DNA from: Patescibacteria group bacterium
Lineage (GTDB): Bacteria; Patescibacteriota; Microgenomatia; Levybacterales; GWA1-39-11
DNA: 64,000 nt
Assembly (NCBI GenBank): GCA_035549315.1
Contig: DASZRC010000027.1
Location: 4,514 to 68,513 of the forward strand
Direction: 5' to 3'
Part shown: positions 1 to 64,000 of the stretch, piece by piece
Layout: the number at the start of each line of letters is the position of its first letter
How positions within the stretch are numbered: the first letter of the stretch is position 1
Translations under genes and position numbers: made by a program
Notes under the pieces: model-generated
The model's database searches: none
Seen by the model: the letters and a program-made list of their open reading frames with translations, nothing else
What the model was told of the DNA's origin: nothing

Positions 1-540
1 ATTTATTTCATCTGGCTTGGCTCCGCGCCTTTCAGCTGTATCTCTTGTTAATTTTTCTGCTGCTCTCAAAACCTGCCTTTGTCTTGCAGACAGTTCCTCT
101 ATCTTTGATTTTCTTTCTGATTCTGAAAGCCCATCAAGAATACTAGACAATCTACTATCTCCAACAATAAAATCAAATGCATCCATTACCGTACCTGTGT
201 TGTTGTATCTTAAAGTTTCACCAATAAAACCGCGATTTAAATTCTCCGGAGGCTCAACTTCATTTGCCACTCTCCATAAGTCATGGGTAAAAGGACTTTG
301 GTTGAAACCTCTAAGCTGCACTCTTAGGTTTAACTCCTCCCATTTTCTCTTACCTTGATCATGAATTTTTAAAACGCTCCATCCCAATGCAAAACCAATT
401 TCTGCGGCCACAAAGCTTCTTGCCTATACTCTGCATTAACTGCATCAACAACAAACCTCCCCATCTCTCCGCGATCATTATATGTTGATGGATCTGCTAA
501 TCTAAGTGAGGCTTCTGTATCTCTAACCATGACTGAATTT
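1..540 (-). pseudogene. Frameshifted, 5'-truncated gene remnant running off the window start. Two consecutive minus-strand reading frames are separated by an in-frame stop. Product unknown.
   Basis: Manual translation of the minus strand: an ATG at ~530 gives ~53 aa (MVRDTEASLRLADPSTYNDRGEMGRFVVDAVNAEYRQEALWPQKLVLHWDGAF) followed by a stop. A second frame then stays open for >120 aa to the window edge (…KIHDQGKRKWEELNLRVQLRGFNQSPFTHDLWRVANEVEPPENLNRGFIGETLRY…). No ORF of ≥60 aa is listed on this strand. Confidence 0.3.
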
Positions 541-549
541 TAACATAAT

Positions 550-750
550 TTATCCTTTGGGGAATACTATTTTTGATCTGGCAATGAGTATTGGAATCAA
601 GCCTTCTTCTCCCTCTCTAATATATCTTGGCTCGGTAACTTCTACCAAGTCTTCCCCATCCGCATATCTATTCCAATGTTTTATTGCCAAGTCCGCTGCA
701 ACTTTTTTCTGTCTTTCCTGCAGGGTTTCAGGGGTATCATTTGCTTTCAT
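550..750 (-). CDS. Small hypothetical protein (66 aa). It may be the N-terminal piece of the same disrupted gene as 1..540.
   Basis: ORF track. It lies directly upstream of the frameshifted region in the same orientation. Confidence 0.3.
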   Translation of the reverse strand: MKANDTPETLQERQKKVAADLAIKHWNRYADGEDLVEVTEPRYIREGEEGLIPILIARSKIVFPKG

Positions 751-904
751 TTTCTTCCCTCATGAGTCGCTCTTACCATTCTTTCGAATGTTTTTCCTTC
801 ACCAGAAGCAAGTATTCCTAAACGCGGTGCATCTTTAATCATCTTAACCTTAACTCAATAGAATTATAAATTAAATTTTGTACTTTAGGATATCCAAAAA
901 ATTA

Positions 905-932
905 TTGACTTCTATAGCTTGACTGATAGAAT
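905..932 (+). promoter_or_regulatory. Sigma70-like promoter candidate: TTGACT, 16-bp spacer, TAGAAT, ~15 bp before the ATG at 948.
   Basis: Hexamers read directly from the sequence. Confidence 0.3.
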
Positions 933-947
933 AAACTTATTCTTCAT

Positions 948-2129
948 ATGATACAGGAAAATCCAATAACTTATTCCTCTACTGGTGTTAACTACGATGC
1001 AATGGATCCTTTCAAAAGAAATGCTCAACAAGAAGCAAAAAAAACGTCTGGAAACCTGGAAAGATTTGGTTTTACAGAAGTCGAAAGGAGCCGAGGAGAG
1101 TCTGCTTTTGTAATAGACGAAGGCGACAGATACACCGCTCATGTGGTTGAAGGTCTTGGAACCAAAAATCTTGTTGCAGATGAAGTTAGAAAAATTAGAC
1201 TCCAAGATCAATCAGATATTGCATACAACACAGGAAGAATCACAAGAAATACATACTACGACAAAATCGCAAAAGATAATGTTGCAATGATCATAAATGA
1301 CCTTCTTACCGTTGGAGCAGATCCCGTTGTTGTTAATGCATATTGTGCCGTTGGAAGTTCCGATTGGTTCGATGATGAAGAAAGATCAAATGATTTAACC
1401 AGGGGCATAAGAGAAGCGGTTGATGAGGCTGGCGCAGTATGGGGAGGAGGAGAAACCCCAACCCTAAAAGGAATTGTAAACCCAGAAACTATTGATCTTG
1501 CAGGAAGCGCATATGGAGTTATAAAACCGAAAGAAAGATTAACCTTGGGGGACAAGCTAAAACCTGGGGATGCTATTATCTTAGTGGGAAGCAGCGGAAT
1601 ACATGCTAACGGATTAACTCTGGCACGAACACTTGCAGAAAATATTTCAAAAAAAGATGAAGTTAGCCTAGCCGAAGCCTACGCAACACAAATCTCCGAT
1701 GGGACAATGTACGGAGAGGCATTACTTGAACCAACTCATATATATGCATCTCTCATAAGAGATCTTTTTGAGTCTGGAATTGATATTCATTATATGGCAA
1801 ATATTACTGGCCATGGATGGAGAAAAATAATGAGATGCGAAAAGGATTTAACATATAATATTGAGCGAATTCCCCAACCTCAACCAATTTTCGAGTTTAT
1901 TCAGCAAGAATCCGGGAATGACGATTATGAAATGTATGGAAATTACAATATGGGTGCTGGTTTCGCTATATTTGTTCCTCGGGAAATGGTTGAAGATGTA
2001 CTAAAAATTGGTGGAGAGAATCATGGATTTGATATGCTACACGCCGGGCAAGTTGAAGAAGGACCAAGACAAGTAAACATTAAACCACTAGGTTTGACTT
2101 ATGGGGCAGAAACACTAGGGGTTAGATAA
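948..2129 (+). CDS. AIR synthase-related protein of the PurM-like superfamily (PurM/HypE/SelD/ThiL-like fold)
   Basis: C-terminal PurM-type motif GDAIILVGSSGIHANGLTLAR. The overall N- and C-domain arrangement matches the PurM-like superfamily. Confidence 0.6.
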   Translation: MIQENPITYSSTGVNYDAMDPFKRNAQQEAKKTSGNLERFGFTEVERSRGESAFVIDEGDRYTAHVVEGLGTKNLVADEVRKIRLQDQSDIAYNTGRITRNTYYDKIAKDNVAMIINDLLTVGADPVVVNAYCAVGSSDWFDDEERSNDLTRGIREAVDEAGAVWGGGETPTLKGIVNPETIDLAGSAYGVIKPKERLTLGDKLKPGDAIILVGSSGIHANGLTLARTLAENISKKDEVSLAEAYATQISDGTMYGEALLEPTHIYASLIRDLFESGIDIHYMANITGHGWRKIMRCEKDLTYNIERIPQPQPIFEFIQQESGNDDYEMYGNYNMGAGFAIFVPREMVEDVLKIGGENHGFDMLHAGQVEEGPRQVNIKPLGLTYGAETLGVR

Positions 2130-2139
2130 TCCAAATTGA

Positions 2140-3816
2140 TTACATGTTGAGTTTTGGACCGTCCATTATTTCTCCAATTTGTCCTAAGATTTTATCTTTG
2201 TTTCCAAACTTTTTAAGAACCGCAATTACATAATAAGCTTCTTTAATATCAAAGAGCCAAGTAAAGAAAACGTATGCTACTATACCAAAAAGTGATGCAA
2301 TCCCGGTAAGAATAAGGAGGTTAAAAGTTTTTGTTGTATCAAAAACCAATTGGTCAAGTAATTTTATTGGCACATATACTGCAACCCCCATAACTACAGT
2401 TGAAATAAATATTTTAAGAAAACTAATTGCCATATCCATCTTTGGCAATTCTACTTTTTTATTAAAGTAATAAATCATAGCAATAGTTGCTGCAATTGTT
2501 CCAATGGAAAATGAAAATGCCAGTGAATAAATTGGAAGATGATAGACAAGTACAAAAAGATATGAAAGCGCAATATTAACAAGGACTGAAAAGATAGTTA
2601 TATAAAGCGGCGTTCTTGAATCTTTGTATGCATAAAAGGCGCGGGACAAAAGATAAATAATGGCGCTCCCCGCAATTGATATAGAAAAATAAGCAAGAGT
2701 TAAACCCGTATCAACGGTTGCATCCCAATCAAACCTTGAAGCTCCAAAAAATAAGCGGACAAGAGGAATTCTAAGAACTATAAGAAGTGCTGCAAGCGGC
2801 ATTGTGAGATAAAGTATCTGGTTAAAAGAACTTACAAAAATTTCCAAAAATCCTTTTTTGTCCTCATACTTTAATGACATAGCGGGAAAAGAAGCTTGAG
2901 CTATAGATTGACCAATAAGAAGGACCGGTGCCATTGCAAGAGTTTGGGCCAAATCAAAAACAACTAAAGATCTTGCAGAAATAAATGATGCAAAAAATAC
3001 ATTTGCCGTCGCTGTCATCTGAGTAACTATGAGCGTCATAGTCCTTGGAACCATAAGTCTTCCAAGCTTTATAAGACCTTGGCTAAATTGGAGAACCATA
3101 GTAAATCTAAAGCCGGCAAAGAAAACCAATGGCAGCTGAAGTATAAAGAAGAAAATAGATCCTATTAATACTCCTATCGTTGCCCCATATATTCCAAACC
3201 CTAGAAAATAAGAAAAAATAATTAGACCCAAAATTATTCCAAAGTTATAAAAAGCTGTTGCGATACCGGGAATTAAAAAATGCTGGAAGGATTGAAGTAT
3301 TGCTGTAAATATTGTTCCCAAAATAAAAAATATTTGTGAGAGCTGAATTATTATCATAAGATTTGCCATTAAAGTCAGCTCTCTTGGTGAAAACCCCGGA
3401 GCAATTAAGGAACAAAGCTGGTATGCAAAAACTATAGTTATGGCAGAAATTACCATAAAGAAAATCATTCCAATAAAAATAAGCTCAGAAGTAAAACCAA
3501 AGGCTTCCTTTTTCTTACCCTTTGCTACGTATTCAGTAAAAATTGGGATAAAAGAAGCAGACAATGCACCTGCCACAACAACCTGAAAAATAAAATCCGG
3601 GATCCTAAAGGCTGCAAAGAACACACCAAGGTCGGAAGAAGCTCCAAAAAGAGAAACAAGCAATCTATATTTAAGTATGCCCAAGAACTGTGAAAAAACG
3701 GTGGTAAGGATTATGAAAGTGGCCGCTGTAAAAATATTGGTTTGGCGGGAAACTATTGCCTCTATACTTTTTTTTACAATATCTTTGACCATATATATAA
3801 AATGACCAAACGCCAA
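2140..3816 (-). CDS. murJ: Lipid II flippase MurJ (MviN family)
   Basis: 558-aa polytopic membrane protein. Its N-terminal region (…LGILKYRLLVSLFGASSDLGVFFAAFRIPDFIFQ…) is characteristic of MurJ/MviN. Confidence 0.85.
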   Translation of the reverse strand: MAFGHFIYMVKDIVKKSIEAIVSRQTNIFTAATFIILTTVFSQFLGILKYRLLVSLFGASSDLGVFFAAFRIPDFIFQVVVAGALSASFIPIFTEYVAKGKKKEAFGFTSELIFIGMIFFMVISAITIVFAYQLCSLIAPGFSPRELTLMANLMIIIQLSQIFFILGTIFTAILQSFQHFLIPGIATAFYNFGIILGLIIFSYFLGFGIYGATIGVLIGSIFFFILQLPLVFFAGFRFTMVLQFSQGLIKLGRLMVPRTMTLIVTQMTATANVFFASFISARSLVVFDLAQTLAMAPVLLIGQSIAQASFPAMSLKYEDKKGFLEIFVSSFNQILYLTMPLAALLIVLRIPLVRLFFGASRFDWDATVDTGLTLAYFSISIAGSAIIYLLSRAFYAYKDSRTPLYITIFSVLVNIALSYLFVLVYHLPIYSLAFSFSIGTIAATIAMIYYFNKKVELPKMDMAISFLKIFISTVVMGVAVYVPIKLLDQLVFDTTKTFNLLILTGIASLFGIVAYVFFTWLFDIKEAYYVIAVLKKFGNKDKILGQIGEIMDGPKLNM

Positions 3817-3912
3817 ATTCCAATTTACAAATATTTATGGAAGGTTTTGCAAATTGTCCCCGGCGTGGCCAATATTCTTGTATTTATAAGTATAACATGC
3901 TAAAATTGCCAC

Positions 3913-4239
3913 ATGCCAGTAATAAAATCTGCAATTAAGAAACTAAGAAAAGACGTGAAAAGAGAAAAAAGAAATTCTCAATTTCGCGCAGAACTTGATA
4001 AGGCAATAAATTCTGCAAAGAAATCAAAGACAGAAAAAACCGTTAAAGAGGCCATTTCTGCTGTTGATAAAGCAGTTAAAAAGAACCTTCTTCACCAAAA
4101 CAAAGCCGGAAGAATGAAGTCTTCTTTATCAAAACTTGCAAAGATTGGCGCAACCAAAGCAAAAACCACAACAAAAGAGACAGTAAAAACTGTTAAAAAA
4201 GCAGTTGCTCCCAAAGCCCCTAAGAAATCTGCTAAATAA
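3913..4239 (+). CDS. rpsT: 30S ribosomal protein S20 (bS20)
   Basis: The N-terminus MPVIKSAIKKLRKDVKREKRN is the typical S20 start. The protein is a highly basic 108-aa Lys/Ala-rich protein. Confidence 0.85.
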   Translation: MPVIKSAIKKLRKDVKREKRNSQFRAELDKAINSAKKSKTEKTVKEAISAVDKAVKKNLLHQNKAGRMKSSLSKLAKIGATKAKTTTKETVKTVKKAVAPKAPKKSAK

Positions 4240-4336
4240 GCTCATTCTCAGATATAAAATGTTGACTTGTCGCATTTAGTAATTCGCATATTTGCTGCTT
4301 CTAAATAATTGCAGGAAAATTGAAGCTAATTTTGCT

Positions 4337-4365
4337 TTGACAAAACACCCCAAAATCTCTAAACT
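4337..4365 (+). promoter_or_regulatory. Promoter candidate: perfect TTGACA -35, 17-bp spacer, TAAACT -10. The ATG at 4372 lies ~7 nt downstream, so the transcript would be near-leaderless.
   Basis: Seen directly in the sequence. Confidence 0.4.
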
Positions 4366-4371
4366 AAATTT

Positions 4372-4935
4372 ATGGCGAATTCACCTCATGTGAAGATTAA
4401 TCTTATTGGCAAGAGCGAAGTATCCTTTAGGGATGACATACTCAAGTGGGCAATAAGCGTGGGAAGAATCATTATAGTTGTTACAGAACTTGTAGCCGTA
4501 GGGGCGCTAGCCTACAGATTTACCATAGATAGAAAAATAGTTGACCTCCACGATCAAATAAAAAAAGCGGATCTTTTTGTAGAAGCTCAGGCAGCAAAGG
4601 AAGCAGACTACAGAAGCATTCAAAACAGGCTTGCTAATATTAAAACAATAGATACTGATGCTGAAAACAAAATCTCTATCATGAAAGAAATCCTCGCCTC
4701 TATGTCTACCGGAGATTTTTCGTCTACAAATCTAACCGTTAGCCAAAAATCTATAAACATAAATGGTGTAGCCTTTTCCATTTTCCCAATAAACAATTTT
4801 ATAGAGGAGCTTAAGAAAAATCCCAATGTTACCTCTATCAGCCTTGATGACATATCAAGCACAGATGAAGGGGTTAAATTTAAAATGACAATTGAATTAA
4901 AGCAAACAACAAATTTACCAGATGAAACTAACTAA
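4372..4935 (+). CDS. pilN: Type IV pilus assembly protein PilN-like
   Basis: The short cytoplasmic N-terminus carries an INLIG motif (the PilM-binding INLLP-like motif), followed by a single TM, a coiled coil and a C-terminal domain. A PilO-like gene follows with a 14-bp overlap. Confidence 0.55.
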   Translation: MANSPHVKINLIGKSEVSFRDDILKWAISVGRIIIVVTELVAVGALAYRFTIDRKIVDLHDQIKKADLFVEAQAAKEADYRSIQNRLANIKTIDTDAENKISIMKEILASMSTGDFSSTNLTVSQKSININGVAFSIFPINNFIEELKKNPNVTSISLDDISSTDEGVKFKMTIELKQTTNLPDETN

Positions 4936-5533
4936 TATTACCCAAACCATAAGAAGTCTTTCAGATAAATACATTGGGAGACTAACTGATACCCAAAAAA
5001 AACAAATAATTGGGTATATTTATATAATCTTGACCCTTATCACCGTTTCTTTCTTTGGCCTTTTTGCTATTGCGCCTACTCTTTCTACCATTGGAAACCT
5101 TAATAAACAATACCAAGACAGCAAGCTTGTTTATGATGCACTAAATAAAAAATTAACAAACCTGCAGCTACTAGACAATGAATACAAAGATATTCAAACC
5201 GATCTACCAATAATCTATACTGCTGTTCCCCAGACTACAAAAATTCCAGAGCTAACAAGAAAGCTAGAAGATGTAGCGACCTTAAACAATGTAACAGTAT
5301 CAAGGCTTACCTTTGGAGAAGTTGAAGTTTATCCAAATTCTAAAAAAAGCCCAATATATTCTTTCACCTTCACTATTGGGGTTGTGGGAACTCAGCAAAA
5401 TGTTAATAACTTTATAGAAAGCGTGATTGATTTTGACAGAATAATAGGTATTGATAAGATAATCACGGGTGTTGACCAAGAAGGAAAATACACAGCCCAA
5501 GTTACAGGAAGGGCTTACTTTGTTACAAAATAA
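4922..5533 (+). CDS. pilO: Type IV pilus assembly protein PilO-like
   Basis: An N-terminal TM follows a short cytoplasmic segment, then a coiled coil and a C-terminal domain. It is translationally coupled to the PilN-like gene. Confidence 0.5.
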   Translation: MKLTNITQTIRSLSDKYIGRLTDTQKKQIIGYIYIILTLITVSFFGLFAIAPTLSTIGNLNKQYQDSKLVYDALNKKLTNLQLLDNEYKDIQTDLPIIYTAVPQTTKIPELTRKLEDVATLNNVTVSRLTFGEVEVYPNSKKSPIYSFTFTIGVVGTQQNVNNFIESVIDFDRIIGIDKIITGVDQEGKYTAQVTGRAYFVTK

Positions 5534-5535
5534 AT

Positions 5536-5853
5536 ATGTTTAACGGACTCAAAGGATTACTATATATTACGCTTCTAACAACAGCTGCTATAATCTCTTG
5601 GATTGCTTTCTCAATTTATCACAGCAATACGGCTTCTACTATTGCGCCTGATACGGCAATTATAATTACGCCAATTCCTGCCCAATTTGACCGTGAAACA
5701 ATTGAAAAACTTAAAACTAAGAAAGTTGTTGAAGTAGATTTGGGAGCACAAAGAGTTGATCTTCCTATAACAACTGATCAAGCAGGAGCATCTAACTCCG
5801 CAAAAACCATAGAAACTCAACAAGCGTCACCATCAGCAGAGGAACAATTATAA
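5536..5853 (+). CDS. Small membrane-anchored protein, possibly PilP-like
   Basis: 105 aa with an N-terminal TM. It sits in the same operon between the PilO-like gene and the surface protein. Confidence 0.35.
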   Translation: MFNGLKGLLYITLLTTAAIISWIAFSIYHSNTASTIAPDTAIIITPIPAQFDRETIEKLKTKKVVEVDLGAQRVDLPITTDQAGASNSAKTIETQQASPSAEEQL

Positions 5854-5854
5854 T

Positions 5855-7336
5855 ATGAAAAAAGGATTATGGAATCAAAGAATCCCAACAGTAGTTGCCT
5901 TATTTATACTTTTGGTAGGTATTGGCGTAAGCTCTATCTTTATTCAAAGAGGAGTTAATGTTGTAAGTAGGGCCGGCCCTGAAAAAGTACCCCAAAATGT
6001 AATAATTTCCAACGTAACAGATAGTGCTTTTACTGTTAACTTTACAACAAATAGCCAAACCGTAGCAGCTGTCCAAGTAGAAGATGGCGCAAGTAGTCCT
6101 TTCCTTGTTTATGACGACAGAAACAAAAAAACCGGAGAACAAACTGCTTACTATTCACACTACATTACCGTATCGGATCTTAAACCAACAACAAAATATC
6201 AGTTTTCAATATTATCCGATGGAGAAACTTACCTTTTGAATGGAAATAAATACACCATTACAACGGGTACCAAAATAACAAACTCTCCGCCCACCCAATC
6301 TCCTATTGCGGGTAAAATATTACTTCCCCAAGGAGGAGAAGCAAGTGACACAATTGTTGAACTAAGGGTTCCCAATGCGGAAAGAATAACTGCCCTAACC
6401 CAAACCAATGGGAATTATATATTACCTACCAATTCAATCAGGAATAACACATTAACAGACTATATAACTTTGAGCGGAAATGAGGAGTTAACTCTTATTG
6501 CATACAGACAAAATCTTAAAACAGAAACTAAAATTGTTTATAAGCCAAATCTCACAATTCCGCCAATAACACTTGAACAGCAATATGACTTTACAGATAT
6601 ATCAAACATTGAGGAATCAACTGTATCTTCTCAACTAAAAGCTCCACTTACACAAAATACGAGCAGCACAACCGTATCAATATCTGTTCCGGCAAATTCA
6701 CAATCATTTGTTGATAGCCAACCATCATTTAGAGGAACAGGGGTGGCAGGGAAAACAGTATCTATCTCTATTGATCCGGGACCAATAACGGCATCTGTTA
6801 CTGTTGGGAGCAATGGGTCCTGGACGTACAGACCAAGTCAACCATTAGACATAGGTGACCACAAGATTAATATTCAGAGCCAAGACAAAACCGGAATAAC
6901 TAAAAGTGTTTCAAAAAGCTTTAGTATTTTTGCTGCAGGGTCTCAAATTGCAGGATCCGGTCCCACAACTACACCTACGCCAAAAGTATCACCAACACCA
7001 AAACCAACAGCAAAACCTGCAAGTAGCCCTACTCCAACTCCTGCTGTTGCAACTCCTACTCTTGCTGTTACGCCAACACTGGGCCTAAGTCCTACTCCAA
7101 CTATTTCCCTGTCTCCAACACCAACGTCAACCGTAAGCGGAACACCAATACCAACAGCAACTATTATTCCTACGGCAACCCTTGTTCCGCCAACGGCAAC
7201 ACCAACACAAATTGTTATAAACACACCACCACCAATTGCAACACCTCCACCAACCGGAAATACAACGCCAATTTTATTAACTGCGGTTTCTGTTATCTTA
7301 ATAATTGCCGGGGGAGCACTTCTATTTATGCTTTAG
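5855..7336 (+). CDS. Surface protein with an N-terminal TM/signal, FN3/Ig-like beta domains, a Pro/Thr-rich low-complexity stalk and a C-terminal TM anchor
   Basis: The N-terminal hydrophobic segment is followed by beta-rich domains. Residues 360-470 are PT repeats (PTPTPKVSPTPKPTAKP…), and the protein ends in …PPPTGNTTPILLTAVSVILIIAGGALLFML. Confidence 0.6.
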   Translation: MKKGLWNQRIPTVVALFILLVGIGVSSIFIQRGVNVVSRAGPEKVPQNVIISNVTDSAFTVNFTTNSQTVAAVQVEDGASSPFLVYDDRNKKTGEQTAYYSHYITVSDLKPTTKYQFSILSDGETYLLNGNKYTITTGTKITNSPPTQSPIAGKILLPQGGEASDTIVELRVPNAERITALTQTNGNYILPTNSIRNNTLTDYITLSGNEELTLIAYRQNLKTETKIVYKPNLTIPPITLEQQYDFTDISNIEESTVSSQLKAPLTQNTSSTTVSISVPANSQSFVDSQPSFRGTGVAGKTVSISIDPGPITASVTVGSNGSWTYRPSQPLDIGDHKINIQSQDKTGITKSVSKSFSIFAAGSQIAGSGPTTTPTPKVSPTPKPTAKPASSPTPTPAVATPTLAVTPTLGLSPTPTISLSPTPTSTVSGTPIPTATIIPTATLVPPTATPTQIVINTPPPIATPPPTGNTTPILLTAVSVILIIAGGALLFML

Positions 7337-9085
7337 TTTAAAGACGTAGAAGTTATCTATTTTTTTTACTAAAGATAATTTATTATTTTCATTGAGTTCA
7401 TTAACTATTTCCATACCGTCTTCTTTTTCTTCTCTTTTTGAAAATCCCAAATCATACGTTTTTTTATCTACAATAATGTAATCAAGTTTTAATAGAGCCA
7501 ATTTTTCTATAGACTTTTTATTTGGAAAGTTAATATGTAGGTAGGAAACACTATTCTGCCACGGGGGCGGAGAAAATCCACTTGATCCATTAACCATTGC
7601 CCTGTATTCAACGGTTGAATAAAACTCTCGTTCTATCTCCATCCCATTGCCCCACATATTCCAATTAAAGATTGGCATAATTATTATCTTTGAGTTTGTG
7701 GGAAGGCTATTAAGATATGAATAAATTTTGGGAAAATTTTTTGCTTGGAGCGCAGGATAAAATTGCATTGGGAAATTATATTCTAGAACTATCAATAGAA
7801 TTAATAATCCAAAAAAAGTGTTACCAATATTTTTTACTTTCTTCTTGGAAAAATCTGCCAACATATATGCAATGACCGGGGCAATAAAAATGATAGACAT
7901 CATTTCAAAACGGGAAGAATTTCTAAACCCCTTAAAGCCTGGCGCTAAATAATAAAATGGTAAATAAGGAAGAGGTATGGGCAAAGGATGATGGATAGTA
8001 ACCCTTCCAAAATGGAGAAAAGGACCAAAACTTAGAAGCAATCCAAGAATTGATGCTATCAAAAATATATTTATAATCCCATTATTTTTATTTTTCCTAT
8101 TTTTTGCTACATATATTAAAGCGCAAATTGATAGAACTGTAAAAACAAAACCAAGATACCCCGTTTTTATTTCTGCATTTTCAGGATATTTATTTCTATT
8201 ACTTAAATAAAGTAAGGGCTTTTGTAATCTTGTAGTTTCGTTTGGGTATAAAAGATCTTCCGGTTGTAATGCAAAATGTATAGTATCCCTTATATCTCTT
8301 GTATAACTGAACTCTTTTGAGACTTGATAATAAGGGATTACAAAAGGCAGTATGGCAACAATGGCGCCTAACAGTAAAAGTAAAATTTTTTTATCTTTAA
8401 ATAAAATAAATTTGGCTCCATCAAAAAAATAAACATAAGTAAAATAGACAAAATAAAACAAGATCAAAAAATAACCTGCCATAAAACAGTTATAAATCTG
8501 AATAACTGAGAAAATAACTGCAAGGCTAATAAATTTAAATTGTTTTGACCTAACAAAATTTAGGAAAAAAATAATTGAAAATGGAATCCATTCTAAAGCA
8601 AGCATCTGCAGATGGATTCTCTTGTCTAAAACCGCGGGAGAAAAAACCACCAAAAAACCGGCAATAAGACTTGTTGCAAAATTTTTAGTTAAATAATAGC
8701 TTAAAAGGAAAATTCCAAAAGGTAATAATATTAAAGAAACAATCATAGTAAAATTTATTGCAACAATTGGCTCACGTGTTATTAGGACAATTGGTGCTGC
8801 CATAATGCTTGAAATTAAATGAAGATCCGAATAAGCAAGCGTGTTTGTGTAAGGATAGTAGATATTTGCTTGAAAAAGACTTAGGGGATTTGTTATCAAT
8901 GCATGAATTACCCAGTTCATGATCCAGGAAATAACCAATTCATCACCAAATCCGGTGGTTAGACTTCCAAGATTAACAATTAGAGGATATGTAATATAAA
9001 CTGAGGCAGCAATAAAAATAAAAAACGCCAATATAATTTTTCCTAAATTTGTTTTGAGCATTTTACACTCAGTAGTATATATCAA
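7322..9085 (-). CDS. Polytopic membrane protein, putative GT-C fold glycosyltransferase (PMT/ArnT/YfhO-like)
   Basis: 587 aa with more than 12 predicted TM segments. It lies within the glycosylation cluster. Confidence 0.45.
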   Translation of the reverse strand: MIYTTECKMLKTNLGKIILAFFIFIAASVYITYPLIVNLGSLTTGFGDELVISWIMNWVIHALITNPLSLFQANIYYPYTNTLAYSDLHLISSIMAAPIVLITREPIVAINFTMIVSLILLPFGIFLLSYYLTKNFATSLIAGFLVVFSPAVLDKRIHLQMLALEWIPFSIIFFLNFVRSKQFKFISLAVIFSVIQIYNCFMAGYFLILFYFVYFTYVYFFDGAKFILFKDKKILLLLLGAIVAILPFVIPYYQVSKEFSYTRDIRDTIHFALQPEDLLYPNETTRLQKPLLYLSNRNKYPENAEIKTGYLGFVFTVLSICALIYVAKNRKNKNNGIINIFLIASILGLLLSFGPFLHFGRVTIHHPLPIPLPYLPFYYLAPGFKGFRNSSRFEMMSIIFIAPVIAYMLADFSKKKVKNIGNTFFGLLILLIVLEYNFPMQFYPALQAKNFPKIYSYLNSLPTNSKIIIMPIFNWNMWGNGMEIEREFYSTVEYRAMVNGSSGFSPPPWQNSVSYLHINFPNKKSIEKLALLKLDYIIVDKKTYDLGFSKREEKEDGMEIVNELNENNKLSLVKKIDNFYVFKLKHK

Positions 9086-9208
9086 AATCTGATAAAATTA
9101 CTCTTATTCACCCCATTAAATATTTTTGGTATTATTTATGGAATTAAAAATTGAGACTATGACTAATTTGTATTTATTGATCAGAACGAAAGGAGAAGTT
9201 TTTAGGGG

Positions 9209-10492
9209 ATGAAAATTGGTATTGTTGGAGCGGGATTTACGGGCCTTGCTGCTGCCTACTATCTTTCAAAGGAGGGGCATAAGGTAACAATTATAGAGAT
9301 GGGAGAAAAACCCGGAGGGCTAGCAATAGGCTACAAAGAAAAAGAATGGGATTGGACCCTAGAAGAACACTACCACCATTGGTTTACAAATGACTTTAGC
9401 GTTTTAGACCTAGCAAAAGAAATAGGATATGAGGTAATTATAAAAAGACCAAAAACCTCTAATTTTGTTGAGAATGGTATATACCAACTTGACTCACCAA
9501 TCTCTCTTCTTAAATTTCCAAAGTTAAGTCTTCCCAATAGAATAAGGATGGGAGCATCTTTGGCTTTACTACGCTACAACTTCTTCTGGAAACCTTTTGA
9601 ATTCTTTAAGGCAGAACCATACCTAAAACTATCCATGGGAGAAGAAGGTTATAAAAAACTTTGGAAACCACTTATGGATAACAAACTTGGTGAGTATGCA
9701 AAGGTTGTATCTCTTGCATGGTTTTGGTCTAGAGTCTATAAAAGAACTCCATCTCTTGCATATCCAAAAGGGGGATTTCTAAATTTCGCAAAAGCGCTAG
9801 AGAAAAAAATTGAGGAACAAGGCGGTAAGTTTATTTATAATTCAAAAGTAACAAATCTGGAATCAAATAAAAAAATTAAAATAAGTTTTCAAAAAAATGA
9901 TAAGAAGAGAATTGAACACCTAGAGTTTGATAAAGCACTTGTAACTTCCCCCATCCCAATATTTGCAAAGATTGCGCCGAGCCTTCCAGCGTCTTATGTT
10001 GATAAATACACTAAGCTTCAGGGAATTGGGGCAATCAATTTGGTTATAAGATTTAAGAAACCGTTTCTTCCGGATGATACTTACTGGCTTAGCATGACAG
10101 AGGGAAAATCTCCAATCTTGGCTATAGTTGAACATACAAACTTTATGGATAACAAAGGATACAACAATGAACACATTGTCTATTTTGGGAATTATATGCC
10201 AGCATCTGACCCACGATTTAGTATGAACGAGGATCAAATCCTAAAACTATATGATCCATGGCTTAAGAAGATTAATCCTAAGTACAAAGACGCCATAATT
10301 TCTAAGAAATTATTTAAGGCAGCTTTTGCACAACCAATAATTACAACCAACCACTCAAAGAAAATTCCCCCTATGACTACGCCACTAAAAAACGTTTATC
10401 TTGCCAACATACAACAAGTTTACCCTTGGGATAGAGGGACAAATTATGCAGTAGAATTAGGTAAAAAAGTGTCCAATTTAATTCTCTCCTAA
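9209..10492 (+). CDS. FAD/NAD(P)-binding oxidoreductase (amine oxidase/protoporphyrinogen oxidase-like family)
   Basis: N-terminal Rossmann motif KIGIVGAGFTGLAAAYYL…IIE. An SD-like AAGGAGAAG sits upstream. Confidence 0.7.
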   Translation: MKIGIVGAGFTGLAAAYYLSKEGHKVTIIEMGEKPGGLAIGYKEKEWDWTLEEHYHHWFTNDFSVLDLAKEIGYEVIIKRPKTSNFVENGIYQLDSPISLLKFPKLSLPNRIRMGASLALLRYNFFWKPFEFFKAEPYLKLSMGEEGYKKLWKPLMDNKLGEYAKVVSLAWFWSRVYKRTPSLAYPKGGFLNFAKALEKKIEEQGGKFIYNSKVTNLESNKKIKISFQKNDKKRIEHLEFDKALVTSPIPIFAKIAPSLPASYVDKYTKLQGIGAINLVIRFKKPFLPDDTYWLSMTEGKSPILAIVEHTNFMDNKGYNNEHIVYFGNYMPASDPRFSMNEDQILKLYDPWLKKINPKYKDAIISKKLFKAAFAQPIITTNHSKKIPPMTTPLKNVYLANIQQVYPWDRGTNYAVELGKKVSNLILS

Positions 10493-12118
10493 ATGGAAAC
10501 TAAAATTTTAAAAGCAGTTTTTTTTGCATCCTTCTTTTTATTTGTAATTTTTATATTTGTAAATATTAATTGGGGAGAACCTTTCTATTTTCACCCCGAT
10601 GAAAGAAATATTGCATCCTCTATCTCTCAATTAAACTTCCCCAAAAATCTAAATCCTCATTTTTTTGCATACGGGTCCCTACCTATATACTTAGCTTTTG
10701 TGCTTGGGTCTATTCCACAAATAGCAAGCAATGGACTCAATAACTTAATTGTTGATTTTAGTACAGCCATAATATTAACAAGGCTTGCATCTGCATTATT
10801 TGCATTACTCTTAATCTTTTTAATTTTTAAAACCACGGAGTTATTGGCAGGGAAAAGAGAGGCTTTTCTTGCAGGAAGCCTTGCGAGTCTTAGTGTTGCC
10901 TATATTCAATTTGCTAATTTTGGGACATTTGAGATGTGGCTTTCTTTTTTCTCACTGTTAATAATTTATCTACTTCTTTTATTTGTTAAATCCGGTAAGG
11001 ATAATTTTATAGTTTATTCATCTATAGCATTTGGGATCTTATGCTCTTTAAAGCTGTCTTTCATAGGCCTTATCCCAATCTTTATTCTGGCACTATTATT
11101 TGGTTTTAAGCCAAAAGATAAAATAGCTAAGAAAATTTTTATATTTCTTTTATTTATTTTAGTTTCAACAATGTCTTATCTTGTATCATCACCCTTCAAT
11201 CTACTGGATAGCCAAGGATTTATTTCAAGCATGAACTATGAAGGATCGGTTGCATTGGGTACGCTTCCGGTTTTCTATACTGGAACTTTTTTTAATACTA
11301 TACCTATCTTGTATCAATATGAAAAAGTTCTCCCTTTTTTAATAAATCCTTTATTAACCTTAATTTCAATTCCGAGTCTTATCTATCTATCCTATTTATC
11401 AATTACAAAAAGGAATAAGTTGTTGGGATTAGTAGTTTTTTCTTTTCTGATAATTTTTGTTTCCCAATCAGCTCTTTTTGTTAAGTGGACTAGATATGCA
11501 GTCCCCAGTCTCTCTTTCTTATATATATTAATTGCTATATTTATTTTTAAAATTAAAGATATAATTAATGGCAAAATTTTTAATTTAATTATTTTATTTG
11601 TTTTGGGAGTTAGTTTTATATATTCAATATCATATGCAAAGACCGTTAAATTATCCCAAGATACGAGAATAGAAGCTCTTAATTTTTCTACCAAAACAAT
11701 TGATAAGAATTCTAAGATATTAAGTGAGGTATATGATCTTGGAATAGTTCCATTTAATAGTTATTATCCGCATATCACATTGTTTAATTTTTATGATTTG
11801 GACAATGTAGATACAAGTAAAAAAGCGTTATCAGAGGAGCTTAATAACTCAGACTACATTATCATACCAAGCCAAAGAATTATGCAATCAAGAATATTAG
11901 ATAATTCTAACTTTCCAAACGGAAACAACTTCTACAAATCTCTCTTTGCTGATAAACTTAACTATAGGAAGATTTATCAAACTCCTTGTGATATCTTTTG
12001 TAAAATTACATATATGGGAGATCCTGTTTTTAATTTAGAACAAACGGCTAGTGTATTTGATAGACCCACTGTTTTTATTTTTGAAAATAAAAAGATCACA
12101 AATAAAAATAATAAATGA
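10493..12118 (+). CDS. GT-C family membrane glycosyltransferase (PMT/ArnT-like), paralog 1
   Basis: A first-loop motif FHPDERN…FPKNLNPHFFAYGSLPIYL is shared with the next gene. Many TM helices are predicted. Confidence 0.6.
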   Translation: METKILKAVFFASFFLFVIFIFVNINWGEPFYFHPDERNIASSISQLNFPKNLNPHFFAYGSLPIYLAFVLGSIPQIASNGLNNLIVDFSTAIILTRLASALFALLLIFLIFKTTELLAGKREAFLAGSLASLSVAYIQFANFGTFEMWLSFFSLLIIYLLLLFVKSGKDNFIVYSSIAFGILCSLKLSFIGLIPIFILALLFGFKPKDKIAKKIFIFLLFILVSTMSYLVSSPFNLLDSQGFISSMNYEGSVALGTLPVFYTGTFFNTIPILYQYEKVLPFLINPLLTLISIPSLIYLSYLSITKRNKLLGLVVFSFLIIFVSQSALFVKWTRYAVPSLSFLYILIAIFIFKIKDIINGKIFNLIILFVLGVSFIYSISYAKTVKLSQDTRIEALNFSTKTIDKNSKILSEVYDLGIVPFNSYYPHITLFNFYDLDNVDTSKKALSEELNNSDYIIIPSQRIMQSRILDNSNFPNGNNFYKSLFADKLNYRKIYQTPCDIFCKITYMGDPVFNLEQTASVFDRPTVFIFENKKITNKNNK

Positions 12119-13821
12119 ATACAAAAGAAAAAATATTACTTTTAATAATTATTTTATTTGGGTTCTTCCTAAGATTTTACGGAATCAATTGGGATGCAAC
12201 ATGCTGTCAACACCCGGACGAAAGGGCTATTGTAATGTATACAACGCCTTTATCTTTCCCCAAAAATATTGATCAATTTCTTACTCCCCAAAGTCCATTA
12301 AATCCGCATTTCTTTGCATACGGAAACTTCCCTCTTTACCTCTTAAAAGGCGCCTCCTTACTTGCAGGCAATATTGACCCAAGCTTTTTACAGTATGACA
12401 AGATTAATCTGATTGGAAGACTTATCTCTATAATTTCTGACACAGGAACAATAATTATTATTTTCTTGCTAGGAAAAATTCTTTTTAATAAAAAGTCTGG
12501 GTTCTTAGCTGCCTTTGTTTACGCGGTATCGGCTTTACCTATTCAATATTCCCATTTCTTTACATCAGATATTTTACTTACATTTATAATCAGCTTAATT
12601 CTTCTGACTGTAATTAATTTTTATAAGAAACCTAGTTTAAAAAGTGCAATTTTTATAGGTATTTTATTTGGTCTTGCTCTTGCAACTAAAATTAGCGCGA
12701 TACCAATAATTATTTCTATAACCTTGGCGATAACATTGGATTTCTTATTTATTTTTACAAAGTCTCCCCACAAGCCAAAACTCTGGATAAACCACTTACC
12801 CCATGTTGTTAAAAAACTAATCAGTGAATGGGTTTTAATTATGTTGATCGCATTCATAACATTTTCTATCAGCCAACCCTATGCAATTATAGATTCCCAA
12901 GAATTTGTAAACCAAAATATGCTCCAGTCAATGATGACAAAAAACCCATACATATTCCCTTATACGCTTCAGTACGTGGGTAAGATTCCTTATATATATG
13001 AGCTGAAGAATATATTTTTATGGGGACTTGGTCCAATAATCTCTGTGCTCTCCTTTGCGGGCCTAGCCCTTACTTTTTTTAATTTTAAAAAATACAAACA
13101 AGACAAAAAAGCGGAAATAATTCTTATATCAGCATTTCTTATTTCTTATTTTGCGGTTGTTGGAAGTTTTGCAATTGGGTTTATGAGATATTTACTTCCA
13201 ATTTATCCACTTCTGGCAATTTTTGGAGGGTTTTGTTTTTATAAACTGTTTGAATTGTTTGCTTCCTTTATAAAAAATTCCTATGCTATAACATTTTTAA
13301 AATTTGTAGTAATTTTATTGGTTCTTATTTGGCCGCTATCTTTTGTTTCTATATATAGCAGAGTCAATACAAGAATAGACGCAACAAATTGGATCAATAA
13401 AAATATACCCCAAAATAGCACCATAGCAATTGAACACTGGGATGACAGGCTCCCACTTAACTCTCCAAATACTTATAACTTTTCAGAACTTACCATGTAT
13501 GATCAGCCGGACAATGCTCAGAAGTGGCAAGTACTATCCTCTAAATTGAGCGGATCAAATTATCTTATAATCGCTTCCAATAGACTTTACGTCCCTATAC
13601 AAAAACTTAGTAATTGTAATAAATATAAGGTTTGTTATCCCTTAGCAAGCCAATACTACAAAGCACTGTTTAGTGGCAAGCTACCATTCAAACTTGTCTC
13701 CGAGTTTACGTCCTACCCAACCATACCTTTTACAAACATTAAAATACCCGATGACACAGCAGATGAGTCCTTTACAGTTTATGACCACCCCAAAATTTAC
13801 ATCTTTAAAAAAACTCCTTAA
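12115..13821 (+). CDS. GT-C family membrane glycosyltransferase (PMT/ArnT-like), paralog 2
   Basis: The motif QHPDERAIV…FPKNI…NPHFFAYGNFPLYL is homologous to the preceding gene. The two genes overlap by 4 bp. Confidence 0.6.
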   Translation: MNTKEKILLLIIILFGFFLRFYGINWDATCCQHPDERAIVMYTTPLSFPKNIDQFLTPQSPLNPHFFAYGNFPLYLLKGASLLAGNIDPSFLQYDKINLIGRLISIISDTGTIIIIFLLGKILFNKKSGFLAAFVYAVSALPIQYSHFFTSDILLTFIISLILLTVINFYKKPSLKSAIFIGILFGLALATKISAIPIIISITLAITLDFLFIFTKSPHKPKLWINHLPHVVKKLISEWVLIMLIAFITFSISQPYAIIDSQEFVNQNMLQSMMTKNPYIFPYTLQYVGKIPYIYELKNIFLWGLGPIISVLSFAGLALTFFNFKKYKQDKKAEIILISAFLISYFAVVGSFAIGFMRYLLPIYPLLAIFGGFCFYKLFELFASFIKNSYAITFLKFVVILLVLIWPLSFVSIYSRVNTRIDATNWINKNIPQNSTIAIEHWDDRLPLNSPNTYNFSELTMYDQPDNAQKWQVLSSKLSGSNYLIIASNRLYVPIQKLSNCNKYKVCYPLASQYYKALFSGKLPFKLVSEFTSYPTIPFTNIKIPDDTADESFTVYDHPKIYIFKKTP

Positions 13822-13866
13822 AAAAGCTGTTGTAAGCTCACTACCTTTGCTGTAGAATTTAAGCTT

Positions 13867-14904
13867 ATGAAAACGGTTTTAATAACAGGTGGTGCAGGAT
13901 TTTTAGGCGTCTACTTATCACGTTTTCTGCTCAAAAAAGGCTTTAAAGTAATTTGTCTTGATATTGCCCCGTTCACCGCAAAAGATATAGAGAAAAAAAT
14001 TACCTACATTGAGGGGGATATAAGAAATCTTAAGAAAATTGAAGGCCATTTTAAAAATGTTGATTACGTAGTTCACGCAGCAGCAGCTCTACCAATAATC
14101 CATGCTAGGAAAGAAATCTTTAAAACAAACGTTGATGGAACAAAAAATGTATTGGAATCAAGCTTAAAACATAAGGTAAAAAAACTTGTATTTATATCAA
14201 GCACTGCTACTTATGGTGTCCCGGAACATCTTCCGGAAACCGAAGGTGACAAAATTGCCCCAATTGGACATTATGGTGAATCAAAAGTAATAGGAGAAGA
14301 ACTCTGCTTTAGATATTTAGGAAAAGGGCTCCCTGTAAATATTATTAGGCCAAAAACATTTTTAGGCCCGGAAAGACTTGGGGTATTTACTCTTTGGTTT
14401 GAAGCAATTTATCAAAATAAACCGGTATTTATTCTGGGTAATGGGAATAATCTATACCAACTACTTGAGGTTAATGACCTATGCGACTTAATTTACAATG
14501 CACTAATTACCAAAAAGAGAGGGGAGATCTTTAACGCCGGAGCAGAAAAATTTGGGACCTGGAGAAAAGACTTGGGAGCTCTTATAAAACATGCAAAGTC
14601 AAAATCAAAAATAGTTGGATTTCCTGTTTTACCATCACAACTAATATTGGGAGTTTTGGAAAGCCTTAATTTATCACCGATTGTTGCCTGGCACTATAAA
14701 ACTTTACCTATTAATTCTTACGTAAGCATTGATAAAGCCAAAAAAGAATTAGGGTTTAAACCGAAAAGGTCAAATCAGGATATACTTATAGAAAGTTACG
14801 ACTGGTACAAAACTCACAGGGCAGAATTTATAGGCAAAACAGGTACCGGACATAGGGTAGTTTGGAATTTTAAACTTCTTGGAATATTTGAAAAATTAAC
14901 ATGA
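13867..14904 (+). CDS. NAD-dependent epimerase/dehydratase (SDR family, UDP-sugar 4-epimerase-like)
   Basis: The protein carries a TGGAGFLG glycine-rich motif and the catalytic YxxxK as YGESK. Confidence 0.8.
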   Translation: MKTVLITGGAGFLGVYLSRFLLKKGFKVICLDIAPFTAKDIEKKITYIEGDIRNLKKIEGHFKNVDYVVHAAAALPIIHARKEIFKTNVDGTKNVLESSLKHKVKKLVFISSTATYGVPEHLPETEGDKIAPIGHYGESKVIGEELCFRYLGKGLPVNIIRPKTFLGPERLGVFTLWFEAIYQNKPVFILGNGNNLYQLLEVNDLCDLIYNALITKKRGEIFNAGAEKFGTWRKDLGALIKHAKSKSKIVGFPVLPSQLILGVLESLNLSPIVAWHYKTLPINSYVSIDKAKKELGFKPKRSNQDILIESYDWYKTHRAEFIGKTGTGHRVVWNFKLLGIFEKLT

Positions 14905-15461
14905 GCAAAAAATTAATAATTGGCATAGACTTTGATAAAATTTTTGTTAACTATCCCCCCTTTATCCCAGGCCCACTGATAGAGAGATTTTATAAAAAGA
15001 AAAATCACAAATTGTCTTATAGAATTCCTGGGAAAATTGAACAACAATTTAGAATACTTCTACATACCCCAATATTTCGTCAGCCAATAAAAACCAATAT
15101 ATCAGAATTGGAAAAAATATTTAATGAAGATAAGTATTCTATATATCTTGTCTCAAGCAGATTTTCTTTTCTAAAAGGAAAAACCAATTTATGGAATAGG
15201 AAGCATAAGATATCAAAGTTCTTTGAGAAAATGTATTTCAATTTTGAAAACCAACAGCCCCATATTTTTAAAGATAAAATCATTAAAAAAGAAAACATTA
15301 AAAGATTTATAGATGATGATCTGGATCTTCTAATGTATCTCTCTTCCAAGAACCCGGATGTAGATTTTTTTTGGGTTACACCAAACATTGCTAAAGTAAA
15401 TCTTCCCAAAAATATAAGAATGATAAGAAATTTAAAAGAATTTAGATTAAAATATTTATAA
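14901..15461 (+). CDS. Hypothetical protein, possibly a HAD-like hydrolase
   Basis: A GIDFD motif near the N-terminus and a DDD motif. It overlaps the upstream epimerase by 4 bp. Confidence 0.35.
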   Translation: MSKKLIIGIDFDKIFVNYPPFIPGPLIERFYKKKNHKLSYRIPGKIEQQFRILLHTPIFRQPIKTNISELEKIFNEDKYSIYLVSSRFSFLKGKTNLWNRKHKISKFFEKMYFNFENQQPHIFKDKIIKKENIKRFIDDDLDLLMYLSSKNPDVDFFWVTPNIAKVNLPKNIRMIRNLKEFRLKYL

Positions 15462-15462
15462 C

Positions 15463-17574
15463 ATGCCCGACCTATTGGTAGTTCTTCAATGGTGGATACC
15501 CATATTTATTGTAGGAATAGTTTTTCTTCCCACAACCGACTTCTTTTTCTCTGGTTTTTTGGATAGGGGGTATCTGTTTTCCAAAGTACTTGGTCTTGGA
15601 ATTACCACATATATCATATTTGTCTTAAGCTTTATTAGAATCCTTCCCTTTAACATCCTGTCTATAATATTGGTTTTGTGGGTTTGTCTAATGGGCAACT
15701 TTTATTTTTTTAAAAAAACCAAATATAAAATAAAATCTCTTCCAATTAAAGCATTTATCTTGGAGGAAATACTTTTTCTTATCTGCATAATATTTTGGTC
15801 ATATATTAGAGCGCATGAACCAAGTATAAACGGTCTTGAAAAATTTATGGATTTTGGTTTCCTAAATTCAATCCTAAGATCTACCTACATGCCCCCAAAT
15901 GACATGTGGTTTACCCCATTCTCAATTAATTATTATTATTTTGGACATCTAACAACTGCCGTCTTAACTAAGATATCTTTCTTGCCGTCTCTATTAACTT
16001 TCAACCTTATGATTGCAACACTCTTTGCCTTTACTTTCTCTTTATCTTTTTCACTAGTCATGAATTTGGTAAATGGTTTTGCAAAAAAAGGCAAAGCATT
16101 AATAGGTGGACTACTTGCTGCTTTTTTTGTTTCTTTTGGAGGAAACCTGCATACTATTTATTCATTATTTAAACCCTATGACGTAGATAATCCAGTACCA
16201 TTTTGGAAACTTGCTTTCTTGCCCCAAACATTCCCAAATAGTTATTGGTATCCCAACGCAACAAGATTTATCCCTTTTACAATTCATGAATTCCCTATCT
16301 ATTCTTTTGTTGTCTCTGATCTTCATGGACATGTATTGGATTTGATGTATGTGCTTTTATTAATTGCCCTGTCTTATGTGCTTTTTGTAAAAGGGGTAAA
16401 TAAGATAATACTTGGAACAATCGCTCTCTTTTTGGCAATTATGTATATGACAAATGCCTGGGATGGTGCAATCTACATGCTACTTGTTGGTTTTGCCATT
16501 CTTGCAAGAAACTATATTGATATTAAATCACACATAAAAAAAAACAAAACATTTTTCAGTTGTTTAATTCCGGCAATTAAAAAAACTATTGTTCCCTTTT
16601 TATCTACGGCAATTCTTTTTGTGATATTTACCCTTCCTTTTAGTTTAACTTTTAAACCTTTTGCCAGCGGCATTGGAGTATTATGCGCACCCTCCTTTTT
16701 AACAAAGATGGAACACTTGGGACCATTCCTTTTTGAAGCAAACCATTGCCAAAAATCTTCATGGTGGGAATTATTAACTCTCTATGGAGCGTTTTATTTC
16801 TTTGCTCTTTCACTGGTATTTTTTGTCTTTAGAACAAAAAAGAAAATATTAGATACCGACTACTTTGCCTTAATCTTAATAGGACTTTCAACAATTTTAA
16901 TAATAATTCCAGAGTTTATTTACTTAAAAGATATTTATCCGGCCCACTACAGAGCCAACACTATGTTTAAGTTAGTTTATCAATCGTTCATAATGTTATC
17001 TCTTGTTTCCTCCTACGCCATTGTTAGGATAATCACTTCAACCAAAAATATATTGTTTTATCTTGCAAGCGTTTTAATACTTATAGGAATATTTATTTAT
17101 CCATATTTTGCAATTAAGGGCTACTACGGAGATTTAACAAATTACAAAGGTCTAGATGGAACTTCTTATCTAAAAGAGAGATACCCACATGACTATGCTG
17201 CAATAAATTGGATCAATAAAAATATAAAGGGAACTCCTGTTATTGCAGAGGCACAGGGCGATTCATATACAGATTATGGAAGAATATCGTCTAATACCGG
17301 CCTTCCAACAATACTTGGATGGACAGTACACGAATGGCTGTGGCGTGGAACCTATGATGTCCCGGCTCCAAGAATTGAGGAAGTAAGAAGGATTTATGAA
17401 TCAAATAGTCTATCTGAAACAAAACAATTATTGAATAAATATAAAACTCAGTACGTATATATTGGAGATTTGGAAAGAGAAAAATACCCAAGCATTAATG
17501 AAACAAAGTTTAATAATTTAGGCAAAGTTGTTTTCCAAGACGGAAATAGCAGGTTGTACAAACTCAACAACTGA
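15463..17574 (+). CDS. DUF2298 / YYY-domain membrane protein (chlor_Arch_YYY family, predicted membrane glycosyltransferase)
   Basis: Contains the hallmark motif INYYYFGH. The 703-aa polytopic membrane protein has a C-terminal soluble domain. Confidence 0.65.
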   Translation: MPDLLVVLQWWIPIFIVGIVFLPTTDFFFSGFLDRGYLFSKVLGLGITTYIIFVLSFIRILPFNILSIILVLWVCLMGNFYFFKKTKYKIKSLPIKAFILEEILFLICIIFWSYIRAHEPSINGLEKFMDFGFLNSILRSTYMPPNDMWFTPFSINYYYFGHLTTAVLTKISFLPSLLTFNLMIATLFAFTFSLSFSLVMNLVNGFAKKGKALIGGLLAAFFVSFGGNLHTIYSLFKPYDVDNPVPFWKLAFLPQTFPNSYWYPNATRFIPFTIHEFPIYSFVVSDLHGHVLDLMYVLLLIALSYVLFVKGVNKIILGTIALFLAIMYMTNAWDGAIYMLLVGFAILARNYIDIKSHIKKNKTFFSCLIPAIKKTIVPFLSTAILFVIFTLPFSLTFKPFASGIGVLCAPSFLTKMEHLGPFLFEANHCQKSSWWELLTLYGAFYFFALSLVFFVFRTKKKILDTDYFALILIGLSTILIIIPEFIYLKDIYPAHYRANTMFKLVYQSFIMLSLVSSYAIVRIITSTKNILFYLASVLILIGIFIYPYFAIKGYYGDLTNYKGLDGTSYLKERYPHDYAAINWINKNIKGTPVIAEAQGDSYTDYGRISSNTGLPTILGWTVHEWLWRGTYDVPAPRIEEVRRIYESNSLSETKQLLNKYKTQYVYIGDLEREKYPSINETKFNNLGKVVFQDGNSRLYKLNN

Positions 17575-17596
17575 CCTGTCTGCCGACAGGCAACTA
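17575..17596. repeat. Palindromic element GACCTGTCTGCCGACAGGCAAC, copy 3 of the GACCTGYCTGCCGRCAGGCA family. It sits immediately after the stop codon of the YYY protein.
   Basis: Seen in the sequence. The two substitutions relative to the other copies are mirror-symmetric (C>T and G>A), which preserves the hairpin. Confidence 0.8.
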
Positions 17597-17606
17597 GCTT
17601 CTTTAT

Positions 17607-17634
17607 TTGACTTTGAAAATTCTATTTATATAAT
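17607..17634 (+). promoter_or_regulatory. Promoter candidate: TTGACT, 16-bp spacer, TATAAT. The ATG at 17641 is 7 nt downstream, so the transcript would be near-leaderless.
   Basis: Seen in the sequence. Confidence 0.4.
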
Positions 17635-17640
17635 TGCAGG

Positions 17641-18117
17641 ATGCCTAGAGAGATAAAAATTAGCGACCCATATCTTGCTGGTGAGTACTTGAAAACCGGA
17701 ACAAAATTAAATATTAGAGATAAACGTGGTTATCCCTTAATGAAAGTAGAACTTGGACCAGCTCTGGATGCGGAACATTATTGCCATACTTGTGGAGAAA
17801 CAGGCGAAAAGATAATTGCAGATTCGGAAACAAGTAATTCCCTTGCTCGTTCTAAGCTGGAAGTTGCCAATCTAGAGTTCACATCAGTTCCTACCTGTCC
17901 ACTCGCGCGATATAAAGATCTAGATAAAGAATCTGTTCAATCCATACAGTCAGACTGTATAAATAGAAGACCAGCAAGCAAAAAACAGGTAGAGCTAATT
18001 GAGGAAACTCAAATATATATAAATCATGCCCTATTAGCTACAGATCTGGGATATGCGGAGATTATTAGCTTAGACACAGAACGAACAATCGAGGCTTTAG
18101 AAAAAATAACTATTTAG
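17641..18117 (+). CDS. Hypothetical protein (158 aa) with Cys/His residues, possibly metal-binding
   Basis: ORF with a good promoter upstream. No recognizable family. Confidence 0.45.
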   Translation: MPREIKISDPYLAGEYLKTGTKLNIRDKRGYPLMKVELGPALDAEHYCHTCGETGEKIIADSETSNSLARSKLEVANLEFTSVPTCPLARYKDLDKESVQSIQSDCINRRPASKKQVELIEETQIYINHALLATDLGYAEIISLDTERTIEALEKITI

Positions 18118-19255
18118 ACTTTTGTTTTGTGGTAATTGAGGGAGTGGGCGTTGGATCAATGCCCAAACCTTTGGCCATGATCTCACATACATGTCCGCCG
18201 GCAACACAATTTACGTAAGACTGAATTTCAGAAAAGTCACCGTCTCCAACTCTAGGAATTAAATTGTATTGAAAACCTTTTGTCTCAGTTGGAATATCTT
18301 CTTTTAAAAGACCAAACCTACCCTCACTTTGATCGCCAAAATCTATAACAAAACTATCTATCTTTGCCTTCTGCATTTTCTGGGCCAAATTTATAAAGTC
18401 GTCATATTCATTTGGGGTCACATCTGTATCAATATTATCTTTTAAAATATTGAATATCCCAATAACCTTAACCGGATTAAGAATTATTCCAAGAGATAAT
18501 ACTTTTGATTTTATTGCAGATATTACTTCCTGCTGACGCCTTGATCTTGCAAAATCACTTCCCTCACCATTTATTCCATGCCTTGACCTTGAGAATTGAA
18601 GCGCAGTCTCCCCATCCATATGTTGAACTCCCTGATCCACATGAAGGTGCTTATAGCGACATTCAAAATATTTCCATTGATCAAGTTCGGCAGGCCCCGT
18701 AGCAATAAAGTCTTTTACCTCATCTTCCGGATGACCACAAAGGTCTGTTTCTTTTCCTTCTATTGGATAGTTGTAGTCATCCAAAGTATGGGCAACATTA
18801 ACATCTATACCACCAAGATAATCAACCAACTTTACAAAACCGGAGAAATCTATAACAACTACATAATCAATTTGTTTACCTGTAATTTTTTTTACTACGC
18901 TTTTAACCAAAAGCTTATTTTTATCATTTTTATCCAAACCTAATTGATAGGTTTTGTTTATCTTCCCATTAACATCCGACACCCATAAATCGCGGGGAAT
19001 AGAAACCAAATTTACAGTATTTTTTGTAGGGTTAATCATTGCAACAATGATTGTATCTGTAAGGTTTGGCCCATCATGGTTACCTCCGCCAATTCCCAAT
19101 ATTAAAATATTTATGTTTCCGGTTTTCTGTTCTTTTTTAAGAACTATTTCTTTTTTAATGTGGAATTTGTATATAAAGAATCCCCCAAAGATCAATGCTA
19201 TTAAACCAATAGCAAGTACCACCAATTTCCAATTTTGGGAACTTTTTTTTAGCAT
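18110..19255 (-). CDS. LytR-CpsA-Psr (LCP) family cell-envelope polymer transferase
   Basis: An N-terminal TM is followed by an LCP domain with conserved motifs (…IPRDLWV…, …GGIDV…, …FSRSRH…). Confidence 0.8.
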   Translation of the reverse strand: MLKKSSQNWKLVVLAIGLIALIFGGFFIYKFHIKKEIVLKKEQKTGNINILILGIGGGNHDGPNLTDTIIVAMINPTKNTVNLVSIPRDLWVSDVNGKINKTYQLGLDKNDKNKLLVKSVVKKITGKQIDYVVVIDFSGFVKLVDYLGGIDVNVAHTLDDYNYPIEGKETDLCGHPEDEVKDFIATGPAELDQWKYFECRYKHLHVDQGVQHMDGETALQFSRSRHGINGEGSDFARSRRQQEVISAIKSKVLSLGIILNPVKVIGIFNILKDNIDTDVTPNEYDDFINLAQKMQKAKIDSFVIDFGDQSEGRFGLLKEDIPTETKGFQYNLIPRVGDGDFSEIQSYVNCVAGGHVCEIMAKGLGIDPTPTPSITTKQKSK

Positions 19256-19932
19256 CTTTCAATAAGAGAGAAAAAGTTTGAAGCTTCAAGACTTGCGCCG
19301 CCCACTAAAACACCTGAGATATCCGGGATGTCTGTAAACTTCTTAATATTATCCGCAGTAACACTTCCACCATACAAAACTTTTTCAACGTTCTTATTTT
19401 TTTCCTTTATTGATTTTGCCACTTTTTCTGCATTTTCCGGCGACTCAGGATTTCCTGTACCAATTGCGCTTATTGGCTCATACGCTACTATCTTAACAGT
19501 CTCCGGAATTGGGGTAGAATCACCCTGAACGCAAAAAACTATATTAAGACCACTTGCGTCAGCATTAACAACTTTTGTCTCTAGAACCTCATCCGTATCT
19601 CCAAAGTTCTGTCTTCTTTCCGAATGTCCAATTATTGTATAACTTGCCATCTTTTTAATAATTTCAGCAGGAATTTCACCCGTATATGCTCCTGCAACAA
19701 ACCTTGAAACGTCTTGGGCTCCAATCTTGAACTCAAGAGCGTTAGCCACAACGTATGCATTTAAAAGCTGTAAAAGAGTATATGGGGGACAGATTAAAAT
19801 TTGCTTATTAGTAAGATCCAGCTTTGCCTCGAATATTTTTCTATTAAATTCCTCTAGCCAGAGGCGTGCCTCATCTTCCGTTTTGTGCGCTTTCCAGTTA
19901 GCAACGAGCAGTAGATCTTTCATATGATACAA
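19249..19932 (-). CDS. tpiA: Triosephosphate isomerase
   Basis: Carries the TIM motifs ANWKAH, IIGHSERR, AYEPISAIGTG, YGGSV and GVLVGGASL. Confidence 0.9.
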   Translation of the reverse strand: MYHMKDLLLVANWKAHKTEDEARLWLEEFNRKIFEAKLDLTNKQILICPPYTLLQLLNAYVVANALEFKIGAQDVSRFVAGAYTGEIPAEIIKKMASYTIIGHSERRQNFGDTDEVLETKVVNADASGLNIVFCVQGDSTPIPETVKIVAYEPISAIGTGNPESPENAEKVAKSIKEKNKNVEKVLYGGSVTADNIKKFTDIPDISGVLVGGASLEASNFFSLIERC

Positions 19933-20232
19933 TTGAAGAGATTTAGCCTCTTAAATTCAATTTAAACTATTATAACAGTATATGCAAAACATTTTAAAGC
20001 ATCATAACATTAGATTCTTAGAATTTTGCCCGATTTTTGAAATGCATGCGAATCAATTTGCCACTTCGAAGTTGAGTGCATGAGAAAGGAGTGAGTTTGT
20101 CAGGGGGATTCCTCACAAACTTGTTGAGGAGGGGGTGAAATCACCCGACTAAACGAACGAGCTTAGAGAGCACGAAACAAGACCGTGGCTAGAGCTTTTG
20201 ATACTTTTCGCGGTAGAAAAGTATAAAAAATA

Positions 20233-22116
20233 ATGGAAAACATTCTCAATAAACTAAACGCGGAACAAAAAGTTGCAGTTGTAGCAACAGAAGGACCAAT
20301 TATTGTTCTGGCAGGAGCAGGATCCGGGAAAACTCGTGTACTTATTAATCGCGCCCTTTATTTGGTAGTGGAGAAAAAAGTAAGACCGGAGAATATCTTA
20401 CTAGTTACATTTACAAATAAAGCTGCCGGAGAAATGCTTGAGAGGATTACCAAAACATTTAGCGAGTTCAAAATATCCGGCCAACCAATTGTTGGAACGT
20501 TTCATTCAATATGTTCAAAAATATTAAGACGGGATGGAAGAAGTATAAATATCCCAATAGGTTTCCAAATATTTGACGACCAAGACCAATTAGAAACTGT
20601 AAAGGAAGCTTTTTCTTTTCTAGATATTAGCATTAAAGACATAAAACCAAGGTCAGTACTTGCAACTATATCCCAGGCAAAAAACCAAATGATTGACCCT
20701 GCCTCTTATGAATCTTTTGCGCGGGGATATTTTCAGGAAACAGTTGCAAAAATTTACCCCATATATCAAGGCTTATTGCGGGACCATGAGGCCCTAGACT
20801 TTGATGACCTTATGCTAAAAACTATTGAGTTGTTTAAAAATGACCCAATTGTTTTGTCCCGCTACCAAGACCAATTCCAATATATTATGGTAGATGAGTA
20901 TCAGGATACAAATGAGGCCCAATTCCAACTTACAAAACTTCTTGCTGGAAAGGAAAGAAATGTTTGCATAGTTGGAGATTTCTCCCAAAGTATATATTCT
21001 TTCCGTGGGGCGGATTTTAGGAACTTGGAAAAATTTAAAAGGGATTTCCCGGAAAGTAAAACTTTCCCTCTTTCCCAAAACTATCGCTCTACCCAAAATA
21101 TTTTGAATGCTGCCTACTCTGTGATTTCCAATAATACAATGCACCCTGTTTTATCACTCTGGACACAAAACCATGAGGGAGAAGAAATAAAAATATTTCC
21201 GGCAAATAGCGAACACAATGAGGCAGAATTTATAATTGAAGAAATTACCCTTGCCCAATCACGTGACCCCCGCGTAAAGTTTTCTGATTTTGCCGTACTC
21301 TATAGAACAAATGCGCAATCAAGGGCCCTGGAAGAAACTTTTTTGCATAACTCTATTCCATATATATTAGTAGGTGGCACAAGATTTTATGAGAGACGGG
21401 AAGTAAAAGATGTTCTTTCATACATTGCCTACCTTGCAAATCCCAAAAACAAGGTTGCTCTAAAAAGAATTACAAAGCTTGGGAAAAGAAGATTAGAAAA
21501 ATTCCAAGAATTTGTAAAAGAATTCCAGGAAAATGATTATTTATCCAAGAAAACTACAATAGAAGTATTAGATGACGTGTTGAACAAATCTACTTACCTA
21601 AGTCTTTACAATGAAGAAGATCCGGAAGACAAGGCAAGACTTGAGAATATAAAAGAACTGCGCTCTGTGGCAATTGAATTTCCAAATCTTAATTTATTTT
21701 TGGAAAACGTAGCTCTTGTTGAACAGCAATATTCCTCTAATGGAGCGATGCCAGACCTGCCTGCCGGCAGGCAAGGTGGGCCAGTTGGGGAAAATCCGGA
21801 CGCTGTAACTCTTATGACAATGCACGCAGCAAAAGGACTAGAGTTTGGGACAGTGTTTATTGTTGGAATGGAAGAAGGATTATTCCCCCACTCCCAATCA
21901 ACTTTTGATACAGGAGAACTGGAAGAAGAAAGAAGACTTTGCTATGTTGGAATAACAAGGGCCCGCCACAAACTTTATCTTACTTTTGCAAAAAGAAGAT
22001 TATATTTTGGACAACTTGTAAGTAATTCTATTTCCAGATTTATTTTTGAACTTCCGGAAGAAGTTTTGAAAGCAAATTATATAGAAAGAATAGCCAATGA
22101 ACCGGAGTGGATGTGA
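20233..22116 (+). CDS. uvrD: ATP-dependent DNA helicase, UvrD/PcrA (SF1) family
   Basis: Motif I is VLAGAGSGKT, motif II is VDEYQDTN, motif V is TLMTMHAAKGLEF and motif VI is YVGITRAR. A 7-codon palindromic-element insertion (DLPAGRQ) lies just upstream of motif V. Confidence 0.85.
   Translation: MENILNKLNAEQKVAVVATEGPIIVLAGAGSGKTRVLINRALYLVVEKKVRPENILLVTFTNKAAGEMLERITKTFSEFKISGQPIVGTFHSICSKILRRDGRSINIPIGFQIFDDQDQLETVKEAFSFLDISIKDIKPRSVLATISQAKNQMIDPASYESFARGYFQETVAKIYPIYQGLLRDHEALDFDDLMLKTIELFKNDPIVLSRYQDQFQYIMVDEYQDTNEAQFQLTKLLAGKERNVCIVGDFSQSIYSFRGADFRNLEKFKRDFPESKTFPLSQNYRSTQNILNAAYSVISNNTMHPVLSLWTQNHEGEEIKIFPANSEHNEAEFIIEEITLAQSRDPRVKFSDFAVLYRTNAQSRALEETFLHNSIPYILVGGTRFYERREVKDVLSYIAYLANPKNKVALKRITKLGKRRLEKFQEFVKEFQENDYLSKKTTIEVLDDVLNKSTYLSLYNEEDPEDKARLENIKELRSVAIEFPNLNLFLENVALVEQQYSSNGAMPDLPAGRQGGPVGENPDAVTLMTMHAAKGLEFGTVFIVGMEEGLFPHSQSTFDTGELEEERRLCYVGITRARHKLYLTFAKRRLYFGQLVSNSISRFIFELPEEVLKANYIERIANEPEWM
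21754..21775. repeat. Palindromic element GACCTGCCTGCCGGCAGGCAAG, copy 1, inserted in-frame in the helicase CDS where it encodes DLPAGRQ
   Basis: A 19/20 perfect palindrome, read directly from the sequence. Confidence 0.85.
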
Positions 22117-22158
22117 TAATATCATTAAAACATTAACAGATTAAAAATTAACGAACTA

Positions 22159-22183
22159 CGAATCCGCCAGCTGGCGGACGAAC
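22159..22183. repeat. 25-bp element CGAATCCGCCAGCTGGCGGACGAAC with a 16-bp perfect palindrome core (TCCGCCAGCTGGCGGA, containing CAGCTG). It is flanked by CGAACTAC direct repeats.
   Basis: Identical in reverse orientation at 60154..60178. Confidence 0.8.
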
Positions 22184-22240
22184 TACAATTAGTATTTGGT
22201 ATATGGTAAATAGTGTATAGTAAATGTTAAACAATGTATT

Positions 22241-23203
22241 ATGCCTGACGATATTGAAACTCACCTTCCGAGTCAAAACGAAGTAGAAAAAAACCTAGCA
22301 GAACTCAAGGCAAGAGCTCAAGCAGCTTTTCCTGATGCAGCTGATATATCACTTGAAGAAAGTTATAGAGATATAGAATCCGATCCAGATAACTTTTTTG
22401 CGACAGGAAAATCAAATAATGAAACTATAAGGGCTTATTATGATTATCAAACAGATCTAGAAGATGGAGATATTATTTTTAAAGAATCTTCTGCATCTAT
22501 TATCAATTTCACTGATGGATATATTAATTTTTACAAAATTGGGAGGAAAAAAGGAAATGATAGCCTCAACGATACGGAACATGCCGAAGATGAATGCCTA
22601 ACTATTAAATCGGATAAAGAAGGTAAAGCAATATCCTACATCTTTAATAACCCAAAAGGAAATGACTACCGAATAAATGAATTGAGGACTATGAGAGAAA
22701 CGATAGATAATCCAGACGGAGCAGATATTGAAGGGCCTATAACAAATATCACCATTAGCTATGGACCTGATGGTAACCTATCACACTTTTGGCCACCGCA
22801 GTTTGAAGATTTTTTTGTGAATTCAACTAAAGGTAATTCCACCGAAGAAGTAGATCAATATCTTAAAGATCCCAATCAAGATAGTATTAGTTTTAGAATT
22901 ATAGACACACACCTTGACATAACATACAAGAAAACCGATGACGAACATCTTGGAGTTTTTAACGTAATTATTAAAGACCAAGAAGGAAAGCCTAGATACA
23001 GACTACAGATGTTTAGAAAAATAGATCCAGAAGAAATTGCTGACGCTCTGGACTTTGATCAATTACTCGCTCATCCCGACCAGCCGGCGAATGGGATAGT
23101 AGATGAAAATGGTGAGAATAGAAGATCTTGGGGAGACCTTGAATGGAGACGAGCTAGCTTTCCTGATCTTACCGGCATACACATAACTCCTCTTGATATA
23201 TAA
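22241..23203 (+). CDS. Hypothetical acidic protein (320 aa)
   Basis: ORF only. No recognizable motifs. Confidence 0.45.
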   Translation: MPDDIETHLPSQNEVEKNLAELKARAQAAFPDAADISLEESYRDIESDPDNFFATGKSNNETIRAYYDYQTDLEDGDIIFKESSASIINFTDGYINFYKIGRKKGNDSLNDTEHAEDECLTIKSDKEGKAISYIFNNPKGNDYRINELRTMRETIDNPDGADIEGPITNITISYGPDGNLSHFWPPQFEDFFVNSTKGNSTEEVDQYLKDPNQDSISFRIIDTHLDITYKKTDDEHLGVFNVIIKDQEGKPRYRLQMFRKIDPEEIADALDFDQLLAHPDQPANGIVDENGENRRSWGDLEWRRASFPDLTGIHITPLDI

Positions 23204-24290
23204 TCTAATAATGGATCAGTTCATTGATATCACAGAGGAAAATAGAGATGATTACAACAAAGTTGTTGATCATCCACTCCAATCCTATGAGTGGGGAGAA
23301 TTTCGCAAAAAAACCGGAGTAAAAGTAATAAGACGCGGACTTGTCAGAGACCTGCCTGCCGGCAGGCAGGTTGTCGATGGATTTACACTAACCCTTCATA
23401 AGGTTCCAAAAACAAAATACTACATTGGCTATCTTCCAAAAGGAAACAAACCCACCCCCCAAATCTTGGAAGAAATAAAAAGAATAGGAATAGAAAATAA
23501 ATGCATATTTATTCAACTCGAACCAAATTTGGTCAATGGTCAATGGTCAATGGTCAAAGGTTTTAATTTAAAACGCGCAGCACATCCACTGTTTACCAAA
23601 TACACTTTTGTTCTTAACATGCAACATACCGAAGAGGAATTGTTAAAAAATATGCATCCAAAAACTCGCTACAACATAAGGGTTGCAGAAAAACACGGGG
23701 TCAAAGTAAAAGAAGATAATTCAGAATCTGCTTTTAATAACTACCTTAAACTTATGACAGAAACAACAGACAGACAAGGATTCTATGCGCACACCCCTTC
23801 TTATCATAAACACTTATGGGAGATTTTATCAAAAAACGAAAAACGAACCACGAACCACAATTCCTTAACATATCATCTTATTAATGCAACCTATAAGCCC
23901 ACGACTAACGACGAACGAACTACAAATAACGATGCAGTTTTAACATCTTGGGTTTTGTTTGTTTTCCATGACCATCTCTATTATCCGTATGGCGCTTCAA
24001 GCCGCCTGTACCGCGAAACAATGTCTAATAACTTAGTTGCATGGGAAGCAATAAAGTTTGGTAAAAAATTGGGATTAAAAGATTTTGATATGTGGGGAGC
24101 GCTAGGTCCGGAGCCAGATAAGAATGATCCTTGGTATGGATTCCATAGATTCAAACAAGGGTATGGTGCAGAACTTGTGGAATTTGTAGGAAGCTACGAC
24201 TTAGTTATAAAACCCGCTTCTTATGAAGTTTATAAAGTTATGGATAAGCTGCGCTGGGCCGCATTAAGAGTCAAAAAAATGATTGGGTAA
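23193..24290 (+). CDS. FemAB/FemX-family peptidoglycan-bridge (aminoacyl-tRNA-dependent) peptidyltransferase
   Basis: The N-terminal motif HPLQSYEWGEF is a FemX/MurM-type motif, and the C-terminal region reads …HDHLYYPYGASS…GYGAELVEF. The CDS contains a palindromic-element insertion (DLPAGRQ), a (GGTCAAT)4 tandem repeat and a low-complexity insertion. Confidence 0.65.
   Translation: MIYNLIMDQFIDITEENRDDYNKVVDHPLQSYEWGEFRKKTGVKVIRRGLVRDLPAGRQVVDGFTLTLHKVPKTKYYIGYLPKGNKPTPQILEEIKRIGIENKCIFIQLEPNLVNGQWSMVKGFNLKRAAHPLFTKYTFVLNMQHTEEELLKNMHPKTRYNIRVAEKHGVKVKEDNSESAFNNYLKLMTETTDRQGFYAHTPSYHKHLWEILSKNEKRTTNHNSLTYHLINATYKPTTNDERTTNNDAVLTSWVLFVFHDHLYYPYGASSRLYRETMSNNLVAWEAIKFGKKLGLKDFDMWGALGPEPDKNDPWYGFHRFKQGYGAELVEFVGSYDLVIKPASYEVYKVMDKLRWAALRVKKMIG
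23348..23369. repeat. Palindromic element GACCTGCCTGCCGGCAGGCAGG, copy 2 (a perfect 20-bp palindrome), inserted in-frame in the FemAB-like CDS where it encodes DLPAGRQ
   Basis: Seen in the sequence. Confidence 0.85.
23531..23558. repeat. Heptanucleotide tandem repeat (GGTCAAT)x3 plus GGTCAAA, lying inside the FemAB-like CDS where it encodes NGQWSMVKG
   Basis: Seen in the sequence. The unit length is not a multiple of 3. Confidence 0.85.
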
Positions 24291-24984
24291 GATGGATAGT
24301 TATTCTCAAAAACAATCAGAAGAGATAGAAAGAATTGAGCGGGCTTTTAAAAGCGGCAATAATCCTTCTCAAGTTGTTGAACCGGTAGATGATTACGCAA
24401 ATGACAACAGACTTTGTCTAACTAGCGTTGTATTCTTGCCAAAAGAGATAACAGAAATTATTACCAACAAATTAATAGAGCCATTAAGAAAGCTTGATGA
24501 AAAACAATATTTCTTTCCCCCGGAATCAATGCACATCACAATAAATAATATTAGAGTTATAAATGACCCTCCGCATTTTAATGATGATGATATAGAAAAG
24601 ACCAAAGAAGTTTTTGGCAGAGTCATCCCAAAATATAAAATGATTAATTTTGACCTAAGGGGATTATGGGACTTACCAACAAGTCTTGCATTAAAAGCCT
24701 TTACCGACGAAAGATTCGGGAATCTAGCAATGGAAATAAGAAAAGAATTGAAAAATGCAGGCGTCCCGGATGATAAATCTTATGGATCAAATGATGTTGT
24801 AATAGGGAGCTCAACAATTGTTCGCTACACATCAAAACCAAATGAAAAATTTATGAAAAAAATAGAAGAACTAAAAAATATTAAGGTTGGATCTTTTGAT
24901 GCAAAAGATATAAAACTTATTGTTACCAACGCAGTTGACCACCCAAACAAAACAAAAATTATAGAATCATTTAGTTTATCTTGA
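24283..24984 (+). CDS. Hypothetical protein, possibly a 2H-phosphoesterase/LigT-like. Only one clear H-x-T-x motif (MHITI) is present.
   Basis: One HxTx motif. The start overlaps the stop of the upstream gene. Confidence 0.3.
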   Translation: MGKMDSYSQKQSEEIERIERAFKSGNNPSQVVEPVDDYANDNRLCLTSVVFLPKEITEIITNKLIEPLRKLDEKQYFFPPESMHITINNIRVINDPPHFNDDDIEKTKEVFGRVIPKYKMINFDLRGLWDLPTSLALKAFTDERFGNLAMEIRKELKNAGVPDDKSYGSNDVVIGSSTIVRYTSKPNEKFMKKIEELKNIKVGSFDAKDIKLIVTNAVDHPNKTKIIESFSLS

Positions 24985-25009
24985 AATTATTGTTTGATAT
25001 AATTCCTCC

Positions 25010-25843
25010 ATGTCATCAATAGAAAGCGCAATTTCCGGGTTCCAATATAAAATTGCAGAAAAAAAATTACCAATTCAACAAGAAGATGCAAGAAATTTTG
25101 CAACAGCAGTAATGGATTATTCTCCACCGGAAGGATTTTTTGATGCAATTGCTGATTCAATGCAATATATACCAAAAAGACAATTTAATAGAGACCTCCA
25201 AAAAGCAGCTAGGGAAGGAAATGCGTTAACATCTGATAAACCTTATTATGCGGTAGTTCACCATAATCCAGGAAGCGGAATATGGGTATATAGAAATTTG
25301 GTAGACCGCGGAATGAAACCAGCAGAAAAAGTCATCAATAGAAACTCAAGAGAAATGGGAGCAATACTGGAAAAATATAATATAGATAAAGAAGCACTAC
25401 TTGGTGAAATACCAAAAGACACACACATATTAGTACCTGATGATTTATCAATAACCGGTAGCCAAATTGCAGATGAAATGCTTGGGCTCTTACCGCCTGG
25501 TTATTTCAAACAATCTGTTTTGTTATTATATTCATCAGATTATGCTGACTCTGCAATAAATGATGTTGATCCAAAAATAAAAGTTATTAGAGTTGGGCAA
25601 AAAATAAAAAATTTTGGGGATCTAGATCCAAAGATATTTGAGTTTATAAGCAGACTAAATGATCATGCAAATATGGCGAGGGATGGCGCAACAGAAGAAA
25701 CTGAGTCACTTTTTTGGACTTGGTATAAAATACCAGATAGAATCCCGCATATTTTTCTAGGTAAAGGTGGGTTGCCAGTTTTGATAAGACGGCAAGACTT
25801 TCAACCTCCTTATGAAAATGATTATTCTTTATTGGAGAGGTAG
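25010..25843 (+). CDS. Hypothetical protein (277 aa)
   Basis: ORF only. Confidence 0.45.
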   Translation: MSSIESAISGFQYKIAEKKLPIQQEDARNFATAVMDYSPPEGFFDAIADSMQYIPKRQFNRDLQKAAREGNALTSDKPYYAVVHHNPGSGIWVYRNLVDRGMKPAEKVINRNSREMGAILEKYNIDKEALLGEIPKDTHILVPDDLSITGSQIADEMLGLLPPGYFKQSVLLLYSSDYADSAINDVDPKIKVIRVGQKIKNFGDLDPKIFEFISRLNDHANMARDGATEETESLFWTWYKIPDRIPHIFLGKGGLPVLIRRQDFQPPYENDYSLLER

Positions 25844-26262
25844 TCGCGGATCATTGTAAGTTCTGCGGTATGTTCTGCGGTGTGGGCTGTTATAAAAATT
25901 AATCCTCCCCCAACACTATCAATTACCATTTCTCCCATTGGGGTTTCTTCACTCAATTTATCATCTAGCTTTAGACTTCTTGTTCCAAAATCTTCAACTG
26001 CATCAAGCGCCATATCTATTGATGCATTAATATCTTCCAGACTATGTTCACTACCATATTCTGCATCCTTATCCCTTTCAAATTCTAACCCCATAATTTT
26101 CACTCTTAACCAAAAGTTGGCAGACTGAGCGGCATGAAAAGCAACTTGATTTACTTTTGTTCCTTCTTTGTAAACTTGTTTATTAATATCTACCTCGTTA
26201 ACTACTGTTTTAAGTTTTGTAAGATATGACTTTAATCTTTGTGCCGGATTATTCTTTTCCAT
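25822..26262 (-). CDS. DinB/YfiT-like (DinB_2) four-helix-bundle metal-dependent protein
   Basis: Histidine-rich helices (…FHAAQSANFW…, …ITAHTAEHTAEL…) are typical of the DinB superfamily. Confidence 0.4.
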   Translation of the reverse strand: MEKNNPAQRLKSYLTKLKTVVNEVDINKQVYKEGTKVNQVAFHAAQSANFWLRVKIMGLEFERDKDAEYGSEHSLEDINASIDMALDAVEDFGTRSLKLDDKLSEETPMGEMVIDSVGGGLIFITAHTAEHTAELTMIRDYLSNKE

Positions 26263-26303
26263 ATTTAATATTCTAACTCTTTAACCCGTTAACCCGCAAC
26301 TCT

Positions 26304-26855
26304 TTAACTAACCTTATACAAGTGCATTTTGTTTTCTTTATCCGTTTGTACAAAAGTTAATTCCGGGCCAGATGAATCTTTTGACGCAGAGGGAAATTCA
26401 TAATTAAAACTTACAACCCTTGTTCCTTTTTTAAGTTCTTTTAAAAGTTTTGGTTTTAGTTTTTCCAAAACTCTTGGCACTAAATATACAAATACTACTG
26501 TTGCGGAAGATAAATCTTCTTCAAAAAAATTGGCTTTTTTTAATTTAACTTTTTTGCCCAATTTATTTTTCTTAACATTTATCATGGCAATTATGTGGCG
26601 CGTTGGGTCTATTTCTATTCCCACACTTTGTGCTCCAAATTTTTTGGAAGCTACTACCAAAAATGTTGCATCCCCACTACCCAATTCATATACCAAATCA
26701 TTCTCTGTGATATTGGCAAGAGTTGCTGCTGCCATTGCCTTCTTTCCATTTGTTCTCCACCATGGACTCCAAGGACTATCAGGAGGCCAAACCCAAGAAA
26801 GAATGATAAGCAAAAAACCTATGAAGATAAGAAGGATGATGTTAATAATTTCCAT
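26304..26855 (-). CDS. Class I SAM-dependent methyltransferase with an N-terminal TM anchor
   Basis: Motif I is VYELGSGDATF, and an acidic motif II follows. Confidence 0.55.
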   Translation of the reverse strand: MEIINIILLIFIGFLLIILSWVWPPDSPWSPWWRTNGKKAMAAATLANITENDLVYELGSGDATFLVVASKKFGAQSVGIEIDPTRHIIAMINVKKNKLGKKVKLKKANFFEEDLSSATVVFVYLVPRVLEKLKPKLLKELKKGTRVVSFNYEFPSASKDSSGPELTFVQTDKENKMHLYKVS

Positions 26856-26993
26856 ATAGTTAGATATTCGAAAGTCGCTGGTCGTGATTAGCCGAAGCAG
26901 GCATAATAGTATTTTAGCATGGAAGTGATAGAATCATAAGTAGAATATCAGACCGAAGAATACAAGATTCTTCTCCGATAAATCGGTATCAGA

Positions 26994-27545
26994 ATGACAA
27001 ACGTAAAAATGACTATTGAAGAGATTGCCAAACAACATAAATTTTGTTTTATTTGCGCCGGTGTTTTGGAATACAAAGAAAAGAATTTATTAATCTGCAC
27101 AAAATGCGGTTACCACAAATACATTAATCCAGTCCCATGCAACGGGGCTTTGTTGAAAAATTCTAAAGGTGAAATATTACTTATAGAAAGGCGAATTGAC
27201 CCAATGAAAGGTTATTGGGATTTTCCCGGAGGATTTGTAGATTTGGATGAAAATATAGAAGAATCAATGGCTCGTGAATTAAAGGAGGAAACAGATCTTA
27301 CTATTGTAGATTTAAAATATTTTTGTTCAGAATATGATATTTATACTTATGATGGAATTACCTTTCCCACCCTGGGGTCAATATTTACGGGAACAATTCC
27401 CGACGGTCAAGAAATTACGGTTCACGATGATGTTGCAAGTTACAAATTTTTTGAACCAAGCAAACTCCCATTTGATAAACTCGCTTTCAAAAGTGTAGAA
27501 AAGGCGCTTAAAACCTTAATTGCGGAAAACGCGATTGACCTCTAA
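26994..27545 (+). CDS. NUDIX hydrolase with an N-terminal zinc ribbon (NudC-like)
   Basis: A C-x2-C…C-x2-C zinc ribbon is followed by the Nudix box GGFVDLDENIEESMARELKEETDL. Confidence 0.75.
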   Translation: MTNVKMTIEEIAKQHKFCFICAGVLEYKEKNLLICTKCGYHKYINPVPCNGALLKNSKGEILLIERRIDPMKGYWDFPGGFVDLDENIEESMARELKEETDLTIVDLKYFCSEYDIYTYDGITFPTLGSIFTGTIPDGQEITVHDDVASYKFFEPSKLPFDKLAFKSVEKALKTLIAENAIDL

Positions 27546-28101
27546 AAGGCTCTATTCTTTTAGCAACATCTAGGATATTCTTTTGGAGTTGATTCATGTC
27601 TGTAGTTAAAGAACCACCCACTTCTCTTACTGGTATTGCAGTTCCCGTATATCTCTCTACCTGTTCCGCGATAGTTTCATTTTTCCCTCCATCCAAATAA
27701 GACTGGTCATACATGACTTTTAAACCTCCTGCCAAACCCACGATAAAACGCCTAACGTGATTTCCAGATGCCCATTCTAAATATGAGGCTGCAACACCCG
27801 TAGAATAGTATCCTGTCTTTATGTAATCGTCTCCACCACCCATTCCAAATTCTCCCTCTACGACTCCGTCGCTAGAGTCTATTTTCCCTTGTCCCTCTAG
27901 CAACTCTTCATTTATGGCTGCCAAAATACTCTCAACTCCAATCTGCTCATTTAGGAAAACTCTCGCCTTATGCATCTCAACTTCTGCGCCTTGCTTCTCT
28001 ATTTGTTCTCCCACAACAGATTCCGCAACCTTCACAACTCCAGCAGTCATCTCTGCCTCTCTAGCTGCTTTAATTTTCCTGAGATCTTCAATAAAACCCA
28101 T
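27508..28101 (-). CDS. Hypothetical protein (197 aa)
   Basis: The ORF converges on, and overlaps, the 3' end of the Nudix gene by 38 bp. Confidence 0.35.
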   Translation of the reverse strand: MGFIEDLRKIKAAREAEMTAGVVKVAESVVGEQIEKQGAEVEMHKARVFLNEQIGVESILAAINEELLEGQGKIDSSDGVVEGEFGMGGGDDYIKTGYYSTGVAASYLEWASGNHVRRFIVGLAGGLKVMYDQSYLDGGKNETIAEQVERYTGTAIPVREVGGSLTTDMNQLQKNILDVAKRIEPFRGQSRFPQLRF

Positions 28102-28119
28102 AAGGAGGATATTATACCA

Positions 28120-28959
28120 CTAACTTTCACGGCCGTTGCAGATCAGACGAGCAGATTCTTTTATACCTGGCACTCTCTTATGATCTATCTGGTACATTCC
28201 ACTCAATTGTTCATCCGGAACCTTTACCAAATCACAAGTCATAACAATCCCATTATCAATGAACCTGGTTTTTTCTTCTTTTGAAATATCTGTAAGCGTT
28301 GTAACCGGATACATCTTGGGCCTTTCTACAAAGTCTTGAAGATTTCCTTCTTCCGGATAATTCCATGCAAGCGTTTTAACACCTTTACACTCTGCATAAG
28401 TTATGGCGTCTGTTGTAAGCTTGGTATTTGTTGCTACCCAAACAGCATCAATTTTGTTTTTCTCTTTTACATCTAAAAATCTTGCATAGGTATAAAGAAT
28501 TACCTGGACATCAGACTTGCCAAAAGTCTGGTTGTGGAATTTTACTTCTACAATTTCCCTTCTTCCATCTTTTTCGAGGACTATATCTATCTCATGGCTC
28601 ACACACTCACCCTGCATAATTACATCTGTCTGGGTTTTGTAACCTTGGTCTTGAAAGATTGCGGCAAGATATTTTTCAAAAGGGAAGCCTGTTGGCCCCA
28701 GCTCAAAGATTGCTTGGCGGAGATTAAAACGGAGGCCGGCTTTTTTATCTTTGTCTATTAAGAATTCACGGATGTGATAGAAGATTTCATCTGTTGTGAT
28801 GTAGCCGTTTGCCGGTACCTTTTCCCTAATGTGCTCTAGAACTCTATCATGGAGTTCTTTTGGTACGCCAACACGGGTCATGGAGCGGATGACGCGAGCG
28901 TCATCAAACTTAACCTGCTCTCCATTCCGCTTAACTACTATAATAGGTTCACTAGGCAT
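28120..28959 (-). CDS. ATP-cone domain protein fused to a restriction-endonuclease-like (Mrr/PD-(D/E)xK) nuclease domain
   Basis: The N-terminus IIVVKRNGEQVKFDDARVIRSMTRVG is ATP-cone/NrdR-like. The central segment …EIDIVLEKDGRREIVEVKFHN… matches a PD-(D/E)xK core. Confidence 0.55.
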   Translation of the reverse strand: MPSEPIIVVKRNGEQVKFDDARVIRSMTRVGVPKELHDRVLEHIREKVPANGYITTDEIFYHIREFLIDKDKKAGLRFNLRQAIFELGPTGFPFEKYLAAIFQDQGYKTQTDVIMQGECVSHEIDIVLEKDGRREIVEVKFHNQTFGKSDVQVILYTYARFLDVKEKNKIDAVWVATNTKLTTDAITYAECKGVKTLAWNYPEEGNLQDFVERPKMYPVTTLTDISKEEKTRFIDNGIVMTCDLVKVPDEQLSGMYQIDHKRVPGIKESARLICNGRES

Positions 28960-29078
28960 TAAGAATAGTATACTAAATTAGTTAATAGTTTGTAGCTTAT
29001 GACTATAAAATGTACCTTAAATTGAGAATTGTAAGAAACTCTTGAAATTCACCTGAAAATGGAGCAAAAATTAATTAT

Positions 29079-29639
29079 ATGGCTACCGAAGATAAAACAC
29101 CAAAAGACCCTATTGGGAAATTAATTTCAGAACATACGGAATACTCTAAAAATAAAGATGAACTTTTAGATATTCATGTTGGTAATCCCCTCAAGAGAAT
29201 TACAGAACTACTTGAGGAAATAAAAAAACAAAAAGCTTTTAGCTTTACACTCAAAGGCTCTTTAGGAATAGCAGGTGTTTTCCTTGCCTTATCTATCTTC
29301 GGAATACTCGGGGGAGGAGCGATTTTGTGTGACAAGGGTAATCAAAGCCAGGTGGGAATAGTTAAAGTATTGAACGTAAAAGATACGGATAACGCATCCG
29401 ACTTGCCTGTTATATCTTTATGGATAAATTATTTCGCACCAAAACACACGTACAATCGTACTGTATTAGTGAAACAGAATGGAGATATCATTAGGCTTCC
29501 ATATTCTAATAAGGTTGACTTCTCGAACTATTCTAACTACCAAGTATTGGCAACTGGAAGTTATGATTCCTGCAGCCAAAGCCTTACAATTAACGACCCG
29601 TCTGGAATAGAAGTTTACTTAAATTCTCCTAAGAATTGA
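29079..29639 (+). CDS. Hypothetical membrane-anchored protein (186 aa)
   Basis: ORF with one central TM segment. Confidence 0.4.
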   Translation: MATEDKTPKDPIGKLISEHTEYSKNKDELLDIHVGNPLKRITELLEEIKKQKAFSFTLKGSLGIAGVFLALSIFGILGGGAILCDKGNQSQVGIVKVLNVKDTDNASDLPVISLWINYFAPKHTYNRTVLVKQNGDIIRLPYSNKVDFSNYSNYQVLATGSYDSCSQSLTINDPSGIEVYLNSPKN

Positions 29640-29720
29640 AAATAGTTCTTGGTCTACTAATCAAAATCCTTTTACTTTTGGGTCTACTCATGCTATCATT
29701 CGGAACATTGGAATTAACAT

Positions 29721-30452
29721 ATGGAAAATAGAAAAAAAATACATGAGGAATATCACAAAAAAACTTCTGGACAAACTAAACTAATTTCAGAAAAAGATTT
29801 TACATATAAGCTTTTACTACCAATTATTAACAGGTATGACAAGGGGAAGAAAAAAGTCCTCGATATAGGCTGTGGAGCAGGAACAATCTCTTTATACCTT
29901 GCAAGTAAAGGACACAGTGTTAAAGGAATAGATATATCAAATAAAGCAATAAAAGCATGTATAAAATCTGCGAAAGACATGAGAATAAATAACGTTCATT
30001 TTCAAAGAATAGATTTTCCACATACTATCCCTACTGGCAAATTTGACTTAATAATTTGTACAGAAATTATTGAACATCTTGACCAGGACATTCAGGCACT
30101 TAAAAAGATGTATAGAATTCTAAATAAAAATGGCGTACTAATTCTTTCAACTCCATCCATTGATGCTCCGCTAAATAAACTTGGCTTAACAAAAAAATTT
30201 GATAAGAGAGTCGGACACCTCAGGAGGTATAAAAAGAATGATCTTATCAAGACATTAAAAAAAGAGAATTTTAAGATTATAAGCTCTGAGATAAAAGAAG
30301 GACCAATTCGTAACTATTTATTTGTAAATAATTATGCTGGCAAATTTGTGAGATTTATAAAATTTTTCTTAGTAGATGTAGTGACTTTCATGGATAACTT
30401 GTCAGTAAAATTTTTTGGAGGATCAGATATTGTTATTGTTGCTAAAAAATGA
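29721..30452 (+). CDS. Class I SAM-dependent methyltransferase
   Basis: Motif I is VLDIGCGAGTISLYLA. A post-I acidic residue and a motif II (DLIICTEIIEHL) follow. Confidence 0.75.
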   Translation: MENRKKIHEEYHKKTSGQTKLISEKDFTYKLLLPIINRYDKGKKKVLDIGCGAGTISLYLASKGHSVKGIDISNKAIKACIKSAKDMRINNVHFQRIDFPHTIPTGKFDLIICTEIIEHLDQDIQALKKMYRILNKNGVLILSTPSIDAPLNKLGLTKKFDKRVGHLRRYKKNDLIKTLKKENFKIISSEIKEGPIRNYLFVNNYAGKFVRFIKFFLVDVVTFMDNLSVKFFGGSDIVIVAKK

Positions 30453-30600
30453 CCTCTTAGGAATTCGGAGACCAAAAAGACTTGTTCTTATCTTCAAATT
30501 CAACAAAAAAAACTCTAATAAGGAAAGGTTTTCCAAAAGAGAAGCAAAATCATACTATTTACCTATTGTTTTATAAAGGTTTACAATGTAGTATTATAGT

Positions 30601-31872
30601 GTGCATAGAAAAGTTATTAAAAAATATATTCATGTAATGAAATATATGGGCTCTAAGCGGGAACTATTAGAGCAAATAGAGAAAATCGTGGCCAAGAATC
30701 TACCTGAGGGCGGGGTTCTTTTAGATATATTTGCAGGAACTTGCGGAGTTGGAATTTATCTTAGAGATAAATATCCAATCTACTCTAATGATATTCAACT
30801 GTATTCAGAATTTATATCTAAAGGAACAGTTGAATCTGGCCCTATCCAAGTAAGTCGTGAACAAGTTTGGGCCCTAATTAAGGATGACTATGAGAAAAAT
30901 TACAATCACGTGTACTCTAAGCTTAAAGAGAGCGTTGATTTAAGCAATAAGTTCATTGCAACTAAGACGTGGACTAAACCAATTCTTGCTGAATATTTGA
31001 AATTTATTAAAAGTCTTCCAAACCCAGAAAACATGGAAATGTTTAAAGGCAAGAACTGGCTTGTAGACAAATATATTGAGCGCTCAAATAAAAATTCCTT
31101 GTTTCCCTACATCCAAACTATATTTTTGTTTTCGGAAATGTATTTTAGCCTAGATCAATCACTAAAAATTGACAGCATAAAATATGCAATAGACAAGTTA
31201 TCAGAAAAAAACCTAGCTTTGGGGAATTTAATGAATGTGGCCTTAATTCATGCCTATAGCTATTGCAGCGCAGGAACTGGTCATTTTGCTCAATTTAGAG
31301 ACTTATCAACTCTAAGTTCGGTTACAGATGTATTTTTATATAGAGGTAGAAGCATTGAGGATTATTTTCTTAAAAAAATGGAAGAGTTAATTTTGGCTAC
31401 GCAACTGAATAAATATCATGATTTGAGCAAATCCTTCTCTCAAAACTACACAACGCTACTAGATAATAAGTCAGTTATGTCTAAAGTTGGCCTTATATAT
31501 GCTGACCCGCCCTATTCGTTTGTCCATTACTCAAGATTCTATCATGCTATTGAGGATTTATGCAGGTATGATTATCCAATAGTGCTACATAAAGGAAGAT
31601 ACAGGACAGACCGCCATCAATCTCCTTTCTGCATTAAAACGTTGGCACCTAAAGCATTCAAAGACTTACTAGCTAAGGCAAACAAATTCAAAATACCAGT
31701 TTTAATATCCTACTCTAATACTGGCATGATTAGACTAAGTCAAATAATCAAGATAGCTAACGATATCGGCTACAAAACGGAGCTAACGGAAGTCGCTCAC
31801 AAGCACTCAACGATGGGAAGACTTAAGGATAAAGATCGCGATGTGACTGAAGCCCTAATTTTATGCAATTAG
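30601..31872 (+). CDS. DNA N6-adenine/N4-cytosine amino-methyltransferase (Dam-like D12 class), the M subunit of a Type II R-M system
   Basis: N-terminal YMGSKR and FAGTCGVG (FxGxG) motifs, and a C-terminal IYADPPYS (DPPY) motif. The gene converges on the REase gene with a 4-bp overlap. Alternative in-frame starts at M13 and M16 lie closer to the conserved motif. Confidence 0.75.
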   Translation: MHRKVIKKYIHVMKYMGSKRELLEQIEKIVAKNLPEGGVLLDIFAGTCGVGIYLRDKYPIYSNDIQLYSEFISKGTVESGPIQVSREQVWALIKDDYEKNYNHVYSKLKESVDLSNKFIATKTWTKPILAEYLKFIKSLPNPENMEMFKGKNWLVDKYIERSNKNSLFPYIQTIFLFSEMYFSLDQSLKIDSIKYAIDKLSEKNLALGNLMNVALIHAYSYCSAGTGHFAQFRDLSTLSSVTDVFLYRGRSIEDYFLKKMEELILATQLNKYHDLSKSFSQNYTTLLDNKSVMSKVGLIYADPPYSFVHYSRFYHAIEDLCRYDYPIVLHKGRYRTDRHQSPFCIKTLAPKAFKDLLAKANKFKIPVLISYSNTGMIRLSQIIKIANDIGYKTELTEVAHKHSTMGRLKDKDRDVTEALILCN

Positions 31873-32504
31873 TTCTCTCCTGCTGCTTCTTCTATTTGCT
31901 CTTTAACTTCCTTAACGCACGCATTTTTAGTTATTGCTAAAACTAAAAGAGGACACTCCGCTGCCCCACCACCTATTATTTTTGGCATAAGTTTCCCTAA
32001 ATGCGTAGTAGATGCACCATAAGATGAACCCTTACCCAGTTCATTAAATAACTCTTGCAATTCATCTGCCCTGGTAACTATGATGCCAACACTAACCACG
32101 CCAATCTGATGCAAAAGCCTAAAGTTATTCAAATCCCTATCAAAGAAGGGGTCTTTGTTATTCCATTCTAATTCAACAGCTATCTTGTTCTTATAGTAGT
32201 CGACGTTATGCGTAGGCGAAGGATTACTCGTACCATCTATCACTACATCCACATCCCATTTTTTCTCTTTCCAGCCATTACCGTATAAAACATTATCGAA
32301 TTTTGTTGCAATTGGTGACTTCCTCCCACCCGGGGTAATAATATCTTCGTGAGTTATTTGAAACTGTTGAAGAAGATCCGAAAGCTGTTTTAATTCCTCA
32401 GGGAAATCATTTTTTAGAATAGCGCTAGCATGTCTAAACTCATGGATGTCGAATTTATGCAGTATTTCAGGACTAAATATTGATGTTGATGATAAGCTTG
32501 TCAT
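31869..32504 (-). CDS. Putative Type II restriction endonuclease with a BamHI/BglII-like catalytic core
   Basis: An E-x-E motif in …KIAVELEWNN… followed by a hydrophobic strand (…LLHQIGVVSVGIIV…) resembles the BamHI active-site arrangement (…GMEFETGN…LAIIL…). The gene is co-transcribed downstream of a C-protein gene and converges on an MTase. Confidence 0.45.
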   Translation of the reverse strand: MTSLSSTSIFSPEILHKFDIHEFRHASAILKNDFPEELKQLSDLLQQFQITHEDIITPGGRKSPIATKFDNVLYGNGWKEKKWDVDVVIDGTSNPSPTHNVDYYKNKIAVELEWNNKDPFFDRDLNNFRLLHQIGVVSVGIIVTRADELQELFNELGKGSSYGASTTHLGKLMPKIIGGGAAECPLLVLAITKNACVKEVKEQIEEAAGEN

Positions 32505-32725
32505 TCAAAAAGTCTTTCTATTTTAACATTTAATCCAATTGATATCTTCTGTAAAGATTTAACCGATAAATTTCTGGCCCCTCTTTCAACCGAACCGATA
32601 TAGTTTCTGTGTAGCTTACAAGCTGATGAAAGCTCCTCTTGAGTGATCGCTTTCATCTCTCTGTATTTTTTAATGTTTCCTCCGATAATTTTTAGTATGT
32701 CTGACATGCCATAAAGTATAACCAA
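32501..32725 (-). CDS. Controller (C) protein, an HTH_XRE-family transcriptional regulator of the R-M system
   Basis: 74 aa with a helix-turn-helix (…ITQEELSSACKLHRNYIGSVERGARN…). Its stop overlaps the REase start (ATGA), which is the canonical C-R arrangement. Confidence 0.75.
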   Translation of the reverse strand: MVILYGMSDILKIIGGNIKKYREMKAITQEELSSACKLHRNYIGSVERGARNLSVKSLQKISIGLNVKIERLFE

Positions 32726-32750
32726 AATAAGTAATTTATTCTATATCTTA

Positions 32751-32770
32751 CCATATCATAGAAGGTATGG
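32751..32770. promoter_or_regulatory. Candidate C-box/operator: inverted repeat CCATA-N10-TATGG, 26-45 bp upstream of the C-protein start
   Basis: Seen in the sequence. Assigning it as an operator is an inference. Confidence 0.25.
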
Positions 32771-32860
32771 ATACAAAATTTATATTATAAAGACTTTTTA
32801 TGCTTTTGATAAATTTTATTCTATTAAAAAATTATTAACCAGAATTTTAAAAAACAAATG

Positions 32861-32896
32861 GCAGCCAAACAACGTCGCCATTATTGGACGAAAAAC
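32861..32896. repeat. Conserved 3'-end motif GCAGCCAAACAACGTCGCCATTATTGGACGAAAAAC, copy A. It starts 9 bp after the stop of 32905..33540.
   Basis: Copy B (33613..33648) shares ~33/36 nt with it. The core GCAGCCAAACAACGT also occurs at 36047..36061. Confidence 0.75.
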
Positions 32897-32904
32897 TTAA
32901 TGGC

Positions 32905-33540
32905 TTAGGGTTCTTCGTGATATTTTTCCATAAACTCCTGTCTCCACTTTTGTAATCTTGCCGCACTTGGACTATTGGGATCCGGAACATAATCTTTATT
33001 ATTTCCGCCCTCTCTATTAAGATTTTGAATAAATCTTTCCATAACTCTAATATTCTGTAATGAGCCCCTATATTTTCTGCTATATGCGAGCTTCTCAATA
33101 ACTTTTGCATCTTTTGGGTCGAAAATTCCCGCTCCATCCTGTGAATTAACAACAACTATATCGTAGACAAAATCCTTTTTCATCTCATCTGCAAGAGGAC
33201 CAACTAAAAACCTCGTCTCTCTAGGGTTAAATTCAATCTCTTTCCATGCCCCCGCATCGCATAAACCCTCAAATATCTCTATTAATTCCTCTCTAAATGA
33301 CGGTGTTATATGAGCCTGTGGAAGTAATCCCCTGACCCCAACCATAATTCTGTCTTTCAATTCTGATGTTCTGGGCACATCTGAAACTTCCATTGCCGGT
33401 AGACCAAATGCTTTCTCTAATGAACTTGGCTCAACCCTCTTAAATCTCATGTCTCTTCTTGGAAGTAAATCATATAAGCCCAATAATTGGTGATTTAAAA
33501 ATTGAGGATCTTGTGGGATTGGAACGCCTTCTGTTGTCAT
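32905..33540 (-). CDS. Hypothetical protein (211 aa). It is the last gene of the minus-strand hypothetical cluster.
   Basis: ORF only. Confidence 0.45.
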   Translation of the reverse strand: MTTEGVPIPQDPQFLNHQLLGLYDLLPRRDMRFKRVEPSSLEKAFGLPAMEVSDVPRTSELKDRIMVGVRGLLPQAHITPSFREELIEIFEGLCDAGAWKEIEFNPRETRFLVGPLADEMKKDFVYDIVVVNSQDGAGIFDPKDAKVIEKLAYSRKYRGSLQNIRVMERFIQNLNREGGNNKDYVPDPNSPSAARLQKWRQEFMEKYHEEP

Positions 33541-33612
33541 TGGATTGAATTATAAATCCAACCAGCAATAAGGTAAAGTACTTTTGAATAAACGGTCAAA
33601 AACGTCCGACCA

Positions 33613-33648
33613 GCAGCCAAACAACGTGGCAATTATTGGACGAAAGAC
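33613..33648. repeat. Conserved 3'-end motif, copy B (GCAGCCAAACAACGTGGCAATTATTGGACGAAAGAC). It overlaps the stop codon of 33633..35150.
   Basis: Seen in the sequence. Confidence 0.75.
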
Positions 33649-35150
33649 GTAGTTACCTGAATTAATTGAGCTAAGTTTCTTTCCTCTCTCATTCTAAGCC
33701 TCAATTCATCCGCTCTAGTAGATAGTCTTTTTCTCTCCTCTGACCATTTTTCGCGGTCCGTATCTGAATTGGCAGCTTGAATCATTCCATCGAGCGCATT
33801 GCTTCCTCTATTTAATGCTTTTAACTCATGTACCATTAAACCTAATTTATTAAATTCCTCGGCTGCAGAAGAACTCGCAATATAAGATCGATTATCCCAA
33901 TCGGCTCTATTAGCTTTGTCCAATTTTCTTATACGTGATGCCGTCTTTGATAGCTCAATGAGAGCATTAGCAGCCCTTCTTGGATCTTTTACGCGGTCAA
34001 AATCCTGCGCAATCTTTAATTGAGTTTGATATAAAAGTTCAAGATAAGTTATTTTTCTTTTCTCCCAAGTCTCCTTATCCTCTGGTTTCAATTTAATCAT
34101 CCCATCTATTCCTGCTAGACAATATATGAGCTGCGTTACCCGCCTAGAAGGATTGGTTTCCGAATCTGCCATTCTCTTATTCCAACCGATATTTTTATCC
34201 AACCATTGACTCTTATCTTCATCTGTATCTGATAACTTAACCAAATTACTTGTAATGAATGCCGCCAAACCATACTCCGCCCTTAGAGATTCTCCATCCT
34301 GCGCAAGATCTATAGAACGAGTTACAGAATTATCTGCAACAACAAACCATTTCCTAGCCTCGTCTTTATTTACCTCACCATATCCAATCGCAGCTGCAGC
34401 CTGAGCAGACCAGTATATATATACTCTCTCCCCATGAGAATTATCACTCCTATGAGAAACTTCTGCTGCTTTCCGTGCATGATCAAACCATATTTCATCC
34501 CATGCTCTCTTATCTTCTGGAGTATTTACATATAACGCCGCTTTTCTCGCTGATTTATGAAGAGTGGCATGAAAAGTAAATTCCCAACCATTGTTTATAA
34601 GAGATACGGAGTCTAGAATATCATGAAGGTTTTTATATGCCTGTTCTAATAAATCTTTTCGTTTTTCTGGATCTTCCTCTATCTCTGCCTGTTCATTTCT
34701 TGCCCAGGCCTGCATGACAGCGGCAGAAAAAACTTGCCCAGATGAATCTGGCAGTTTTAAATCCAAAGCTTTATCTGACCACTTACATGACTCTTCATAC
34801 CAGTTAATCTTAGCAGCTGGCTCAGTCTCTCCGCGGGCGACTTTAAGTGCACTATCACCTAGATTTACGTATGCCAACAACCTGACCTTGGCGGGCATTT
34901 CTAAATGCAAGATTTTTCTAACCGAGTTGAAGGCTCCAAGCGCATTACCGTCCATCATGTCTACTGTACTATTTTTAATAGCACGGTAGATATTGGGTTT
35001 CCTGACCAAATTAGAACCTCTACCCAAACGCCTATTACTACCTTCTTTTTCTAAAAGAGAATTTGCAAGATCTTCCTCGCCCATATATTGCTCAAGAAGT
35101 GATGCAAAATCTTCTTCTGGTTGAGCACCCGGATTGTCTAGTTCTGTCAT
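33633..35150 (-). CDS. Hypothetical protein (505 aa), predicted all-alpha with repeat-like segments and a C-terminal coiled coil
   Basis: The ORF is preceded by a conserved promoter cassette and followed by motif B. Confidence 0.5.
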   Translation of the reverse strand: MTELDNPGAQPEEDFASLLEQYMGEEDLANSLLEKEGSNRRLGRGSNLVRKPNIYRAIKNSTVDMMDGNALGAFNSVRKILHLEMPAKVRLLAYVNLGDSALKVARGETEPAAKINWYEESCKWSDKALDLKLPDSSGQVFSAAVMQAWARNEQAEIEEDPEKRKDLLEQAYKNLHDILDSVSLINNGWEFTFHATLHKSARKAALYVNTPEDKRAWDEIWFDHARKAAEVSHRSDNSHGERVYIYWSAQAAAAIGYGEVNKDEARKWFVVADNSVTRSIDLAQDGESLRAEYGLAAFITSNLVKLSDTDEDKSQWLDKNIGWNKRMADSETNPSRRVTQLIYCLAGIDGMIKLKPEDKETWEKRKITYLELLYQTQLKIAQDFDRVKDPRRAANALIELSKTASRIRKLDKANRADWDNRSYIASSSAAEEFNKLGLMVHELKALNRGSNALDGMIQAANSDTDREKWSEERKRLSTRADELRLRMREERNLAQLIQVTTSFVQ

Positions 35151-35154
35151 GTGC

Positions 35155-35210
35155 GTATTTTATCAAAAAATGAGGCTAAATGCTCAAGGTTAGTTAGGAG
35201 AGGTTAGTTG
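35155..35210 (-). promoter_or_regulatory. Conserved promoter cassette, copy 1. On the minus strand it reads …AACAACTAACCTCTCCTAACTAACCTTGAGCATTTAGCCTCATTTTTTGATAAAATACGCAC-ATG. A TAAAAT -10 lies 6 nt before the start of 33633..35150, and the cassette also contains a remnant of a small-gene 3' end.
   Basis: About 50 of 53 nt are identical to copy 2 at 36971..37024. A diverged third copy lies at 35985..36015. Confidence 0.55.
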
Positions 35211-35299
35211 TTTTTTATTGAGCCACTTACATTATCAGGCAAATTATCAAAATATAATTTCCTTTGATCTTCCTCAAGTTTACCAATCTGTTTTTCATT

Positions 35300-35980
35300 T
35301 TATTTGTTTACTACTGCATACAAATACTTATATGCATCGACTGCAAGCTGTGCGCCCGCAAGAGTAAATTCCGGAATCAACAATCCATGATAATCGGCAG
35401 CAAAAAGCTGTCTCCTCATACTCTTTAGTTGCTCTTCTACTGTTTTTTCTCCAGAATTATCCTTAATTAAAGTATCACTACGTCTTTTTGCTTGATCTAT
35501 TAACTTCAGATAATATTCTGCGTCTTTAACAGCGTCTAGCTCCACGCCGTTTACAACTCTAACATAATCCATTGATTCCTGAACGACTTGTCCCGCGGTT
35601 CCTGCTATATACTCCTCTCCCGAAGAAATCGAATTAATAATTACACCAGCACCCACTGATGCATCAGCCAAAACAAAGAAGTGATTCATTTCATTCTTGC
35701 CCATCTCAACAAGTGCATCTTTACCCATAACCCCGGAAAGATCCACCATTAATCGTGCTGTAATTAAGCCTGGAACGGAATGCCCTTTGCCAGATTCCCT
35801 ACTATCTCTTATTTCTCCCGCAATATCAGTTTTTTTATCCTTAAGCCCTCTCATGAGAGCTTGCTTGTAGCCGGAAAAATAAGCAAGAGTATCTCTTTTA
35901 TCTGCTTTTGACAGATTTCTTGATCTTTCACCCCACATCACCCTGTATGTAAACACTAAATCATTTTCCTGATTTGCCAT
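35300..35980 (-). CDS. Hypothetical protein, 225-aa family paralog P1
   Basis: Shares with 36285..36962 the motifs WG(E/D)RSRNLS, YFSGY(K/R)Q, LADAS, GEEYIAG and an identical 23-aa C-terminus EFTLAGAQLAVDAYKYLYAVVNK. Confidence 0.55.
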   Translation of the reverse strand: MANQENDLVFTYRVMWGERSRNLSKADKRDTLAYFSGYKQALMRGLKDKKTDIAGEIRDSRESGKGHSVPGLITARLMVDLSGVMGKDALVEMGKNEMNHFFVLADASVGAGVIINSISSGEEYIAGTAGQVVQESMDYVRVVNGVELDAVKDAEYYLKLIDQAKRRSDTLIKDNSGEKTVEEQLKSMRRQLFAADYHGLLIPEFTLAGAQLAVDAYKYLYAVVNK

Positions 35981-36046
35981 AACGCGTATTTTACCAAAAT
36001 ATATGCCTAAAAGCTTATTTTATTTTTATATCCTACAAAAAATTGG

Positions 36047-36061
36047 CAGCCAAACAACGTT
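36047..36061. repeat. Core GCAGCCAAACAACGT, copy C
   Basis: Seen in the sequence. The upstream context AAAAATTGGCAGCC resembles copy A. Confidence 0.6.
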
Positions 36062-36164
36062 TCCATACAAGAATTTAAAATTTAGAAATATTTTGACTCA
36101 TATATGAGACAAAATAAATTAAAAGTTAAGATAAAGAATGTAGTTGTTTGTGGAAGAAAGATCT

Positions 36165-36282
36165 AACTATTTCTTATTGGGGATTCAGCATATTCATTTT
36201 CTTTGTAAATATATGCCTGTACCCTTACTGCTCGTAGATACCCACCTTCTTCTTCCTCAATATTTCCGAATCTTTCTTTCAT
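36165..36282 (-). pseudogene. Truncated duplicate (39 codons) of the N-terminus of the small-paralog gene 37356..37706. It sits 2 bp after the stop of paralog P2.
   Basis: ATGAAAGAAAGATTCGGAAATATTGAGGAAGAAGAAGG matches the first ~38 nt of 37356..37706 except for 3 substitutions, and the sequence then diverges to a stop. A more decayed copy (ATGAAAAACAGATTGGTAAACTTGAGGAAGATCAAAGG) lies at ~35220..35290, directly after paralog P1. Confidence 0.55.
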
Positions 36283-36284
36283 TT

Positions 36285-36962
36285 TTATTTGTTTACTACC
36301 GCATACAAATACTTATATGCATCAACTGCTAATTGAGCTCCTGCGAGCGTAAACTCCGGAACCCACAGCCCTCTATATCCCGCAACTGAAAATCCCTTTC
36401 TCAAACTTTTTAATTTATCCTCTACCGTCTTCGCTCCAGAATTATCCTTAATTAAGGCGGAACTACCTAGCTTTGCCTCCTCCATCATCTTTATATATAT
36501 CCCTGCACCACGTACTGCATCTATGCTTGGGTCAAAAGATTCTGCTACATATCCAATAGTTTCGCTCACTTTGTTTTCCGCAATTCCTGCGATATATTCT
36601 TCCCCTTCTGTTACTGAATGCAAGACTAAGGTGGAACCCATGGATGCATCAGCTAAAACTAAAAAATTGTTAACTTTATTCGCCGCCATTTGATTGAGCG
36701 CGTCATGGTCTATTACCCGAGGAATCTCCATCACTAAACGATTGGCTATTAGGCTAGGGACCGAGAGCCTAGTCCTATCTGCTGTAGCAGTCTTTATATC
36801 AGCCACAAGCTCATCCCTCTTATTTTTTAGATCTCTTAATAACGACTGCCTGTATCCGGAGAAGTAGAACATAGCAGCTTTTTTATCTGCTTCCGAAAGA
36901 TTTCTACTTCTATCTCCCCACGCTTCTCTCATTCTAAATACTAATCCAGCTTCATGATTCAT
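36285..36962 (-). CDS. Hypothetical protein, 225-aa family paralog P2
   Basis: Paralogous to 35300..35980. The last ~45 nt of the two genes are nearly identical, and a promoter cassette copy lies upstream. Confidence 0.55.
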   Translation of the reverse strand: MNHEAGLVFRMREAWGDRSRNLSEADKKAAMFYFSGYRQSLLRDLKNKRDELVADIKTATADRTRLSVPSLIANRLVMEIPRVIDHDALNQMAANKVNNFLVLADASMGSTLVLHSVTEGEEYIAGIAENKVSETIGYVAESFDPSIDAVRGAGIYIKMMEEAKLGSSALIKDNSGAKTVEDKLKSLRKGFSVAGYRGLWVPEFTLAGAQLAVDAYKYLYAVVNK

Positions 36963-36970
36963 AATGGTTG

Positions 36971-37024
36971 CATTTTATCAAAAAATGAGGCTAAATGCTC
37001 AAGGTTAATTAGGAGAGGTTAGTG
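36971..37024 (-). promoter_or_regulatory. Conserved promoter cassette, copy 2. It is upstream of paralog P2 and overlaps the last codons and stop of 37009..37353.
   Basis: Near-identical to 35155..35210. Confidence 0.55.
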
Positions 37025-37353
37025 AGCCTTTTTTCCATTGATAGACTTACTTCTATTGCCCTTCTTTTTCTTACTAAGAAATCTACAAAATTCCATTCTA
37101 TTTCCTTTATCTCTCCACCTTTACTTAGAACCTTTTTAATCCTTTCATCTTGTGCATATGTTGGCCCCAAACCAATAACAACTACAGCCTGCATATATTT
37201 ATTACCTTCTATGTATACTGTTGCTCCGGGATTTTGCTTCACAATTCTATCAACTACAAAATACGCCCCGAGCGATTGACGCAGAGATTTAAAAATCGCT
37301 GCCCTAACATATACGCCTTCTTCTTTAAAAATTGGTCCGAGTTTTTCCGCCAT
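37009..37353 (-). CDS. Small hypothetical protein (114 aa), small-paralog family member C
   Basis: Shares the pattern …EEGxYxRxA…NPGAxV…VVVIG… with 37769..38131 and, more loosely, with 37356..37706. Confidence 0.5.
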   Translation of the reverse strand: MAEKLGPIFKEEGVYVRAAIFKSLRQSLGAYFVVDRIVKQNPGATVYIEGNKYMQAVVVIGLGPTYAQDERIKKVLSKGGEIKEIEWNFVDFLVRKRRAIEVSLSMEKRLTNLS

Positions 37354-37355
37354 GA

Positions 37356-37706
37356 TTAGTTACGTCTTATTGGATCCATTTGTCCATTAGAATATTTTTT
37401 GAGTGCTTGATCACTATAAATTCCTTCAACCCTAGAAATAAGATCATCGTCAAATTGCATTATTCGTCCTGATATTGCAAGTGCATTAGTTATCGCCTTA
37501 TCAACTGTTTCCCTGGGTTTTTGCCTTGCACTTACAATAAGGAGAAACTTTTCTCCATAAGGAAGACCTGCGACATTAACGCTTGCACCATTAATAGCTG
37601 CCAATATTCCATCTCCCGCCCAGGAAACTTCATCCTGTGAATCCACTTCTGCAACTCTTAGGTATATTCCTTCCTCTTCCTCAATATTTCCAAATCTTTC
37701 TTTCAT
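37356..37706 (-). CDS. Small hypothetical protein (116 aa), small-paralog family member B. It has weak roadblock/LC7-like character (GDGILAAINGASVNVAGLP).
   Basis: ORF with a 2-bp gap to the downstream gene. Its N-terminus is duplicated twice downstream as decayed fragments. Confidence 0.5.
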   Translation of the reverse strand: MKERFGNIEEEEGIYLRVAEVDSQDEVSWAGDGILAAINGASVNVAGLPYGEKFLLIVSARQKPRETVDKAITNALAISGRIMQFDDDLISRVEGIYSDQALKKYSNGQMDPIRRN

Positions 37707-37768
37707 AGAAAGGAATTATATGATTAAAGTGGGGAAAAGTAAATTTAAGTCACCTCTAAGTTAAGAGG

Positions 37769-38131
37769 TTAGTTGTTTGAGGCAAGCTTTTGCTTTAAGG
37801 ATTCTTCTATTTCTTCTCCTATTCTTTTTCTAAGTAAACCATCAACTACCAACTCATGTACGTTAATTTCTCTTCCATTCTTATCTTTCAAAGCACTCAT
37901 AATATCATTATCAAAACGCCAATAAGATTCATCATCTCCAATAACAATAACCGTACTCATATTCTTATTTCCCGGGGGAACCAAATGCACTTGTGCACCA
38001 GGATTTCTATCTACTATTCCGGAGACGGAATTAAATGCTTTATCCGCTTGTATTGGATCATAGAATATTGCACCCCTTACATACCTTCCTTCGTCCTTCT
38101 CAATAGCGCTTCTTTGTCTTTCATTTTTCAT
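37769..38131 (-). CDS. Small hypothetical protein (120 aa), small-paralog family member A
   Basis: Paralogous to 37009..37353. Confidence 0.5.
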   Translation of the reverse strand: MKNERQRSAIEKDEGRYVRGAIFYDPIQADKAFNSVSGIVDRNPGAQVHLVPPGNKNMSTVIVIGDDESYWRFDNDIMSALKDKNGREINVHELVVDGLLRKRIGEEIEESLKQKLASNN

Positions 38132-38218
38132 AAGTTTTTAATAATTATTATTCTGTGATTTCTTATGCCACAAGTTAAGTATTATAAGATTGATAAGTTA
38201 AAAAGTAAAATTAAGTAG

Positions 38219-38695
38219 CTATTCCTCAAACGGATTAGGGAGAGGATCGCGGGGCGGAAGATATTTAGCATAATAAGCCATAATATGGAGATTCATATCT
38301 ACCCCTAATTCTTGGTATGCTGCCAAATATTTCATTTTTGCTTCCTGAATTCTTAATGCTGCAAGCTCAGGATCAAGGCCACCCAAGACATCATCTACAA
38401 TTCTTTTTCCTATGGGAGGTAGATACAATGTCTGCTCTTTTCTATCCTTATTATAGGAATCTTCCATTAAGCCCCTATTATGGATTCTCCCTCCTAGTAT
38501 ATTTAAGGAATATAAAGTTCTTTGCGCAACATTAGCCTCGGATAAATCAAGAGATGAGTACAAGCCTTTAACTCTGTCTAACTCTTGCCTAGCTGTTTCT
38601 AGTGTAATTTCAGGATAGGGCTCGGGCTCAGGCGCCACATTTTCCGGCTTTCTCCAGAAAGCGAATCTACCAAATTTACCGCGTCTTGATTCCAT
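38219..38695 (-). CDS. Hypothetical protein (158 aa)
   Basis: ORF only. Confidence 0.45.
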   Translation of the reverse strand: MESRRGKFGRFAFWRKPENVAPEPEPYPEITLETARQELDRVKGLYSSLDLSEANVAQRTLYSLNILGGRIHNRGLMEDSYNKDRKEQTLYLPPIGKRIVDDVLGGLDPELAALRIQEAKMKYLAAYQELGVDMNLHIMAYYAKYLPPRDPLPNPFEE

Positions 38696-38731
38696 AATCT
38701 ATATTATAGGTCTAATTGTTTAAAAGTCAAA

Positions 38732-39202
38732 CTAAGATTTTTTACGGGGAAATTGCGGAATTTGATCCGGAGTTACGATACCTCTTTTAACAAGCTCAAA
38801 TAATCTACTGCCATCTGTTATTTGTGCCTTCAATCTATCTATCTCAGCCAAGGCAGCTCTATTCACCCCAGCATCATTTCTTCCTGGATCAACCATTTGT
38901 TCCCGAAAAAACTGGGCTGCTTTCCTAACCCTTACCGATGGCTTATCATAATCCCAACTTTCTCTTGCAGCTTGAACATCGCGAATATTTTCAAAAGATC
39001 TACCATCAAAAAATCCAAAATCCAAATCTGGAATTCTATTATTAATAGCAACTTCATCTGCTATGGCAATTACTTGCGCAGCATTAACAATCCCTTCTCT
39101 TGTTAAAATTTTTCGTGTTCTGGGATCTAAACGTAAAAGCTCAAGTCCCATCTGAGAGAATCGATTTGGCTGATACCTATCTTCTTTTTGATCTGCACTC
39201 AT
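38732..39202 (-). CDS. Hypothetical protein (156 aa)
   Basis: ORF only. Confidence 0.45.
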   Translation of the reverse strand: MSADQKEDRYQPNRFSQMGLELLRLDPRTRKILTREGIVNAAQVIAIADEVAINNRIPDLDFGFFDGRSFENIRDVQAARESWDYDKPSVRVRKAAQFFREQMVDPGRNDAGVNRAALAEIDRLKAQITDGSRLFELVKRGIVTPDQIPQFPRKKS

Positions 39203-39240
39203 AAAACGGATTATAAGATTTTAGATGTGAAGTTGCAAAC

Positions 39241-39921
39241 CTATCCTACAGCAACCGGCTCTTGGGGATGATGCTTGTCATATACTCCCATTATTTCTTC
39301 TAATTTTTCTTTTGCCTCTGTCATTAGCTGGTCATCCGGATTAGCCAATAAAGTTTTGTAATTTTTCCTCATATCAGAAAGCATTTCATCAAGTTCTTCA
39401 ACCCTTGTTGAGTGATTTTCTACAACATAGTAAACAAAGTTGCTATGATATGGGTCATTCTGTGCCGTTAACTCTTCTCCTGGTTTTAAAGGCGTGCGTG
39501 GCCTTCCGCCTTTTTCAACAAGAAAATAATGGTCCCGTCTTATAAAATCTGCAATAAGATCTCTAACCAAAAGCTTTTTATCTATGGGACTATTTGTAAC
39601 TTCTTGATAAAAAGTAGCTACCGCTCCGCTGAAATCTTCCCCAACGCTACCCTGAGTTAAAATCATTCCGGCTTTGTTTTCTCTAGGATGATTACCGGAC
39701 AAAACTACATTTGCCATCTTTCCCTCAAGGGCAGAATCCAACCCGACGTCTTCCACTAGTTCGTCTGTCATAACCCAATCAGGCCTAATACTTTTTGCAT
39801 ATGAAAACATTTTTCTTTGAGCAAGCTTATCTCCTTGAGAAAGCGGGAATGTTGCAAAAACAATTGCTTTTGCTTTATCTGCTGTGAGTGGGGGATATTG
39901 CCCTGGCTTCTCTTCTTCCAT
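39241..39921 (-). CDS. Hypothetical protein (226 aa), the first gene of the minus-strand cluster
   Basis: ORF only. It has weak, unconvincing similarity to the P1/P2 family in its central region. Confidence 0.45.
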   Translation of the reverse strand: MEEEKPGQYPPLTADKAKAIVFATFPLSQGDKLAQRKMFSYAKSIRPDWVMTDELVEDVGLDSALEGKMANVVLSGNHPRENKAGMILTQGSVGEDFSGAVATFYQEVTNSPIDKKLLVRDLIADFIRRDHYFLVEKGGRPRTPLKPGEELTAQNDPYHSNFVYYVVENHSTRVEELDEMLSDMRKNYKTLLANPDDQLMTEAKEKLEEIMGVYDKHHPQEPVAVG

Positions 39922-40216
39922 AATTTATATATTCTACCACGGGTACGCAATTACATTTTCTTACAATTTTCATACGTTGATAAATTGCTTAAAAATTGGT
40001 CAAAAAAACGTTAAAATGCTTACTTTGAACCTGAATTGCTAGCTAATTTCCCTTTTATAACCCTACGTGTTACACTAAATATCTCCTGATTTTATTCTTA
40101 CAATTCTTTAACCTGACTAAGGTTTAATGCTTTATTAGGTCCTAGCCTCGGCTTGACCCATACAATTGGTTTTATTAAACAATTCAAAATATTTTTTGGA
40201 GGAGGAATTTTAAAAG

Positions 40217-43200
40217 ATGCAGAAGAAAAAGAAAACATTAAACAGAAAAAACTTACAAAACCCTGAGTTTTATGGACTCCCAAAGTACACACAATTTTTC
40301 TACACTCTCCTGTCTCTAATTTTTGTTTTCGGCTTTGCTCTCTGGTGGTTTCAACCAAACCATATACCTTTTAACTTTGCCGGAGAACTCCGTTTTATAG
40401 ATATTCTCTTATTTCTAACCGTAAGCTACATTATCTGGCAACCAATAACAATGGATATTTTGACATGGGCAATTTCATCCAACATAAAAGATATTCGTCA
40501 CCAAAAACCGACCGCCGGATCAAAAGTAGCTTTTATAACAACCATAGTTCCTGCTAGTGAATCACTAGATTTACTACATAAATGTTTACCTGCTATGGTA
40601 GATGCGTCATACCCGCATGACACTTGGCTTTTAGATGAAGGGGATAGCGCTGAAGTAAAAGAAATTTGTAGAAAATATGGTGTCCACTATTTTACAAGAC
40701 ATGGCAGGGAAGAATTTAACACCCCAAATGGAAAGTTCACCAAAACAAAAGGCGGAAACCACAATTCTTGGTATGAAGTCTATGGAGATAATTATGATTT
40801 TGTTGCCCAGATTGATACAGACTTTGTCCCCAAAAAAACTTTTCTCACAAAAACATTAGGATACTTTAGGGATCCAAAAGTTGCTTTTGTTGGTACTCCA
40901 CAAATATATGGAAATACAGATGAGTCAATAATTGCAAGAGGAGCAGCGGAACAACTTTATACATTCTACGGATCTGTTTTAAAAGGATTAAGTAGTATGA
41001 AGATGACTCTACTTATTGGGGCAAACCATATTATTAGAGTTGCAGCCTTACGTAATGTTAATCACTATAGTGCACATATAACTGAAGATTTAATAACGGG
41101 AATGAAACTCCATGCCAACGGTTGGGAGAGCGTTTACATTTCAGAACCTCTTGCAGTTGGGGAGGGCCCATCAACCTGGGAGGCATATTTTAGTCAACAA
41201 ATGCGTTGGGCGTATGGATGTATGGATATATTTTTCCACCACAGCCCAAAACTATTTAAAAGAATGGGGCTAAGAAGAACAGTATATTATTTCTTTCTCC
41301 AACAACATTATTTTACAGGACTTGCCATGGCGCTAAGTATAATTTTGATAAGTCTTTATTTTTTCCTAGGACTTAGGGCAGCAAATGTAGACCTCTACAA
41401 ATTTTTTGGGCTCTACTCCGTAACCCTCATAATTTGTTGGCTAATGTCTGTTTTCCTACAAAGGTTCAACGTATATAGAAAAAGTGAAGGGGAAATGCTA
41501 GTTGCCGGAAAACTTATTAGTATTGCGGCATGGCCCGTTTGGTTCTTGGCATTTATAAGTTTGGTTACCGGTAAAAAATTATCATACAAAGTTACTCCAA
41601 AAGGGGAAAATGACGCAAAACCAAAAAGGTCCTTTAAAATTTTTATTCCCCATATAACACTGGGGTTAATAACATTGGCAGGACTTCTTTATTCTATTTT
41701 CATAGGAAGACAAAACATTGGAATGGTTTTCTGGGCAAGTGTTTCTATTATTCTTATGTTTAGTGTTCCATTTACCCAAGAAATAGATGATTTTACAAAG
41801 AAAGCGCAGAAAATTATGGTAAGGGTAGGTTTTAAACTTTATAAAATAATAAGAAAAATTGATAGCAAACTTACACCGGAATTATTTAAATCAAGCGAGG
41901 AAAATGATGTCAAAAGGGTTAAAAAAATTGCCCCAAGAAAAAGATATCTTAATGATTATGTTTTTCTAACTCTTGTAGTAATTATTTCATCTGTTCTCTA
42001 TATAAATAAGATTTCATTTTATAGTGATGACTGGTCATTCTTGGGAAACTTTAGTTTGTCACAAAACCATTCACTACTTGGATTATTCCAAACAGCAACA
42101 ACACCAAATACATTAATGCGCCCCGTCCAAAATTTTTATGAAGCGCTTCTATATTGGTCTTTTGGAACATCACCTCTTGGCTACCAACTGGTAAATTTGG
42201 GAATATTTATTGGAATAGTTGTATTTTTCTATACCGTTCTAAGGCAGCTCAAAGTACCAAGACTTTTATCCGTTGCGATTCCCCTTGTCTATGTACTGCT
42301 CCCCAATTATTCAACAGACAGATTTTGGTTTGCGGTACATCAAGCAAACCTTAGCGTACTATTTTATTTTATAAGCCTTTTTGCTGCTTTAAAATCCGTA
42401 TCACGTTTTACACTTAGAAAAAGTCTATGGAAAGTAATTAGTATAGTGGCCCTTTTATTAAGCGTATTAAGTTATGAAGTTGTTATTCCATTATTTGTAA
42501 TAAACTTATTTATTTTGTGGAACCCATACAATCTTTTCTTAAGAATTGTTTATGGGAAAAGACGGTCAAATATGGTTTTTATAAGCGTAATCTCCATATT
42601 TCTTCTTTATACCTTGGTCTTCAAAGCACTTACAACAAGGCGCCTTACCGGAGGCATTGACATAAACTACATCCTACATGTTTTGGGATCTGCGATACAT
42701 GTAAATTACGGTTCTTGGTTTATTAACCTACCATACATATGGGGAGAAATAATTTCTGCCCATACCGATCCAATTCTTCTTGCACTAACCGGAATAATGT
42801 ATGTTTTTATTTTCTATCATTTATATTCCCTTGCATCAGACCCCGATTTTAAATTCCCTACAATTTCTGCAATGAAAACTCTAACACTTTCTAGTTTTGT
42901 TATTTTCTTTTTGGGATATGCAATTTTTTTCACAAACAACCAAGTTGGATTTTCTCCAACGGGGGTTGAGAATAGAGTTGCTATTGCAGCAGCCATTGGA
43001 GTGGCTATGACTTTTGTTGGGCTATCCGGATGGTTAAGTAAAATATTTTTGCCGGAAAAAGCAGCAAAGGTAATGTTTTGCATTATTCTATCTTTGATAT
43101 GCGCCGGAAGTTTTTTGACCGTTAATACAATTGCATCTTTTTGGGCCGATGCAGGATCCAAGAGCACCAAAGTTCTTGCCGACATACATAAAGAATTTCC

Positions 43201-43570
43201 TACTGTGAACAATAAAAGTACAATACTTCTTGATGGAGTGTGTCCATATGTTGGACCGGCACCGGTTTTTGAAGCAGATTGGGATCTTAAAGGAGCACTG
43301 GAAACATATTACCTCAAACCATTGAATGCAGATATTGTGACGCCTCGCCTAAAGGTAAAAGACAATAGCATAACAACTACTATTTATACATTCACCACAA
43401 GCTATCCTTATAAAAACATGTACATCTACAATTACAAAACCAAACAAATTTTCAAAATTAATGATGCTGACGATGCGCATGCATACTTTAATACGTACAA
43501 CAATGACCTAAATAATGGCTGTCCCAATGCAGAGGCCGGAAAGGGTGTGGCTATCTTTAAATTTATATGA
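40217..43570 (+). CDS. Family-2 glycosyltransferase (processive cellulose/beta-glucan-synthase-like, BcsA-type) fused to a ~600-aa C-terminal polytopic membrane domain
   Basis: Carries the D, DxD, TED and QxxRW motifs (…DEGDSAEV…, …QIDTDFVPK…, …ITEDLITG…, …QQMRWAYG…). A GGAGGAGG SD lies upstream. Confidence 0.75.
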   Translation: MQKKKKTLNRKNLQNPEFYGLPKYTQFFYTLLSLIFVFGFALWWFQPNHIPFNFAGELRFIDILLFLTVSYIIWQPITMDILTWAISSNIKDIRHQKPTAGSKVAFITTIVPASESLDLLHKCLPAMVDASYPHDTWLLDEGDSAEVKEICRKYGVHYFTRHGREEFNTPNGKFTKTKGGNHNSWYEVYGDNYDFVAQIDTDFVPKKTFLTKTLGYFRDPKVAFVGTPQIYGNTDESIIARGAAEQLYTFYGSVLKGLSSMKMTLLIGANHIIRVAALRNVNHYSAHITEDLITGMKLHANGWESVYISEPLAVGEGPSTWEAYFSQQMRWAYGCMDIFFHHSPKLFKRMGLRRTVYYFFLQQHYFTGLAMALSIILISLYFFLGLRAANVDLYKFFGLYSVTLIICWLMSVFLQRFNVYRKSEGEMLVAGKLISIAAWPVWFLAFISLVTGKKLSYKVTPKGENDAKPKRSFKIFIPHITLGLITLAGLLYSIFIGRQNIGMVFWASVSIILMFSVPFTQEIDDFTKKAQKIMVRVGFKLYKIIRKIDSKLTPELFKSSEENDVKRVKKIAPRKRYLNDYVFLTLVVIISSVLYINKISFYSDDWSFLGNFSLSQNHSLLGLFQTATTPNTLMRPVQNFYEALLYWSFGTSPLGYQLVNLGIFIGIVVFFYTVLRQLKVPRLLSVAIPLVYVLLPNYSTDRFWFAVHQANLSVLFYFISLFAALKSVSRFTLRKSLWKVISIVALLLSVLSYEVVIPLFVINLFILWNPYNLFLRIVYGKRRSNMVFISVISIFLLYTLVFKALTTRRLTGGIDINYILHVLGSAIHVNYGSWFINLPYIWGEIISAHTDPILLALTGIMYVFIFYHLYSLASDPDFKFPTISAMKTLTLSSFVIFFLGYAIFFTNNQVGFSPTGVENRVAIAAAIGVAMTFVGLSGWLSKIFLPEKAAKVMFCIILSLICAGSFLTVNTIASFWADAGSKSTKVLADIHKEFPTVNNKSTILLDGVCPYVGPAPVFEADWDLKGALETYYLKPLNADIVTPRLKVKDNSITTTIYTFTTSYPYKNMYIYNYKTKQIFKINDADDAHAYFNTYNNDLNNGCPNAEAGKGVAIFKFI

Positions 43571-44550
43571 TACCTAAAGTTATTTTTATTTTTATCACTA
43601 TTGTTTTGATATTAGGTGGCAGTTATACACTGCTTAATAACCACCCGCATCAAGAAATTTTACTTGGTGCTTGGACACAAGGATTTTATGATGCAAACCA
43701 GAAAAAGTTAAACCCTCAAAAACTTTTAGACTTTGAGTCTTTAACAAAGAAAAAATATTCTATAGCCCATTATTACAGAGGATGGGAATCTTTTATTGAT
43801 CCCACTCTTGTTAAAGAATTTAGTTTACTAAGAAAAAACGGATGGACCCCAATGCTTAGCTCTAACCCATATTATTTTTCTGATTGTCCCGTGCAAACTG
43901 AATCAATATACAAAAGCATTGCAGAAGGTAAGTGTGACGAGTTTTTAAATAAAGCCGGGGAAAATTTAAAGAAAATTAACAAACCGTTTTATTTGGCTTT
44001 TGCTTGGGAAATGAATAACAAAGATCTTGAATGGAGTGTTCCTTATACAGGGAGCTCTCCACAAGATTTTGTAGATGCATGGCGCCACATTCATGATATG
44101 TTTGAAAAACACGGAGCAAAAAATATACTCTGGGTATTTTGTCCAAATATTCCGGATGTTCCCCACCCGTCCTATAAAGACCTTTATCCCGGCGACAAAT
44201 ACGTAGACTGGACTTGTTTAGATGGATACAACTGGGGGACAACTCAAAGTTGGAGCAAATGGACAAGCTTTACAGACATTTTTGGTTCCTCCTATCAAAC
44301 CATTTCAGACATAGCTCCGGGCAAACCATTAATGATTGGGGAAGTAAACACAACAGATGTTGGCGGAAACAAAGCGGGTTGGTACGGGGATGCATTTAGG
44401 GATATTCCCTACAATTTTCCAAACATAAAAGCTGTTGTTATTTTTAATGAAGATAAAAGCAAACAGGAAAATGTTAATTGGAGAGTTGATGTCTCAAAAG
44501 ATTCTTTGAATTCTTATATATCTGCAATTAAACCTGCGATTTATAAATAG
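43567..44550 (+). CDS. Clan GH-A glycoside hydrolase (GH26/GH113-like endo-beta-1,4-glycanase) with an N-terminal TM
   Basis: …LAFAWEMNN… supplies the acid/base Glu and …MIGEVN… the nucleophile Glu. The gene overlaps the upstream GT2 by 4 bp. Confidence 0.55.
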   Translation: MIPKVIFIFITIVLILGGSYTLLNNHPHQEILLGAWTQGFYDANQKKLNPQKLLDFESLTKKKYSIAHYYRGWESFIDPTLVKEFSLLRKNGWTPMLSSNPYYFSDCPVQTESIYKSIAEGKCDEFLNKAGENLKKINKPFYLAFAWEMNNKDLEWSVPYTGSSPQDFVDAWRHIHDMFEKHGAKNILWVFCPNIPDVPHPSYKDLYPGDKYVDWTCLDGYNWGTTQSWSKWTSFTDIFGSSYQTISDIAPGKPLMIGEVNTTDVGGNKAGWYGDAFRDIPYNFPNIKAVVIFNEDKSKQENVNWRVDVSKDSLNSYISAIKPAIYK

Positions 44551-44561
44551 GTTTTTTAAAT

Positions 44562-47420
44562 ATGAATATTCTGTCCTATTACAAAATTATGGAATTTGAT
44601 ACGGCAAGAACGCCTCCGTTACCGTCTGCTCCCACAGATCAAGAAAAATATATGTACCTTAAAAGGGGTAATAGATCTCTTATCTTTTTTTCAATAATAA
44701 GCTTTATTGGAATTTATATTAGTCTGTTTGATTTTCTTGGTAATCACACAGCACTTTGGCCACTGTATGTGTACCTTGTTCTTACCGGAATTTATTTTGT
44801 AGATTCTATTATTGTTAATTTCTTCTCAAAAGATTTTGACATTAAAAAACATAAATATCTGGTTAATAAATGGTCCAAGGGTCTTGATAGAAGGGTTGAT
44901 GTTTTTCTGCCAACAGCCGGAGAAGATATATCCATATTACAAAACACGTGGAATGGAATATTAGACATGACCAAAAACTTTGGCGGGAAAATCCAAGTCT
45001 ATTGTCTTGATGACTCAGCAAGAACGGAAGTCAAAACTCTGGCAGAAATATATGGATTCAATTACATAGTCAGACCAAAAAGAGGATGGTTTAAAAAATC
45101 CGGAAACCTGCGATATGGGTACAAAGTTTCTAATGGAGAATTTATTGCAATTTTTGATGCAGACTTTAAACCAAGGGCAGACTTTTTGAATGAACTTTTA
45201 CCTTACTTACTTGAATATAAAGATGTAGGACTAGTCCAATCCCCGCAATATTTTGATGTAAACAAAAATCAGAATTGGCTGCAAAGGGGCGCAGGAGAAG
45301 TACAAGAATTATTTTATAGAATGTGCCAAGTTTCTCGCCAAAGCCACAACGCCTCAATTTGCGTTGGCTCAAATGCATTGTATAGAAGAGACGCACTTGC
45401 AGAATCCGGAGGGACAGCGCTTATTCAACACTCAGAAGATGTACATACCGGTTTCAACATGAGAATGAAGGGATGGACGATACAATATATCCCAATAGTT
45501 CTTGCCAAAGGCCTTTGTCCTGACGACATGGTCTCTTTCTTCAAACAACAATACAGGTGGTGCATGGGGTCAATGACACTTTTGTCCTCTCATAAATTTT
45601 GGCATACCAAAATTTCATTAAAGGCTCGCCTCTCATATTTCTCCGGATTTTTATATTATATTCATACTGCAATTAGTTCTTTTATAGCGCCAATTATTCC
45701 GCTAACCGTCCTAATCTTTTTCCCGGAAAAAGTTTATTGGGGAACATATCTCTATATTCTTCCTTCAATAATATTTATACAAATCATTTATCCTCTTTGG
45801 CACAGAGCCGTTTATGGCATTGAAGCTTGGTCAACCAGAATTGTTTATGGATGGGCTCATCTATATGCAATTTTTGACGGAATAACAAAGGACGCAATGT
45901 CATGGCAGCCAACCGGAACAAAAAGTAAAGCAGACCCCAAGTATTTTAGATTTAGACTGTTACAAATAATTTTTAATTTATTACCCTCTATTGTTTGGGT
46001 TTATCTTGCAGCCCGCCAGGTAATTGTCTACAACAACTTTGTTTTTATTCCAATATTATTAAGCGGAATTTATTACTACCTAATATGTGCAAAGATTAGT
46101 TTCTTTGTTTCCAACAGCAGACTAAATTTTGGTGATTTATTTTCTGCAAATATCAAAAGCGTGTCAAAACAAATTGTAATTGCTATGCCGTTATTAATAT
46201 TAGTTTCTCTGGGGGTATTACTTTTTAATGCCAACTCTTTGAATATTAAATTTAATTTCTACCAGAGCAAACCAATAGTAAGCGGGGTTAGCCAAAAGAA
46301 GACTTCTATTAAAAATGCTTATGCAAATAACACATTGATTCAGAGTGTTAATAATGATGAGATATTATTAAAGACGTGGACATATTACAAAGATAATTTT
46401 GTTACAGAAAATGGCCAAAGCATTGACCCTGATAGACAATACAAAACAACTTCTGAAGGACAATCATACATACTGCTAAGAAGTGTGATAATAAATGATA
46501 AAGATACGTTTGAAAAATCCTGGAGCTGGACAAAAGAAAATCTTCAGCACAAACAAAATGATAAACTTTTTTCTTGGTTATGGGGAGGAGCAACTCCTGC
46601 AAAAGAAAAAGTTATCTATAAAGAAAACGCAACAGACGCAGATGAAGATATTGCATTGGCTTTAATACTTGCATCATACAAATGGAACAATAAGGAATAT
46701 TTAGCGGAAGCAAAGGCAATAATTTCTGACATATGGAAATTTAATGTTGTTAAACAAAACACCAGATATTATTTATTGGGAGGATCACAATTTAATAAAC
46801 CCCAAGGATTTGTTATAAACCCATCCTACATCTCTCCTGCCTCGTACAAAATATTCTCCGCTGTTGATAAAGATCATCCTTGGAAAAATCTGGCAAAAGA
46901 TTCATATTACTTACTCCAAAAAATTAATCTAGATACCCCCAATACGGTTGGTCTTCCTCCAAATTGGATATTGTTAAGTAGGTCCGGAAAAATTACCAAA
47001 GCAACAATTTTTGTTACCGGCAACTCTGACATGTACGGCTATGATGCATTTAGGACTTTTTGGAGAGTAGCGCTTGACGCAAATTGGTTTGACAACAAAG
47101 AAGCAAAAGATTATCTAAGTATTGCAGAAATATTTTTTGGAGAAAAATGGAATAAGGATAAAAAGATAAATGCAGTATATACTACAGATGGAAAAGTAAT
47201 AGATAGTAAACAAAGTGTTAGCACCTATACCGGCCCACTTTCTGTATTTAGCATAAGGGACAAAAAGATAGCGGATGAAATTTACAAAGACTACTATAAT
47301 AAGCAGCTAAACCATGATGGATACTGGGGAAACGGAAAAAATTATTATGACCAAAACTGGGCTTGGTTTGCAACTGCTTTGTATTCCGGCAATATAAAAC
47401 TTCCAAAAAACTTACCCTAA
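44562..47420 (+). CDS. Fusion protein: an N-terminal GT2 cellulose-synthase-like domain (BcsA-type) and a C-terminal GH8 endoglucanase domain (BcsZ-type)
   Basis: The GT2 motifs are …CLDDSARTE…, …FDADFKP…, …SEDVHTG… and QQYRW. The GH8 signature motifs are …TTSEGQSYILL… and …ATDADEDIALALILASYKW…. Confidence 0.75.
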   Translation: MNILSYYKIMEFDTARTPPLPSAPTDQEKYMYLKRGNRSLIFFSIISFIGIYISLFDFLGNHTALWPLYVYLVLTGIYFVDSIIVNFFSKDFDIKKHKYLVNKWSKGLDRRVDVFLPTAGEDISILQNTWNGILDMTKNFGGKIQVYCLDDSARTEVKTLAEIYGFNYIVRPKRGWFKKSGNLRYGYKVSNGEFIAIFDADFKPRADFLNELLPYLLEYKDVGLVQSPQYFDVNKNQNWLQRGAGEVQELFYRMCQVSRQSHNASICVGSNALYRRDALAESGGTALIQHSEDVHTGFNMRMKGWTIQYIPIVLAKGLCPDDMVSFFKQQYRWCMGSMTLLSSHKFWHTKISLKARLSYFSGFLYYIHTAISSFIAPIIPLTVLIFFPEKVYWGTYLYILPSIIFIQIIYPLWHRAVYGIEAWSTRIVYGWAHLYAIFDGITKDAMSWQPTGTKSKADPKYFRFRLLQIIFNLLPSIVWVYLAARQVIVYNNFVFIPILLSGIYYYLICAKISFFVSNSRLNFGDLFSANIKSVSKQIVIAMPLLILVSLGVLLFNANSLNIKFNFYQSKPIVSGVSQKKTSIKNAYANNTLIQSVNNDEILLKTWTYYKDNFVTENGQSIDPDRQYKTTSEGQSYILLRSVIINDKDTFEKSWSWTKENLQHKQNDKLFSWLWGGATPAKEKVIYKENATDADEDIALALILASYKWNNKEYLAEAKAIISDIWKFNVVKQNTRYYLLGGSQFNKPQGFVINPSYISPASYKIFSAVDKDHPWKNLAKDSYYLLQKINLDTPNTVGLPPNWILLSRSGKITKATIFVTGNSDMYGYDAFRTFWRVALDANWFDNKEAKDYLSIAEIFFGEKWNKDKKINAVYTTDGKVIDSKQSVSTYTGPLSVFSIRDKKIADEIYKDYYNKQLNHDGYWGNGKNYYDQNWAWFATALYSGNIKLPKNLP

Positions 47421-47583
47421 CTTAGGCTTATAATATTTGACTTTCTAATCAATTCTGGATATGATTCCATGATATGGTATTAAGAGAAGGGGTCGAGGTC
47501 ACAGATGACGATCGTGACTGGGTTGATAAAATAACCGGACATATTAAAACTCCAGCTTTTGAGGAAGATGCATATACAAACTT

Positions 47584-48297
47584 CTAAACTTTAGCGGCAA
47601 TAACTTCCACTACATTAGATGTATGAGGACTAATCATGGATCTACCAAAGTCTTGATAAAGTCTTTCGTCATGCTGCAAAATATCCTCAATCTCAAATCC
47701 GGATGCTTTAAGATGTGATGTAATAGAGCCAGCTGAATGAAAATACCTATTTATCATATTAGAATAATCTAGGGATCCGTCTGGTTTTGTAAAGGGATAG
47801 CTAGTCATACTAGTTTTGTCGTCATAAGTTGCACCTGGTAAAGTTCGTTCAGGATCATCCAAGGATCTTACAACAACAAACATTTTGTGGCCTTTTTTTA
47901 GAACCCTATGCAACTCTTTTAGCGAAGCGTCAAGCTTATCCTTTGGCAAATAGTGAAGAAGAAGTCTTGCGTAGATATAATCAAAGCTTTCATCGACGTA
48001 TGGTAAAGGCTCAGAAACGTCTTCTTTTTTAATCTTTATTCTATCTTCCAAACCCGCTACCCTAACAATATCAACAACCCCATCTATTCCCTTATCATCA
48101 ATGCTAGTTGCAGTAATAATTCTTTCCTTGTTACCCAAAGCCATTTTTAACTCTGCTATACCTCCCGTACTTATTCCAGGACTATAAACGCTCAAGTCTG
48201 AATCGGTAAGCAAATTCAATCCTCGCCTTTCACTCTCGGAAAACTTCTCTTGAGAAAGAATATCTTTTATTTGAATCGGGAGATTTTCCAATGTCAT
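47584..48297 (-). CDS. Class I SAM-dependent methyltransferase
   Basis: Rossmann-fold methyltransferase motifs (…GIDGVVDIVRVAG…, …DESFDYIYARLLLHYL…). Confidence 0.6.
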   Translation of the reverse strand: MTLENLPIQIKDILSQEKFSESERRGLNLLTDSDLSVYSPGISTGGIAELKMALGNKERIITATSIDDKGIDGVVDIVRVAGLEDRIKIKKEDVSEPLPYVDESFDYIYARLLLHYLPKDKLDASLKELHRVLKKGHKMFVVVRSLDDPERTLPGATYDDKTSMTSYPFTKPDGSLDYSNMINRYFHSAGSITSHLKASGFEIEDILQHDERLYQDFGRSMISPHTSNVVEVIAAKV

Positions 48298-48330
48298 ATT
48301 TATGATTCTACAACTTATCGCAAGTAATAA

Positions 48331-48810
48331 CTATCTATCCTTTATCCGATAGACAAATTTTAAACCTGAATAGATATCATTTATTGCTGCAACTTTTACA
48401 TCTACCAAGCCGTTTTTAAGACCTATTCCCCGAATTATATTTTCATCAAGATCTGTAACAACGCCAGATGTTTTTTTGGGCCAAGATACCCAAAGAGCAC
48501 CATCTTTTTTGAGATGAACAAAAGCTTGTCTAAATAGAGTCTCTAGATCCTCTTTTGACTTAGAAAATATGTGTATGTAGTCAAAATTTCCATCCAATTT
48601 GTTTTTAGCCACTATATAATAAGGAAGCTCACCCAGGGATTCTTTAAAATCGCTAGGCTCGTTGATAAATATAACTCGGGAATTTTCTTTTATCCCAAGC
48701 TTTTTATAAAGTGGAGTACTTGAATAGCCAGTCATAAGCCTGTTCTTAGATATTAGATCTTGGATCTTAGATTTATATAAAAGATATAAGCAATTGTAGC
48801 ATAATTGCAT
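48331..48810 (-). CDS. Hypothetical protein. The true start may be the internal Met at ~48735.
   Basis: ORF only. Confidence 0.4.
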   Translation of the reverse strand: MQLCYNCLYLLYKSKIQDLISKNRLMTGYSSTPLYKKLGIKENSRVIFINEPSDFKESLGELPYYIVAKNKLDGNFDYIHIFSKSKEDLETLFRQAFVHLKKDGALWVSWPKKTSGVVTDLDENIIRGIGLKNGLVDVKVAAINDIYSGLKFVYRIKDR

Positions 48811-48841
48811 TTTAGGAAAAAAAGGCTATAATTCGAGAAAT

Positions 48842-49126
48842 ATGAGTAGATGGCCAGAAACTCCTAATTATCAAGGTGATGGTTTTTTTGTAGACGGGGG
48901 ACCTATTAAGCTTAGCAATGGAGAAAAAGCGGCTATGCTTTTTACTGCTGCCCTTATTACTACTATTGCCGTTCTTTCTAGTGGAGACAAAAAGACAGGA
49001 ACCGTTCAAGATGTTCCCTTTAACCAAAAACCGGACTATAAGCAACTCCACAAAGTTCTTGAACAATCCGAAATAAAATTAGTACCCTACCAACCGTCTG
49101 GAATAAATACTCCCCACGCTAGATAA
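48842..49126 (+). CDS. Hypothetical protein (94 aa)
   Basis: ORF only. Confidence 0.35.
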   Translation: MSRWPETPNYQGDGFFVDGGPIKLSNGEKAAMLFTAALITTIAVLSSGDKKTGTVQDVPFNQKPDYKQLHKVLEQSEIKLVPYQPSGINTPHAR

Positions 49127-49158
49127 TTTTATTACTTTTAATTTGCTATACTTAACTC

Positions 49159-49716
49159 ATGGAATGGAAATCTTATAGATATAAAAATATAACTTTTTTA
49201 ATACTCACCTTTTTACTTTCCTTAACCTTAGGAAGTTTTGGACCATTTCATGATCTTCTTATTTGGGCCGGGTATTCTGCTGCTTTTATTGCCGGGGTTT
49301 TCTTTATTTCAACTTTCACTGCGCCTATTTCTGCTGCCGCCTTACTAATTTTGGCGGAGTATTATTCTTTACCCGGAATTGGGCTTGCTGCAATTTTTGG
49401 TGCAATGGTAAGTGATTACTTTTTCTTTAGCTTTACAAAAGATAATTTAGGACGTGAAATAGAACCAATTTATGAAGGTCTTGCCGGAAACCATTTTGAT
49501 AAAGTTATAAGTACAAAACATTTTAGATGGATGTTTCCGGTAATTGGGGCTTTAATTATTTTGTCCCCACTTCCAAAAGATCCGGGGCTTAACATGATGG
49601 GAATTCCAAAACTAAAAAAATCTCAGTTTGTATTAATGTCTATGGGGATGAATATTGTAGGAATCGCTTTTATCCTACTGCTATCTTTTGTCATCAAACC
49701 AACTCCAATAATATAG
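49159..49716 (+). CDS. Hypothetical integral membrane protein (185 aa)
   Basis: ORF with several TM segments. Confidence 0.45.
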   Translation: MEWKSYRYKNITFLILTFLLSLTLGSFGPFHDLLIWAGYSAAFIAGVFFISTFTAPISAAALLILAEYYSLPGIGLAAIFGAMVSDYFFFSFTKDNLGREIEPIYEGLAGNHFDKVISTKHFRWMFPVIGALIILSPLPKDPGLNMMGIPKLKKSQFVLMSMGMNIVGIAFILLLSFVIKPTPII

Positions 49717-49719
49717 ATC

Positions 49720-50508
49720 TTAAGTTCTGGAATTATTTTTATTAGGCTTAATTAATCTTTCAACGGCTTCACTCGTTAATAATTCTGCATTAGTTAAAGA
49801 ATGAGCAAAAGCGGCATTACGATATCCTCTTTCTCTCATAAATCTCCATTGGGAAACTCCAGCAAAAAATTGAACAACGGGCTTAGCTTTTAAATTAAGC
49901 GTCTTCTTCCCTGTATCTTTATTTTCTTCTAGTTCAATCGCGTGATACAACGCAAAAGCAGCTGCTGCTCCTATACCCACACCCCAATCTAAAAATTTAT
50001 TGTCTTTACCAACAATAACGGATGGTAGAGATCTGAATGTAGCTTCTTCTACCTGCGGGGCAACACCTGTTGCTATAACCCCCATCTCAAAAGGAGCTCT
50101 ATTTATTAGTTCCGCCATTTTTTTAACATTGTCTTTACCTAATCCAATCTGGAGCCCCATCTTGTCAGTAACATTTTTAACTAAAAGCTCTACGGACGTA
50201 ACTGCGGTAACTTCCACAGCTGTTTTGATATAATCACGAATATCTACTTTTGACTCCTTACCCGAAATGCTTGCTACACCTTTCTCCAACGCTATTGTAT
50301 ATGCCAATCCTCCAACAACACCAATCCAAGTACCTGCCAAAAATTTTGCCCAATTTTCTTTTGGAATTCCCGCTAGAATAGCCTTTAAATCTTCATCTCC
50401 GCTACCTACTTCTCCAATAGATTTTTTTTGTTTAGATTTGAATTTTGCAAAGAGATCTCTGCTCGAAAACCCCTTTTCATCGCTTGGCATATTATTATTT
50501 TCTGTCAT
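49720..50508 (-). CDS. CPBP-family intramembrane glutamic endopeptidase (CAAX protease/Abi-like)
   Basis: Motifs EEATFR (EExxxR), FALYHAIE (FxxxH) and HSLTN (HxxxN). The ORF-track start at 50580 runs into a duplicated tRNA fragment, so the internal Met at 50508 is the likelier start. Confidence 0.6.
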   Translation of the reverse strand: MTENNNMPSDEKGFSSRDLFAKFKSKQKKSIGEVGSGDEDLKAILAGIPKENWAKFLAGTWIGVVGGLAYTIALEKGVASISGKESKVDIRDYIKTAVEVTAVTSVELLVKNVTDKMGLQIGLGKDNVKKMAELINRAPFEMGVIATGVAPQVEEATFRSLPSVIVGKDNKFLDWGVGIGAAAAFALYHAIELEENKDTGKKTLNLKAKPVVQFFAGVSQWRFMRERGYRNAAFAHSLTNAELLTSEAVERLIKPNKNNSRT

Positions 50509-50536
50509 ATTTTTATTGGGAGAGATTTTCACTTGT

Positions 50537-50576
50537 GAAGTACTGAGTTCACCGAAGTGCGGAGAGGGCGAGATTC
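50537..50576. repeat. 40-bp direct repeat, copy 1. It duplicates the 3'-terminal 17 nt of tRNA-Ser(TGA) plus 23 nt of 3' flank.
   Basis: Identical to 50643..50682. Confidence 0.85.
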
Positions 50577-50642
50577 CCATTCGACTTCGCTCAGGGTAAA
50601 CTTCTCATCTCGCATCTTCCATTCCTCAGCAATCTCAGTATC

Positions 50643-50682
50643 GAAGTACTGAGTTCACCGAAGTGCGGAGAGGGCGAGATTC
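50643..50682. repeat. 40-bp direct repeat, copy 2. It overlaps the 3' end of tRNA-Ser(TGA).
   Basis: Seen in the sequence. Confidence 0.85.
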
Positions 50683-50752
50683 GAACTCGCGGTGAGCTTG
50701 CACCCACAAAGGTTTTCAAGACCTTCGCACTAGACCACTATGCGACCTCTCC
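50666..50752 (-). tRNA. tRNA-Ser (anticodon UGA)
   Basis: Manual fold: acceptor GGAGAGG/CCTCTCC, anticodon loop CTTGAAA, long variable arm, T-loop GTTCGAATC and discriminator G. CCA is not encoded. Confidence 0.85.
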
Positions 50753-50799
50753 AGATTGTCATATTATATCCGAAATCGAGGCTACCAACAAGGTGAAAG

Positions 50800-52119
50800 C
50801 TATTGAAGGTCAAACATTGAGGAAGCAAGTGTCTCATCATTAATAATTCTTGCAATTTTTGCTCCTCCCATAATCGATTGCAGAAGACCTATCCCGTTGC
50901 AACCAAGATTATATAAAAGACTATCTGACTTAGGATCTTTACCAACCCACCTCGCATGATTCGGAGTATATGCCATCATACCATTCCAATGGTAATCAAA
51001 TTTAGGAACGGACTCTCCAAATGTTCTTTCTAAAAATTCGTTATACACATTATCAACATTAACTTTTGATTCTTCTTGCCAATCATATTCTTCTCCTATA
51101 GATAATTCTTTTTCCGGCCCGCCTACAACAGCCAATGCTTTCCCATTTTTGGAAACCTTGTGATAGTAAAAATATGGGACGTTTGTTATATTTTTTCTTT
51201 CATCAAAAACAAGCACTGTTAAAAAATCCTTGTCGTTATTATCATAGGCAACCATATATCCAACCGATCTACCCAACTTTTTTAATCTATCATCCTCTCT
51301 ATCATTTATAATCACTTTGAAGTCATTGTAGGCGTTGGTACAAAGAACAACTTTCTCTACTCTTATCACATTTTCTCCTGAATATAAGATGGCGCCATCT
51401 CCAATTTTTATTTCACTTATATTTGCTTGTTCAAAAACTTCAAATCTATCAGAATAATTTTTCTTGAGGAACGAAATTATTTTATAGCATAATTCTCCAG
51501 AGTTAACTCTAGCTTTTTTAATATAATCATTTTTAGGAATTGCTGCTCCAACACAACCCTTATCAATAATTCTTAGTTTTCTCAAAATATCATCTTGAGG
51601 AATAACCTCTAAATATTTTTTGTATTTCTCATCAATATCATTAGGAGCAAATTCGGCTGCTAACAAATATTTCCAAGCTCCTCGACCAATCTCATCATCT
51701 ACCATCTCTTCTTCTATGCCTCCCCAAAATGATTCGATAGTCGTATATACTAATCCTCCGTCCGGTACAAAATTAATTTCATCCATTCCACAATCTTTAA
51801 TAATCTTCTCGAGCAAATCCCAAGCGGACCTAAGTTCAGAAAAACCGTTTTTCACTTTTTCCTTTCCAAACTCCTTTATTAGCTCTTGTGTTACTGCTTC
51901 CATAGAGTTAACGGCAAATCCAGCATTATGTCCTGTTGCCCCACTTGCTATTTTATTTTTTTCAAGCAAGACAACTTTTTTGTTTGTGTTTTTAAGAAGA
52001 AAATACAAGGTAGAAACTCCGGCTATTCCCCCACCTATTATTGCTATATCAGAATCAACATCGCCTGAGAGTGACAAAAAAGAAGGCCTATCAAATTTAA
52101 GCCAGGGAGAATTGTCCAT
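50800..52119 (-). CDS. FAD-dependent oxidoreductase (DAO/glycine-oxidase-like)
   Basis: N-terminal dinucleotide-binding motif DIAIIGGGIAGVSTLYFL…LLEK. Confidence 0.7.
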   Translation of the reverse strand: MDNSPWLKFDRPSFLSLSGDVDSDIAIIGGGIAGVSTLYFLLKNTNKKVVLLEKNKIASGATGHNAGFAVNSMEAVTQELIKEFGKEKVKNGFSELRSAWDLLEKIIKDCGMDEINFVPDGGLVYTTIESFWGGIEEEMVDDEIGRGAWKYLLAAEFAPNDIDEKYKKYLEVIPQDDILRKLRIIDKGCVGAAIPKNDYIKKARVNSGELCYKIISFLKKNYSDRFEVFEQANISEIKIGDGAILYSGENVIRVEKVVLCTNAYNDFKVIINDREDDRLKKLGRSVGYMVAYDNNDKDFLTVLVFDERKNITNVPYFYYHKVSKNGKALAVVGGPEKELSIGEEYDWQEESKVNVDNVYNEFLERTFGESVPKFDYHWNGMMAYTPNHARWVGKDPKSDSLLYNLGCNGIGLLQSIMGGAKIARIINDETLASSMFDLQ

Positions 52120-52184
52120 TATGTAATTATACGATAGCCCCTTTGCAAACCACTAGCGGACTTGTCCGCCGTAGCTCGCTTCGG

Positions 52185-52270
52185 CGAGCAAAGGCGGAGG
52201 AGACAGGATTCGAACCTGCGAGAGTCTTACGACTCAGGGATTTAGCAAACCCCCTCAGTGGGCCACTGTG
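52185..52270 (-). tRNA. tRNA-Ser (anticodon GCU)
   Basis: Manual fold: acceptor GGAGGAG/CTCCTCC, anticodon loop TTGCTAA, long variable arm and T-loop GGTTCGAATCC. Two GC hairpins follow its 3' end. Confidence 0.8.
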
Positions 52271-52386
52271 ACACTCCTCCAGAGGCTATATTATACCAAA
52301 GCTAAACTTGTTTTTGTTAAATTCTGTTAGGATTTTGTGAGGCTAATTAGGTTGCTCACAAACCCTCCCTGTGCTATGATTTAGAC

Positions 52387-52824
52387 ATGCCTGACATAGT
52401 AGAACATCAGCCGATATCAAATGTGGCTCCAGCAGCTCAGCACATTGAACCCAATCCCCACATGGATGTTGTTGCAGCCAATGTAGATACCGTGCACGAA
52501 AAAGAGATAGAAAAGGAACTTGCAAAAGTTGCAAAAGAAGTTGGAGGAGAGCCAACACATACGGCAGCGCTTGCCCAGGATTTAACAGGGGACAATATCC
52601 AAATTATTGAAAAGCCAAAAGTCCATCCTGATGATAACAGATGGGGAGCAGAAAGATTAGAAGAGATAGAAAATTTGAAAAAGGGAATTAAGGTAAATAA
52701 GAAAAACAATATTCTCTCGGGTCTAACTAGTATTTTTAGCAGAAAAAATAGCGCTACAAAAATGCAGGACCAACAGATAAGTCGTCCGCAACAAACGGAA
52801 GGAGAAATAAAAAATGCAGCTTGA
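52387..52824 (+). CDS. Hypothetical protein (145 aa)
   Basis: ORF only. It overlaps the next gene by 11 bp. Confidence 0.4.
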   Translation: MPDIVEHQPISNVAPAAQHIEPNPHMDVVAANVDTVHEKEIEKELAKVAKEVGGEPTHTAALAQDLTGDNIQIIEKPKVHPDDNRWGAERLEEIENLKKGIKVNKKNNILSGLTSIFSRKNSATKMQDQQISRPQQTEGEIKNAA

Positions 52825-55231
52825 TTCATTTTCAACACTAGTAATTAATGTAGTTCTTGCTTTTGTGATTGCGTTTTTACTTTCCTCAATTATTATTGCT
52901 TGTCTTGTAGGAATTGCTATTGCTTTTGGGTTCTGGCAGAAAAGTAAAAAAAGACAAGAGAGAGCTATTGATACTGTCTTATTAGAAGTGTCTTTGCCTC
53001 GCGAAAATGAAATAAAGATTGATGCAGCTGAACAGCTTTTCTCAAGCCTCACATCCATGAAAGGAACAAAAGGAATGTTGTCATTCCTAAAACTTGCAGA
53101 TAGCATTTCTTTTGAAATTGTTGCGCGTCCACAAGACATTAGATTCTACATTGGAGTTTCAAATAAATTAAAGGACATGGTTGAGAAACAAATTCATGGG
53201 GCCTACCCTGACGCACAAATTTTGGAAGTTGAAGACTACAATCTTTTTCAACACCCTGGAAAAATAGCCTATGCATCCTTAAAACTTGAGAAGTCTAATT
53301 ATTTACCAATCAAAACCTATAAGGATCTAGCTATTGATCCATTGTCTTCAATCACAAGCACTATTGGGAAAATGGTAGAAGGAGAAGCAGCTGCCATACA
53401 AATATTAATAACTCCCGGCGGAGATGCTTGGAAAAAAGCAGGGAGAGAATATATTACAACTACCAAAAAACGCGAGGCAAATCCTGAAACAGCAAAGTAC
53501 TCTGTTGACCAAAAAGAATTAGAAGCAATTGAGCAGAAAATTACAAAGCCCGGGTTTATGACTTACGTCAGAATAATGGCAGTAGCCCCAACAAAAGAGG
53601 CAGCAGATATCCACCTATCAAATATAGAAGGGGCGTTTTCTCAATTTTCATCCTTTAATTCTTTTGGAACGGAAAAAAATAAATTTTTCAAAGGAATGGC
53701 GATTGTTGATTTTATATACCGCCAACTCCCACTTATTCCAAAAAATCTTGGCGTCTTAGCAACAGATGAACTTGCAACCATTTTCCACTTTCCAAATAAA
53801 ACCGTTGAGACACCAAGCATTCACTGGCTTGGAGCTCGCGTTGCTCCGGCTCCTGCTAATATTCCAAACCATGGCCTATTCTTAGGAAAGAGTGTTTACA
53901 GAGGACAAGAAAGACCAATATTTATTGGGGATGATGACAGAAGGCGACATATGTATATCATTGGAAAAACCGGAGTAGGAAAATCAGAATTCTTAAAAGA
54001 CATGATTCTGCAAGATATTAGGGAAGGAAAAGGAGTCTGTTTTATTGACCCGCACGACACAATAGATATGATTCTTCCTCTTATTCCGCCGGAAAGAGCT
54101 GAGGATGTAATCTTGTTTGACCCGTCTGATACAGAACGCCCCATGGGAATTAACTTCTTGGACGCAGACACTGAAGAACAAAAAGATCTTATCTGTTCTT
54201 CAATCATAGGACTTATGTACAAACTTTACGACCCTAATAAAACAGGTATTATTGGTCCGCGTTTTGAGCACGCAATTAGAAATGCAATGTTAACCGTTAT
54301 GACTGAAAAGGGAAATACTTTTGTAGAAGTTGTTAGGGTCTTAACAGATGCTTCTTTTGTTCAGGAGTTATTGCCAAAACTTCAGGATCCCATGGTAAGA
54401 CGTTATTGGACAGACCAAATTGCACAAACTTCTGACTTCCACAAATCAGAAGTTCTTGATTACATTGTTTCAAAGTTTGGAAGATTTGTTACAAACCGTA
54501 TGGTAAGAAATATTATTGGACAAAGTGAATCCGGATTTAACTTCCGTAAAGTTATGGATGAAGGGAAAATTCTCCTGATCTCTCTTGCAAAAGGAAAGAT
54601 TGGAGAAGATAATGCTGCTTTTCTTGGTCTAATTCTTGTTCCAAGAATCTTGGCTGCTGCTATGAGTAGGCAAGATATTCCACAAGACCAAAGGCGCGAC
54701 TTTTATCTATATGTTGATGAGTTCCAAAATTTCGCTACTCCTGACTTTGGACAGATTTTGTCTGAGGCAAGAAAATACAAGCTTAACTTAATTGTTGCAA
54801 ACCAGTTTATTGGACAAATTGAAGAAGATGTTAAGAACGCAATTTTTGGAAATGCCGGTACAATAATTTCTTTCCGTGTTGGAGTATCTGATGCAAATTA
54901 TTTACAACATGAATTCCAGCCAATATTTAATGAGGCGGATTTAATTAACGTAGAGGTTTACCATGCATATATTAAAACTCTTATTGGAAACGAACCAACG
55001 CCTCCTTTCTCTCTTGACCTTACAAAGGATATTGCTGCAGAGAAAAAAATGGAAAACCCAAGAGTTGCAGAATTAGTACGGGAACTATCACGTCTTAAAT
55101 ACGGTAAGCCAAAAGATTTGGTGGAAGCAGAAATTGCAAAGCGTTCAAGGCTTTACGAAGTCTTGGGTGATATTCAATCTAGTATTGAGGGGAATAATGA
55201 ATCCGGTCTTGGACCGGGAGGAAGTATTTAG
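52814..55231 (+). CDS. TraD/TraG/VirD4-family (DUF87-like) membrane-anchored ATPase, a type IV secretion coupling-protein homolog
   Basis: Two N-terminal TM segments, a Walker A (IIGKTGVGKSEF), a Walker B (FYLYVDEFQNF) and a conserved C-terminal region of VirD4/TraG-like ATPases. Confidence 0.65.
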   Translation: MQLDSFSTLVINVVLAFVIAFLLSSIIIACLVGIAIAFGFWQKSKKRQERAIDTVLLEVSLPRENEIKIDAAEQLFSSLTSMKGTKGMLSFLKLADSISFEIVARPQDIRFYIGVSNKLKDMVEKQIHGAYPDAQILEVEDYNLFQHPGKIAYASLKLEKSNYLPIKTYKDLAIDPLSSITSTIGKMVEGEAAAIQILITPGGDAWKKAGREYITTTKKREANPETAKYSVDQKELEAIEQKITKPGFMTYVRIMAVAPTKEAADIHLSNIEGAFSQFSSFNSFGTEKNKFFKGMAIVDFIYRQLPLIPKNLGVLATDELATIFHFPNKTVETPSIHWLGARVAPAPANIPNHGLFLGKSVYRGQERPIFIGDDDRRRHMYIIGKTGVGKSEFLKDMILQDIREGKGVCFIDPHDTIDMILPLIPPERAEDVILFDPSDTERPMGINFLDADTEEQKDLICSSIIGLMYKLYDPNKTGIIGPRFEHAIRNAMLTVMTEKGNTFVEVVRVLTDASFVQELLPKLQDPMVRRYWTDQIAQTSDFHKSEVLDYIVSKFGRFVTNRMVRNIIGQSESGFNFRKVMDEGKILLISLAKGKIGEDNAAFLGLILVPRILAAAMSRQDIPQDQRRDFYLYVDEFQNFATPDFGQILSEARKYKLNLIVANQFIGQIEEDVKNAIFGNAGTIISFRVGVSDANYLQHEFQPIFNEADLINVEVYHAYIKTLIGNEPTPPFSLDLTKDIAAEKKMENPRVAELVRELSRLKYGKPKDLVEAEIAKRSRLYEVLGDIQSSIEGNNESGLGPGGSI

Positions 55232-55255
55232 GTTATAGGCAATAGGTATTAGGGG

Positions 55256-55328
55256 TGGGCGCGATAGGACTCGAACCTATGACCAGGTGTGTATAAGACA
55301 CCCGCTCTACCAACTGAGCTACACGCCC
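55256..55328 (-). tRNA. tRNA-Ile with a genomically encoded UAU anticodon
   Basis: A canonical 73-nt cloverleaf: acceptor GGGCGTG/CGCGCCC, D-arm TAGCTCAGTTGGTAGAGC, anticodon stem GGTGT/ACACC, loop CTTATAC and T-loop GGTTCGAGTCC. Confidence 0.8.
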
Positions 55329-55421
55329 TCGTGAGTAATCCTTATTATACCAATAATGTGCGTAAAGTTGAAGCTTTGAGATAGATTTGATTAGCTTCAA
55401 TCTGATATAATAAAATCTCCA

Positions 55422-57182
55422 ATGAGAAAGTTTTTCTTACTGCTCCTATTGGGATTATTTGTATTCCTGAAACTATCTCCTATTACTCAGGTTTTTTCTG
55501 AAGATGATATAAACTCCCTTAACCTTGACCAAATCAATACCAAACTATCAGAACTCCAAAACGCACTTAGCTCATCACAAAAAGCCACGGCCCCTCTTGA
55601 ATCACAAGTTGCAAGTCTTCAGACGCAACTTAAGGGAATTGAAAATAGAGTTGCAGCAATAGAAGTAGACCTTGCCGAAAAGAAAAAATTTATTGATGAA
55701 GGCTATAAGGAACTAGAAGCAAATAAAGATGTATTCAATAAAACAGTTCGCGACTACTATATTAAAAGCTACTTCTTCTCCCCACTACTAATTTTTGCGT
55801 CAAGTACCGATGCTGCAAATGTCACAAGACTTATTGTTTACCAAAAAAAAGGCGCTGATAAAGACAAGGATACAATAACTTCTCTTGCCCTAAAATTGGT
55901 TGACTTAGAAAATAGAAAAGCAAAACTGGAAGATGAAGAATCAAAGTTATCATCGGTTAAAGATAAATTAGCTAGTGAAAAAGGAGAACTTGATAAGGTT
56001 GTTAAGGGCGCAAAGGATTACCAAGCAACTCTTACCAACCAGATAGCTCAACTCTCTGCCCGCCAGAAAGATATTTTGAACCAAAGGCTTGGAAGTCTTA
56101 ATATTCCAACCACTGCTTACACATCTCAAGGGGGATGTTCTGATGATAGATCTGTTAATCCAGGATTCTCCCCAAGAATTGCATTTTTTACATACGGAGT
56201 TCCAAATCGCGTTGGATTAAATCAGTACGGAGCAAAAGGAAGAGCAGAAGCAGGACAGAACGCACAGCAAATTTTACAAGCATATTACAATGCGGATTAC
56301 ACAACAGGCTACAATACTGGAATAAATATTCACGTAACAGGAACCAATGAATATGGTCAGTCATTTGATACAAACTGGAATATAGAAGAATACTTAAAAC
56401 ACGTTTATGAGATTCCAGCCACCTGGCCCGCAGAAGCTCTAAAGGCTCAAGCGATTGCTGCAAGATCATACGCCTTATCAAGGACAAACAACGGAGCTAA
56501 TGCAATTTGTCCTAGCCAATCATGCCAAGTTGTAAAACAAGAACAAAATGCCCAAGCCTGGATAGACGCAGTTAACGCAACATCAGGAATTGTATTAACC
56601 TCTGGCGGCAACCCAATAACAGCCTGGTTTTCATCTACTCATGGTGGATACGTATTTTCATCCGGAGATATTGGATGGTCAGGGACTTCCTACACAAAAC
56701 ATGCAACAGACACAACAACCGGATCCGCTTCATCATTTTCCGATCTACAATCAAACGCTTATGACAAAGGCTCTCCTTGGTTTTATTGTGACTGGGGATC
56801 ACGCGCATCCTACAACAAAACCGCCTGGCTAAAACCATCTGAGGTTGCAGATATTGTAAATGTAATTCTTCTTGCACGCGCTGACTCATCAACAAATGAA
56901 CATCTATACCAAACAGACAAAGCCAATCCTGCCGGAACAGATACATGGAATGAGGATAAAGTTCGCCAAGAACTTAGGAATAGAAATATAAATCCATATT
57001 CAAATGTCACCGATATATCTGTGAACGCAGACTTTGGAGTAGGGAAAACCAATTCTATTAATATAAGTGGTGATGGCGGATCCCAAAATATTTCCGGAGA
57101 TGAGTTTAAAAATTGGTTTAATCTTAGGGCTCCCGGTAATCTCCAAATAGTTGGCCCACTATTTAATACGGAAAAACAGTAG
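55422..57182 (+). CDS. SpoIID/LytB-domain protein with an N-terminal signal/TM and a long coiled coil (a peptidoglycan-remodelling lytic transglycosylase-like protein)
   Basis: The C-terminal SpoIID motif is …EALKAQAIAARSYALS… and the N-terminal coiled coil runs over residues 30-210. Confidence 0.7.
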   Translation: MRKFFLLLLLGLFVFLKLSPITQVFSEDDINSLNLDQINTKLSELQNALSSSQKATAPLESQVASLQTQLKGIENRVAAIEVDLAEKKKFIDEGYKELEANKDVFNKTVRDYYIKSYFFSPLLIFASSTDAANVTRLIVYQKKGADKDKDTITSLALKLVDLENRKAKLEDEESKLSSVKDKLASEKGELDKVVKGAKDYQATLTNQIAQLSARQKDILNQRLGSLNIPTTAYTSQGGCSDDRSVNPGFSPRIAFFTYGVPNRVGLNQYGAKGRAEAGQNAQQILQAYYNADYTTGYNTGINIHVTGTNEYGQSFDTNWNIEEYLKHVYEIPATWPAEALKAQAIAARSYALSRTNNGANAICPSQSCQVVKQEQNAQAWIDAVNATSGIVLTSGGNPITAWFSSTHGGYVFSSGDIGWSGTSYTKHATDTTTGSASSFSDLQSNAYDKGSPWFYCDWGSRASYNKTAWLKPSEVADIVNVILLARADSSTNEHLYQTDKANPAGTDTWNEDKVRQELRNRNINPYSNVTDISVNADFGVGKTNSINISGDGGSQNISGDEFKNWFNLRAPGNLQIVGPLFNTEKQ

Positions 57183-57238
57183 GCTAGCTGATAAGCTTAG
57201 GGCTAGCAATTTTTATTTCTTAATTCTTAATTTTTATT

Positions 57239-57270
57239 GACTCCGATCAAATCGGAGTTGAATTTTTAAT
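57239..57270 (+). terminator. Rho-independent-terminator-like hairpin CTCCGAT-CAA-ATCGGAG followed by a T-rich tract
   Basis: Seen in the sequence, downstream of the SpoIID gene. Confidence 0.45.
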
Positions 57271-57367
57271 GCTTTAAACATTGAAAATTAACAATTGATT
57301 AGAAATTAGTAATTAAAAATTGGAAATTAAATGGAAATCCATTTGAAATGGTATAATTGTAAGAAGT

Positions 57368-58021
57368 ATGCCGGAAGATTTAGAGGGAGAGTTTGTTCTT
57401 AAAGATAAAGATAGCAAAACCGTAGCGACTAACGAGCCGCAAAATGTGGTAAGTGCTCCTGAAAAGAAATTAACAAATATTCATTTCTTAAGCTCCCTTG
57501 CAAAATATCCGGCAGATGTTACTTTTGAAAATCAGGAAGAGGATGAGGAGATAATCCTACTTGTAAGGCGGGACCTTATTACAAATGTACCTTGGCTACT
57601 TGCTGCAATAATTTTAATTTTTATTCCTCCATTAATTTCTTTGTTTTCTGATTTATTTGCGCCTTTCTTTACTGTGTCTCCAGAGACTCAACTTGTTGCA
57701 GTATTATTTTATTACCTAATAGTTATTGGGTTTATTATTGTGCAGTATACATTGTGGTATTTTAACGTTGGGCTTGTCACAAATAAAAGAATTGTTGATC
57801 TTAATCTATCCGGAATACTTTTTAAACAAGTAGCAGAAACCAGACTTAATCTTATAGAAGATGTTTCCTACAGCCAAATTGGTACAATACGATCTGTTTT
57901 TGACTACGGAGATGTCTTTATGCAAACTGCCGGAACCAATGAAAACTTTGAGTTTGATAGGGCTCCGGAGCCGGCTTTAGTCACAAGAATAATTGCGGAT
58001 TTGATTGGAGGACCAAGGTAA
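57368..58021 (+). CDS. Bacterial PH-domain (YdbS/YdbT-like) membrane protein
   Basis: Two TM helices are followed by a PH-like beta domain. An extended -10 TGGTATAAT lies 12 nt upstream. Confidence 0.5.
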   Translation: MPEDLEGEFVLKDKDSKTVATNEPQNVVSAPEKKLTNIHFLSSLAKYPADVTFENQEEDEEIILLVRRDLITNVPWLLAAIILIFIPPLISLFSDLFAPFFTVSPETQLVAVLFYYLIVIGFIIVQYTLWYFNVGLVTNKRIVDLNLSGILFKQVAETRLNLIEDVSYSQIGTIRSVFDYGDVFMQTAGTNENFEFDRAPEPALVTRIIADLIGGPR

Positions 58022-58022
58022 A

Positions 58023-58259
58023 ATGGATGCTATAAACCAAATATTATCTATTTTTTCAGACCAAGACGGATTATTCCGCTTCGCGCTTATTATTTTGATT
58101 TCTTTATATACCCTGTTTGCCTTGATTATTTTGATCCAAATAAGAAGCCTAAATAGAATCATAAACCAAGTTAAGTTCTCCCCTATCTTCTTTTTCTTGG
58201 CGTTTAACCATTTCCTTGCGGCTATTGCGCTACTTGTGTTTACAGTGTTATTCTTATAG
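58023..58259 (+). CDS. Small hydrophobic protein (~79 aa)
   Basis: ORF with two TM segments. It is translationally coupled to the PH-domain gene. Confidence 0.3.
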   Translation: MDAINQILSIFSDQDGLFRFALIILISLYTLFALIILIQIRSLNRIINQVKFSPIFFFLAFNHFLAAIALLVFTVLFL

Positions 58260-58264
58260 TACGC

Positions 58265-60112
58265 ATGGATACGAACGTTTTGCTGTCCAAAATTGTTGCT
58301 ACCCCAAAAGAATCTGGCTGGTCACAGGCTTATTCCACTTTGAACCTCTATATTGTTCTAAGTATTAAGTCCGACCAATCTGATCAACCAACAACCAGTG
58401 GTGAAACAGGAAAAATAGTTGCTGAAGGAAAAGAACTATTTGAAAGGATTCAAAGAGAATACTTCTCACTAGATGAGAAAAATCTTAAAAAGATTAAAGA
58501 GAGTGTAGATGCTGCCCTTGATGGAATTGAGGATAAAAGTAGAATTTCTGTCTTACTTGCAACCCTAACAGATAACATTCTCTACATTGTTATTGCTACC
58601 GGTGGAAGTGTGATTCTAAAAAGAGAAGATAAACTTGGTGTTATTGCCAAAGGAACACCTGGGATAACAGAAGCTTTTTCCGGAGAATTAAAAAATAATG
58701 ACATTGTATTAATTGAAACAGAAGATTTTGCAAACAAATTACCAATAGCAAAGCTTACAGAAGTTCTTGACCACCTTGAAGTTTCTGAGATATCAGAAAG
58801 TCTTGCTCCTTTAATTCATGAAGATTCTTTGGGAAGTGAAGCGGCAATTGTACTGCAATATAAAAATCTTTCGGAAAAAGAAGAGATGGCCGCAGGCCCA
58901 GGAGAAGTTATTGATACTGACGAATCAGGAGAAACTGAACAACCACACACAAGTGGGGAATCTGTATTTGATGAACCCGTTGAAGAAGAAATAAAACATG
59001 AAAAAGCAGAAAGCCATATGCCTTCTATTAAGGCTCCAAAAATAAACGCACCAAGCTTTAAGGCAGGAGGCAAAAAGAAATTAATAATCGCTGCAATTAT
59101 TATTCTTGTTGTAATACTTCTTGGAAGTATTGTTTTTGAAAGGTCAAGAATGGATGCTAAAAAGAGGGCTTCTGTCCTAAATGAAATCTTAGGACCTGCA
59201 CAGAAAAAGTATGATGAGGCCAGTGATTTAATATCCCTTAACAAGGGTCTTGCGCTAGATGACTTTAATGAACTAAAAGCAGACCTTGACCGTGATCAAG
59301 CAAAATTAAAGACGGGAACCCCTGAACGCCAAAAACTTGATGAGTTTATAGGAAAGGTAGAATCAAAGATTGGAGAGCTCGGAACAGGAAATACGGTAAC
59401 AGGAGACAAAGTTATTTTTGATAATGTATCTCTTGTTTACTTTAACGGTTCAAAGATTGTTGCGACAGATAAAGATGGAAAAGGATATGTACTAGATACA
59501 GACGGCACTAAACAAGAAGATCTTTCAACAGATAATAAAAATACTGTTGCCATAACAGCTAGCGATACAGACGTTTTCATAATGGGAGATGATGGAATTA
59601 CAAGAAGTCCAATTGCAGGAGGAACTTCTAAAACCGCTGTTAAAGATGCTGCTGACACAATTTCTATGGGAACTTTTGGAACCAATCTCTACGGACTTAA
59701 TTCCAAAGATAAAACAGTTTACAAATATGCTGGCGGAACAACAAAGGGTGATTACTTTACGGGGGACGTAACACTTAATAATCCAACAAGTATGGCAATT
59801 GACAGCTCAATCTGGATAATGGACGATGGAAAGATAAAAAGGTTTACCAGAGGCAAAGAAGATAGCTTTATTGTAAATGGACTAACAGGAGACATTTCAC
59901 CCGATTCACAAATATTTACCGGGGTTGATTATGCAAACGTTTACGTCTTGGATAAAAAGGCCGCCAAGATAATATCGATCAACAAAAGTGGTGAAGTCCA
60001 AAACCAATATATGTGGACCAAACTATCTGGTGCAACATCATTTGCAGTCAATGAAGACGGCAAAAAAATCTACATCACAATAGACAACAAACTTTACTCC
60101 ATAGACCTCTAA
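58265..60112 (+). CDS. Membrane protein with an N-terminal cytoplasmic domain, an acidic linker, one TM and a C-terminal extracytoplasmic beta-propeller-like repeat domain
   Basis: A TM lies at residues ~270-290. The C-terminal repeats are of the form …(D/N)x(I/V)Y(V/I)xD…G.I.R/K…. Confidence 0.5.
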   Translation: MDTNVLLSKIVATPKESGWSQAYSTLNLYIVLSIKSDQSDQPTTSGETGKIVAEGKELFERIQREYFSLDEKNLKKIKESVDAALDGIEDKSRISVLLATLTDNILYIVIATGGSVILKREDKLGVIAKGTPGITEAFSGELKNNDIVLIETEDFANKLPIAKLTEVLDHLEVSEISESLAPLIHEDSLGSEAAIVLQYKNLSEKEEMAAGPGEVIDTDESGETEQPHTSGESVFDEPVEEEIKHEKAESHMPSIKAPKINAPSFKAGGKKKLIIAAIIILVVILLGSIVFERSRMDAKKRASVLNEILGPAQKKYDEASDLISLNKGLALDDFNELKADLDRDQAKLKTGTPERQKLDEFIGKVESKIGELGTGNTVTGDKVIFDNVSLVYFNGSKIVATDKDGKGYVLDTDGTKQEDLSTDNKNTVAITASDTDVFIMGDDGITRSPIAGGTSKTAVKDAADTISMGTFGTNLYGLNSKDKTVYKYAGGTTKGDYFTGDVTLNNPTSMAIDSSIWIMDDGKIKRFTRGKEDSFIVNGLTGDISPDSQIFTGVDYANVYVLDKKAAKIISINKSGEVQNQYMWTKLSGATSFAVNEDGKKIYITIDNKLYSIDL

Positions 60113-60153
60113 TTAGCTTATGGCTGATAGCAATTCGTTTTTCGTAATTCGCC

Positions 60154-60178
60154 GTTCGTCCGCCAGCTGGCGGATTCG
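60154..60178. repeat. Second copy, in reverse orientation, of the element CGAATCCGCCAGCTGGCGGACGAAC
   Basis: The reverse complement is identical to 22159..22183. Confidence 0.8.
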
Positions 60179-60244
60179 TTATATCATTCATCATTAATCT
60201 ACAATCAATAATCATTAATTTATTATTGTTGGTATAATAGGTTC

Positions 60245-60685
60245 ATGCGAGTTGTTAATAAATTTGCCAATACGTATAAGCCTCTTGATAAAATTGAGGC
60301 AGGCATTGCTTTGCTTGGAAGTGAGGTAAAGGCTTTACGTGAAGGACATGCTGACATAACCGGCAGCTATATTAGAATAAGTGGTCTTGAGGCATATCTA
60401 GTTAATGGAAAGATTTTTCCATATAAGTTTTCTAGAATTGGCGGATACCAAGAAGATAGAAGCAGAAAACTATTGCTCCATAAAAAGGAAATATTGGCTT
60501 TGAAAAGCAAAATGGATCAAGGGAAATATACAATTATTCCGCTGGCAATTTATTTAAAAGACAGAAATTTTAAAGTTGAAATAGCTCTTGTTGAAAGCAA
60601 AGATAAAAGAGAAAAAAGGCGGGACAAAAGACGTGACACTATGGAACGCGACGAAGCGCGGGAAATAAAAAACCTAGTTTCCTAA
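60245..60685 (+). CDS. smpB: SsrA-binding protein SmpB
   Basis: SmpB core (…GIALLGSEVKALREGHADITGSYI…LLHKKEILAL…) and a basic C-terminal tail. Confidence 0.85.
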   Translation: MRVVNKFANTYKPLDKIEAGIALLGSEVKALREGHADITGSYIRISGLEAYLVNGKIFPYKFSRIGGYQEDRSRKLLLHKKEILALKSKMDQGKYTIIPLAIYLKDRNFKVEIALVESKDKREKRRDKRRDTMERDEAREIKNLVS

Positions 60686-60781
60686 TTTTCTCTCCGCATC
60701 CCAGAACTACCTAAAATGTCTCCTATTTAGCCTCAGATTGGGCTTGAAAATAGACCTATAATTTGGTATAATAATGGCCTT

Positions 60782-61193
60782 GGGGATGCATTGCATCGAC
60801 AAGGTTGCTCATTAAAAACTGCAAGCCGATAATGATACTAATCGCAAAATTGTATCAAAAATAAATGCTGACGGAGTTATATCCAAAGGCCGTGGGTTAA
60901 TGCCAAAATTGGCAGATGCCTTCTCACCAAAAGCTTATGCTTTTAGTGGGTTAGCTGCTTAAAAAACAGCCACTATTTACACCGTTTCTTTTCTCAAGCG
61001 GATAGGTGTAGGTAAAAACAAAGTTTGAGATAGGATAAGGAAGTTGATTTGGTCCTTACTCCAAAACTAAGAATCTTGGAATTGTTTTCCCCGCCAATTG
61101 GGTCAGAACAAGACGACAATTAAGATTTGGCTAAGCTTGTAGATGTTTTTAGAGAGTCAATTTTGGACGAGGGTTCATTACCCTCCATCTCCA
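60782..61193 (+). ncRNA. ssrA: tmRNA (SsrA), ~412 nt
   Basis: The 5' end GGGGATGCATTGCATCGACAAGG pairs with the 3' end CATCTCC-A to form an acceptor stem carrying the G3·U70 alanine identity pair. T-arm GAGGG-TTCATTA-CCCTC. An internal tag ORF ends …AYAFSGLAA-TAA. The gene lies immediately downstream of smpB. Confidence 0.7.
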
Positions 61194-61219
61194 CAAAAGT
61201 TAGTAGTAGAGCATACCCA

Positions 61220-61948
61220 TTAAATCTCCCTTGCGAAGGTGACGCCGAGAACGCGTTTAACGCCATTTTTCTTAAGAACGCTTGATGCTGCCTTAAGTGT
61301 TGCAAAACTTGTGGCAATATCATCAATCAAAATCACAGATTCTGGGATTCGTTTGGCGACGGATAAATTTTTAGACTTTTTATAGATATTTGTAATTTCA
61401 AATGCATTTTTAAGATTTTCAAATCTTTCAATTTTATTTAATTTATATTGTGGTTTTGTATCTTTGATACGTTGTAATAAGTCCGTATTTAATTTAAGGC
61501 CAAAATATTGTGCGACATAATAACCAATCAACTCAGCATGGTTATATCCACGGGTTCTCAGTCTTTTTTCACTTAATGGAATGGGAATTATAACGGGGTT
61601 ATACTCTTCTAAAAATTTGTAGAATGACTCATTCTGTATCAACCCCTCTATTAGGACTTTAGAAATTATCACCGCAAGTGCCTTAATATATGGAGGATAT
61701 TTCAGACGAAAAATTAGCTTTTTTACAATATTGTTATAGTTTGTAATAGAGACAACTCCGTCTATCCCACCCCTTTTTAGACACCCATTATGCGTCATTC
61801 CATTGATGGAGGGCCTAAGGCAAACTGGACAAGAATAGTTATCAGAATATTCTATTTTTACAATGCAGTTATGGCAAACGTATTCGCCGAATCTACGACA
61901 ATTTACGCATTTTTTGGGAAAAATAATGTCAAGAAGTTTCATGATCAA
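61220..61948 (-). CDS. comF: ComF-family protein (ComFC-like phosphoribosyltransferase with an N-terminal zinc finger)
   Basis: Two Cys pairs form the zinc finger. The PRTase motif is VILIDDIATSFATL. Confidence 0.75.
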   Translation of the reverse strand: MIMKLLDIIFPKKCVNCRRFGEYVCHNCIVKIEYSDNYSCPVCLRPSINGMTHNGCLKRGGIDGVVSITNYNNIVKKLIFRLKYPPYIKALAVIISKVLIEGLIQNESFYKFLEEYNPVIIPIPLSEKRLRTRGYNHAELIGYYVAQYFGLKLNTDLLQRIKDTKPQYKLNKIERFENLKNAFEITNIYKKSKNLSVAKRIPESVILIDDIATSFATLKAASSVLKKNGVKRVLGVTFAREI

Positions 61949-61988
61949 AAAATGATTAATGATTTACGAATAACGAATAATGAATGCA

Positions 61989-62016
61989 TCTTTAATCTTT
62001 AATCTTTAATCTTTAA
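61989..62016. repeat. Heptanucleotide tandem repeat (TCTTTAA)x4 in the divergent intergenic region between comF and the SOD gene
   Basis: Seen in the sequence. Confidence 0.85.
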
Positions 62017-62090
62017 TCTTTAATACTGTTATCATATATCTATTAACTCTTTCTTACAAAATTATAATGGTGTAGAATTAGGATAATAAT

Positions 62091-62696
62091 ATGTTTAAAC
62101 TTCCGGAACTTCCTTACGACTACGACGCCTTGGCTCCATATATAAGCACTGACATACAACATTTGCATCATGACAAACACCACCAAGCATATGTAGATAA
62201 TCTTAATAAAGCGCTAGCAGATTATCCTGATTGGCAAGAGAAATCTATTGAGGAAATAATAACAAGTCTTGACCAAGTTCCGGATGCTATAAAAACGGTT
62301 GTTAGAAATAATGGTGGCGGTCACTATAACCACTCTATGTTCTGGGAAATGATGGCCCCAAAGAAGGACCAAAAACCATCCGGCACCCTACTTGATAAAA
62401 TCCAGCATGACTTTGGAGAATTTGAAACATTCAAAACCCAATTTACGGAAGGCGCTACAAAGGTATTTGGAAGCGGTTGGATGTGGCTTGTAAAAGACGG
62501 GGACAAACTTGCTCTTATGAGTACCCCCAACCAAGACAGCCCATTAACATCCGGTAAAATTCCACTCCTGGGACTGGACGTTTGGGAACATGCTTATTAT
62601 TTGCAGTATTACAACAAAAGGGCCGATTACATAGAAGCTTGGTGGAACATTGTAAATTGGGAAGACACTGCAAAACGCCTCGATACAACTCTATAA
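62091..62696 (+). CDS. sodA: Fe/Mn superoxide dismutase
   Basis: Motifs LPELPYDYDALAPYIS, HHDKHHQAYV and DVWEHAYYLQYYNKRADY. Confidence 0.9.
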   Translation: MFKLPELPYDYDALAPYISTDIQHLHHDKHHQAYVDNLNKALADYPDWQEKSIEEIITSLDQVPDAIKTVVRNNGGGHYNHSMFWEMMAPKKDQKPSGTLLDKIQHDFGEFETFKTQFTEGATKVFGSGWMWLVKDGDKLALMSTPNQDSPLTSGKIPLLGLDVWEHAYYLQYYNKRADYIEAWWNIVNWEDTAKRLDTTL

Positions 62697-62754
62697 TTAG
62701 TTCTTAGATCTTGGTTCTTAGATATTTAGGTTACCTCCTTGGTATAATCCACTT

Positions 62755-63312
62755 ATGCTTTATATTATTGGTGGTGCTGCAAGATCCGGGAAAAGTATAA
62801 TATCAAGAAAATTTACACAGGATTTTGGAATACCATCTTTTTCCATAGACTTCCTAATAACAGTGCTTGAAAACGCACCGGAACACGATATTAGTCACGG
62901 ACAACAAGCGATTCCAAAAGCTGAAAAGTTATGGAAGTTTTTAAAACCATTATGCCTCAACTTAATATATGAAGTTGATAAATATTTATTAGAAGGAGAC
63001 GGACTTTTACCAAAACACGTAGCAGAACTTCAAAAAGAATTTCCGGATAAGGTTCGCGCCTGCTTCTTTGGAGCAACAGAAGCAGAACCAAATACAAAGC
63101 TTGAAATAATAAGAAAATGGGAGAACTTGCCGGATGCTGCCTGGACAAAAAGATATGATGATGATGAACTTTTAAGAGTTATTGAGCGAATCAAAGAGTT
63201 TAGTATTTACCTCAAAGAAGAATGCAAAAAATACTCTATTCCCTACTTTGAAATGCATGACAATATAGACTCTACTTACGAAGAACTAAAAGATCTATTT
63301 ATTGATAACTAA
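62755..63312 (+). CDS. P-loop NTPase (AAA/kinase-like)
   Basis: Walker A motif GGAARSGKS. Confidence 0.5.
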   Translation: MLYIIGGAARSGKSIISRKFTQDFGIPSFSIDFLITVLENAPEHDISHGQQAIPKAEKLWKFLKPLCLNLIYEVDKYLLEGDGLLPKHVAELQKEFPDKVRACFFGATEAEPNTKLEIIRKWENLPDAAWTKRYDDDELLRVIERIKEFSIYLKEECKKYSIPYFEMHDNIDSTYEELKDLFIDN

Positions 63313-63650
63313 TCTGTCTTTTTGTGCTGCTCTGGAGTCCAAGCAGGCGTACAAGAAATAAAAAGTGTTGCCTCCCCTTCCCAATAATACTTTTCCAAAG
63401 GATCAATTAAAATCTGGTCGCCATCAGTAAATTTTGTTTCCTTCCCGTCTACTACAACCCTTCCCTTACCTCTTATAACAAAAGATAATTCTTTGCACTC
63501 TTCGTTATAAACCCGTCCCTCAGTAGGATACCTGCCATTTAATTCAATTACAGCTCCATTTATGGAATTATCCATGTGGTCATACTCATAAGAGGTCATT
63601 ACCTCGCTTACTTTTATAACTTTGGAATCGCGTTTATGAGATATGGTCAT
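63309..63650 (-). CDS. Cupin-domain protein
   Basis: Cupin beta-barrel motifs (…GAVIELNGRYPTEGRVYNEECKELSFVIRGKGRVVVDG…). Confidence 0.55.
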   Translation of the reverse strand: MTISHKRDSKVIKVSEVMTSYEYDHMDNSINGAVIELNGRYPTEGRVYNEECKELSFVIRGKGRVVVDGKETKFTDGDQILIDPLEKYYWEGEATLFISCTPAWTPEQHKKTD

Positions 63651-63816
63651 ACATTATTTTATCAAAAAAATCATTTGGTATCCGAGCCTAAACTATAAGA
63701 CTATGGTTTTGGTTTTCCCCACAGGTTATCCACATTTTCTTGTTTTTACTACAGGACATTCTTAGTTATTTGTGCCTAGATTTTGGTTTTTGGGGAAGAA
63801 AATGCCGTGGATAACT

Positions 63817-64000
63817 CTAACGGGGGAAATTCTCTAAAAAAGTATACTTACCACCAACCACACATTTAGTGACGCGATGATTAAAGCTATTGCGCCGGCA
63901 ATTACCCTAAGGACGATTGGGTTAACAAACTCCCCCATTATACTGGTCTTGCTGGTAAAGAATAGGAGTGGAAAAACTGCGAAAGAAAGCTGAATAGACA
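63817..64000 (-). CDS. 3' end of a membrane-protein gene running off the window (partial)
   Basis: Manual translation of the minus strand gives an open frame …GEFVNPIVLRVIAGAIALIIASLNVWLVVSILFLENFPR-stop. Confidence 0.3.

Follow-up and report, generated by a model that had tools for sequence, protein, structure and literature searches.

Why does a GC-rich 20-nt palindrome, here called PAL, occur three times within a few kilobases of DNA, once directly behind a stop codon and twice in frame inside unrelated genes? We analysed the whole 64,000-nt stretch, hereafter the window. The sequence GACCTGYCTGCCGRCAGGCA matched exactly three times, at 17573-17592, 21754-21773 and 23349-23368. The three copies described by the sequence-only reading were therefore real and needed only small coordinate corrections (the first match begins at 17573, formerly 17575). 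Its view that chance could not account for them also held: with 100 dinucleotide shuffles, 0.00 matches to the 20-nt core were expected at up to 3 mismatches, and the 10-nt centre was observed 3 times against 0.48 expected. The ORF coordinates confirmed the positions after the DUF2298 stop, in UvrD and in FemAB. The features were as follows.

17575..17594, plus strand: PAL copy 1, T/A allele, intergenic; hairpin CCTGTC-TGCC-GACAGG (17575-17590) with a degenerate tail, CAAC
17607..18117, plus strand: orphan ORF158 block; ORF 17641-18117, promoter-like TTGACT-16-TATAAT at 17607-17634
20233..22116, plus strand: UvrD/PcrA helicase gene, which carries copy 2
21756..21776, plus strand: PAL copy 2, CCTGCCTGCCGGCAGGCAAGG, the 20-nt core with one G>A and 1 additional base, within UvrD
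23193..24290, plus strand: FemAB-family gene, host of copy 3; probable start ATG 23211
23351..23370, plus strand: PAL copy 3, the perfect core CCTGCCTGCCGGCAGGCAGG, in a 22-nt palindrome (23350-23371), within FemAB

The DUF2298 ('YYY') ORF (15463-17574) ends in TGA, and copy 1 lay directly 3' of this stop; its GACCTGYCTGCCGRCAGGCA match started on the GA, and the ATG of ORF158 followed 46 nt downstream. The DNA fold of copy 1, in the register of a 6-bp stem and 4-nt loop, was -5.6 kcal/mol. Copies 2 and 3 shared a frame and both translated to DLPAGRQ, as had been proposed. The perfect palindrome was copy 3 and not copy 2, as previously claimed; copy 2 ends in ...GGCAAG. GA preceded each of the three copies. 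All three clustered inside 5.8 kb of ~78 kb (p ~0.016).

The three copies were missing from the syntenic sister genome, and the copy 1 site was empty in sister loci L156 and L158. In UvrD, the variable linker preceding motif V was a recurrent PAL insertion site, with independent events in the window, L159, L160 and P0009. Copy 2 was an in-frame insertion with a net gain of 21 nt (7 aa), read as (D)LPAGRQG; deleting these 21 nt gave MPD plus 6 aa, as in L156/L158. The orthologous coding copy in L160 had decayed, with three mismatches, which together with the single change in copy 2 is consistent with decay; copy 3 is still perfect. In FemAB, comparison of DNA and protein with L156, L158, L160 and L161 showed LVRD-RKMV-DGF changed to LVRD-LPAGRQVV-DGF, a net gain of just 12 nt (4 aa) because ~8-9 native bases had been overwritten. 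The predicted 7-aa insertion thus applied to UvrD and not to FemAB. Lineage specificity was borne out: 112 of 120 FemAB orthologues had the baseline length and no insertion, most UvrD orthologues also lacked it, and any orthologue with LPAGRQ had its own PAL copy. Independent FemAB events were found in the window, L390 and L391; the same two loops had been struck independently in other Microgenomates. Both coding copies occupied surface loops of their proteins. PAL contains zero stop codons in all frames, and therefore in-frame copies in permissive surface loops are translated. Among 99 copies in low-GC loci, ~30 lay in ORFs of at least 150 aa, in all three frames.

Comparison of 32 filled/empty pairs revealed a precise 20-nt addition with no target duplication and no deletion. 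Hence, a PAL insertion adds exactly 20 nt and leaves the target site unduplicated. The flanks had sharp edges; the sole biased position was -1 (A in ~50%), and no target motif beyond this 5' purine was found in the flank logos. These pairs, the empty sister sites and the stop-free copies in ORFs support the earlier suggestion that PAL is a miniature palindrome that can move and be accommodated in frame within genes. The two coding copies in the window were not clean 20-nt additions (+21; +12 with ~8 nt overwritten), and such untidy insertions are as compatible with break repair as with transposition.

The PAL consensus was CCTG(C/T)C-T(G/A)CC-G(G/A)CAGG-CAGG, forming a hairpin with a 6-bp stem and a 4-nt loop (short form CCTGYC-TGCC-GRCAGG + CAGG). 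The stem positions covaried (CG 101, TA 21, TG 2, CA 2; Fisher p = 1.4e-19), and in an independent sample of 82 copies the only variants were T-A, A-T at the same position, and the loop. Since the covariation matches the 6-bp hairpin and not a symmetric 20-bp palindrome, a dimeric duplex-binding site is disfavoured, and the data favour recognition of PAL as a single-strand hairpin. Accordingly, the copy 1 substitutions are not at mirror positions of the 20-bp palindrome, as had been thought, and pair only in the hairpin register. The sequence-only reading had offered selection on secondary structure or on a dimeric site; compensatory changes (CG/TA, later A-T) support the former and not the latter.

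The exact 20-mer CCTGCCTGCCGGCAGGCAGG was present at at least 120 loci in more than 10 phyla, including isolates or complete genomes (Galbibacter orientalis, Maribacter halichondriae, Niabella insulamsoli), and in 35 stretches of viral contigs. PAL is thus not confined to one genome; the identical sequence occurs across many bacterial phyla and in some viral contigs. Its density was low, a few copies per 64-78 kb. Most carriers were metagenome-assembled genomes. We considered whether the matches arose by chance or as assembly, adapter or chimera artefacts of such genomes, given their predominance, the resemblance of a perfect palindrome to some library linkers, and the lack of an exact copy in curated phage and plasmid collections. 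This reading is effectively refuted. Shuffling expects zero matches, two composition-matched scrambled palindromes gave 0 and 0 in the viral contigs, and cultured isolates and complete genomes carry PAL. In addition, coding copies keep the frame and differ by point mutations, alleles covary, and the same loop carries PAL in independent assemblies from different projects.

We also weighed whether PAL is a selected cis-element, that is, a parS-like or regulator site, a DNA uptake sequence, a terminator or an RNA-processing hairpin. PAL forms a stable GC hairpin within an AT-rich genome, its structure is preserved by compensatory change, and parS sites likewise share one sequence between phyla. 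Moreover, copy 1 lies shortly after a stop codon, as do both copies of a second palindrome (family B).

22158..22183, plus strand: family B copy, ACGAA-TCCGCCAGCTGGCGGA-CGAAC, intergenic, 47 nt 3' of the UvrD stop, flanked by CGAACTA heptamers
60154..60179, minus strand: second family B copy, the same 26 bases in opposite orientation, 47 nt 3' of the stop of ORF 58265-60112

However, the same sites are empty in the closest relative, gene-internal copies decay, and the covariation breaks the duplex symmetry that a dimeric binder needs. Intergenic copies were distributed over spacer types much as the background (34/9/8 vs. 291/68/55), and gene 3' ends were not favoured relative to divergent promoter regions. 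The presence/absence polymorphism, the coding decay and this background-like spread do not bear out the proposed parS/centromere or regulator site. An uptake sequence was not borne out either, PAL being too rare and too widely shared among phyla and viral contigs. No Rfam family matched PAL. We therefore regard a selected cis-element as improbable. A terminator role was not supported: the T-tract is absent and a terminator scan flagged no copy. The three window copies are most likely orphan PAL insertions, probably neutral passengers without cellular function; where the DUF2298 gene ends, copy 1 may serve incidentally as a hairpin.

Chief among the new results is a gene association: stand-alone ~80-aa GIY-YIG nuclease genes of the UPF0213/Slx1-like clade, located beside tRNA genes, usually have PAL next to them. 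PAL lay within 250 nt in 59 of 80 metagenome loci selected solely for such a gene adjoining a tRNA gene; since the search profile was itself built from PAL-adjacent genes, this 74% may be too high for the family at large. At least 12 of the 80 loci had PAL on both sides of the nuclease gene. The nuclease matched the Pfam GIY-YIG family (E = 5e-17), and its nearest solved relatives were the UPF0213 proteins 1ZG2 and 1YWL, then SLX1, with I-TevI behind. Bacterial stand-alone GIY-YIG proteins of the Slx1-like clade have been described (PMC1564403). The tRNA genes beside the nuclease gene came with a partial duplicate, and it was this incomplete copy that contained PAL. Relative to the tRNA fold, the insertions fell in loops or where a loop meets a stem, at no fewer than 10 distinct positions, the commonest being GGYAGA^C.

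Taken together, we favour, with a probability of about 0.6, the reading that PAL is a 20-nt hairpin mobile unit, REP/RAYT-like with a GIY-YIG partner, whose copies in the window are orphan and probably neutral. A structure-specific nuclease would recognise the single-stranded PAL hairpin and would move it, or promote its insertion, into exposed single-stranded loops; insertion would be most frequent close to the nuclease gene and occasional elsewhere. The GIY-YIG nuclease is the candidate mobilising enzyme. The window, a further 14 kb of its contig and the sister loci held no gene of this nuclease family, which weighs against the reading. GIY-YIG enzymes hydrolyse DNA without covalent intermediates, and cut-and-paste would require host ligation; we know of no such pathway.

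The gathering of PAL in tRNA fragments could instead reflect the sole neutral DNA there, or cassette protection, rather than nuclease-driven movement. In a rival explanation, PAL does not transpose but belongs to GIY-YIG homing cassettes that target tRNA genes, either as a scar left by repair or as a module that confers immunity. The nuclease would cut tRNA-like or other sites, and repair would proceed by short-tract copying from a PAL donor or by filler insertion. Disruption of the redundant tRNA fragment would guard against a second cut, or against loss of the nuclease gene through a deletion between the direct repeats; the solo copies in UvrD and FemAB would be off-target repair products. 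In line with this, PAL was restricted to the non-functional tRNA copy and never found in the intact one, L035 contained tandem re-invaded nuclease cassettes, and other, different GC hairpins interrupted the partial tRNA fragments in L046, L094, L048 and L035. The untidy coding junctions and the GA before every window copy, as at the commonest tRNA site, point the same way. On the other hand, the 32 events in neutral contexts were exact 20-nt additions and the tRNA insertions took at least 10 positions, as for a defined unit and not variable tracts. The flank logos showed no extended similarity to the tRNA site, the origin of a genome's first PAL copy is not accounted for, and no nuclease gene turned up near the window copies. 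We consider the repair-scar explanation doubtful, though clearly more credible than a cis-element.

The mobile-unit reading most resembles REP/REPIN sequences with their RAYTs (IS200/IS605-like Y1 HUH enzymes): both are short GC-rich hairpins with many solo copies and a recognised structure, and in each case a lone nuclease or transposase gene has copies on its flanks. REP/REPIN are extragenic hairpins of 20-40 nt, some families being common to several species (PMC3733652, PMC3116915). PAL differs in that its candidate partner is a GIY-YIG protein (UPF0213/Slx1-like) and not an HUH tyrosine enzyme. Furthermore, it lacks a GTAG or CGTC tag, is one 20-nt hairpin and not a doublet, has ~30% of its copies in ORFs, does not favour convergent or tandem gene ends, and keeps an identical sequence in more than 10 phyla.

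Rickettsia palindromic elements (RPE), known as 'selfish DNA in protein-coding genes', are 100-150 bp long and restricted to one genus, and they have no known enzyme. Like PAL, they are palindromic repeats in frame within functional protein genes, translated as extra peptide in permissive regions; PAL, in contrast, is 20 nt, cross-phylum and accompanied by a gene that may be its partner. In Nostoc/Anabaena, small dispersed repeats (SDR, 21-27 nt) and heptameric STRR arrays were reportedly described by Elhai and colleagues in 2008. Like PAL, the SDRs are tiny and mobile, have the potential to fold into hairpins and are not known to encode a transposase, and abundant 7-nt tandem arrays are said to occur alongside. 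SDRs are reportedly lineage-specific to cyanobacteria, whereas PAL follows a single consensus in its different phyla and is linked to a defined gene. RPE are also mentioned in PMC3733652.

The mitochondria of Allomyces carry double-hairpin elements, and in AT-rich genomes such GC-rich palindromic mini-elements insert into genes and spacers, as PAL does. Mobile GC clusters of yeast mitochondria are the other example (PMC4478555). Both these elements and PAL border free-standing GIY-YIG endonuclease ORFs with partial gene duplications. However, the mitochondrial elements belong to organelles, are confined to particular species and exceed PAL in length (30-50+ nt). GC clusters insert in association with short target repeats, and no such repeats accompany PAL. 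T4 SegB is a free-standing GIY-YIG homing endonuclease in a tRNA gene region (PMC2330249). Its gene likewise sits amid tRNA genes and takes adjacent tRNA sequence along when it spreads, and the partial tRNA duplications beside the PAL-linked nuclease fit a homing-type insertion. SegB-type enzymes have a DNA-binding domain and no associated palindrome, whereas the PAL-linked nuclease is a bare ~80-aa catalytic domain flanked by PAL.

The whole ORF158 block was missing from the sister genomes, with PAL copy 1 at its upstream edge, and its promoter-like site was the best of the region. In the database search, ORF158 matched solely itself; Pfam and PHROG gave no match, and the structure model was unusable (pLDDT 32). 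The TCCGCCAGCTGGCGGA palindrome of family B lay at 22163-22178 and 60159-60174, within 26 bases common to both sites. The homologous L156 spacer downstream of UvrD held a TAGGnnn heptamer array without the palindrome. The copy at 60154..60179, also intergenic, adjoined CGAAnnn and ATCATTA heptamer arrays, and the FemAB gene held a further array (TGGTCAA x4.6, 23530-23561). Arrays of 7-nt units were the commonest tandem repeats of the window.

The GACCTGYCTGCCGRCAGGCA motif, a 20-nt GC-rich hairpin element that we call PAL, occurs three times in the window. These are the only copies in the ~78 kb of the contig, and all lie inside 5.8 kb:

17573-17592, copy 1, intergenic, beginning on the stop codon of the DUF2298 ('YYY') gene
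21754-21773, copy 2, within the UvrD/PcrA gene, its sequence ending ...CAAG
23349-23368, copy 3, within the FemAB-family gene, a perfect 22-nt palindrome at 23350-23371

With up to 3 mismatches, the 20-nt core was expected 0.00 times in dinucleotide shuffles of the window, and its 10-nt centre was observed 3 times against 0.48 expected. The sequence-only reading had taken copy 2 for the perfect palindrome, but this description belongs to copy 3. Its claim that both coding copies encode DLPAGRQ was confirmed by translation of the UvrD and FemAB copies. The two compensating substitutions that it described in copy 1 do pair in the register CCTGTC-TGCC-GACAGG, which is the predicted DNA fold of this copy (6-bp stem, 4-nt loop), but in the symmetric 20-bp register they are not opposite one another.

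We compared the three sites with those of related genomes. The closest relative available (UvrD identity 81%) has a syntenic contig, L156, with the order DUF2298-LytR-TIM-UvrD-hypothetical-FemAB, and all PAL sites are empty in L156 and in the second sister locus, L158. The UvrD gene of the window has gained 21 bases after ATGCCAGA, and excising CCTGCCTGCCGGCAGGCAAGG leaves MPD and the six-residue linker found in relatives. In FemAB, the net gain is 12 nt (LVRD-RKMV-DGF in the related locus L161 and LVRD-LPAGRQVV-DGF in the window), indicating that the final 8-9 bases of the palindrome took the place of native ones; the seven-residue insertion expected for this gene was therefore not found. Among 120 UvrD orthologues, most have a short linker and four contain LPAGR(Q): the window protein, P0046, P0070 and P0009. 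The P0046 gene carries a perfect 24-nt GACCTG...CAGGTC at the identical nucleotide position (L159), the P0070 gene carries a decayed copy with three mismatches 9 nt further upstream (L160), and other GC palindromes occupy the same loop in L161. The FemAB orthologues have the baseline length in 112 of 120 cases; P0126 (L390) and P0141 (L391) have inserts of their own with different DNA, and that of L391 appears to be one copy nested within another. The heptapeptide is not ancestral: in both alignments (n = 120 each), it was found solely where the DNA element is present, so the check proposed with the sequence-only reading came out in favour of a lineage-specific insertion. The UvrD and FemAB loops were hit repeatedly by insertions, and these recurrent hits mark positions where the two proteins tolerate extra residues. 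An intron-like removal of the coding copies at the RNA level was ruled out: deletion of 20 nt shifts the frame in either gene, so the UvrD and FemAB copies must be translated.

When one genome per species was scanned, the same 20-mer turned up in at least 120 stretches from more than 10 phyla. The carriers included many CPR groups, Planctomycetota, Nitrospirota, Ignavibacteria, Omnitrophota, low-GC Gammaproteobacteria MAGs, Firmicutes and others; an artefact is a poorly supported explanation, and the Bacteroidota carriers included cultured isolates and complete genomes. The unanchored 20-nt core was found in 35 viral contigs, compared with none for two scrambled palindromes of the same half-site composition. 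Curated phage and plasmid collections yielded no exact copy, only partial, chance-level matches. Neither the gathering threshold nor a relaxed cut-off (E values up to 10) produced an Rfam match covering any window copy, and no mention of the sequence or its peptides was found in the literature searched. One viral contig (IMGVR_UViG_3300025106_000007; L154, 3920-4130) contains at least nine units of a 21-nt variant, CATGCCTACCGGCAGGCAGGC, arrayed head to tail, indicating that PAL can also form tandem arrays. One 20-nt unit that is identical in very distant bacteria calls for a conserved and transferable machinery.

The flanks of different PAL copies are unrelated. The sole bias concerns the base beside the core (position -1, where a purine is preferred and roughly half of the copies have A), which gives a unit length of 20 nt, extended to 22 nt in about half of them. 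Many copies sit in an incomplete tRNA gene duplicate with the intact tRNA close by, which provides clean filled/empty pairs. In 32 such pairs, the 14 + 14 flanking bases were contiguous in the intact tRNA with zero offset, demonstrating an exact addition of 20 nt with neither duplication nor deletion of the target. Target-site duplication was considered and rejected, since the direct repeats that seemed to flank many copies were pre-existing 7-nt tandem arrays entered by PAL and no duplication occurred in the 32 clean pairs. The three window sequences are thus copies of one 20-nt hairpin element, a discrete unit that is inserted precisely and occurs across phyla; they landed in permissive places, and the coding ones are translated.

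About 30 of 99 PAL copies in low-GC loci lie inside open frames of at least 150 aa, where they read LPAGRQ, PACRQAG or CLPAGR, and every frame is free of stop codons. PAL accounts for such odd GC-rich peptide inserts in the proteins of metagenome-assembled genomes, which can introduce errors into alignments, phylogenies and gene calls. The intergenic copies occupied tandem, divergent and convergent spacers in a ratio of 34/9/8 against a background of 291/68/55; hence, a terminator-like or REP-like placement was not seen. The palindrome also contains putative Type IIS sites (ACCTGC).

Two variable positions of PAL covary. The genome sample contained the combinations C/G (101), T/A (21), T/G (2) and C/A (2), with a Fisher p of 1.4e-19; because the copies are related, these counts do not represent independent events. 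A second, independent set of 82 copies, gathered without reference to the palindrome, contained the consensus (43), T-A (14), A-T at the same pair (1) and variants of the 4-nt loop (TACC). The T-A, A-T and loop changes keep the 6-bp hairpin and break the symmetric 20-bp duplex palindrome, which favours a single-strand hairpin, rather than a symmetric duplex site, as the form in which PAL is recognised or propagated.

A functional site, such as an uptake sequence, a parS-like site or a terminator, is a poorly supported alternative. Uptake sequences are species- or family-specific 9-12-mers that a genome contains hundreds to thousands of times, whereas PAL is found at 3 per ~78 kb, clustered within 5.8 kb, and recurs in more than 10 phyla; the proposed uptake role was not borne out. 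ParS or centromere-like sites have conserved positions near the origin and symmetric half-sites that a dimeric protein binds as a duplex. The syntenic relative has no PAL at the three sites, and the common T/A allele breaks the duplex symmetry but keeps the hairpin, so the suggested parS-like role is not supported. Intrinsic terminators combine a GC hairpin with a T-tract at gene 3' ends, whereas PAL has no 3'-end bias and two of the three window copies are intragenic; a terminator scan of the window called no PAL copy.

A small ORF encoding a GIY-YIG domain (Pfam PF01541, E = 5e-17) was located at a distance of 20-70 nt from PAL in about ten of the first loci. Ten of these PAL-adjacent nucleases were aligned into a profile, and metagenome loci were then gathered by protein similarity alone. 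A PAL copy, allowing up to 2 substitutions in a 16-mer, was present within 250 nt of the nuclease ORF in 59 of the best 80 loci (74%, a rate drawn from relatives of PAL-adjacent genes), on both sides in at least 12, and several more had close variants. Almost every nuclease ORF adjoins a tRNA gene on the same strand, mostly Leu but also Arg, Lys, Asn, Thr, Gly and Phe, in one of two layouts:

layout 1, 5' tRNA fragment with PAL, then nuclease, then intact tRNA
layout 2, intact tRNA, then nuclease, then 3' tRNA fragment with PAL

Projected on the tRNA fold, PAL occupies at least 10 different positions, all in loops or at loop/stem junctions and mostly after A. The idea that PAL shows where the nuclease cassette had been inserted was rejected because the tRNA fragment runs 10-25 nt beyond PAL before the ORF begins; off-target cutting at tRNA-like sites was rejected because the flank logos lack an extended motif. 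A complete cassette of tRNA fragment with PAL, GIY-YIG gene and tRNA also occurs on the predicted viral contig IMGVR_UViG_3300035537_000177 (L152, 440-900), a possible vehicle for transfer between hosts. PAL-bearing tRNA fragments often hold a second, different GC hairpin (L046, L094, L048 and L035). The new arm in L048, TCCGCC, is the native GGCGGA next to it in reverse complement, a pattern that resembles the mark of a template switch.

The nuclease is a bare catalytic domain of ~80 aa. Its nearest solved relatives are the UPF0213 structures 1ZG2 and 1YWL, followed by the structure-specific nuclease SLX1, before I-TevI. An Slx1-like clade of stand-alone bacterial GIY-YIG proteins has been described (PMC1564403). 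A homing cassette has its endonuclease ORF within or beside the target gene, part of which is duplicated; partial tRNA duplicates and tandem re-invasion (as in L035) were seen at GIY-YIG loci elsewhere than in the window. Homing enzymes also have a sequence-specific DNA-binding domain, and with the catalytic domain only, sequence-specific recognition by this nuclease seems doubtful. The association gives the machinery a concrete candidate in a very common stand-alone family (UPF0213/Slx1-like) encoded beside tRNA genes, and the function of that family becomes testable through PAL.

By tblastn and profile search, no GIY-YIG gene was found in the window, in 14 kb of additional contig or in the sister loci. 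One gene of the window is associated with copy 1:

17607-18117, orphan 158-aa ORF with a near-consensus promoter-like site, its start 46 nt downstream of PAL copy 1

This ORF is missing from both sister genomes, has PAL copy 1 at its upstream edge and looks like a recently inserted gene cassette. It matched no family and had no homologue among 5.8 billion proteins; for these reasons, and given an unusable structure model, it was rejected as the absent nuclease.

Tiny mobile palindromes are a known kind of element, e.g. REP/REPIN and the mitochondrial GC clusters; the Rickettsia RPE and the cyanobacterial SDR are further examples. PAL fails the tests that define each of these four. REP elements flank a RAYT gene of the Y1 HUH, IS200/IS605-like type, whereas PAL flanks a GIY-YIG gene, and no HUH gene was present in the PAL nuclease cassettes inspected. 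One end of a REP hairpin bears a conserved tetranucleotide, GTAG or CGTC, that stays unpaired (PMC3733652). This tag is absent from PAL, whose flank logos show only the -1 purine preference. REPs are also mainly extragenic, in convergent or tandem spacers, whereas ~30% of PAL copies lie in ORFs and the intergenic ones follow the background mix. MITEs, which derive from DDE-transposase elements, have terminal inverted repeats, a fixed-length duplication and a size of 50-500 bp; PAL has 20 nt and no duplication in the 32 filled/empty pairs. The 'peel and paste' elements of the IS200/IS605 type depend on a hairpin and insert without duplication, 3' of a fixed tetra- or pentanucleotide. PAL shows no duplication and its hairpin covaries; no fixed 4-5-nt target and no HUH enzyme were found for it. 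What appears to be new is the combination of a 20-nt unit, exact duplication-free insertion, a cross-phylum consensus and a GIY-YIG partner beside tRNA genes; in a limited literature search, no description of this combination was found.

We infer from the association and from the REP/RAYT analogy that the GIY-YIG nuclease may move the PAL hairpin or promote its insertion. The nuclease would recognise the hairpin and would move it, or promote its insertion, into exposed single-stranded loops, most frequently beside its own gene. In the main rival reading, PAL serves tRNA-targeting cassettes as a repair or immunity module, and the solo copies are by-products. The untidy coding junctions fit break repair as well as mobile insertion, no nuclease gene is found locally, and the 74% association rests on relatives of PAL-adjacent genes, all of which weaken the nuclease-mobility reading; we regard the rival as the less likely of the two. 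In its broadest form, the mobility reading is that PAL and the Slx1-like GIY-YIG protein constitute an unrecognised mobile system across bacteria, in which a hydrolytic, structure-specific nuclease, not an HUH or DDE enzyme, moves a 20-nt hairpin into single-stranded loops. We regard this broad form as possible, though less likely than not. The targets would include the cloverleaves of tRNA genes, other hairpins and permissive coding loops, and the nuclease gene would ride beside tRNA genes and cross phyla, with phages as one of its carriers. PAL would then rank among the smallest transposable units known to us and would repeatedly give rise to peptide insertions in CPR and Bacteroidota proteins. 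Exact, duplication-free hairpin insertion could be of interest as a tool, should the enzyme be confirmed.

PAL is not the only palindrome here. The window contains 21 GC-rich hairpins against ~1 expected. A second palindrome and the 7-nt-period arrays are located as follows:

22158-22183 and 60154-60179, family B palindrome TCCGCCAGCTGGCGGA, 26 shared bases
13134-13151, 23530-23561, 48746-48787, 57208-57236, 57298-57329, 60183-60219, 61951-62024 and 62697-62723, 7-nt arrays in the window
7811-7844 and 11877-11922, 7-nt arrays in L156

Family B was rejected as a second cross-phylum element, its 16-mer giving 55 hits in viral contigs vs 91 for a scrambled control, and the claim is restricted to the two 26-nt window copies and a few coding examples. 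In genes (L051:5102 and L010:3037), TCCGCC-N4-GGCGGA reads PPAGG or PPTGG within ParB and a UvrD-like helicase. The 7-nt arrays are the commonest tandem repeats here (12 of 50 TRF rows) and fill intergenic spacers, with one (TGGTCAA x4.6) inside FemAB; they resemble the cyanobacterial STRR heptamers. In the sister genome, TAGGnnn arrays fill the very spacers in which the window has palindromes.

A family C sequence, TCCCGATAGCTATCGGGA, was present in five Bacteroidota loci (L020, L050, L058, L096 and L111), and the similar ATCCCGATTGAATCGGGAT lies just outside the window (L308:1496). Two hairpin-type repeats, GTCATTGCGAG...GAAGCAATC (L036, L038, L051, L098 and L124) and GTCATCCTGAGC...GAAGGATC (L056, L082, L098 and L130), have conserved outer arms and variable GC-rich cores and occur near PAL copies in unrelated phyla. 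These observations suggest that a wider set of cross-phylum micro-repeats exists.

Within UvrD, 21901-21995 gave a sub-threshold match to Rfam n00280 ('Clostridioides difficile sRNA included into helicase gene'; 56 bits vs a gathering score of 65), which most likely reflects conserved helicase coding sequence, not an RNA. The tRNA-Ser-GCT gene was called by ARAGORN and was absent at the Rfam gathering score. Just 3' of it, at 52120-52192 on the minus strand, lie two adjacent GC hairpins, GCTCGCCGAAGCGAGC and GCGGACAAGTCCGC, which show no sequence relationship to PAL and may represent a terminator or a processing signal.

Follow-up and report, generated by a model that had tools for sequence, protein, structure and literature searches.

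Described palindromic repeats and the element in the window

The closest described system is the super-family of CGTC-tagged REPs, which are imperfect palindromes of 20-40 bp, mostly extragenic and distributed over several phyla (Di Nocera et al. 2013, PMC3733652). It has been reported that these REPs are sometimes intragenic, with uvrD and rec genes among their hosts, and that no transposase is associated with them (PMC3733652). They are defined by an unpaired terminal CGTC (or TGTC/CCTC) tag, a CCA-like tail, a stem of 8-9 bp whose first two pairs are A-T and a loop of 4-5 nt, and are located mainly between convergent or unidirectional genes, near 3' ends (PMC3733652). The element analysed here is a 26-nt unit, ACGAATCCGCCAGCTGGCGGACGAAC, of which two identical copies were found in the window (the whole 64-kb stretch of DNA that was analysed). 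It resembles the CGTC-tagged REPs in being short, palindromic and repeated within a genome, and in being dispersed, sometimes in genes, over several phyla; no transposase recurred within 2 kb of its copies in ~100 loci. One strand of the unit reads TTCGTCCGCC..., which contains CGTC, and the 4-nt loop fits the definition. However, the TC of this CGTC is paired, the stem begins with T-C-C instead of A-T pairs, and the tail is TTCG/CGAAC and not CCA. As to location, both window copies are in unidirectional spacers 42 nt past a stop codon, and 61 intergenic copies elsewhere follow spacer length, divergent spacers included. The element was therefore filed outside the CGTC REP definition, as a variant of the REP kind that is nested in REPs of that type without being a member. 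To our knowledge, no enzyme that mobilises CGTC-type REPs has become known since their definition in 2013.

Rickettsia palindromic elements (RPEs) have been named as selfish DNA in protein-coding genes (PMC3733652). Like them, our element is a palindromic repeat of an AT-rich, reduced genome and is tolerated in frame in genes as well as in spacers. RPE-1 is ~100-150 bp long and the RPEs are known from one genus only, whereas our element has 16-26 bp, an unrelated sequence and a core that spans phyla. Cyanobacterial SDR (very small dispersed repeats) and yeast mitochondrial GC clusters are units of ~20-40 nt containing palindromes, which occur as insertions in sequence that is conserved otherwise and are sometimes nested. 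Here the likeness consists of G+C-rich hairpins invading A+T-rich DNA, in other lineages and with other sequences. Patescibacteria (candidate-phyla) genomes are small and tightly packed, and we know of no dispersed palindromic repeats described in them.

The surroundings of the element have a described counterpart of their own in the bacterial TAACTGA tandem heptanucleotide repeats (MacGregor 2015, PMC4679880). Such heptamer arrays are described as common to distant phyla and as having no known mechanism (PMC4679880; Mrazek 2007 as cited there). Short tandem heptamers likewise form the flanks of our element, here and in many other genomes; the cited work treats the arrays alone, and the string "palindrom" is absent from its text. 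A literature search by sequence, covering ~8 million papers, found neither the core of the element (TCCGCCAGCTGGCGGA) nor that of a sister family described below (CTGCCTGCCGGCAGGCAG) in a relevant context.

We consider it somewhat probable that the two sequences in the window are copies of a miniature, non-autonomous REP-like palindromic element belonging to a cross-phylum family. The part of the window in this is small, namely two copies with a putative role; the interest lies in the cross-phylum family and its odd locations.

Two copies in the window and their absence from a relative

The copies, their cores and the heptamer arrays associated with them are as follows:

22158-22183, plus strand: copy 1 of the 26-nt unit ACGAATCCGCCAGCTGGCGGACGAAC; its spacer has 124 nt and separates a UvrD-type helicase from a 320-aa ORF
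22163-22178, no strand: core palindrome of copy 1, perfect over 16 bp
60154-60179, minus strand: copy 2 of the 26-nt unit ACGAATCCGCCAGCTGGCGGACGAAC, reverse-complemented; its spacer has 132 nt and separates a 615-aa ORF from smpB
60159-60174, no strand: core palindrome of copy 2, perfect over 16 bp
22150-22192, plus strand: copy 1 with its heptamer context, as seen in the sequence itself
60134-60158, plus strand: four TTCG words, 6-8 nt apart, abutting copy 2 (an NNCGAAN array on the minus strand)
23837-23935, plus strand: ACGAnnn heptamer runs AAACGAAAAACGAACCACGAACCAC and ACGACTAACGACGAACGAACTACAAATAACGATGC in a FemAB-like gene

A first-pass annotation of this DNA had reported a 25-mer, CGAATCCGCCAGCTGGCGGACGAAC, at 22159-22183 (plus strand) and, reverse-complemented, at 60154-60178 (minus strand). 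Both matches proved to be exact, and the identity of the two copies runs one base further, to the 26-mer at 22158-22183 and 60154-60179. The core TCCGCCAGCTGGCGGA, which had been described as a perfect 16-bp palindrome containing CAGCTG, is indeed one and occurs in the window at these two places only. No further match to the 25-mer with up to three mismatches was present in the window, and none was obtained in 100 shuffles; on these grounds a chance origin of the two copies was rejected. Copies of the 26-mer with up to 8 mismatches and paired half-sites were likewise missing from the rest of the window. The visible copy number of two refers to the 64-kb window (G+C content of 35.9%) together with 6.7 kb more of the source genome (locus L001). 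The window belongs to contig CAZPDH010000014.1 of assembly GCA_964585445.1, a Patescibacteria MAG with Levybacteria as its nearest named relatives.

It was also correctly stated that both copies are intergenic between co-directional plus-strand genes. Copy 1 lies between the UvrD-type helicase (20233-22116) and the 320-aa ORF starting at 22241, and copy 2 between the 615-aa ORF (58265-60112) and smpB, which starts at 60245. Each 26-mer starts exactly 42 nt past the last base of the upstream stop codon. Because the intervening 41-nt sequences are unrelated in the two copies, and no preferred distance from the stop codon was found in other genomes, the equal offset was treated as a coincidence.

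Folded in a 43-nt context, the RNA of copy 1 has a stem of six G+C pairs, an AGCU loop and, beyond an AA bulge, a CG/CG extension (-10.9 kcal/mol), and the plus-strand RNA of copy 2 forms a 7-bp stem with the same loop (-12.5 kcal/mol). The extension across the bulge makes the 26-nt unit asymmetric. The tails after the two stems, CGAACUACAAUUAG and UUCGUUAUAUCAUUC, contain no U-run, and the terminator scan called no site at either copy. The covariance models of Rfam 15 gave no match at either window site, even at E values up to 10, and in 18 other loci none that overlaps the element. Neither window site was called as a tRNA or a tRNA-like fold.

Both copies are embedded in heptamers. Copy 1 reads ACGAACT ACGAAT[CCGCCAGCTGGCGG]ACGAACT ACAATTA, and copy 2, on the minus strand, reads ACGAAT[...]ACGAACG GCGAATT ACGAAAA ACGAATT. 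Arrays like that of the four TTCG words at copy 2 were observed twice in the window compared with 0.02 expected in shuffles, and period-7 tandem repeats account for 12 of the 50 TRF rows in the window. The direct repeat CGAACTAC, in which the first-pass annotation had seen a possible target-site duplication, does bracket copy 1 (22152-22159 and 22179-22186), with a third occurrence in the FemAB gene at 23916. However, no bracket of this type exists at copy 2, and two units of an (ACGAAnn)n heptamer array account better for the 8-bp repeat. The suggested MITE-like role was abandoned, since the 8-bp bracket is found at copy 1 only and the unit of 16-26 bp has no internal segment and no separate terminal inverted repeats. 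The compositional similarity that had been pointed out in the FemAB gene is real and consists of the ACGAnnn runs listed above, whose composition is like that of the flanks of copy 1. They encode a variable protein segment, and the closest relative found has another heptamer type there.

This relative (GCA_035545675.1) keeps the gene order at both loci; protein identity is 78% for the 615-aa protein and 81-82% for the helicase and for FemAB. The 26-mer palindrome is missing from both of its syntenic spacers. Its helicase spacer has 80 nt with six TAGGGAn-type heptamers and forms no hairpin (-4 kcal/mol). Its smpB spacer keeps the promoter-proximal part and a similar TTCG/CGAA heptamer array, and has an AT-rich palindrome, TGTCTCATATATGAGACA, followed by TTTATT, in place of our element. 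Since the relative shares the NNCGAAN array around copy 2 and lacks the palindrome, copy 2 was probably added to an older, pre-existing heptamer array.

A sister palindrome of the same class as TCCGCCAGCTGGCGGA, with the core CTGCCTGCCGGCAGGCAG, was found at three further places of the window:

21753-21778, no strand: sister palindrome TGCCTGCCGGCAGGCA in the helicase ORF, in frame as DLPAGRQ and absent in the relative
23348-23373, no strand: sister 22-bp perfect palindrome ACCTGCCTGCCGGCAGGCAGGT in the FemAB ORF, read as DLPAGRQ
17572-17597, no strand: sister variant CCTGTCTGCCGACAGG, which begins in the stop codon of the ORF 15463-17574

The sister family (ACCTGCCTGCCGGCAGGCAGGT, DLPAGRQ) is missing from both the helicase and the FemAB genes of the relative, and at the FemAB site the window has 24 nt where the relative has 12 nt. 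Relative to the other copies, the variant at the stop codon (palindrome 17575-17590) has a single C>T change that is compensated by a symmetric G>A change. Perfect GC-rich palindromes with arms of at least 7 bp were absent from the 36.6 kb sampled in the relative, compared with several in the 64-kb window. The simplest reading is that both palindrome families were gained in the lineage of the window. Loss in the relative is a possible alternative, as the proteins are ~20% diverged and the spacers align only in part.

Occurrence and placement in other genomes

The view that the 25-mer represents a repeat family was borne out, with two identical copies against none in 100 shuffles and with the core recurring far beyond the window. 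Lack of conservation in close relatives had been counted against a family, and it was indeed encountered in the closest one found; the core nevertheless recurs at more than 100 places in other phyla, which points to gain and not to chance. In an exact search with one genome per species, the central 20-mer ATCCGCCAGCTGGCGGACGA was found in >118 genome stretches, whereas ~1 would be expected for a random 20-mer. In G+C-rich genomes the matches fall in coding sequence (IRQLADE in ABC-type ATPases, among other proteins) and were set aside as unrelated. Among the matches listed, ~75 copies in low- and medium-G+C genomes are non-coding or insert-like, and their hosts include ~27 Patescibacteria genomes of many classes and ~20 Bacteroidota. 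AT-rich gammaproteobacterial MAGs, Bdellovibrionales, Elusimicrobia, Marinimicrobia and Cloacimonetes are further hosts. Several hosts carry several copies per genome, with at least 6 in one Wolfebacteria MAG; within one genome the shared unit has 25-60 nt, and the flanks are genome-specific. The 24-mer consisting of the core with CGAA on both sides was present in 74 metagenome stretches, most of which belong to a sub-family of the form TTAGCCACGAA[core]CGAATTAGCACGAAA. The bare 16-mer occurred in 55 viral stretches, compared with 6 and 14 for two composition-matched control palindromes, and the sister-family 18-mer in 37 viral stretches, with several per phage contig. Palindromes of 16 bp form a small sequence space (65,536), and some recurrence of the bare 16-mer could be convergent. 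Annotated plasmids and phages gave weak matches in coding regions only (E >= 0.6).

The placement of the copies was assessed with a crude ORF model in loci below 50% G+C. Of 111 copies that could be classified, 61 are intergenic, in contrast to a 13% share of spacers in the sequence. The spacers with copies are co-directional in 42 cases, convergent in 10 and divergent in 9, which matches the shares of these classes in spacer length (69%, 14% and 17%). Relative to transcription, the asymmetric unit points with it in 17 cases and against it in 16. The copies in long ORFs are read in all frames (IRQLAD, SASWR, PPAGG); an in-frame example from RecR reads ...RVSRI-DPPAGGR-VSEIILATNP....

Many copies form the tip of a longer hairpin: 18 of 89 flank pairs have 4 or more additional base pairs, compared with ~6 expected. 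These core-tipped hairpins include intrinsic-terminator-like stems (L040 and L103), hairpins of the CGTC-REP type in which the core occupies the loop of TGTC-ATCCC...GGGAT-CCA (L003, L016, L034 and L077), and CATTGCGA...GAAGCAATC hairpins (L129 and L143). Direct repeats of at least 8 nt flank the core in 10 of the 89 pairs versus ~1 expected. Since their length varies between 8 and 12 nt and a 7-nt periodicity explains them, a target duplication of fixed length was rejected. The periodicity itself is visible as an excess of flank identity at lag 7 (0.312 vs 0.259) and in heptamer arrays such as ATTTCGA, AAATTCG, CCGAAAT, AGTTCAA and AAGTCAG in flanks elsewhere.

In Bacteroidota, the core and close variants of it were found in pseudo-copies of tRNA-Arg and tRNA-Met beside the real genes, where they take the place of the D-arm, or of the variable loop together with the 3' half of the anticodon stem. 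The sister family is found in the same kinds of context as the TCCGCCAGCTGGCGGA family. In a phage contig, two copies of one tRNA-like segment flank a GIY-YIG gene and differ only by the sister palindrome, a clean insertion of 20 bp that separates GGTA from GAGC in the D-loop and has duplicated no target sequence.

Explanations for the palindromes

On the reading as a miniature mobile element, the unit would be the 16-bp perfect palindrome TCCGCCAGCTGGCGGA with short CGAA flanks, inserted after the lineage of the window and the relative had split. It would spread at the DNA level, and only copies at places that tolerate an additional hairpin would persist. Spread could plausibly proceed in two ways: an enzyme acting in trans may recognise the hairpin or the palindrome, or template switching may occur between hairpin-forming copies. 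At the two window sites, the upstream mRNA would gain, in its 3' untranslated part, a stable G+C stem-loop that may slow exonucleases or pause RNA polymerase without being a canonical intrinsic terminator. A role as terminator or operator is less likely.

Alternatively, the palindromes could be functional RNA hairpins at gene boundaries, serving as a U-tract-independent terminator, a pause site or a stabiliser of the mRNA 3' end; the copies would then be alike through gene conversion or hairpin-templated correction, with no mobile insertion. This would agree with the position of both copies between co-directional genes, exactly 42 nt past the stop, and with the stability of the stem. It would also agree with the other palindrome and the TTTATT in the smpB spacer of the relative, as this spacer may need some hairpin. 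Like an intrinsic terminator, the element is a G+C-rich stem-loop soon after a stop codon; unlike one, it has no U-run and no terminator call, and its two copies have opposite orientations. The terminator role proposed in the first-pass annotation is further weakened by the other genomes, where divergent spacers are not depleted, the 17:16 distribution shows no strand bias and many copies are inside ORFs. The helicase spacer of the relative does without any hairpin, and convergence does not explain the identical asymmetric flanks on the 20-mer across phyla. We regard functional hairpins as an unlikely explanation for the copies in the window.

Support for a maintained structure comes from one phage family, in which 24 contigs carry the palindrome at the same intergenic position, ~25 nt before the ribosome-binding site. 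It is found there in eight variants (AATTCCGCCAGCTGGCGGAATT, AATTCCGTCCATGGACGGAATT, AATTCCTTCCATGGAAGGAATT and others) with identical flanks and with symmetric changes only. In this set 96.6% of the cells pair, 5 of the 11 pairs are changed on both sides, and the covariation score was reached by none of 500 shuffles. The two central pairs co-vary as well (CAGCTG to CCATGG), although they would be in the loop of an RNA hairpin, where self-complementarity of the four bases is not required. The phage case looks like a maintained functional hairpin or binding site and not like a mobile insert; it reflects either constrained double-stranded DNA, or hairpin-templated correction, or wholesale swapping of palindromes.

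The phage variants also bear on a third explanation, in which the palindrome is bound as double-stranded DNA by a dimeric protein (such as a nuclease, a recombinase, a repressor or part of a restriction-modification system) and spreads together with that protein. The dyad symmetry is perfect through the centre (CAGCTG), and symmetric replacement reaches the central bases in the phages. The protein might be one of the small GIY-YIG nucleases beside such palindromes. Genes for 80-residue GIY-YIG proteins adjoin the Bacteroidota pseudo-tRNA copies with the core, and in the loci analysed 6 of 11 GIY-YIG genes lie within 71 nt of a palindrome, with both families represented. However, there is no GIY-YIG gene in the window, and the 11 Microgenomates GIY-YIG loci have no such palindrome nearby. 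The two window sites differ in their distance from the downstream -10 boxes, and the relative does without them; copies inside ORFs and hairpin loops would be odd places for an operator, and many bacterial variants combine compensated stems with asymmetric loops (AGCC, AGTT, TTT). We consider a protein-binding site an improbable origin. That the 26-mers are decayed fragments of tRNA genes or of integrase attachment sites is very hard to believe: CGAATCC resembles a T-loop and the core is found between the anticodon loop and the T-arm of pseudo-tRNAs (L011, L031, L089, L093 and L099), but the window sites have no tRNA-like fold, their flanks contain no T-arm or acceptor sequence, and in the pseudo-tRNAs the palindrome replaces the native tRNA sequence and is not derived from it.

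The mobile-element reading, to which we return, can be taken further. In a speculative version that we think rather unlikely to be correct, TCCGCCAGCTGGCGGA and CTGCCTGCCGGCAGGCAG would represent the smallest known class of mobile DNA, perfect palindromes of 16-22 bp that move between sites, phyla and phages without target duplication and that target single-stranded loops. The targets would be the hairpin tips of REPs and terminators, the D and variable arms of tRNAs and slipped heptamer arrays, and existing hairpins could even be overwritten. The agent might be a structure-specific nuclease, for example one of the 80-residue GIY-YIG proteins. If true, this would suggest what mobilises the transposase-less REPs of the CGTC type. 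A concrete test of REP mobilisation is offered by the finding of the core inside such REPs and next to small GIY-YIG genes.

If the cross-phylum family is real, an identical sequence of 16-20 nt has been written into spacers, hairpin loops, tRNA-like genes and proteins, and a shared enzyme or a shared vector would be needed across unrelated bacteria and phages. The inserts also have a practical side, as proteins are lengthened by 4-11 residues, and in metagenome-assembled genomes both gene calling and alignment can be misled.

Among the ORFs within 2 kb of copies in ~100 loci, no transposase recurred, and small GIY-YIG proteins were the only palindrome-linked gene family, at 4 Bacteroidota loci. 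The other recurring clusters of neighbours are paralogous or co-linear sequence (one Sphingobacterium repeat and one phage family). A general partnership with GIY-YIG genes was rejected, because the window has none and no such palindrome was found near 11 Microgenomates GIY-YIG loci, including that of the relative; these genes are a lead and not the mechanism. In Microgenomates, the GIY-YIG genes are usually located ~550-650 nt downstream of smpB, and this gap would fit a tmRNA gene.

Palindromes in phage contigs and a second palindrome family

In one phage family, a 22-bp perfect palindrome was found at a single intergenic position in 24 contigs (L137, L140, L175, L181 and L294-L313), where it occurs as eight symmetric variants, among them one type of change that replaces CAGCTG by CCATGG at the centre, with flanks that are identical throughout. 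Three palindrome copies were present in one 34-kb phage contig (n = 1), each directly 5' of a AGTAGGGGG ribosome-binding site.

A second GC-rich palindrome family with the core CTGCCTGCCGGCAGGCAG, a sister family of the palindrome under study, was also observed in the window:

17572-17597, 3' of ORF 15463-17574, past its stop codon
21753-21778, in frame within the helicase gene, read as DLPAGRQ
23348-23373, in frame within the FemAB gene, read as DLPAGRQ

No palindromes of this family were present in the helicase and FemAB orthologues of the closest relative found (GCA_035545675.1). The 18-mer of the family was found in 37 stretches of viral contigs, and its contexts were of the same kinds as those of the 16-bp palindrome family under study. 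The helicase ORF also contains a sub-threshold Rfam match at 21901-21995 on the plus strand (56.3 bits; gathering score 65.2) to RF03531, the Clostridioides difficile 'sRNA included into helicase gene', which is most likely conserved helicase coding sequence.

Heptamer arrays

Arrays of heptamers seem to be characteristic of the genome to which the window belongs. Period 7 accounted for 12 of the 50 tandem-repeat rows of the window, and the majority of these arrays are located in spacers, directly 5' of genes. One array consists of 5.3 copies of ATCTTTA with 100% identity, and another, within FemAB, of 4.6 copies of TGGTCAA.

Positions of period-7 arrays in the window
13134
23530-23561
23832-23858
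39010
48746-48787
57208-57236
57298-57329
60183-60219
61951-62024
62697-62723

The helicase spacer and the variable loop of FemAB are orthologous positions in the window and the relative. The spacer carries ACGAAnn-type heptamers in the window (22117-22240) but TAGGGAn-type heptamers in the relative (L126 9921-10000), and the FemAB loop carries ACGAAnn-type heptamers in the window (23837-23935) and reverse-complemented TAGGGAn-type heptamers in the relative (L126 ~11630-11700). The two sites give the impression of having been rewritten in each genome with heptamers of a different 'flavour'.

tRNA-like copies and the GIY-YIG gene

Tandem pseudo-copies of tRNA-Met or tRNA-Arg were found in three Bacteroidota loci (L011 6650-7650; L089 6720-7360; L093 5450-5930), with the GC palindromes TTCGCCAGCTGGCGAA, TCCGTCAGCTGACGGA and TCCGCCAGCCGGCGGA in place of the D-arm and the anticodon-3'/variable region. 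These copies adjoin a genuine tRNA gene, and L011 and L089 also have a small GIY-YIG gene beside them. In Microgenomates, a 78-residue GIY-YIG gene is usually located ~550-650 nt downstream of smpB (L315-L325), a gap that would fit a tmRNA gene, and its remaining neighbours are variable. The GIY-YIG gene of the relative (L121 12428-12664) overlaps the smpB stop codon, with a sequence like a tmRNA 3' end on the opposite strand. No GIY-YIG gene was found downstream of smpB in the window (60685-61220).

On the minus strand of the window, the 25 nt at the 3' end of tRNA-Ser(tga), together with 22 nt of trailer, are duplicated 106 nt downstream with 94% identity (50537-50583 and 50643-50689, minus strand); the repeat, which looks like an attachment-site-style duplication, overlaps the start of ORF 49720-50580. 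A tRNA-Ile with TAT, an uncommon anticodon among bacteria, was predicted by ARAGORN at 55254-55328 on the minus strand, and Rfam confirmed a tRNA there.

AT-rich palindrome and other repeats

The smpB spacer of the relative contains the AT-rich palindrome TGTCTCATATATGAGACA followed by TTTATT (L121 11905-11925). With one mismatch, TGTCTCATATATGAGACA recurs at 36096-36109 of the window, inside a larger imperfect palindrome (36073-36132). A 39-nt word beginning GCAGCCAAACAACGT occurs three times within 32861-36084, and a 52-nt repeat with 98% identity (35157-35208 and 36972-37023) adjoins two paralogous minus-strand genes, which share 73% identity over 215 nt (35298-35512 and 36283-36497).

Follow-up and report, generated by a model that had tools for sequence, protein, structure and literature searches.

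A probably slippage-prone heptanucleotide repeat in a hypervariable loop of a FemX-like gene of Levybacteria

A gene of the FemX/FemA family in the window (the whole stretch of 64,000 nucleotides of Patescibacteria DNA analysed here) contains an in-frame tandem array of the heptanucleotide TGGTCAA. With somewhat better than even confidence, this tract is regarded as a slippage-prone coding heptamer SSR in a permissive surface loop of a FemX-like protein, which occasionally knocks out the gene and belongs to a lineage-wide habit of the Levybacteria. The frameshift mechanism is supported, while adaptive phase variation is unproven; we infer slippage as the generating process, and a like behaviour for the array of the window organism itself. 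The Levybacteria belong to the CPR bacteria, which are uncultured and tiny and are thought to be attached to host cells.

According to the proposed mechanism, arrays of 7-nt units, typically with 3-5 copies (~21-37 nt), would arise and be remodelled across Levybacteria, most likely by replication slippage, and would persist at unconstrained sites, whether in three loops of FemAB, in loops of further housekeeping genes or between genes. The consensus would keep only those total lengths that preserve the reading frame, and a change by one or two units in either direction truncates the protein just behind the array. In related species losses of this kind are found and can end up as the assembled consensus of natural populations, and the array would act as a mutational hot spot that turns FemAB on or off, with few copies and at low frequency. 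The features of the gene are listed in Table 1.

Table 1. Coordinates of the FemX-like gene, its repeats and its palindrome in the window.
Feature	Positions	Strand	Basis and remarks
FemX/FemA-family (peptidoglycan bridge aminoacyl-transferase) CDS, 359 aa	23211-24290	+	Pfam, Foldseek, exact look-up
In-frame GC-rich palindrome CCTGCCTGCCGGCAGGCAGG (LPAGRQ)	23351-23370	+	Direct reading
Coding segment of hypervariable loop 1 (57 nt), flanked by invariant QLEP and HPLFT	23526-23582	+	Orthologue alignment; heptamer-array hot spot
Perfect array (TGGTCAA)x4	23530-23557	+	Sequence reading and script; encodes L107-K116 (LVNGQWSMVK)
Extended array, 4.6 copies, one mismatch (A at 23558)	23530-23561	+	TRF: period 7, 96% matches
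Second, composite array (AAAAACG)x2.3 + (ACGAACC)x2.3, encoding KNEKRTTNHN	23830-23860	+	TRF rows 23832 and 23843; lag-7 scans
Possible degenerate third 7-periodic stretch (PTTNDERTTNND; reads ACGACTA ACGACGA ACGAACT ACAAATA ACGATG...)	23899-23935	+	By reading; no TRF call, weak

The assignment of the gene is based on a Pfam match to FemAB (PF02388) with an E value of 2.5e-32 and 112.6 bits, against a cut-off of 24, and on a profile of its orthologues, which matches FemX (6snr) and FemA (1lrz) of S. aureus. An AlphaFold (AF2) model of the 359-aa protein reached a pLDDT of 88 and a pTM of 0.86, and its top Foldseek matches were FemX 6snr, FemA 1lrz and the Weissella FemX, with TM values of 0.71-0.79. 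The protein is thus placed in the FemABX family, with a modelled two-domain GNAT-like FemX fold, its catalysis and substrate being predicted at most. Its sequence is identical to NCBI HVZ67484.1, from a Patescibacteria MAG, and a second copy was found on one Logan contig. The nearest relatives are from Levybacteria, the closest being 78% identical. In the AF2 model the array-encoded residues are part of an irregular segment that spans residues 106-130 and is flanked by the strands 98-105 and 131-136; 10-residue blocks there have pLDDT values of 68-78 against the mean of 88. A second dip, with a pLDDT of 60 at residues 231-240, coincides with a low-complexity insert.

Direct reading of the window shows four consecutive TGGTCAA units, preceded by CCAAATT and followed by AGGT. 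A four-copy 7-bp repeat within a FemAB-like coding sequence had been reported in a preliminary description of this DNA, and it is both real and beyond chance. When the window was simulated 300 times with a third-order Markov model and scored for lag-7 match runs, the longest run had 12 matches, against the 21 of four copies, and none of the 300 reached 21. The repeat had been given in the register GGTCAAT at 23531-23558, in which three units are perfect and the fourth reads GGTCAAa, with A for T at 23558; this mismatch is a single base and has no effect on the substance. A 7-nt unit does not fit the triplet code evenly, so that it comes to be translated in every frame and has to be free of stop codons in each, as TGGTCAA is. 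Simulated arrays of 1, 4 and 7 copies remained in frame, with products of 352, 359 and 366 aa, respectively, and those of 2, 3, 5, 6 and 8 copies gave products of 113-127 aa, bearing out the expectation that the gain or loss of a single unit shifts the frame.

Natural off alleles were found at the orthologous arrays of other Levybacteria species. Searching with the N-terminal 106 residues as the query returned only short FemAB fragments. The protein P0157, encoded on a contig of 30 kb (L084), ends within a GAAAATT/TAAAATT array of three units, and the rest of FemAB is fully intact in another frame. When one unit was added to L084, a 319-aa protein was obtained that is exactly P0170, which is present in the protein collection on 45 contigs and in 67 index blocks. 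Ten intact contigs from the population of L084 carry four units each. Over 5.3 kb, 4-8 SNPs and a single 7-nt gap separate L084 from these contigs, which show 2-18 differences from one another, so that L084 falls within their diversity. The array of this species has ~2.9 perfect copies and a perfectly periodic stretch of only 20 nt, yet it slipped. A perfect run of GAAAATT would create a TGA, which would be the cause of the alternation of G and T units in this species.

The second off allele, P0156 on L085, has the array (AAAATGG)x2; extending the array to four units yields exactly P0172, and the whole gene on L085 is identical in DNA to that of L099 except for a 14-nt gap. In two species, then, the number of repeat units is all that separates intact from broken alleles within FemAB, which makes them a concrete testable case. 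Both verified changes are deletions, and neither re-expansion nor in-frame +/-3 variants were found in look-ups; variants of P0170, P0172, P0034 and P0003 with +/-1 and +3 units were absent from the collection. Off alleles were found on 2 contigs overall, compared with 45 contigs or 67 index blocks for the on allele of the best-sampled species. A profile search detected two more contigs (L101 and L102) in which the frame switches at AAATTGG-type arrays and the loops are 14 and 7 nt shorter than typical. Judging from these sequences, they are probable off alleles produced by unit loss; the restoration of the frame is not proof in these cases, because 7-nt units can arithmetically repair any +/-1 frameshift.

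All four off alleles (L084, L085, L101 and L102) come from ENA MEGAHIT assemblies (ERZ2725xxxx), and a project-specific artefact is possible. De Bruijn collapse was judged by argument to be an unlikely source of them, given the short periodic stretch in the species of L084 and the fact that an allele shortened by two units contains k-mers that the intact one lacks. Two other candidates, P0154 (L086) and P0161 (L087), were discarded as array frameshifts: their contigs turn to unrelated sequence right after the array, by chimeric assembly or rearrangement. Contig L100 (P0212) is ambiguous, being a low-coverage SPAdes contig with the remainder of the gene more than 1 kb away. FemAB fragments with the break at other sites, in many cases behind T- or A-runs, equal or outnumber those broken at arrays. 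In practical terms, arrays of this kind can split genes in metagenome annotation, with the sequence jumps of L086 and L087 located directly behind an array.

The distribution of the arrays was analysed in an orthologue set of 81 species-level loci, consisting of the window and its best 80 tblastn matches, a selection that may disfavour split genes. Where an array is taken to be a 21-nt stretch whose lag-7 identity is 80% or higher, 33 of the 81 orthologues (41%) contain one in loop 1, and 20/81 reach at least 90%. These loop 1 arrays have about four copies of many different units. As a control, lags 4-6 and 9-12 gave no loops and lag 8 gave two, while control segments outside the gene in the same loci contained a lag-7 array in only 3 of 1313 cases. 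The lag-7 scan of the orthologues also revealed two further hot spots in the gene, at ~+300 and +380-400 nt downstream of loop 1.

The preference for a period of seven was also observed in 581 kb of Levybacteria DNA, where lag 7 gave 54 arrays and each of the lags 5, 6 and 8-11 gave 0-1. Perfect repeats of at least three copies numbered 24 for period 7 and eight for period 4, with none for periods 5, 6 and 8-15, so that 7 was the only period between 5 and 15 nt found as such tandem repeats in the sampled DNA. FemAB, which makes up ~15% of this DNA, contains 39 of the 54 arrays, a density ~16-fold above that of the flanks, and 48 of the 54 fall within long ORFs, the sample being centred on FemAB. 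Arrays also recur at fixed positions in loops of UvrD-like and TIM-like genes, and at least six intergenic spacers of the window carry heptamer arrays, for example ATCTTTA x5.3 at 61988-62024. The presence of arrays in UvrD-like and TIM-like genes and in spacers argues for a mutational tendency of the genome at large and against a switch made for the purpose. Their recurrence at the same loops of housekeeping proteins bears on how a slippage bias makes new protein loop sequence.

Every array in the window and in the other loci has a unit sequence of its own. The units found at the loop 1 site include TGGTCAA, AAGTTCA, AAGAATC, AAATTGG, CAAATTT, AAATTCG, ATTTCGG, AACTCTC, AAATCAC and AGATCTA, among others, and the encoded peptides differ widely (NGQWSMV, ISNFKFQ, KNQESRI and ENLKLKI). 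When 34 orthologues were aligned, the part enclosed by the invariant motifs QLEPN and HPLFT proved hypervariable. The proteins P0003 and P0010, which are ~70% identical overall, both have the peptide NGQWSMV in this alignment, and some of the remaining loop peptides back-translate to other 7-nt repeats.

Several comparisons indicate that the array has been maintained over long periods in some lineages. QLEP and HPLFT are in one frame in 81/81 orthologue loci and off-phase in none, although a bias against split genes is possible among these best tblastn matches. The window, L003 and L083 represent three lineages with the same array length of 32 nt and the same 4.6 copies; the L083 array is perfect, and that of L003 has two differences from the window and one from L083. 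Outside the loop, these lineages have 73-74% protein identity and 45-46% third-position identity, indicating that synonymous sites are near saturation. The window and L003 have a DNA identity of 70% overall and 47% at third positions, compared with 94% and 83%, respectively, in codons 106-117. In pairs sharing an array family, loop identity is 0.71-0.84, against 0.48 in random pairs, and the identity of the rest of the gene is 0.64-0.72. A CAAATTT x5 array was likewise kept between L033 and L045, and the GAAAATT/TAAAATT arrays of L014, L057, L062 and L080 have imperfections in common. The loop of the closest relative, L002, contains no repeat at all. Read from these sequences, the loop appears to have stayed unchanged for long periods and to have been replaced outright from time to time. 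Such constancy of the 4.6-copy array in three saturated lineages is not what a neutral tract that slips freely should show.

Independent expansion from a conserved seed, TGGTCAATGG, was considered for the identical arrays of the three lineages and found insufficient: the loop minus 21 nt measures 36 nt, and the minimum among the 81 loci is 51 nt. Variants of the window allele with 1, 2, 3, 5, 6, 7 or 8 copies were absent from the 15-billion-protein collection, in which the organism is represented on two contigs only. A constant copy number with conserved residues had been named in the preliminary description as what would speak against phase variation. This is nearly what was found, since the 4.6-copy array and its peptide are kept in three lineages. 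A metagenome scan for CCNAAYNTNGTCAATGGTCAATGG gave one unrelated chance match (L082) and missed the JGI contig L083, indicating that the collection is incomplete here.

Among known systems, the closest mechanism, by analogy, would be the poly-psi tract of NeuO, followed by the heptanucleotide tracts of H. influenzae, both with many more copies. NeuO of the E. coli K1 prophage CUS-3 contains a heptanucleotide VNTR, (AAGACTC)n, within its coding sequence, which begins two nucleotides past the start codon and ranges from 2 to 93 copies; its switching is frequent, and the copy number also tunes the activity (PMC3046976). As in the window, a 7-nt unit lies in an ORF, three units encode one 7-residue peptide and one copy class modulo 3 gives the full-length product; NeuO switches by slipped-strand gain or loss of units, and both enzymes modify a cell-envelope polymer. 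In contrast, the window tract lies at residue 107, has 4 copies and is constant in three lineages, variation being found only in the orthologous arrays of other species.

The heptanucleotide SSRs of H. influenzae include the promoter repeats of hmw1A/hmw2A and an (AACAACC)n tract in or near a TonB-dependent receptor gene, mostly with 6-38 units (PMC2651432). There, too, differences in unit number leave the ORF intact or truncated, as deduced by genome comparison in both cases; however, those tracts are in surface and iron-uptake genes of a host-adapted pathogen, and their copies differ among nearly all strains. The four copies of the window tract are far fewer than is usual in known hypermutable heptanucleotide tracts. 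Heptameric SSRs are over-represented in bacteria generally, and a polymerase-slippage bias has been proposed as the cause (PMC4692102, citing Mrazek 2007). The cyanobacterial STRR (Calothrix/Nostoc) and the Xanthomonas heptamers resemble the Levybacteria arrays in their genome-wide 7-nt excess and in occupying the same positions in related genomes with variation in length and sequence, but they are reported to be mainly intergenic and to belong to few dominant unit families per genome (PMC4692102). In the Levybacteria, by comparison, the unit changes from locus to locus, housekeeping genes contain many in-frame arrays, and the lineage belongs to the CPR. Within the CPR, a hypervariable gene with 9-mer (PTD) repeats has been described in a Gracilibacteria genome, where slipped-strand mispairing was discussed (PMC6851277). 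It is likewise a repeat-driven variable locus of a CPR bacterium, but its unit is a multiple of 3 and causes no frameshift, its array is long, and the product is a putative surface protein (PMC6851277). No report of frameshift-type SSR switching in CPR bacteria was found in literature searches, this 9-mer gene being the nearest case.

The tract could instead be a true contingency locus, in which second-order selection would keep the array as a reversible switch that alters the peptidoglycan bridge in part of the population, providing, for example, escape from bridge-specific lytic enzymes, phage or host factors. This was considered possible but doubtful. It would fit the presence of arrays at the same position, with turned-over units, in 41% of the species, their higher density in FemAB than in the flanks, the nucleotide conservation of the perfect arrays TGGTCAA x4.6 and CAAATTT x5 despite synonymous saturation, and the off alleles, which are otherwise intact and nested in the diversity of an intact population. 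S. aureus fem mutants with shortened bridges are lysostaphin-resistant, which also favours such a switch. However, the tract has 4 copies, against 2-93 in NeuO (PMC3046976) and mostly 6-38 in H. influenzae (PMC2651432), and off alleles are rare, with 2 contigs against 45-67 records in one species and 0/81 among the representatives. The verified changes comprise deletions only, similar arrays are found in UvrD-like and TIM-like genes, which would hardly be subject to switching, the FemAB enzyme is cytoplasmic, and no FemAB paralogue able to cover the off state was found in the window. The suggestion that this is a phase-variable contingency locus is borne out for the frameshift mechanism, given the off alleles of two other Levybacteria species, and is unsupported as regards an adaptive switch, in view of the low copy number, the rarity of the off alleles and the stasis in three lineages. 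We also regard it as unlikely that Levybacteria, and perhaps other CPR bacteria, keep fixed-position FemAB heptamer arrays as a bet-hedging switch, held perfect by heptamer-specific slippage or homogenisation; if true, no earlier contingency locus would have been described from the Candidate Phyla Radiation, and the target of this one would be cross-bridge chemistry instead of a surface protein.

An inert and stable in-frame insertion, representing the fossil of one old duplication burst that now serves as normal coding sequence for NGQWSMV and is hardly unstable in this lineage, seems quite improbable. The identical array length and peptide in the three lineages point in this direction, as do shared arrays that are as conserved as the rest of the gene or more so, the common imperfections of the GAAAATT/TAAAATT arrays, and the absence of window-allele variants for an organism known from two contigs. 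Against it, unit deletions at orthologous arrays reached the consensus in natural samples, even with ~2.9 perfect copies in one case; the repeat-free loop of L002 implies that the loop does turn over, and the third-position conservation in the array is beyond what peptide selection alone would produce. Selection at the protein level, with a 7-residue heptad peptide suiting an amphipathic helix at the loop 1 site, is hardly credible, even though 21 nt correspond to seven residues and short helical turns are predicted by AF2 at residues 112-118. The HMM alignment to 6snr also places a longer, non-repetitive segment of S. aureus FemX, TDALQNLKALGF, at this site, and, opposite the second hot spot in the alignment, FemX and FemA of S. 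aureus carry a longer insertion, which we take to be their coiled-coil arm. Nevertheless, protein selection cannot yield perfect DNA repeats that include third positions, period 7 is also dominant in intergenic spacers, the encoded peptides have little in common, and the window array amounts to only 1.4 heptads. A slippage-prone SSR in a permissive loop remains the preferred reading of the tract.

The gene had also been described as unusually permissive, with a low-complexity insertion and a palindromic element in the same coding sequence, and these observations were borne out, as three heptamer hot spots and palindrome insertions were found in the orthologues. The low-complexity insert is itself 7-periodic, and this composite array coincides with the second of the hot spots, the one ~+300 nt downstream of loop 1. 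The possible degenerate stretch is located at the third hot spot, where orthologue arrays are found at +380 to +400 nt, and the pLDDT of 60 at residues 231-240 also fits its position. The palindrome, which is present in frame in the window gene, is a separate insertion class, distinct from the heptamer array, and a near copy of it is located in the upstream UvrD-like gene, at ~21756.

Some FemAB heptamer arrays, themselves perfect or near-perfect repeats, are identical across lineages whose third codon positions elsewhere in the gene are only ~45-49% identical. Such intactness would not be expected from neutral decay. The same FemAB loop showed 8-nt instead of 7-nt periodicity only in the loci L030 and L036, which are mutually related orthologues with the units AGATACTA/AGATATTA and CCTAATAT.

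UvrD-like helicases and TIM-like genes also contain heptamer arrays at the same protein positions in different Levybacteria, with differing units. The arrays form two groups, one made up of L007, L056 and L063 and the other of L031 and L062. Because these arrays recur at fixed positions, the loop hot-spot pattern is not specific to FemAB.

Table. Positions of arrays, palindromes and joins in the window and in related Levybacteria loci (L numbers).
Feature	Locus	Positions	Remark
Heptamer array	L007	2080-2113	UvrD-like or TIM-like gene
Heptamer array	L056	1215-1249	UvrD-like or TIM-like gene
Heptamer arrays	L063	1333-1364, 2397-2428	UvrD-like or TIM-like gene
Heptamer array	L031	797-836	UvrD-like or TIM-like gene
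Heptamer array	L062	872-912	UvrD-like or TIM-like gene
8-nt periodicity	L030	882-986	FemAB loop
8-nt periodicity	L036	3175-3279	FemAB loop
Matching array, set 1	window	23530-23561	FemAB
Matching array, set 1	L003	3308-3339	FemAB
Matching array, set 1	L083	~693-724	FemAB
Matching array, set 2	L033	3301-3335	FemAB
Matching array, set 2	L045	3247-3281	FemAB
Join	L086	2540-2799	FemAB N-terminus, heptamer array, unrelated sequence
Join	L087	610-800	FemAB N-terminus, heptamer array, unrelated sequence
Palindrome CCTGCCTGCCGGCAGGCAGG	window	23351-23370	GC-rich; FemAB; in frame, LPAGRQ
Palindrome near-identical to CCTGCCTGCCGGCAGGCAGG	window	~21756-21775	GC-rich; upstream UvrD-like helicase; in frame, LPAGRQ
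Intergenic heptanucleotide arrays, clustered	window	57208-57236, 57298-57329, 60183-60219, 61951-61985, 61988-62024, 62697-62723	
Intergenic heptanucleotide array	window	48746-48787	

The joins in contigs L086 and L087 reflect either rearrangement at the arrays or chimeric assembly; in L086 a small palindrome follows the array, and the unrelated sequence is a TsaD-like C-terminus. Six FemAB fragments (P0162, P0166, P0165, P0192, P0197 and P0158) are truncated at recurring positions outside the arrays, including FYAH|GENI.G* (two proteins), a site directly behind HPLF, where there is a T-run, and one that follows an A-run; these truncations may be real slips or homopolymer sequencing errors.

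The MAG CAZMSF01 has two FemAB-family copies, on contigs L011 and L015, so some Levybacteria own FemAB paralogues, which could buffer the loss of one copy; none was found within the 64-kb window.

Near-identical palindromes are inserted in frame in both FemAB and the upstream helicase of the window. Other GC-rich palindromes were found at the same FemAB loops in seven orthologues (L006, L008, L056, L068, L069, L073 and L081), and in L069 and L073 a heptamer array encloses the palindrome.

The intergenic arrays of the window differ in unit from one to another, that at 61988-62024 being a perfect ATCTTTA x5.3, and small hairpins, such as GACTCCGATCAAATCGGAGTT, adjoin some of them.

Follow-up and report, generated by a model that had tools for sequence, protein, structure and literature searches.

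A 15-nt sequence occurs three times within a 3.2-kb stretch of a gene cluster in the window, i.e., the whole 64,000-nt stretch of DNA that was analyzed, and its copies lie at the seams between unrelated gene modules. Two nested direct repeats overlap in this sequence, and one of them carries the last codons of a neighboring gene to a site where they are no longer coding. The reading that we tentatively prefer is that the motif may represent an att-like target that was duplicated when two modules were inserted in succession. The original prediction had favored a terminator or RNA-processing element, which is not supported by the analyses described below.

Copies of the motif and their occurrence

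The motif reads GCAGCCAAACAACGT on the plus strand, which corresponds to ACGTTGTTTGGCTGC on the strand of the genes, and exact copies are present at three positions:

32861..32875, minus strand: 15-nt core of copy A, starting 29 nt past the stop of a 211-aa gene
33613..33627, minus strand: 15-nt core of copy B, starting 5 nt past the stop of a 505-aa gene
36044..36060, minus strand: copy C, consisting of the core (36046–36060) and 2 nt, together 17 nt that are identical to copy A

Three exact copies had been predicted; the count and the starts at 32861 and 33613 hold, and the third start moves from 36047 to 36046. Two of the predicted distances need correction. Copy A had been placed 9 bp past the stop of the gene at 32905..33540, which agrees neither with the core (29 nt) nor with the 39-nt repeat around it (5 nt). 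Copy B had been thought to overlap the stop of the 505-aa gene; the 15-mer starts after this stop, and only the longer repeat that copy B shares with copy A covers the codons for F, V, and Q and the stop. Copy C does lie downstream of a truncated small-gene copy, as described.

By chance, 0.14 copies of the 15-mer would be expected, and none of 100 shuffles contained three or more. All three copies, together with their spacing, are reproduced in two independent Logan assemblies and are therefore no assembly artifact. A mismatch search of the window revealed no fourth copy with two or fewer mismatches, and the window plus 14 kb of flanking contig (~78 kb) contained neither further copies at up to three mismatches nor nhmmer profile matches below E = 3. 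Scanning of public collections with ATKGNNACGTTGTTTGGCTGC gave 3 genome, 9 metagenome, and 5 viral stretches, some contigs being common to the metagenome and viral results. The flanks were read for the genome and metagenome matches, all of which turned out to be unrelated, higher-GC coding DNA, and the motif was not found in related DNA by the genome, metagenome, or viral scans. Hence, as far as the contig (~78 kb) and the public collections searched are concerned, the motif is confined to the locus, with no copy in the other ~75 kb of the contig. Lack of enrichment outside the locus had been set beforehand as the first of two observations that together would refute the prediction, and no enrichment was seen in either the contig or the public scans.

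Each copy is intergenic and has the same orientation; a unit ends with its stop on one side, the promoter of the following unit lies on the other, and the adjoining units are unrelated. The idea that the motif marks unit boundaries is borne out by these positions. Seven other intergenic gaps of the same cluster contain no copy (0/7). In the three copies, the next −10 box lies 60, 66, and 148 nt from the center of the core, and these distances show no shared phase. The palindrome TGGCTGCCA, which had been attributed to the core in general, is found in copies A and C only; copy B reads TGGCTGCTG.

Genes, promoters, and shared patches of the cluster

The following features of the cluster are relevant to the interpretation of the motif:

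32905..33540, minus strand: 211-aa gene of a small uncharacterized family, bracketed by copies B and A in a unit of 752 bp
33549..33577, minus strand: promoter-like site of the 211-aa gene, TTTACC-17-TATAAT, with the −10 box ending 8 nt before the ATG
33633..35150, minus strand: 505-aa orphan gene, predicted to be all-alpha, with its 3' end within the repeat shared by copies A and B
35157..35208, minus strand: promoter module of 52 nt, 98% identical to 36972–37023, with a partial third copy at 35984–36015
35300..35980, minus strand: 226-aa gene L2, a paralog of L1 (36285–36962, 52% amino acid identity)
36164..36283, minus strand: truncated copy of a small-gene family (39-aa ORF), with copy C ~105 nt downstream of its stop

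Lineage-specific and heavily rearranged, the cluster forms a mosaic in which orphan paralogs are combined with short near-identical patches at module boundaries. The paralogs share 27–52% amino acid identity and, within the same 5 kb, DNA patches of 15–52 nt that are 95–100% identical; two truncated gene copies are present. The genes that flank each motif copy are unrelated to those at the other two copies, and because the neighbors thus differ in kind, the motif was not simply carried in a tandem duplication. Copies A and B bracket one complete unit, composed of the promoter-like site and the 211-aa gene, and the 2,433-bp segment that separates copies C and B opens with the 226-aa gene L2. 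The close spacing between the −10 box and the ATG of the 211-aa gene implies a leaderless transcript; the literature searched contained nothing pertinent on leaderless transcription in CPR bacteria.

Searches of Pfam, PADLOC, PHROGs, NCBIfam, and the PDB gave no credible match that would indicate a function for the cluster proteins, and no DNA-binding domain was detected in them; a stretch resembling a helix-hairpin-helix is present in the 156-aa protein of the cluster. The AlphaFold models are poor (pLDDT of 54 for the 505-aa protein and 44 for the 211-aa protein) and fall below what is of use for a fold search. For the 505-aa and 226-aa proteins, no homologs were found beyond their own paralogs. 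The family of the 211-aa protein has 45 representatives in 1.84 billion proteins; of the two homologs that are its only close ones (59% and 52%), one is encoded near typA and an AAA ATPase and the other near a Phd-like antitoxin. The motif is absent near both, and no flanking repeats were found around 211-aa homologs. Exact-protein look-ups for other strains led back to the same MAG contig and to Logan contigs of the same run, and to nothing else. In base composition, the region does not stand out from the rest of the window. The cluster adjoins restriction-modification genes, glycosyltransferase genes are likewise among those flanking the locus, and a separate palindrome at 32751–32774 is a probable C-box.

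Two nested direct repeats

Copies A and B are parts of a longer direct repeat, the boundaries of which are as follows:

32861..32899, minus strand: copy A of the full A/B repeat, 39 nt at 90% with an inner 33 nt at 94%, starting 5 nt past the stop of the 211-aa gene
33613..33651, minus strand: copy B of the full A/B repeat, covering the codons for S, F, V, and Q and the stop (33633–33635) of the 505-aa gene

The A/B repeat measures 33 nt with two mismatches or, at the lower identity, 39 nt, of which 15 nt are exact; the extension of ~36 nt proposed previously is real and differs in its measured length. The direct repeat shared by copies A and C is an exact 17 nt, TGGCAGCCAAACAACGT. Among the flanking sequences, the 23 nt 5' of the core in copies A and B are the only significantly similar ones (p < 0.002), and the remaining flanks, including both of copy C, are at chance level. 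The core is therefore the intersection of the 39-nt A/B repeat and the 17-nt A/C repeat.

The two ends of the A/B repeat differ in coding status. In copy B, TTTCGTCCAATAA codes for F-V-Q-stop of the 505-aa gene; the identical string in copy A has no coding role and comes after the natural EEP-stop end that is conserved in the 211-aa family. This comparison of strings shows copy A to be a displaced copy of the 3' end of the neighboring gene, which is a classic signature of insertion.

Possible readings of the motif as an RNA signal, a binding site, or a neutral remnant

Two hairpin-forming sequences lie close to the motif without being part of it:

33593..33612, minus strand: hairpin and T-run, UGGUCGGA-CGUU-UUUGACCG UUUAUU, directly 3' of copy B
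36089..36116, no strand assigned: AT-rich palindrome of 28 nt just 5' (on the gene strand) of copy C, forming a significant hairpin (z = −3.05)

That the motif would be part of an intrinsic terminator, or of an RNA 3'-end processing signal for the upstream gene, is in our judgment quite unlikely, even though its location has some of the expected traits. It is found downstream of stops on the transcribed strand, terminators are to be expected between units because each gene has its own promoter, and a T-tract follows the motif on the gene strand, as had been noted (T3GT6 2 nt after core A, T6 4 nt after core C, and T5 13 nt after core B). The AATGGC/GCCATT stem proposed for copy A exists as well, in the form of a 7-bp stem, AAUGGCG/UGCCAUU, that is followed by UGUUUUUU. 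Folding of the three copies, on both strands and with two window sizes, revealed no hairpin common to all three. The folding of the transcribed strand, which had been suggested as a check, yielded no copy that was significant relative to shuffles, with local folds of −8.1 kcal/mol for A (z = −0.67), −14.3 for B (z = −1.25), and −2.1 for C (z = +1.36), and z values of −1.15, −1.02, and +1.34, respectively, for 76-nt folds. At the positions of the copy A stem, copy B reads AAUUGCC/UGCUGGU and copy C reads UAUGGAA/UGCCAAU, i.e., pairing is broken and there is no compensation. In the copy A stem, the only decent one, the invariant 15 nt fall in the loop and 3' arm, which is the opposite of the conservation pattern of a hairpin signal. 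In addition, the 505-aa gene has a better terminator candidate in the separate hairpin and T-run 3' of copy B, a far better hairpin lies ahead of copy C, no other gene end in the 78 kb carries the motif, and Rfam gave no match at the motif, either at the gathering threshold or at E values up to 10.

A sequence-specific function could equally account for the invariance of all 15 nt across the three copies; the motif might serve as an operator, roadblock, or insulator, in DNA or in RNA, to which a factor encoded at the locus or acting in trans would bind. Such a site would separate adjacent, independently promoted leaderless units, which agrees with the uniform orientation and stop-to-promoter placement of the copies and with a conserved core in copy C amid random flanks. 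Copy C also contains the palindrome TTGGCTGCCAA within the motif, and the coincidence of other short conserved patches with promoter modules indicates that nucleotide-level constraint occurs at this locus. We nevertheless regard a binding site as unlikely: conservation is asymmetric, the palindrome being perfect only in C and broken in B, the distances to the −10 boxes share no phase, seven other gaps of the cluster lack the motif and the remainder of the 78 kb holds nothing similar, and the cluster proteins show no detectable DNA-binding domain. The near-identical patches inside old paralogs point to yet another origin, namely that the copies are neutral leftovers of local gene conversion or illegitimate recombination between intergenic regions, in a locus with frequent exchange of short tracts, and have no meaning as a site. 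This origin seems improbable, as those patches connect positions that are paralogous, whereas the neighbors of the motif copies are non-homologous, so that conversion would have had to proceed without starting homology; moreover, all three copies fall exactly at module seams.

Other candidates were tried and rejected. For a relic of an IS4-family transposase, in which the 15-mer codes for TLFGC of RWxIETLFGCLK in three database matches, tblastn of three such transposases against the window gave the motif sites only, at E = 13 and E = 34. A small plus-strand ORF, which in copy A reads MAAKQRRHYWTKNLMA followed by a stop, has no start in copy B and diverges after six codons in copy C, and every in-frame difference between A and B alters an amino acid. 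Integron attC, Xer/dif, sigma-54, parS, CtsR, and C-box sites were compared by eye, and none fits the motif.

A proposed target of successive insertions

We return to the duplicated att-like target as our preferred, still tentative, reading. One short target just 3' of an ancestral gene end would have been used twice for insertion or duplicative recombination, with each module event duplicating the target. One event would have placed the 2,433-bp segment, containing the 226-aa gene, the small-gene remnant, the promoter module, and the 505-aa gene, between copy C and the common precursor of A and B. Subsequently, another event would have placed the 752-bp unit, i.e., the 211-aa gene with its own promoter, between B and A, thereby duplicating 39 nt that include the 505-aa gene's terminal codons with the stop. 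The repeats would then be scars rather than transcription signals and would at most permit loss of a module by recombination between direct repeats.

In favor of this scenario, an identical core is present in direct orientation on both sides of the segments. When the segments were assessed as foreign or variable DNA, as would befit an att core, the 211-aa homologs were found in unrelated contexts and the 2,433-bp segment consists of orphans, and the composition is not distinct. Pfam scans of ORFs and precomputed tables for the flanks revealed no recombinase (integrase, transposase, or other) in the window or the adjacent 14 kb, and no relative with an empty site or a different cassette content was found, the cluster proteins being orphans. 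Against an attP model, the 3' flanks of copies C and B, which would be the incoming arms, are not similar. We infer that insertions occurred, that they had the order given above, and that the target is a past or present att-like hot spot; the scenario, drawn from just three copies in a single genome, is a reconstruction and not a demonstration.

A more far-reaching possibility, which we consider highly improbable, is a minimal cassette system in a CPR bacterium with the 15-mer as its live crossover core. In such a system, individual leaderless modules with their own promoters would be gained and lost at one short site, either by means of a recombinase encoded elsewhere or through transformation-driven recombination. 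A possible layout is nGCnAC-GTTGTTTG-GCTGCn, in which imperfect inverted arms enclose an 8-nt overlap shared without change by all copies. To our knowledge, essentially no mechanism of gene-cassette exchange has been described for CPR bacteria.

If the copies do mark seams as read here, the locus records how small modules, each transcribed independently, were added step by step at one spot and illustrates how a Patescibacteria genome builds a lineage-specific accessory cluster. This would be a modest, local insight, and it would gain greater weight only if the site turned out to be an active target of recombination. The practical point is a negative one: the motif offers no reusable terminator or regulatory signal for the annotation of genomes of this kind.

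Comparison with known repeat systems

The motif resembles intrinsic terminators in its position after stop codons with a T-run downstream on the transcribed strand, but it has no conserved G+C-rich stem, its conserved positions are unpaired, and its folding energies are at the level of shuffles. Like REP/BIME elements and MITEs, it is a short intergenic repeat located at the 3' ends of genes; unlike these, it is not dispersed and has neither terminal inverted repeats nor a stable palindrome. Xer/dif modules (IMEX, pdif) likewise are recombinase-less and bracketed by a short recurrent site. However, no 11-6-11 architecture with partly palindromic arms is visible here, and pdif sites alternate in orientation, whereas the present copies are all direct.

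Integron cassettes, including integrase-less clusters, share with the locus the arrangement of small co-oriented cassettes with a recurrent site after each ORF, and one cassette here is a single gene. The motif differs from attC in having GTTGTTT instead of GTTRRRY, i.e., pyrimidines at R positions, with no RYYYAAC at a suitable distance, and in the absence of a 57- to 141-nt imperfect palindrome and of significant folds at the motif. Furthermore, the modules described here carry their own promoters, and no IntI-type tyrosine recombinase was found in the window or flanks. The hypothetical cassette system outlined above would thus have a logic similar to that of integrons, without attC hairpins or a linked integrase.

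Site-specifically integrated elements with attL/attR core repeats, including tandem islands that share one att site in an attL-element1-attI-element2-attR organization, differ from the locus in several respects: the segments are tiny (752 and 2,433 bp) and have no integrase in or near them, the incoming arms are not alike, and neither an empty site nor a circular form was seen. What the locus has in common with such elements is an identical direct core that delimits two adjacent segments, taken here as inserted, and a putative target at a gene 3' end with displaced last codons at the far junction; the presumed inserted gene may also be patchily distributed in other genomes.

Copies of the motif and their genomic setting

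The 15-mer GCAGCCAAACAACGT occurs on the plus strand of the window at 32861, 33613, and 36046 (exact search); the original prediction had the number of copies right but placed the third at 36047. No further matches with up to two mismatches were found in the window. The chance expectation is 0.14, and three copies were present in 0 of 100 dinucleotide shuffles. Every gene in the area around the motif is on the minus strand, where the 15-mer reads ACGTTGTTTGGCTGC. The features discussed here are:

32861–32875, 33613–33627, and 36046–36060 (+), copies A, B, and C of the motif
32905–33540 (−), 211-aa gene, between copies B and A
33633–35150 (−), 505-aa gene
35300–35980 (−), 226-aa gene L2
36285–36962 (−), its 225-aa paralogue L1
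36164–36283 and ~35218–35300, truncated or degenerate copies of the small-gene family
37009–38131 (−), small genes S1–S3
33549–33554, 35988–35993, 35157–35162, 38703–38708, and 39210–39215, examples of −10 sites

Copies B and A, with their 752-nt spacing, were recovered in one Logan assembly (L001) and copy C, with the same neighbors, in another (L026). These are two independent assemblies of the same sequencing run, and their agreement indicates that the repeats are not an assembly artifact.

The window lies on a 164-kb contig of a Patescibacteria (CPR) MAG and contains tRNAs and a tmRNA. A tRNA-Ile with the anticodon TAT (UAU) is located at 55254–55328 on the minus strand (ARAGORN prediction and Rfam tRNA match); a UAU tRNA-Ile is uncommon in bacteria, where AUA is normally decoded by a CAU anticodon that carries a modification. 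The predicted tag peptide of the tmRNA (60782–61194, plus strand) is unusually long, with 30 residues (ADGVISKGRGLMPKLADAFSPKAYAFSGLAA).

The motif lies inside a block of ten co-oriented genes (32905–39921, minus strand), none of which has a Pfam, NCBIfam, or PADLOC match or a credible PHROGs match. Among 5.8 billion proteins, the only homologues of the 505-aa protein and the 225/226-aa pair are these proteins themselves. The 211-aa family has 45 representatives in 1.84 billion proteins (exhaustive profile search), and searches for Pfam or PDB relatives returned none. By eye, the stretch LELLRLDPRTRKILTREGIVNAAQV in a 156-aa orphan (38732–39202, minus strand) resembles the helix-hairpin-helix of the RNA polymerase alpha C-terminal domain; profile searches gave no supporting match.

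The genes downstream of copy A form a restriction-modification unit, with an HTH C-protein (HTH_3), a BglII-like endonuclease, and a convergent D12 adenine methylase. Together with an Mrr-like endonuclease carrying an ATP-cone, these genes occupy 30601–32725 and 28120–28959, which looks like a defense neighborhood. The ATG at 32707, with TATACT 7 nt upstream, is the probable, leaderless start of the C gene, and the palindrome at 32751–32774 (CCATATCATAGAAGGTATGG) could be its C-box.

Anatomy of the repeats

The 60-nt flanks of the three copies were compared and evaluated against shuffled controls. The sole similar pair comprises the 23 nt located 5′ of the core (the shared 15 nt) in copies A and B (p < 0.002), all remaining pairs being at chance level. 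The 15-mer is thus the intersection of two nested direct repeats, one shared by A and B (−24 to +15) and one shared by A and C (+1 to +17). The A/B extension is TTTCGTCCAATAATnGCnACGTTGTTTGGCTGC, 33 nt with 2 mismatches, or alternatively 39 nt at 90% identity, and the A/C identity is 17 nt exact.

In copy B, the 5′ extension is coding and forms the end of the 505-aa gene (..TCT TTC GTC CAA TAA, i.e., S F V Q stop). In copy A, the same string is noncoding and comes after the stop of the 211-aa gene; the C terminus of the 211-aa protein (..EEP-stop) is conserved among its homologues. Copy A thus repeats the 3′ end of the neighboring 505-aa gene at a displaced position. Exactly one unit, consisting of a promoter and the 211-aa gene (752 bp), lies between B and A. 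Only two proteins are closely related to the 211-aa protein (59% and 52%). They are encoded on other contigs in unrelated neighborhoods, one between typA and an AAA ATPase and the other upstream of a Phd-like antitoxin; neither the motif nor any flanking repeats were found around them. The genes flanking A, B, and C are mutually unrelated, which argues against tandem duplications having merely brought the motif with them.

Distribution beyond the locus

Allowing three mismatches, the window holds no other copy except one chance match, with three mismatches, inside a gene, and none lies in 4.7 kb and 9.3 kb of additional contig sequence. An nhmmer profile of the three copies gave nothing below E = 3. 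The pattern ATKGNNACGTTGTTTGGCTGC, which matches all three copies, retrieved 3 stretches from 185,579 species-representative genomes, 9 from JGI metagenomes, and 5 from IMG/VR. The flanks were read for the genome and metagenome sets, and all of these stretches lie in unrelated coding DNA of higher G+C; some of the IMG/VR matches are the same contigs as metagenome matches. Three metagenome and genome matches (L004, L012, and L013) belong to unrelated organisms and are IS4-like transposases, whose RWxIETLFGCLK motif has its TLFGC encoded by the 15-mer. A relic of such a transposase was considered, and tblastn against the window revealed no similarity past the motif (E = 13 and 34), showing the match to be a coincidence, albeit one that could mislead database searches with this motif. 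Within the contig sequence and collections searched, the motif is thus restricted to the locus, which bears out one half of the refutation that the original prediction had named for itself.

Promoters and transcript ends

Nearly all genes of the block have their own predicted sigma-70-type promoter, with a −10 box ending 6 to 9 nt before the ATG. In the whole window, 29 of the 60 ORF starts have a −10-like hexamer (TAnWMT, in many cases with TG upstream of it) that ends 5 to 10 nt before them, with a sharp peak in distance at 6 to 7 nt, and such a hexamer is found near the start in 8/10 cluster genes. Shine-Dalgarno-like sequences are rare in the window. With the −10 box at so short a distance from the ATG, the block genes look like independent, leaderless units, and leaderless mRNAs appear to be the main mode of this MAG for the first genes of units.

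Each motif copy falls after the stop of one unit and ahead of the promoter of the following one. Since this is where a terminator would be expected, the proposal that the motif is an intrinsic terminator or processing site was tested by folding the transcribed strand. Folds of 76 nt (z = −1.15, −1.02, and +1.34 for A, B, and C, respectively) and of ~41 to 59 nt (z = −0.67, −1.25, and +1.36) were not better than shuffles, and a shared stem is absent. A reasonable stem is formed in copy A only (AAUGGCG/UGCCAUU, then UGUUUUUU); its positions are mismatched in B and C without compensation, and the invariant bases correspond to the loop and 3′ arm, the reverse of the conservation expected for a hairpin signal. 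Copy B is followed by a separate hairpin and T-run (33593–33612) outside the motif. Copy C is preceded by an AT-rich 28-nt palindrome (36089–36116) between the truncated small gene and the motif, which is the only significantly stable hairpin of the area (81-nt fold, z = −3.05, 0/200 shuffles) and itself a candidate terminator or operator. No Rfam family matched the motif, even with the E threshold relaxed to 10. Hence, given the shuffle-level folds, the uncompensated mismatches, and the lack of an Rfam match, the terminator reading is not supported and seems improbable, its fitting position notwithstanding.

Short identity patches and local recombination

The block contains two sets of paralogues, L1/L2 (52% amino acid identity) and the small genes S1–S3 (27–40%). 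One truncated or degenerate small-gene copy follows each L paralogue, which implies a putative ancestral tandem array of small-gene, promoter, L-gene units. Besides the motif, other near-identity patches occur at module boundaries in the same 5 kb. A 52-nt module consisting of a small-gene 3′ end and an extended −10 promoter precedes both the 505-aa and the 225-aa gene, which are unrelated; the two copies are 98% identical (35157–35208 versus 36972–37023), and a partial third one (35984–36015, 81%) precedes the 226-aa gene. L1 and L2 share 96% identity over their last 47 nt (35298–35344 versus 36283–36329), for proteins that are only 52% identical. This patch continues past the stop and reaches into the beginning of the following small gene, and the codons before it differ at most synonymous sites; a second patch of 22 nt is 100% identical (35449–35470 versus 36434–36455). 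These L1/L2 patches suggest gene conversion over short tracts or a promoter embedded in the sequence. Near-identity is also seen between one small gene, over its first 38 nt, and its truncated copy. Evidently, the cluster was built and reshuffled by repeated local recombination.

Origin of the copies and relation to known systems

The best explanation, which we put forward tentatively, is that the copies are junction repeats of module insertion or duplicative recombination. The target would have been a short sequence lying directly after the end of a gene. It would have been used twice, each time for the insertion or duplicative recombination of a self-contained module, and each event would have duplicated it. 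This model would explain the nesting of the two repeats and their sharp identity borders, the noncoding 505-aa gene end in copy A, the unrelated neighbors at each copy, and the restriction to the locus and lack of structure. The sequence shows the anatomy of the repeats, and the history of insertions and any att-like activity are what we infer. Counting against the model, neither the window nor 14 kb of added contig yielded a recombinase (integrase or transposase), no related genome with an empty site was found, the arms of the presumed incoming elements are dissimilar to each other, and the region has no compositional signature; as a reconstruction, it falls somewhat short of being probable.

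A sequence-specific protein or RNA recognition site would fit the perfect conservation of 15 nt next to the random flanks of copy C, but we consider it unlikely, because the conservation is asymmetric, the spacing to the next −10 box is inconsistent (60, 66, and 148 nt), and the cluster has seven further gaps in which the motif is missing. That the copies join nonhomologous positions speaks against neutral conversion patches without meaning as a site, and we regard these as about as improbable as a terminator. The feature is real but local, and probably historical; a live cassette exchange site with no linked integrase, in a CPR genome, is hardly to be expected.

The closest working likeness is to the att cores flanking integrated elements, the copies resembling attL/attI/attR of tandem insertions at one att site. 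The likeness to an integron cassette array is superficial, as the motif fails the attC tests (no GTTRRRY/RYYYAAC, no imperfect palindrome, and no IntI), and it does not qualify as a Xer/dif site, a REP/MITE repeat, or a member of an Rfam family either. All that we claim for the motif is one more case of short direct repeats at junctions of insertions or duplications.
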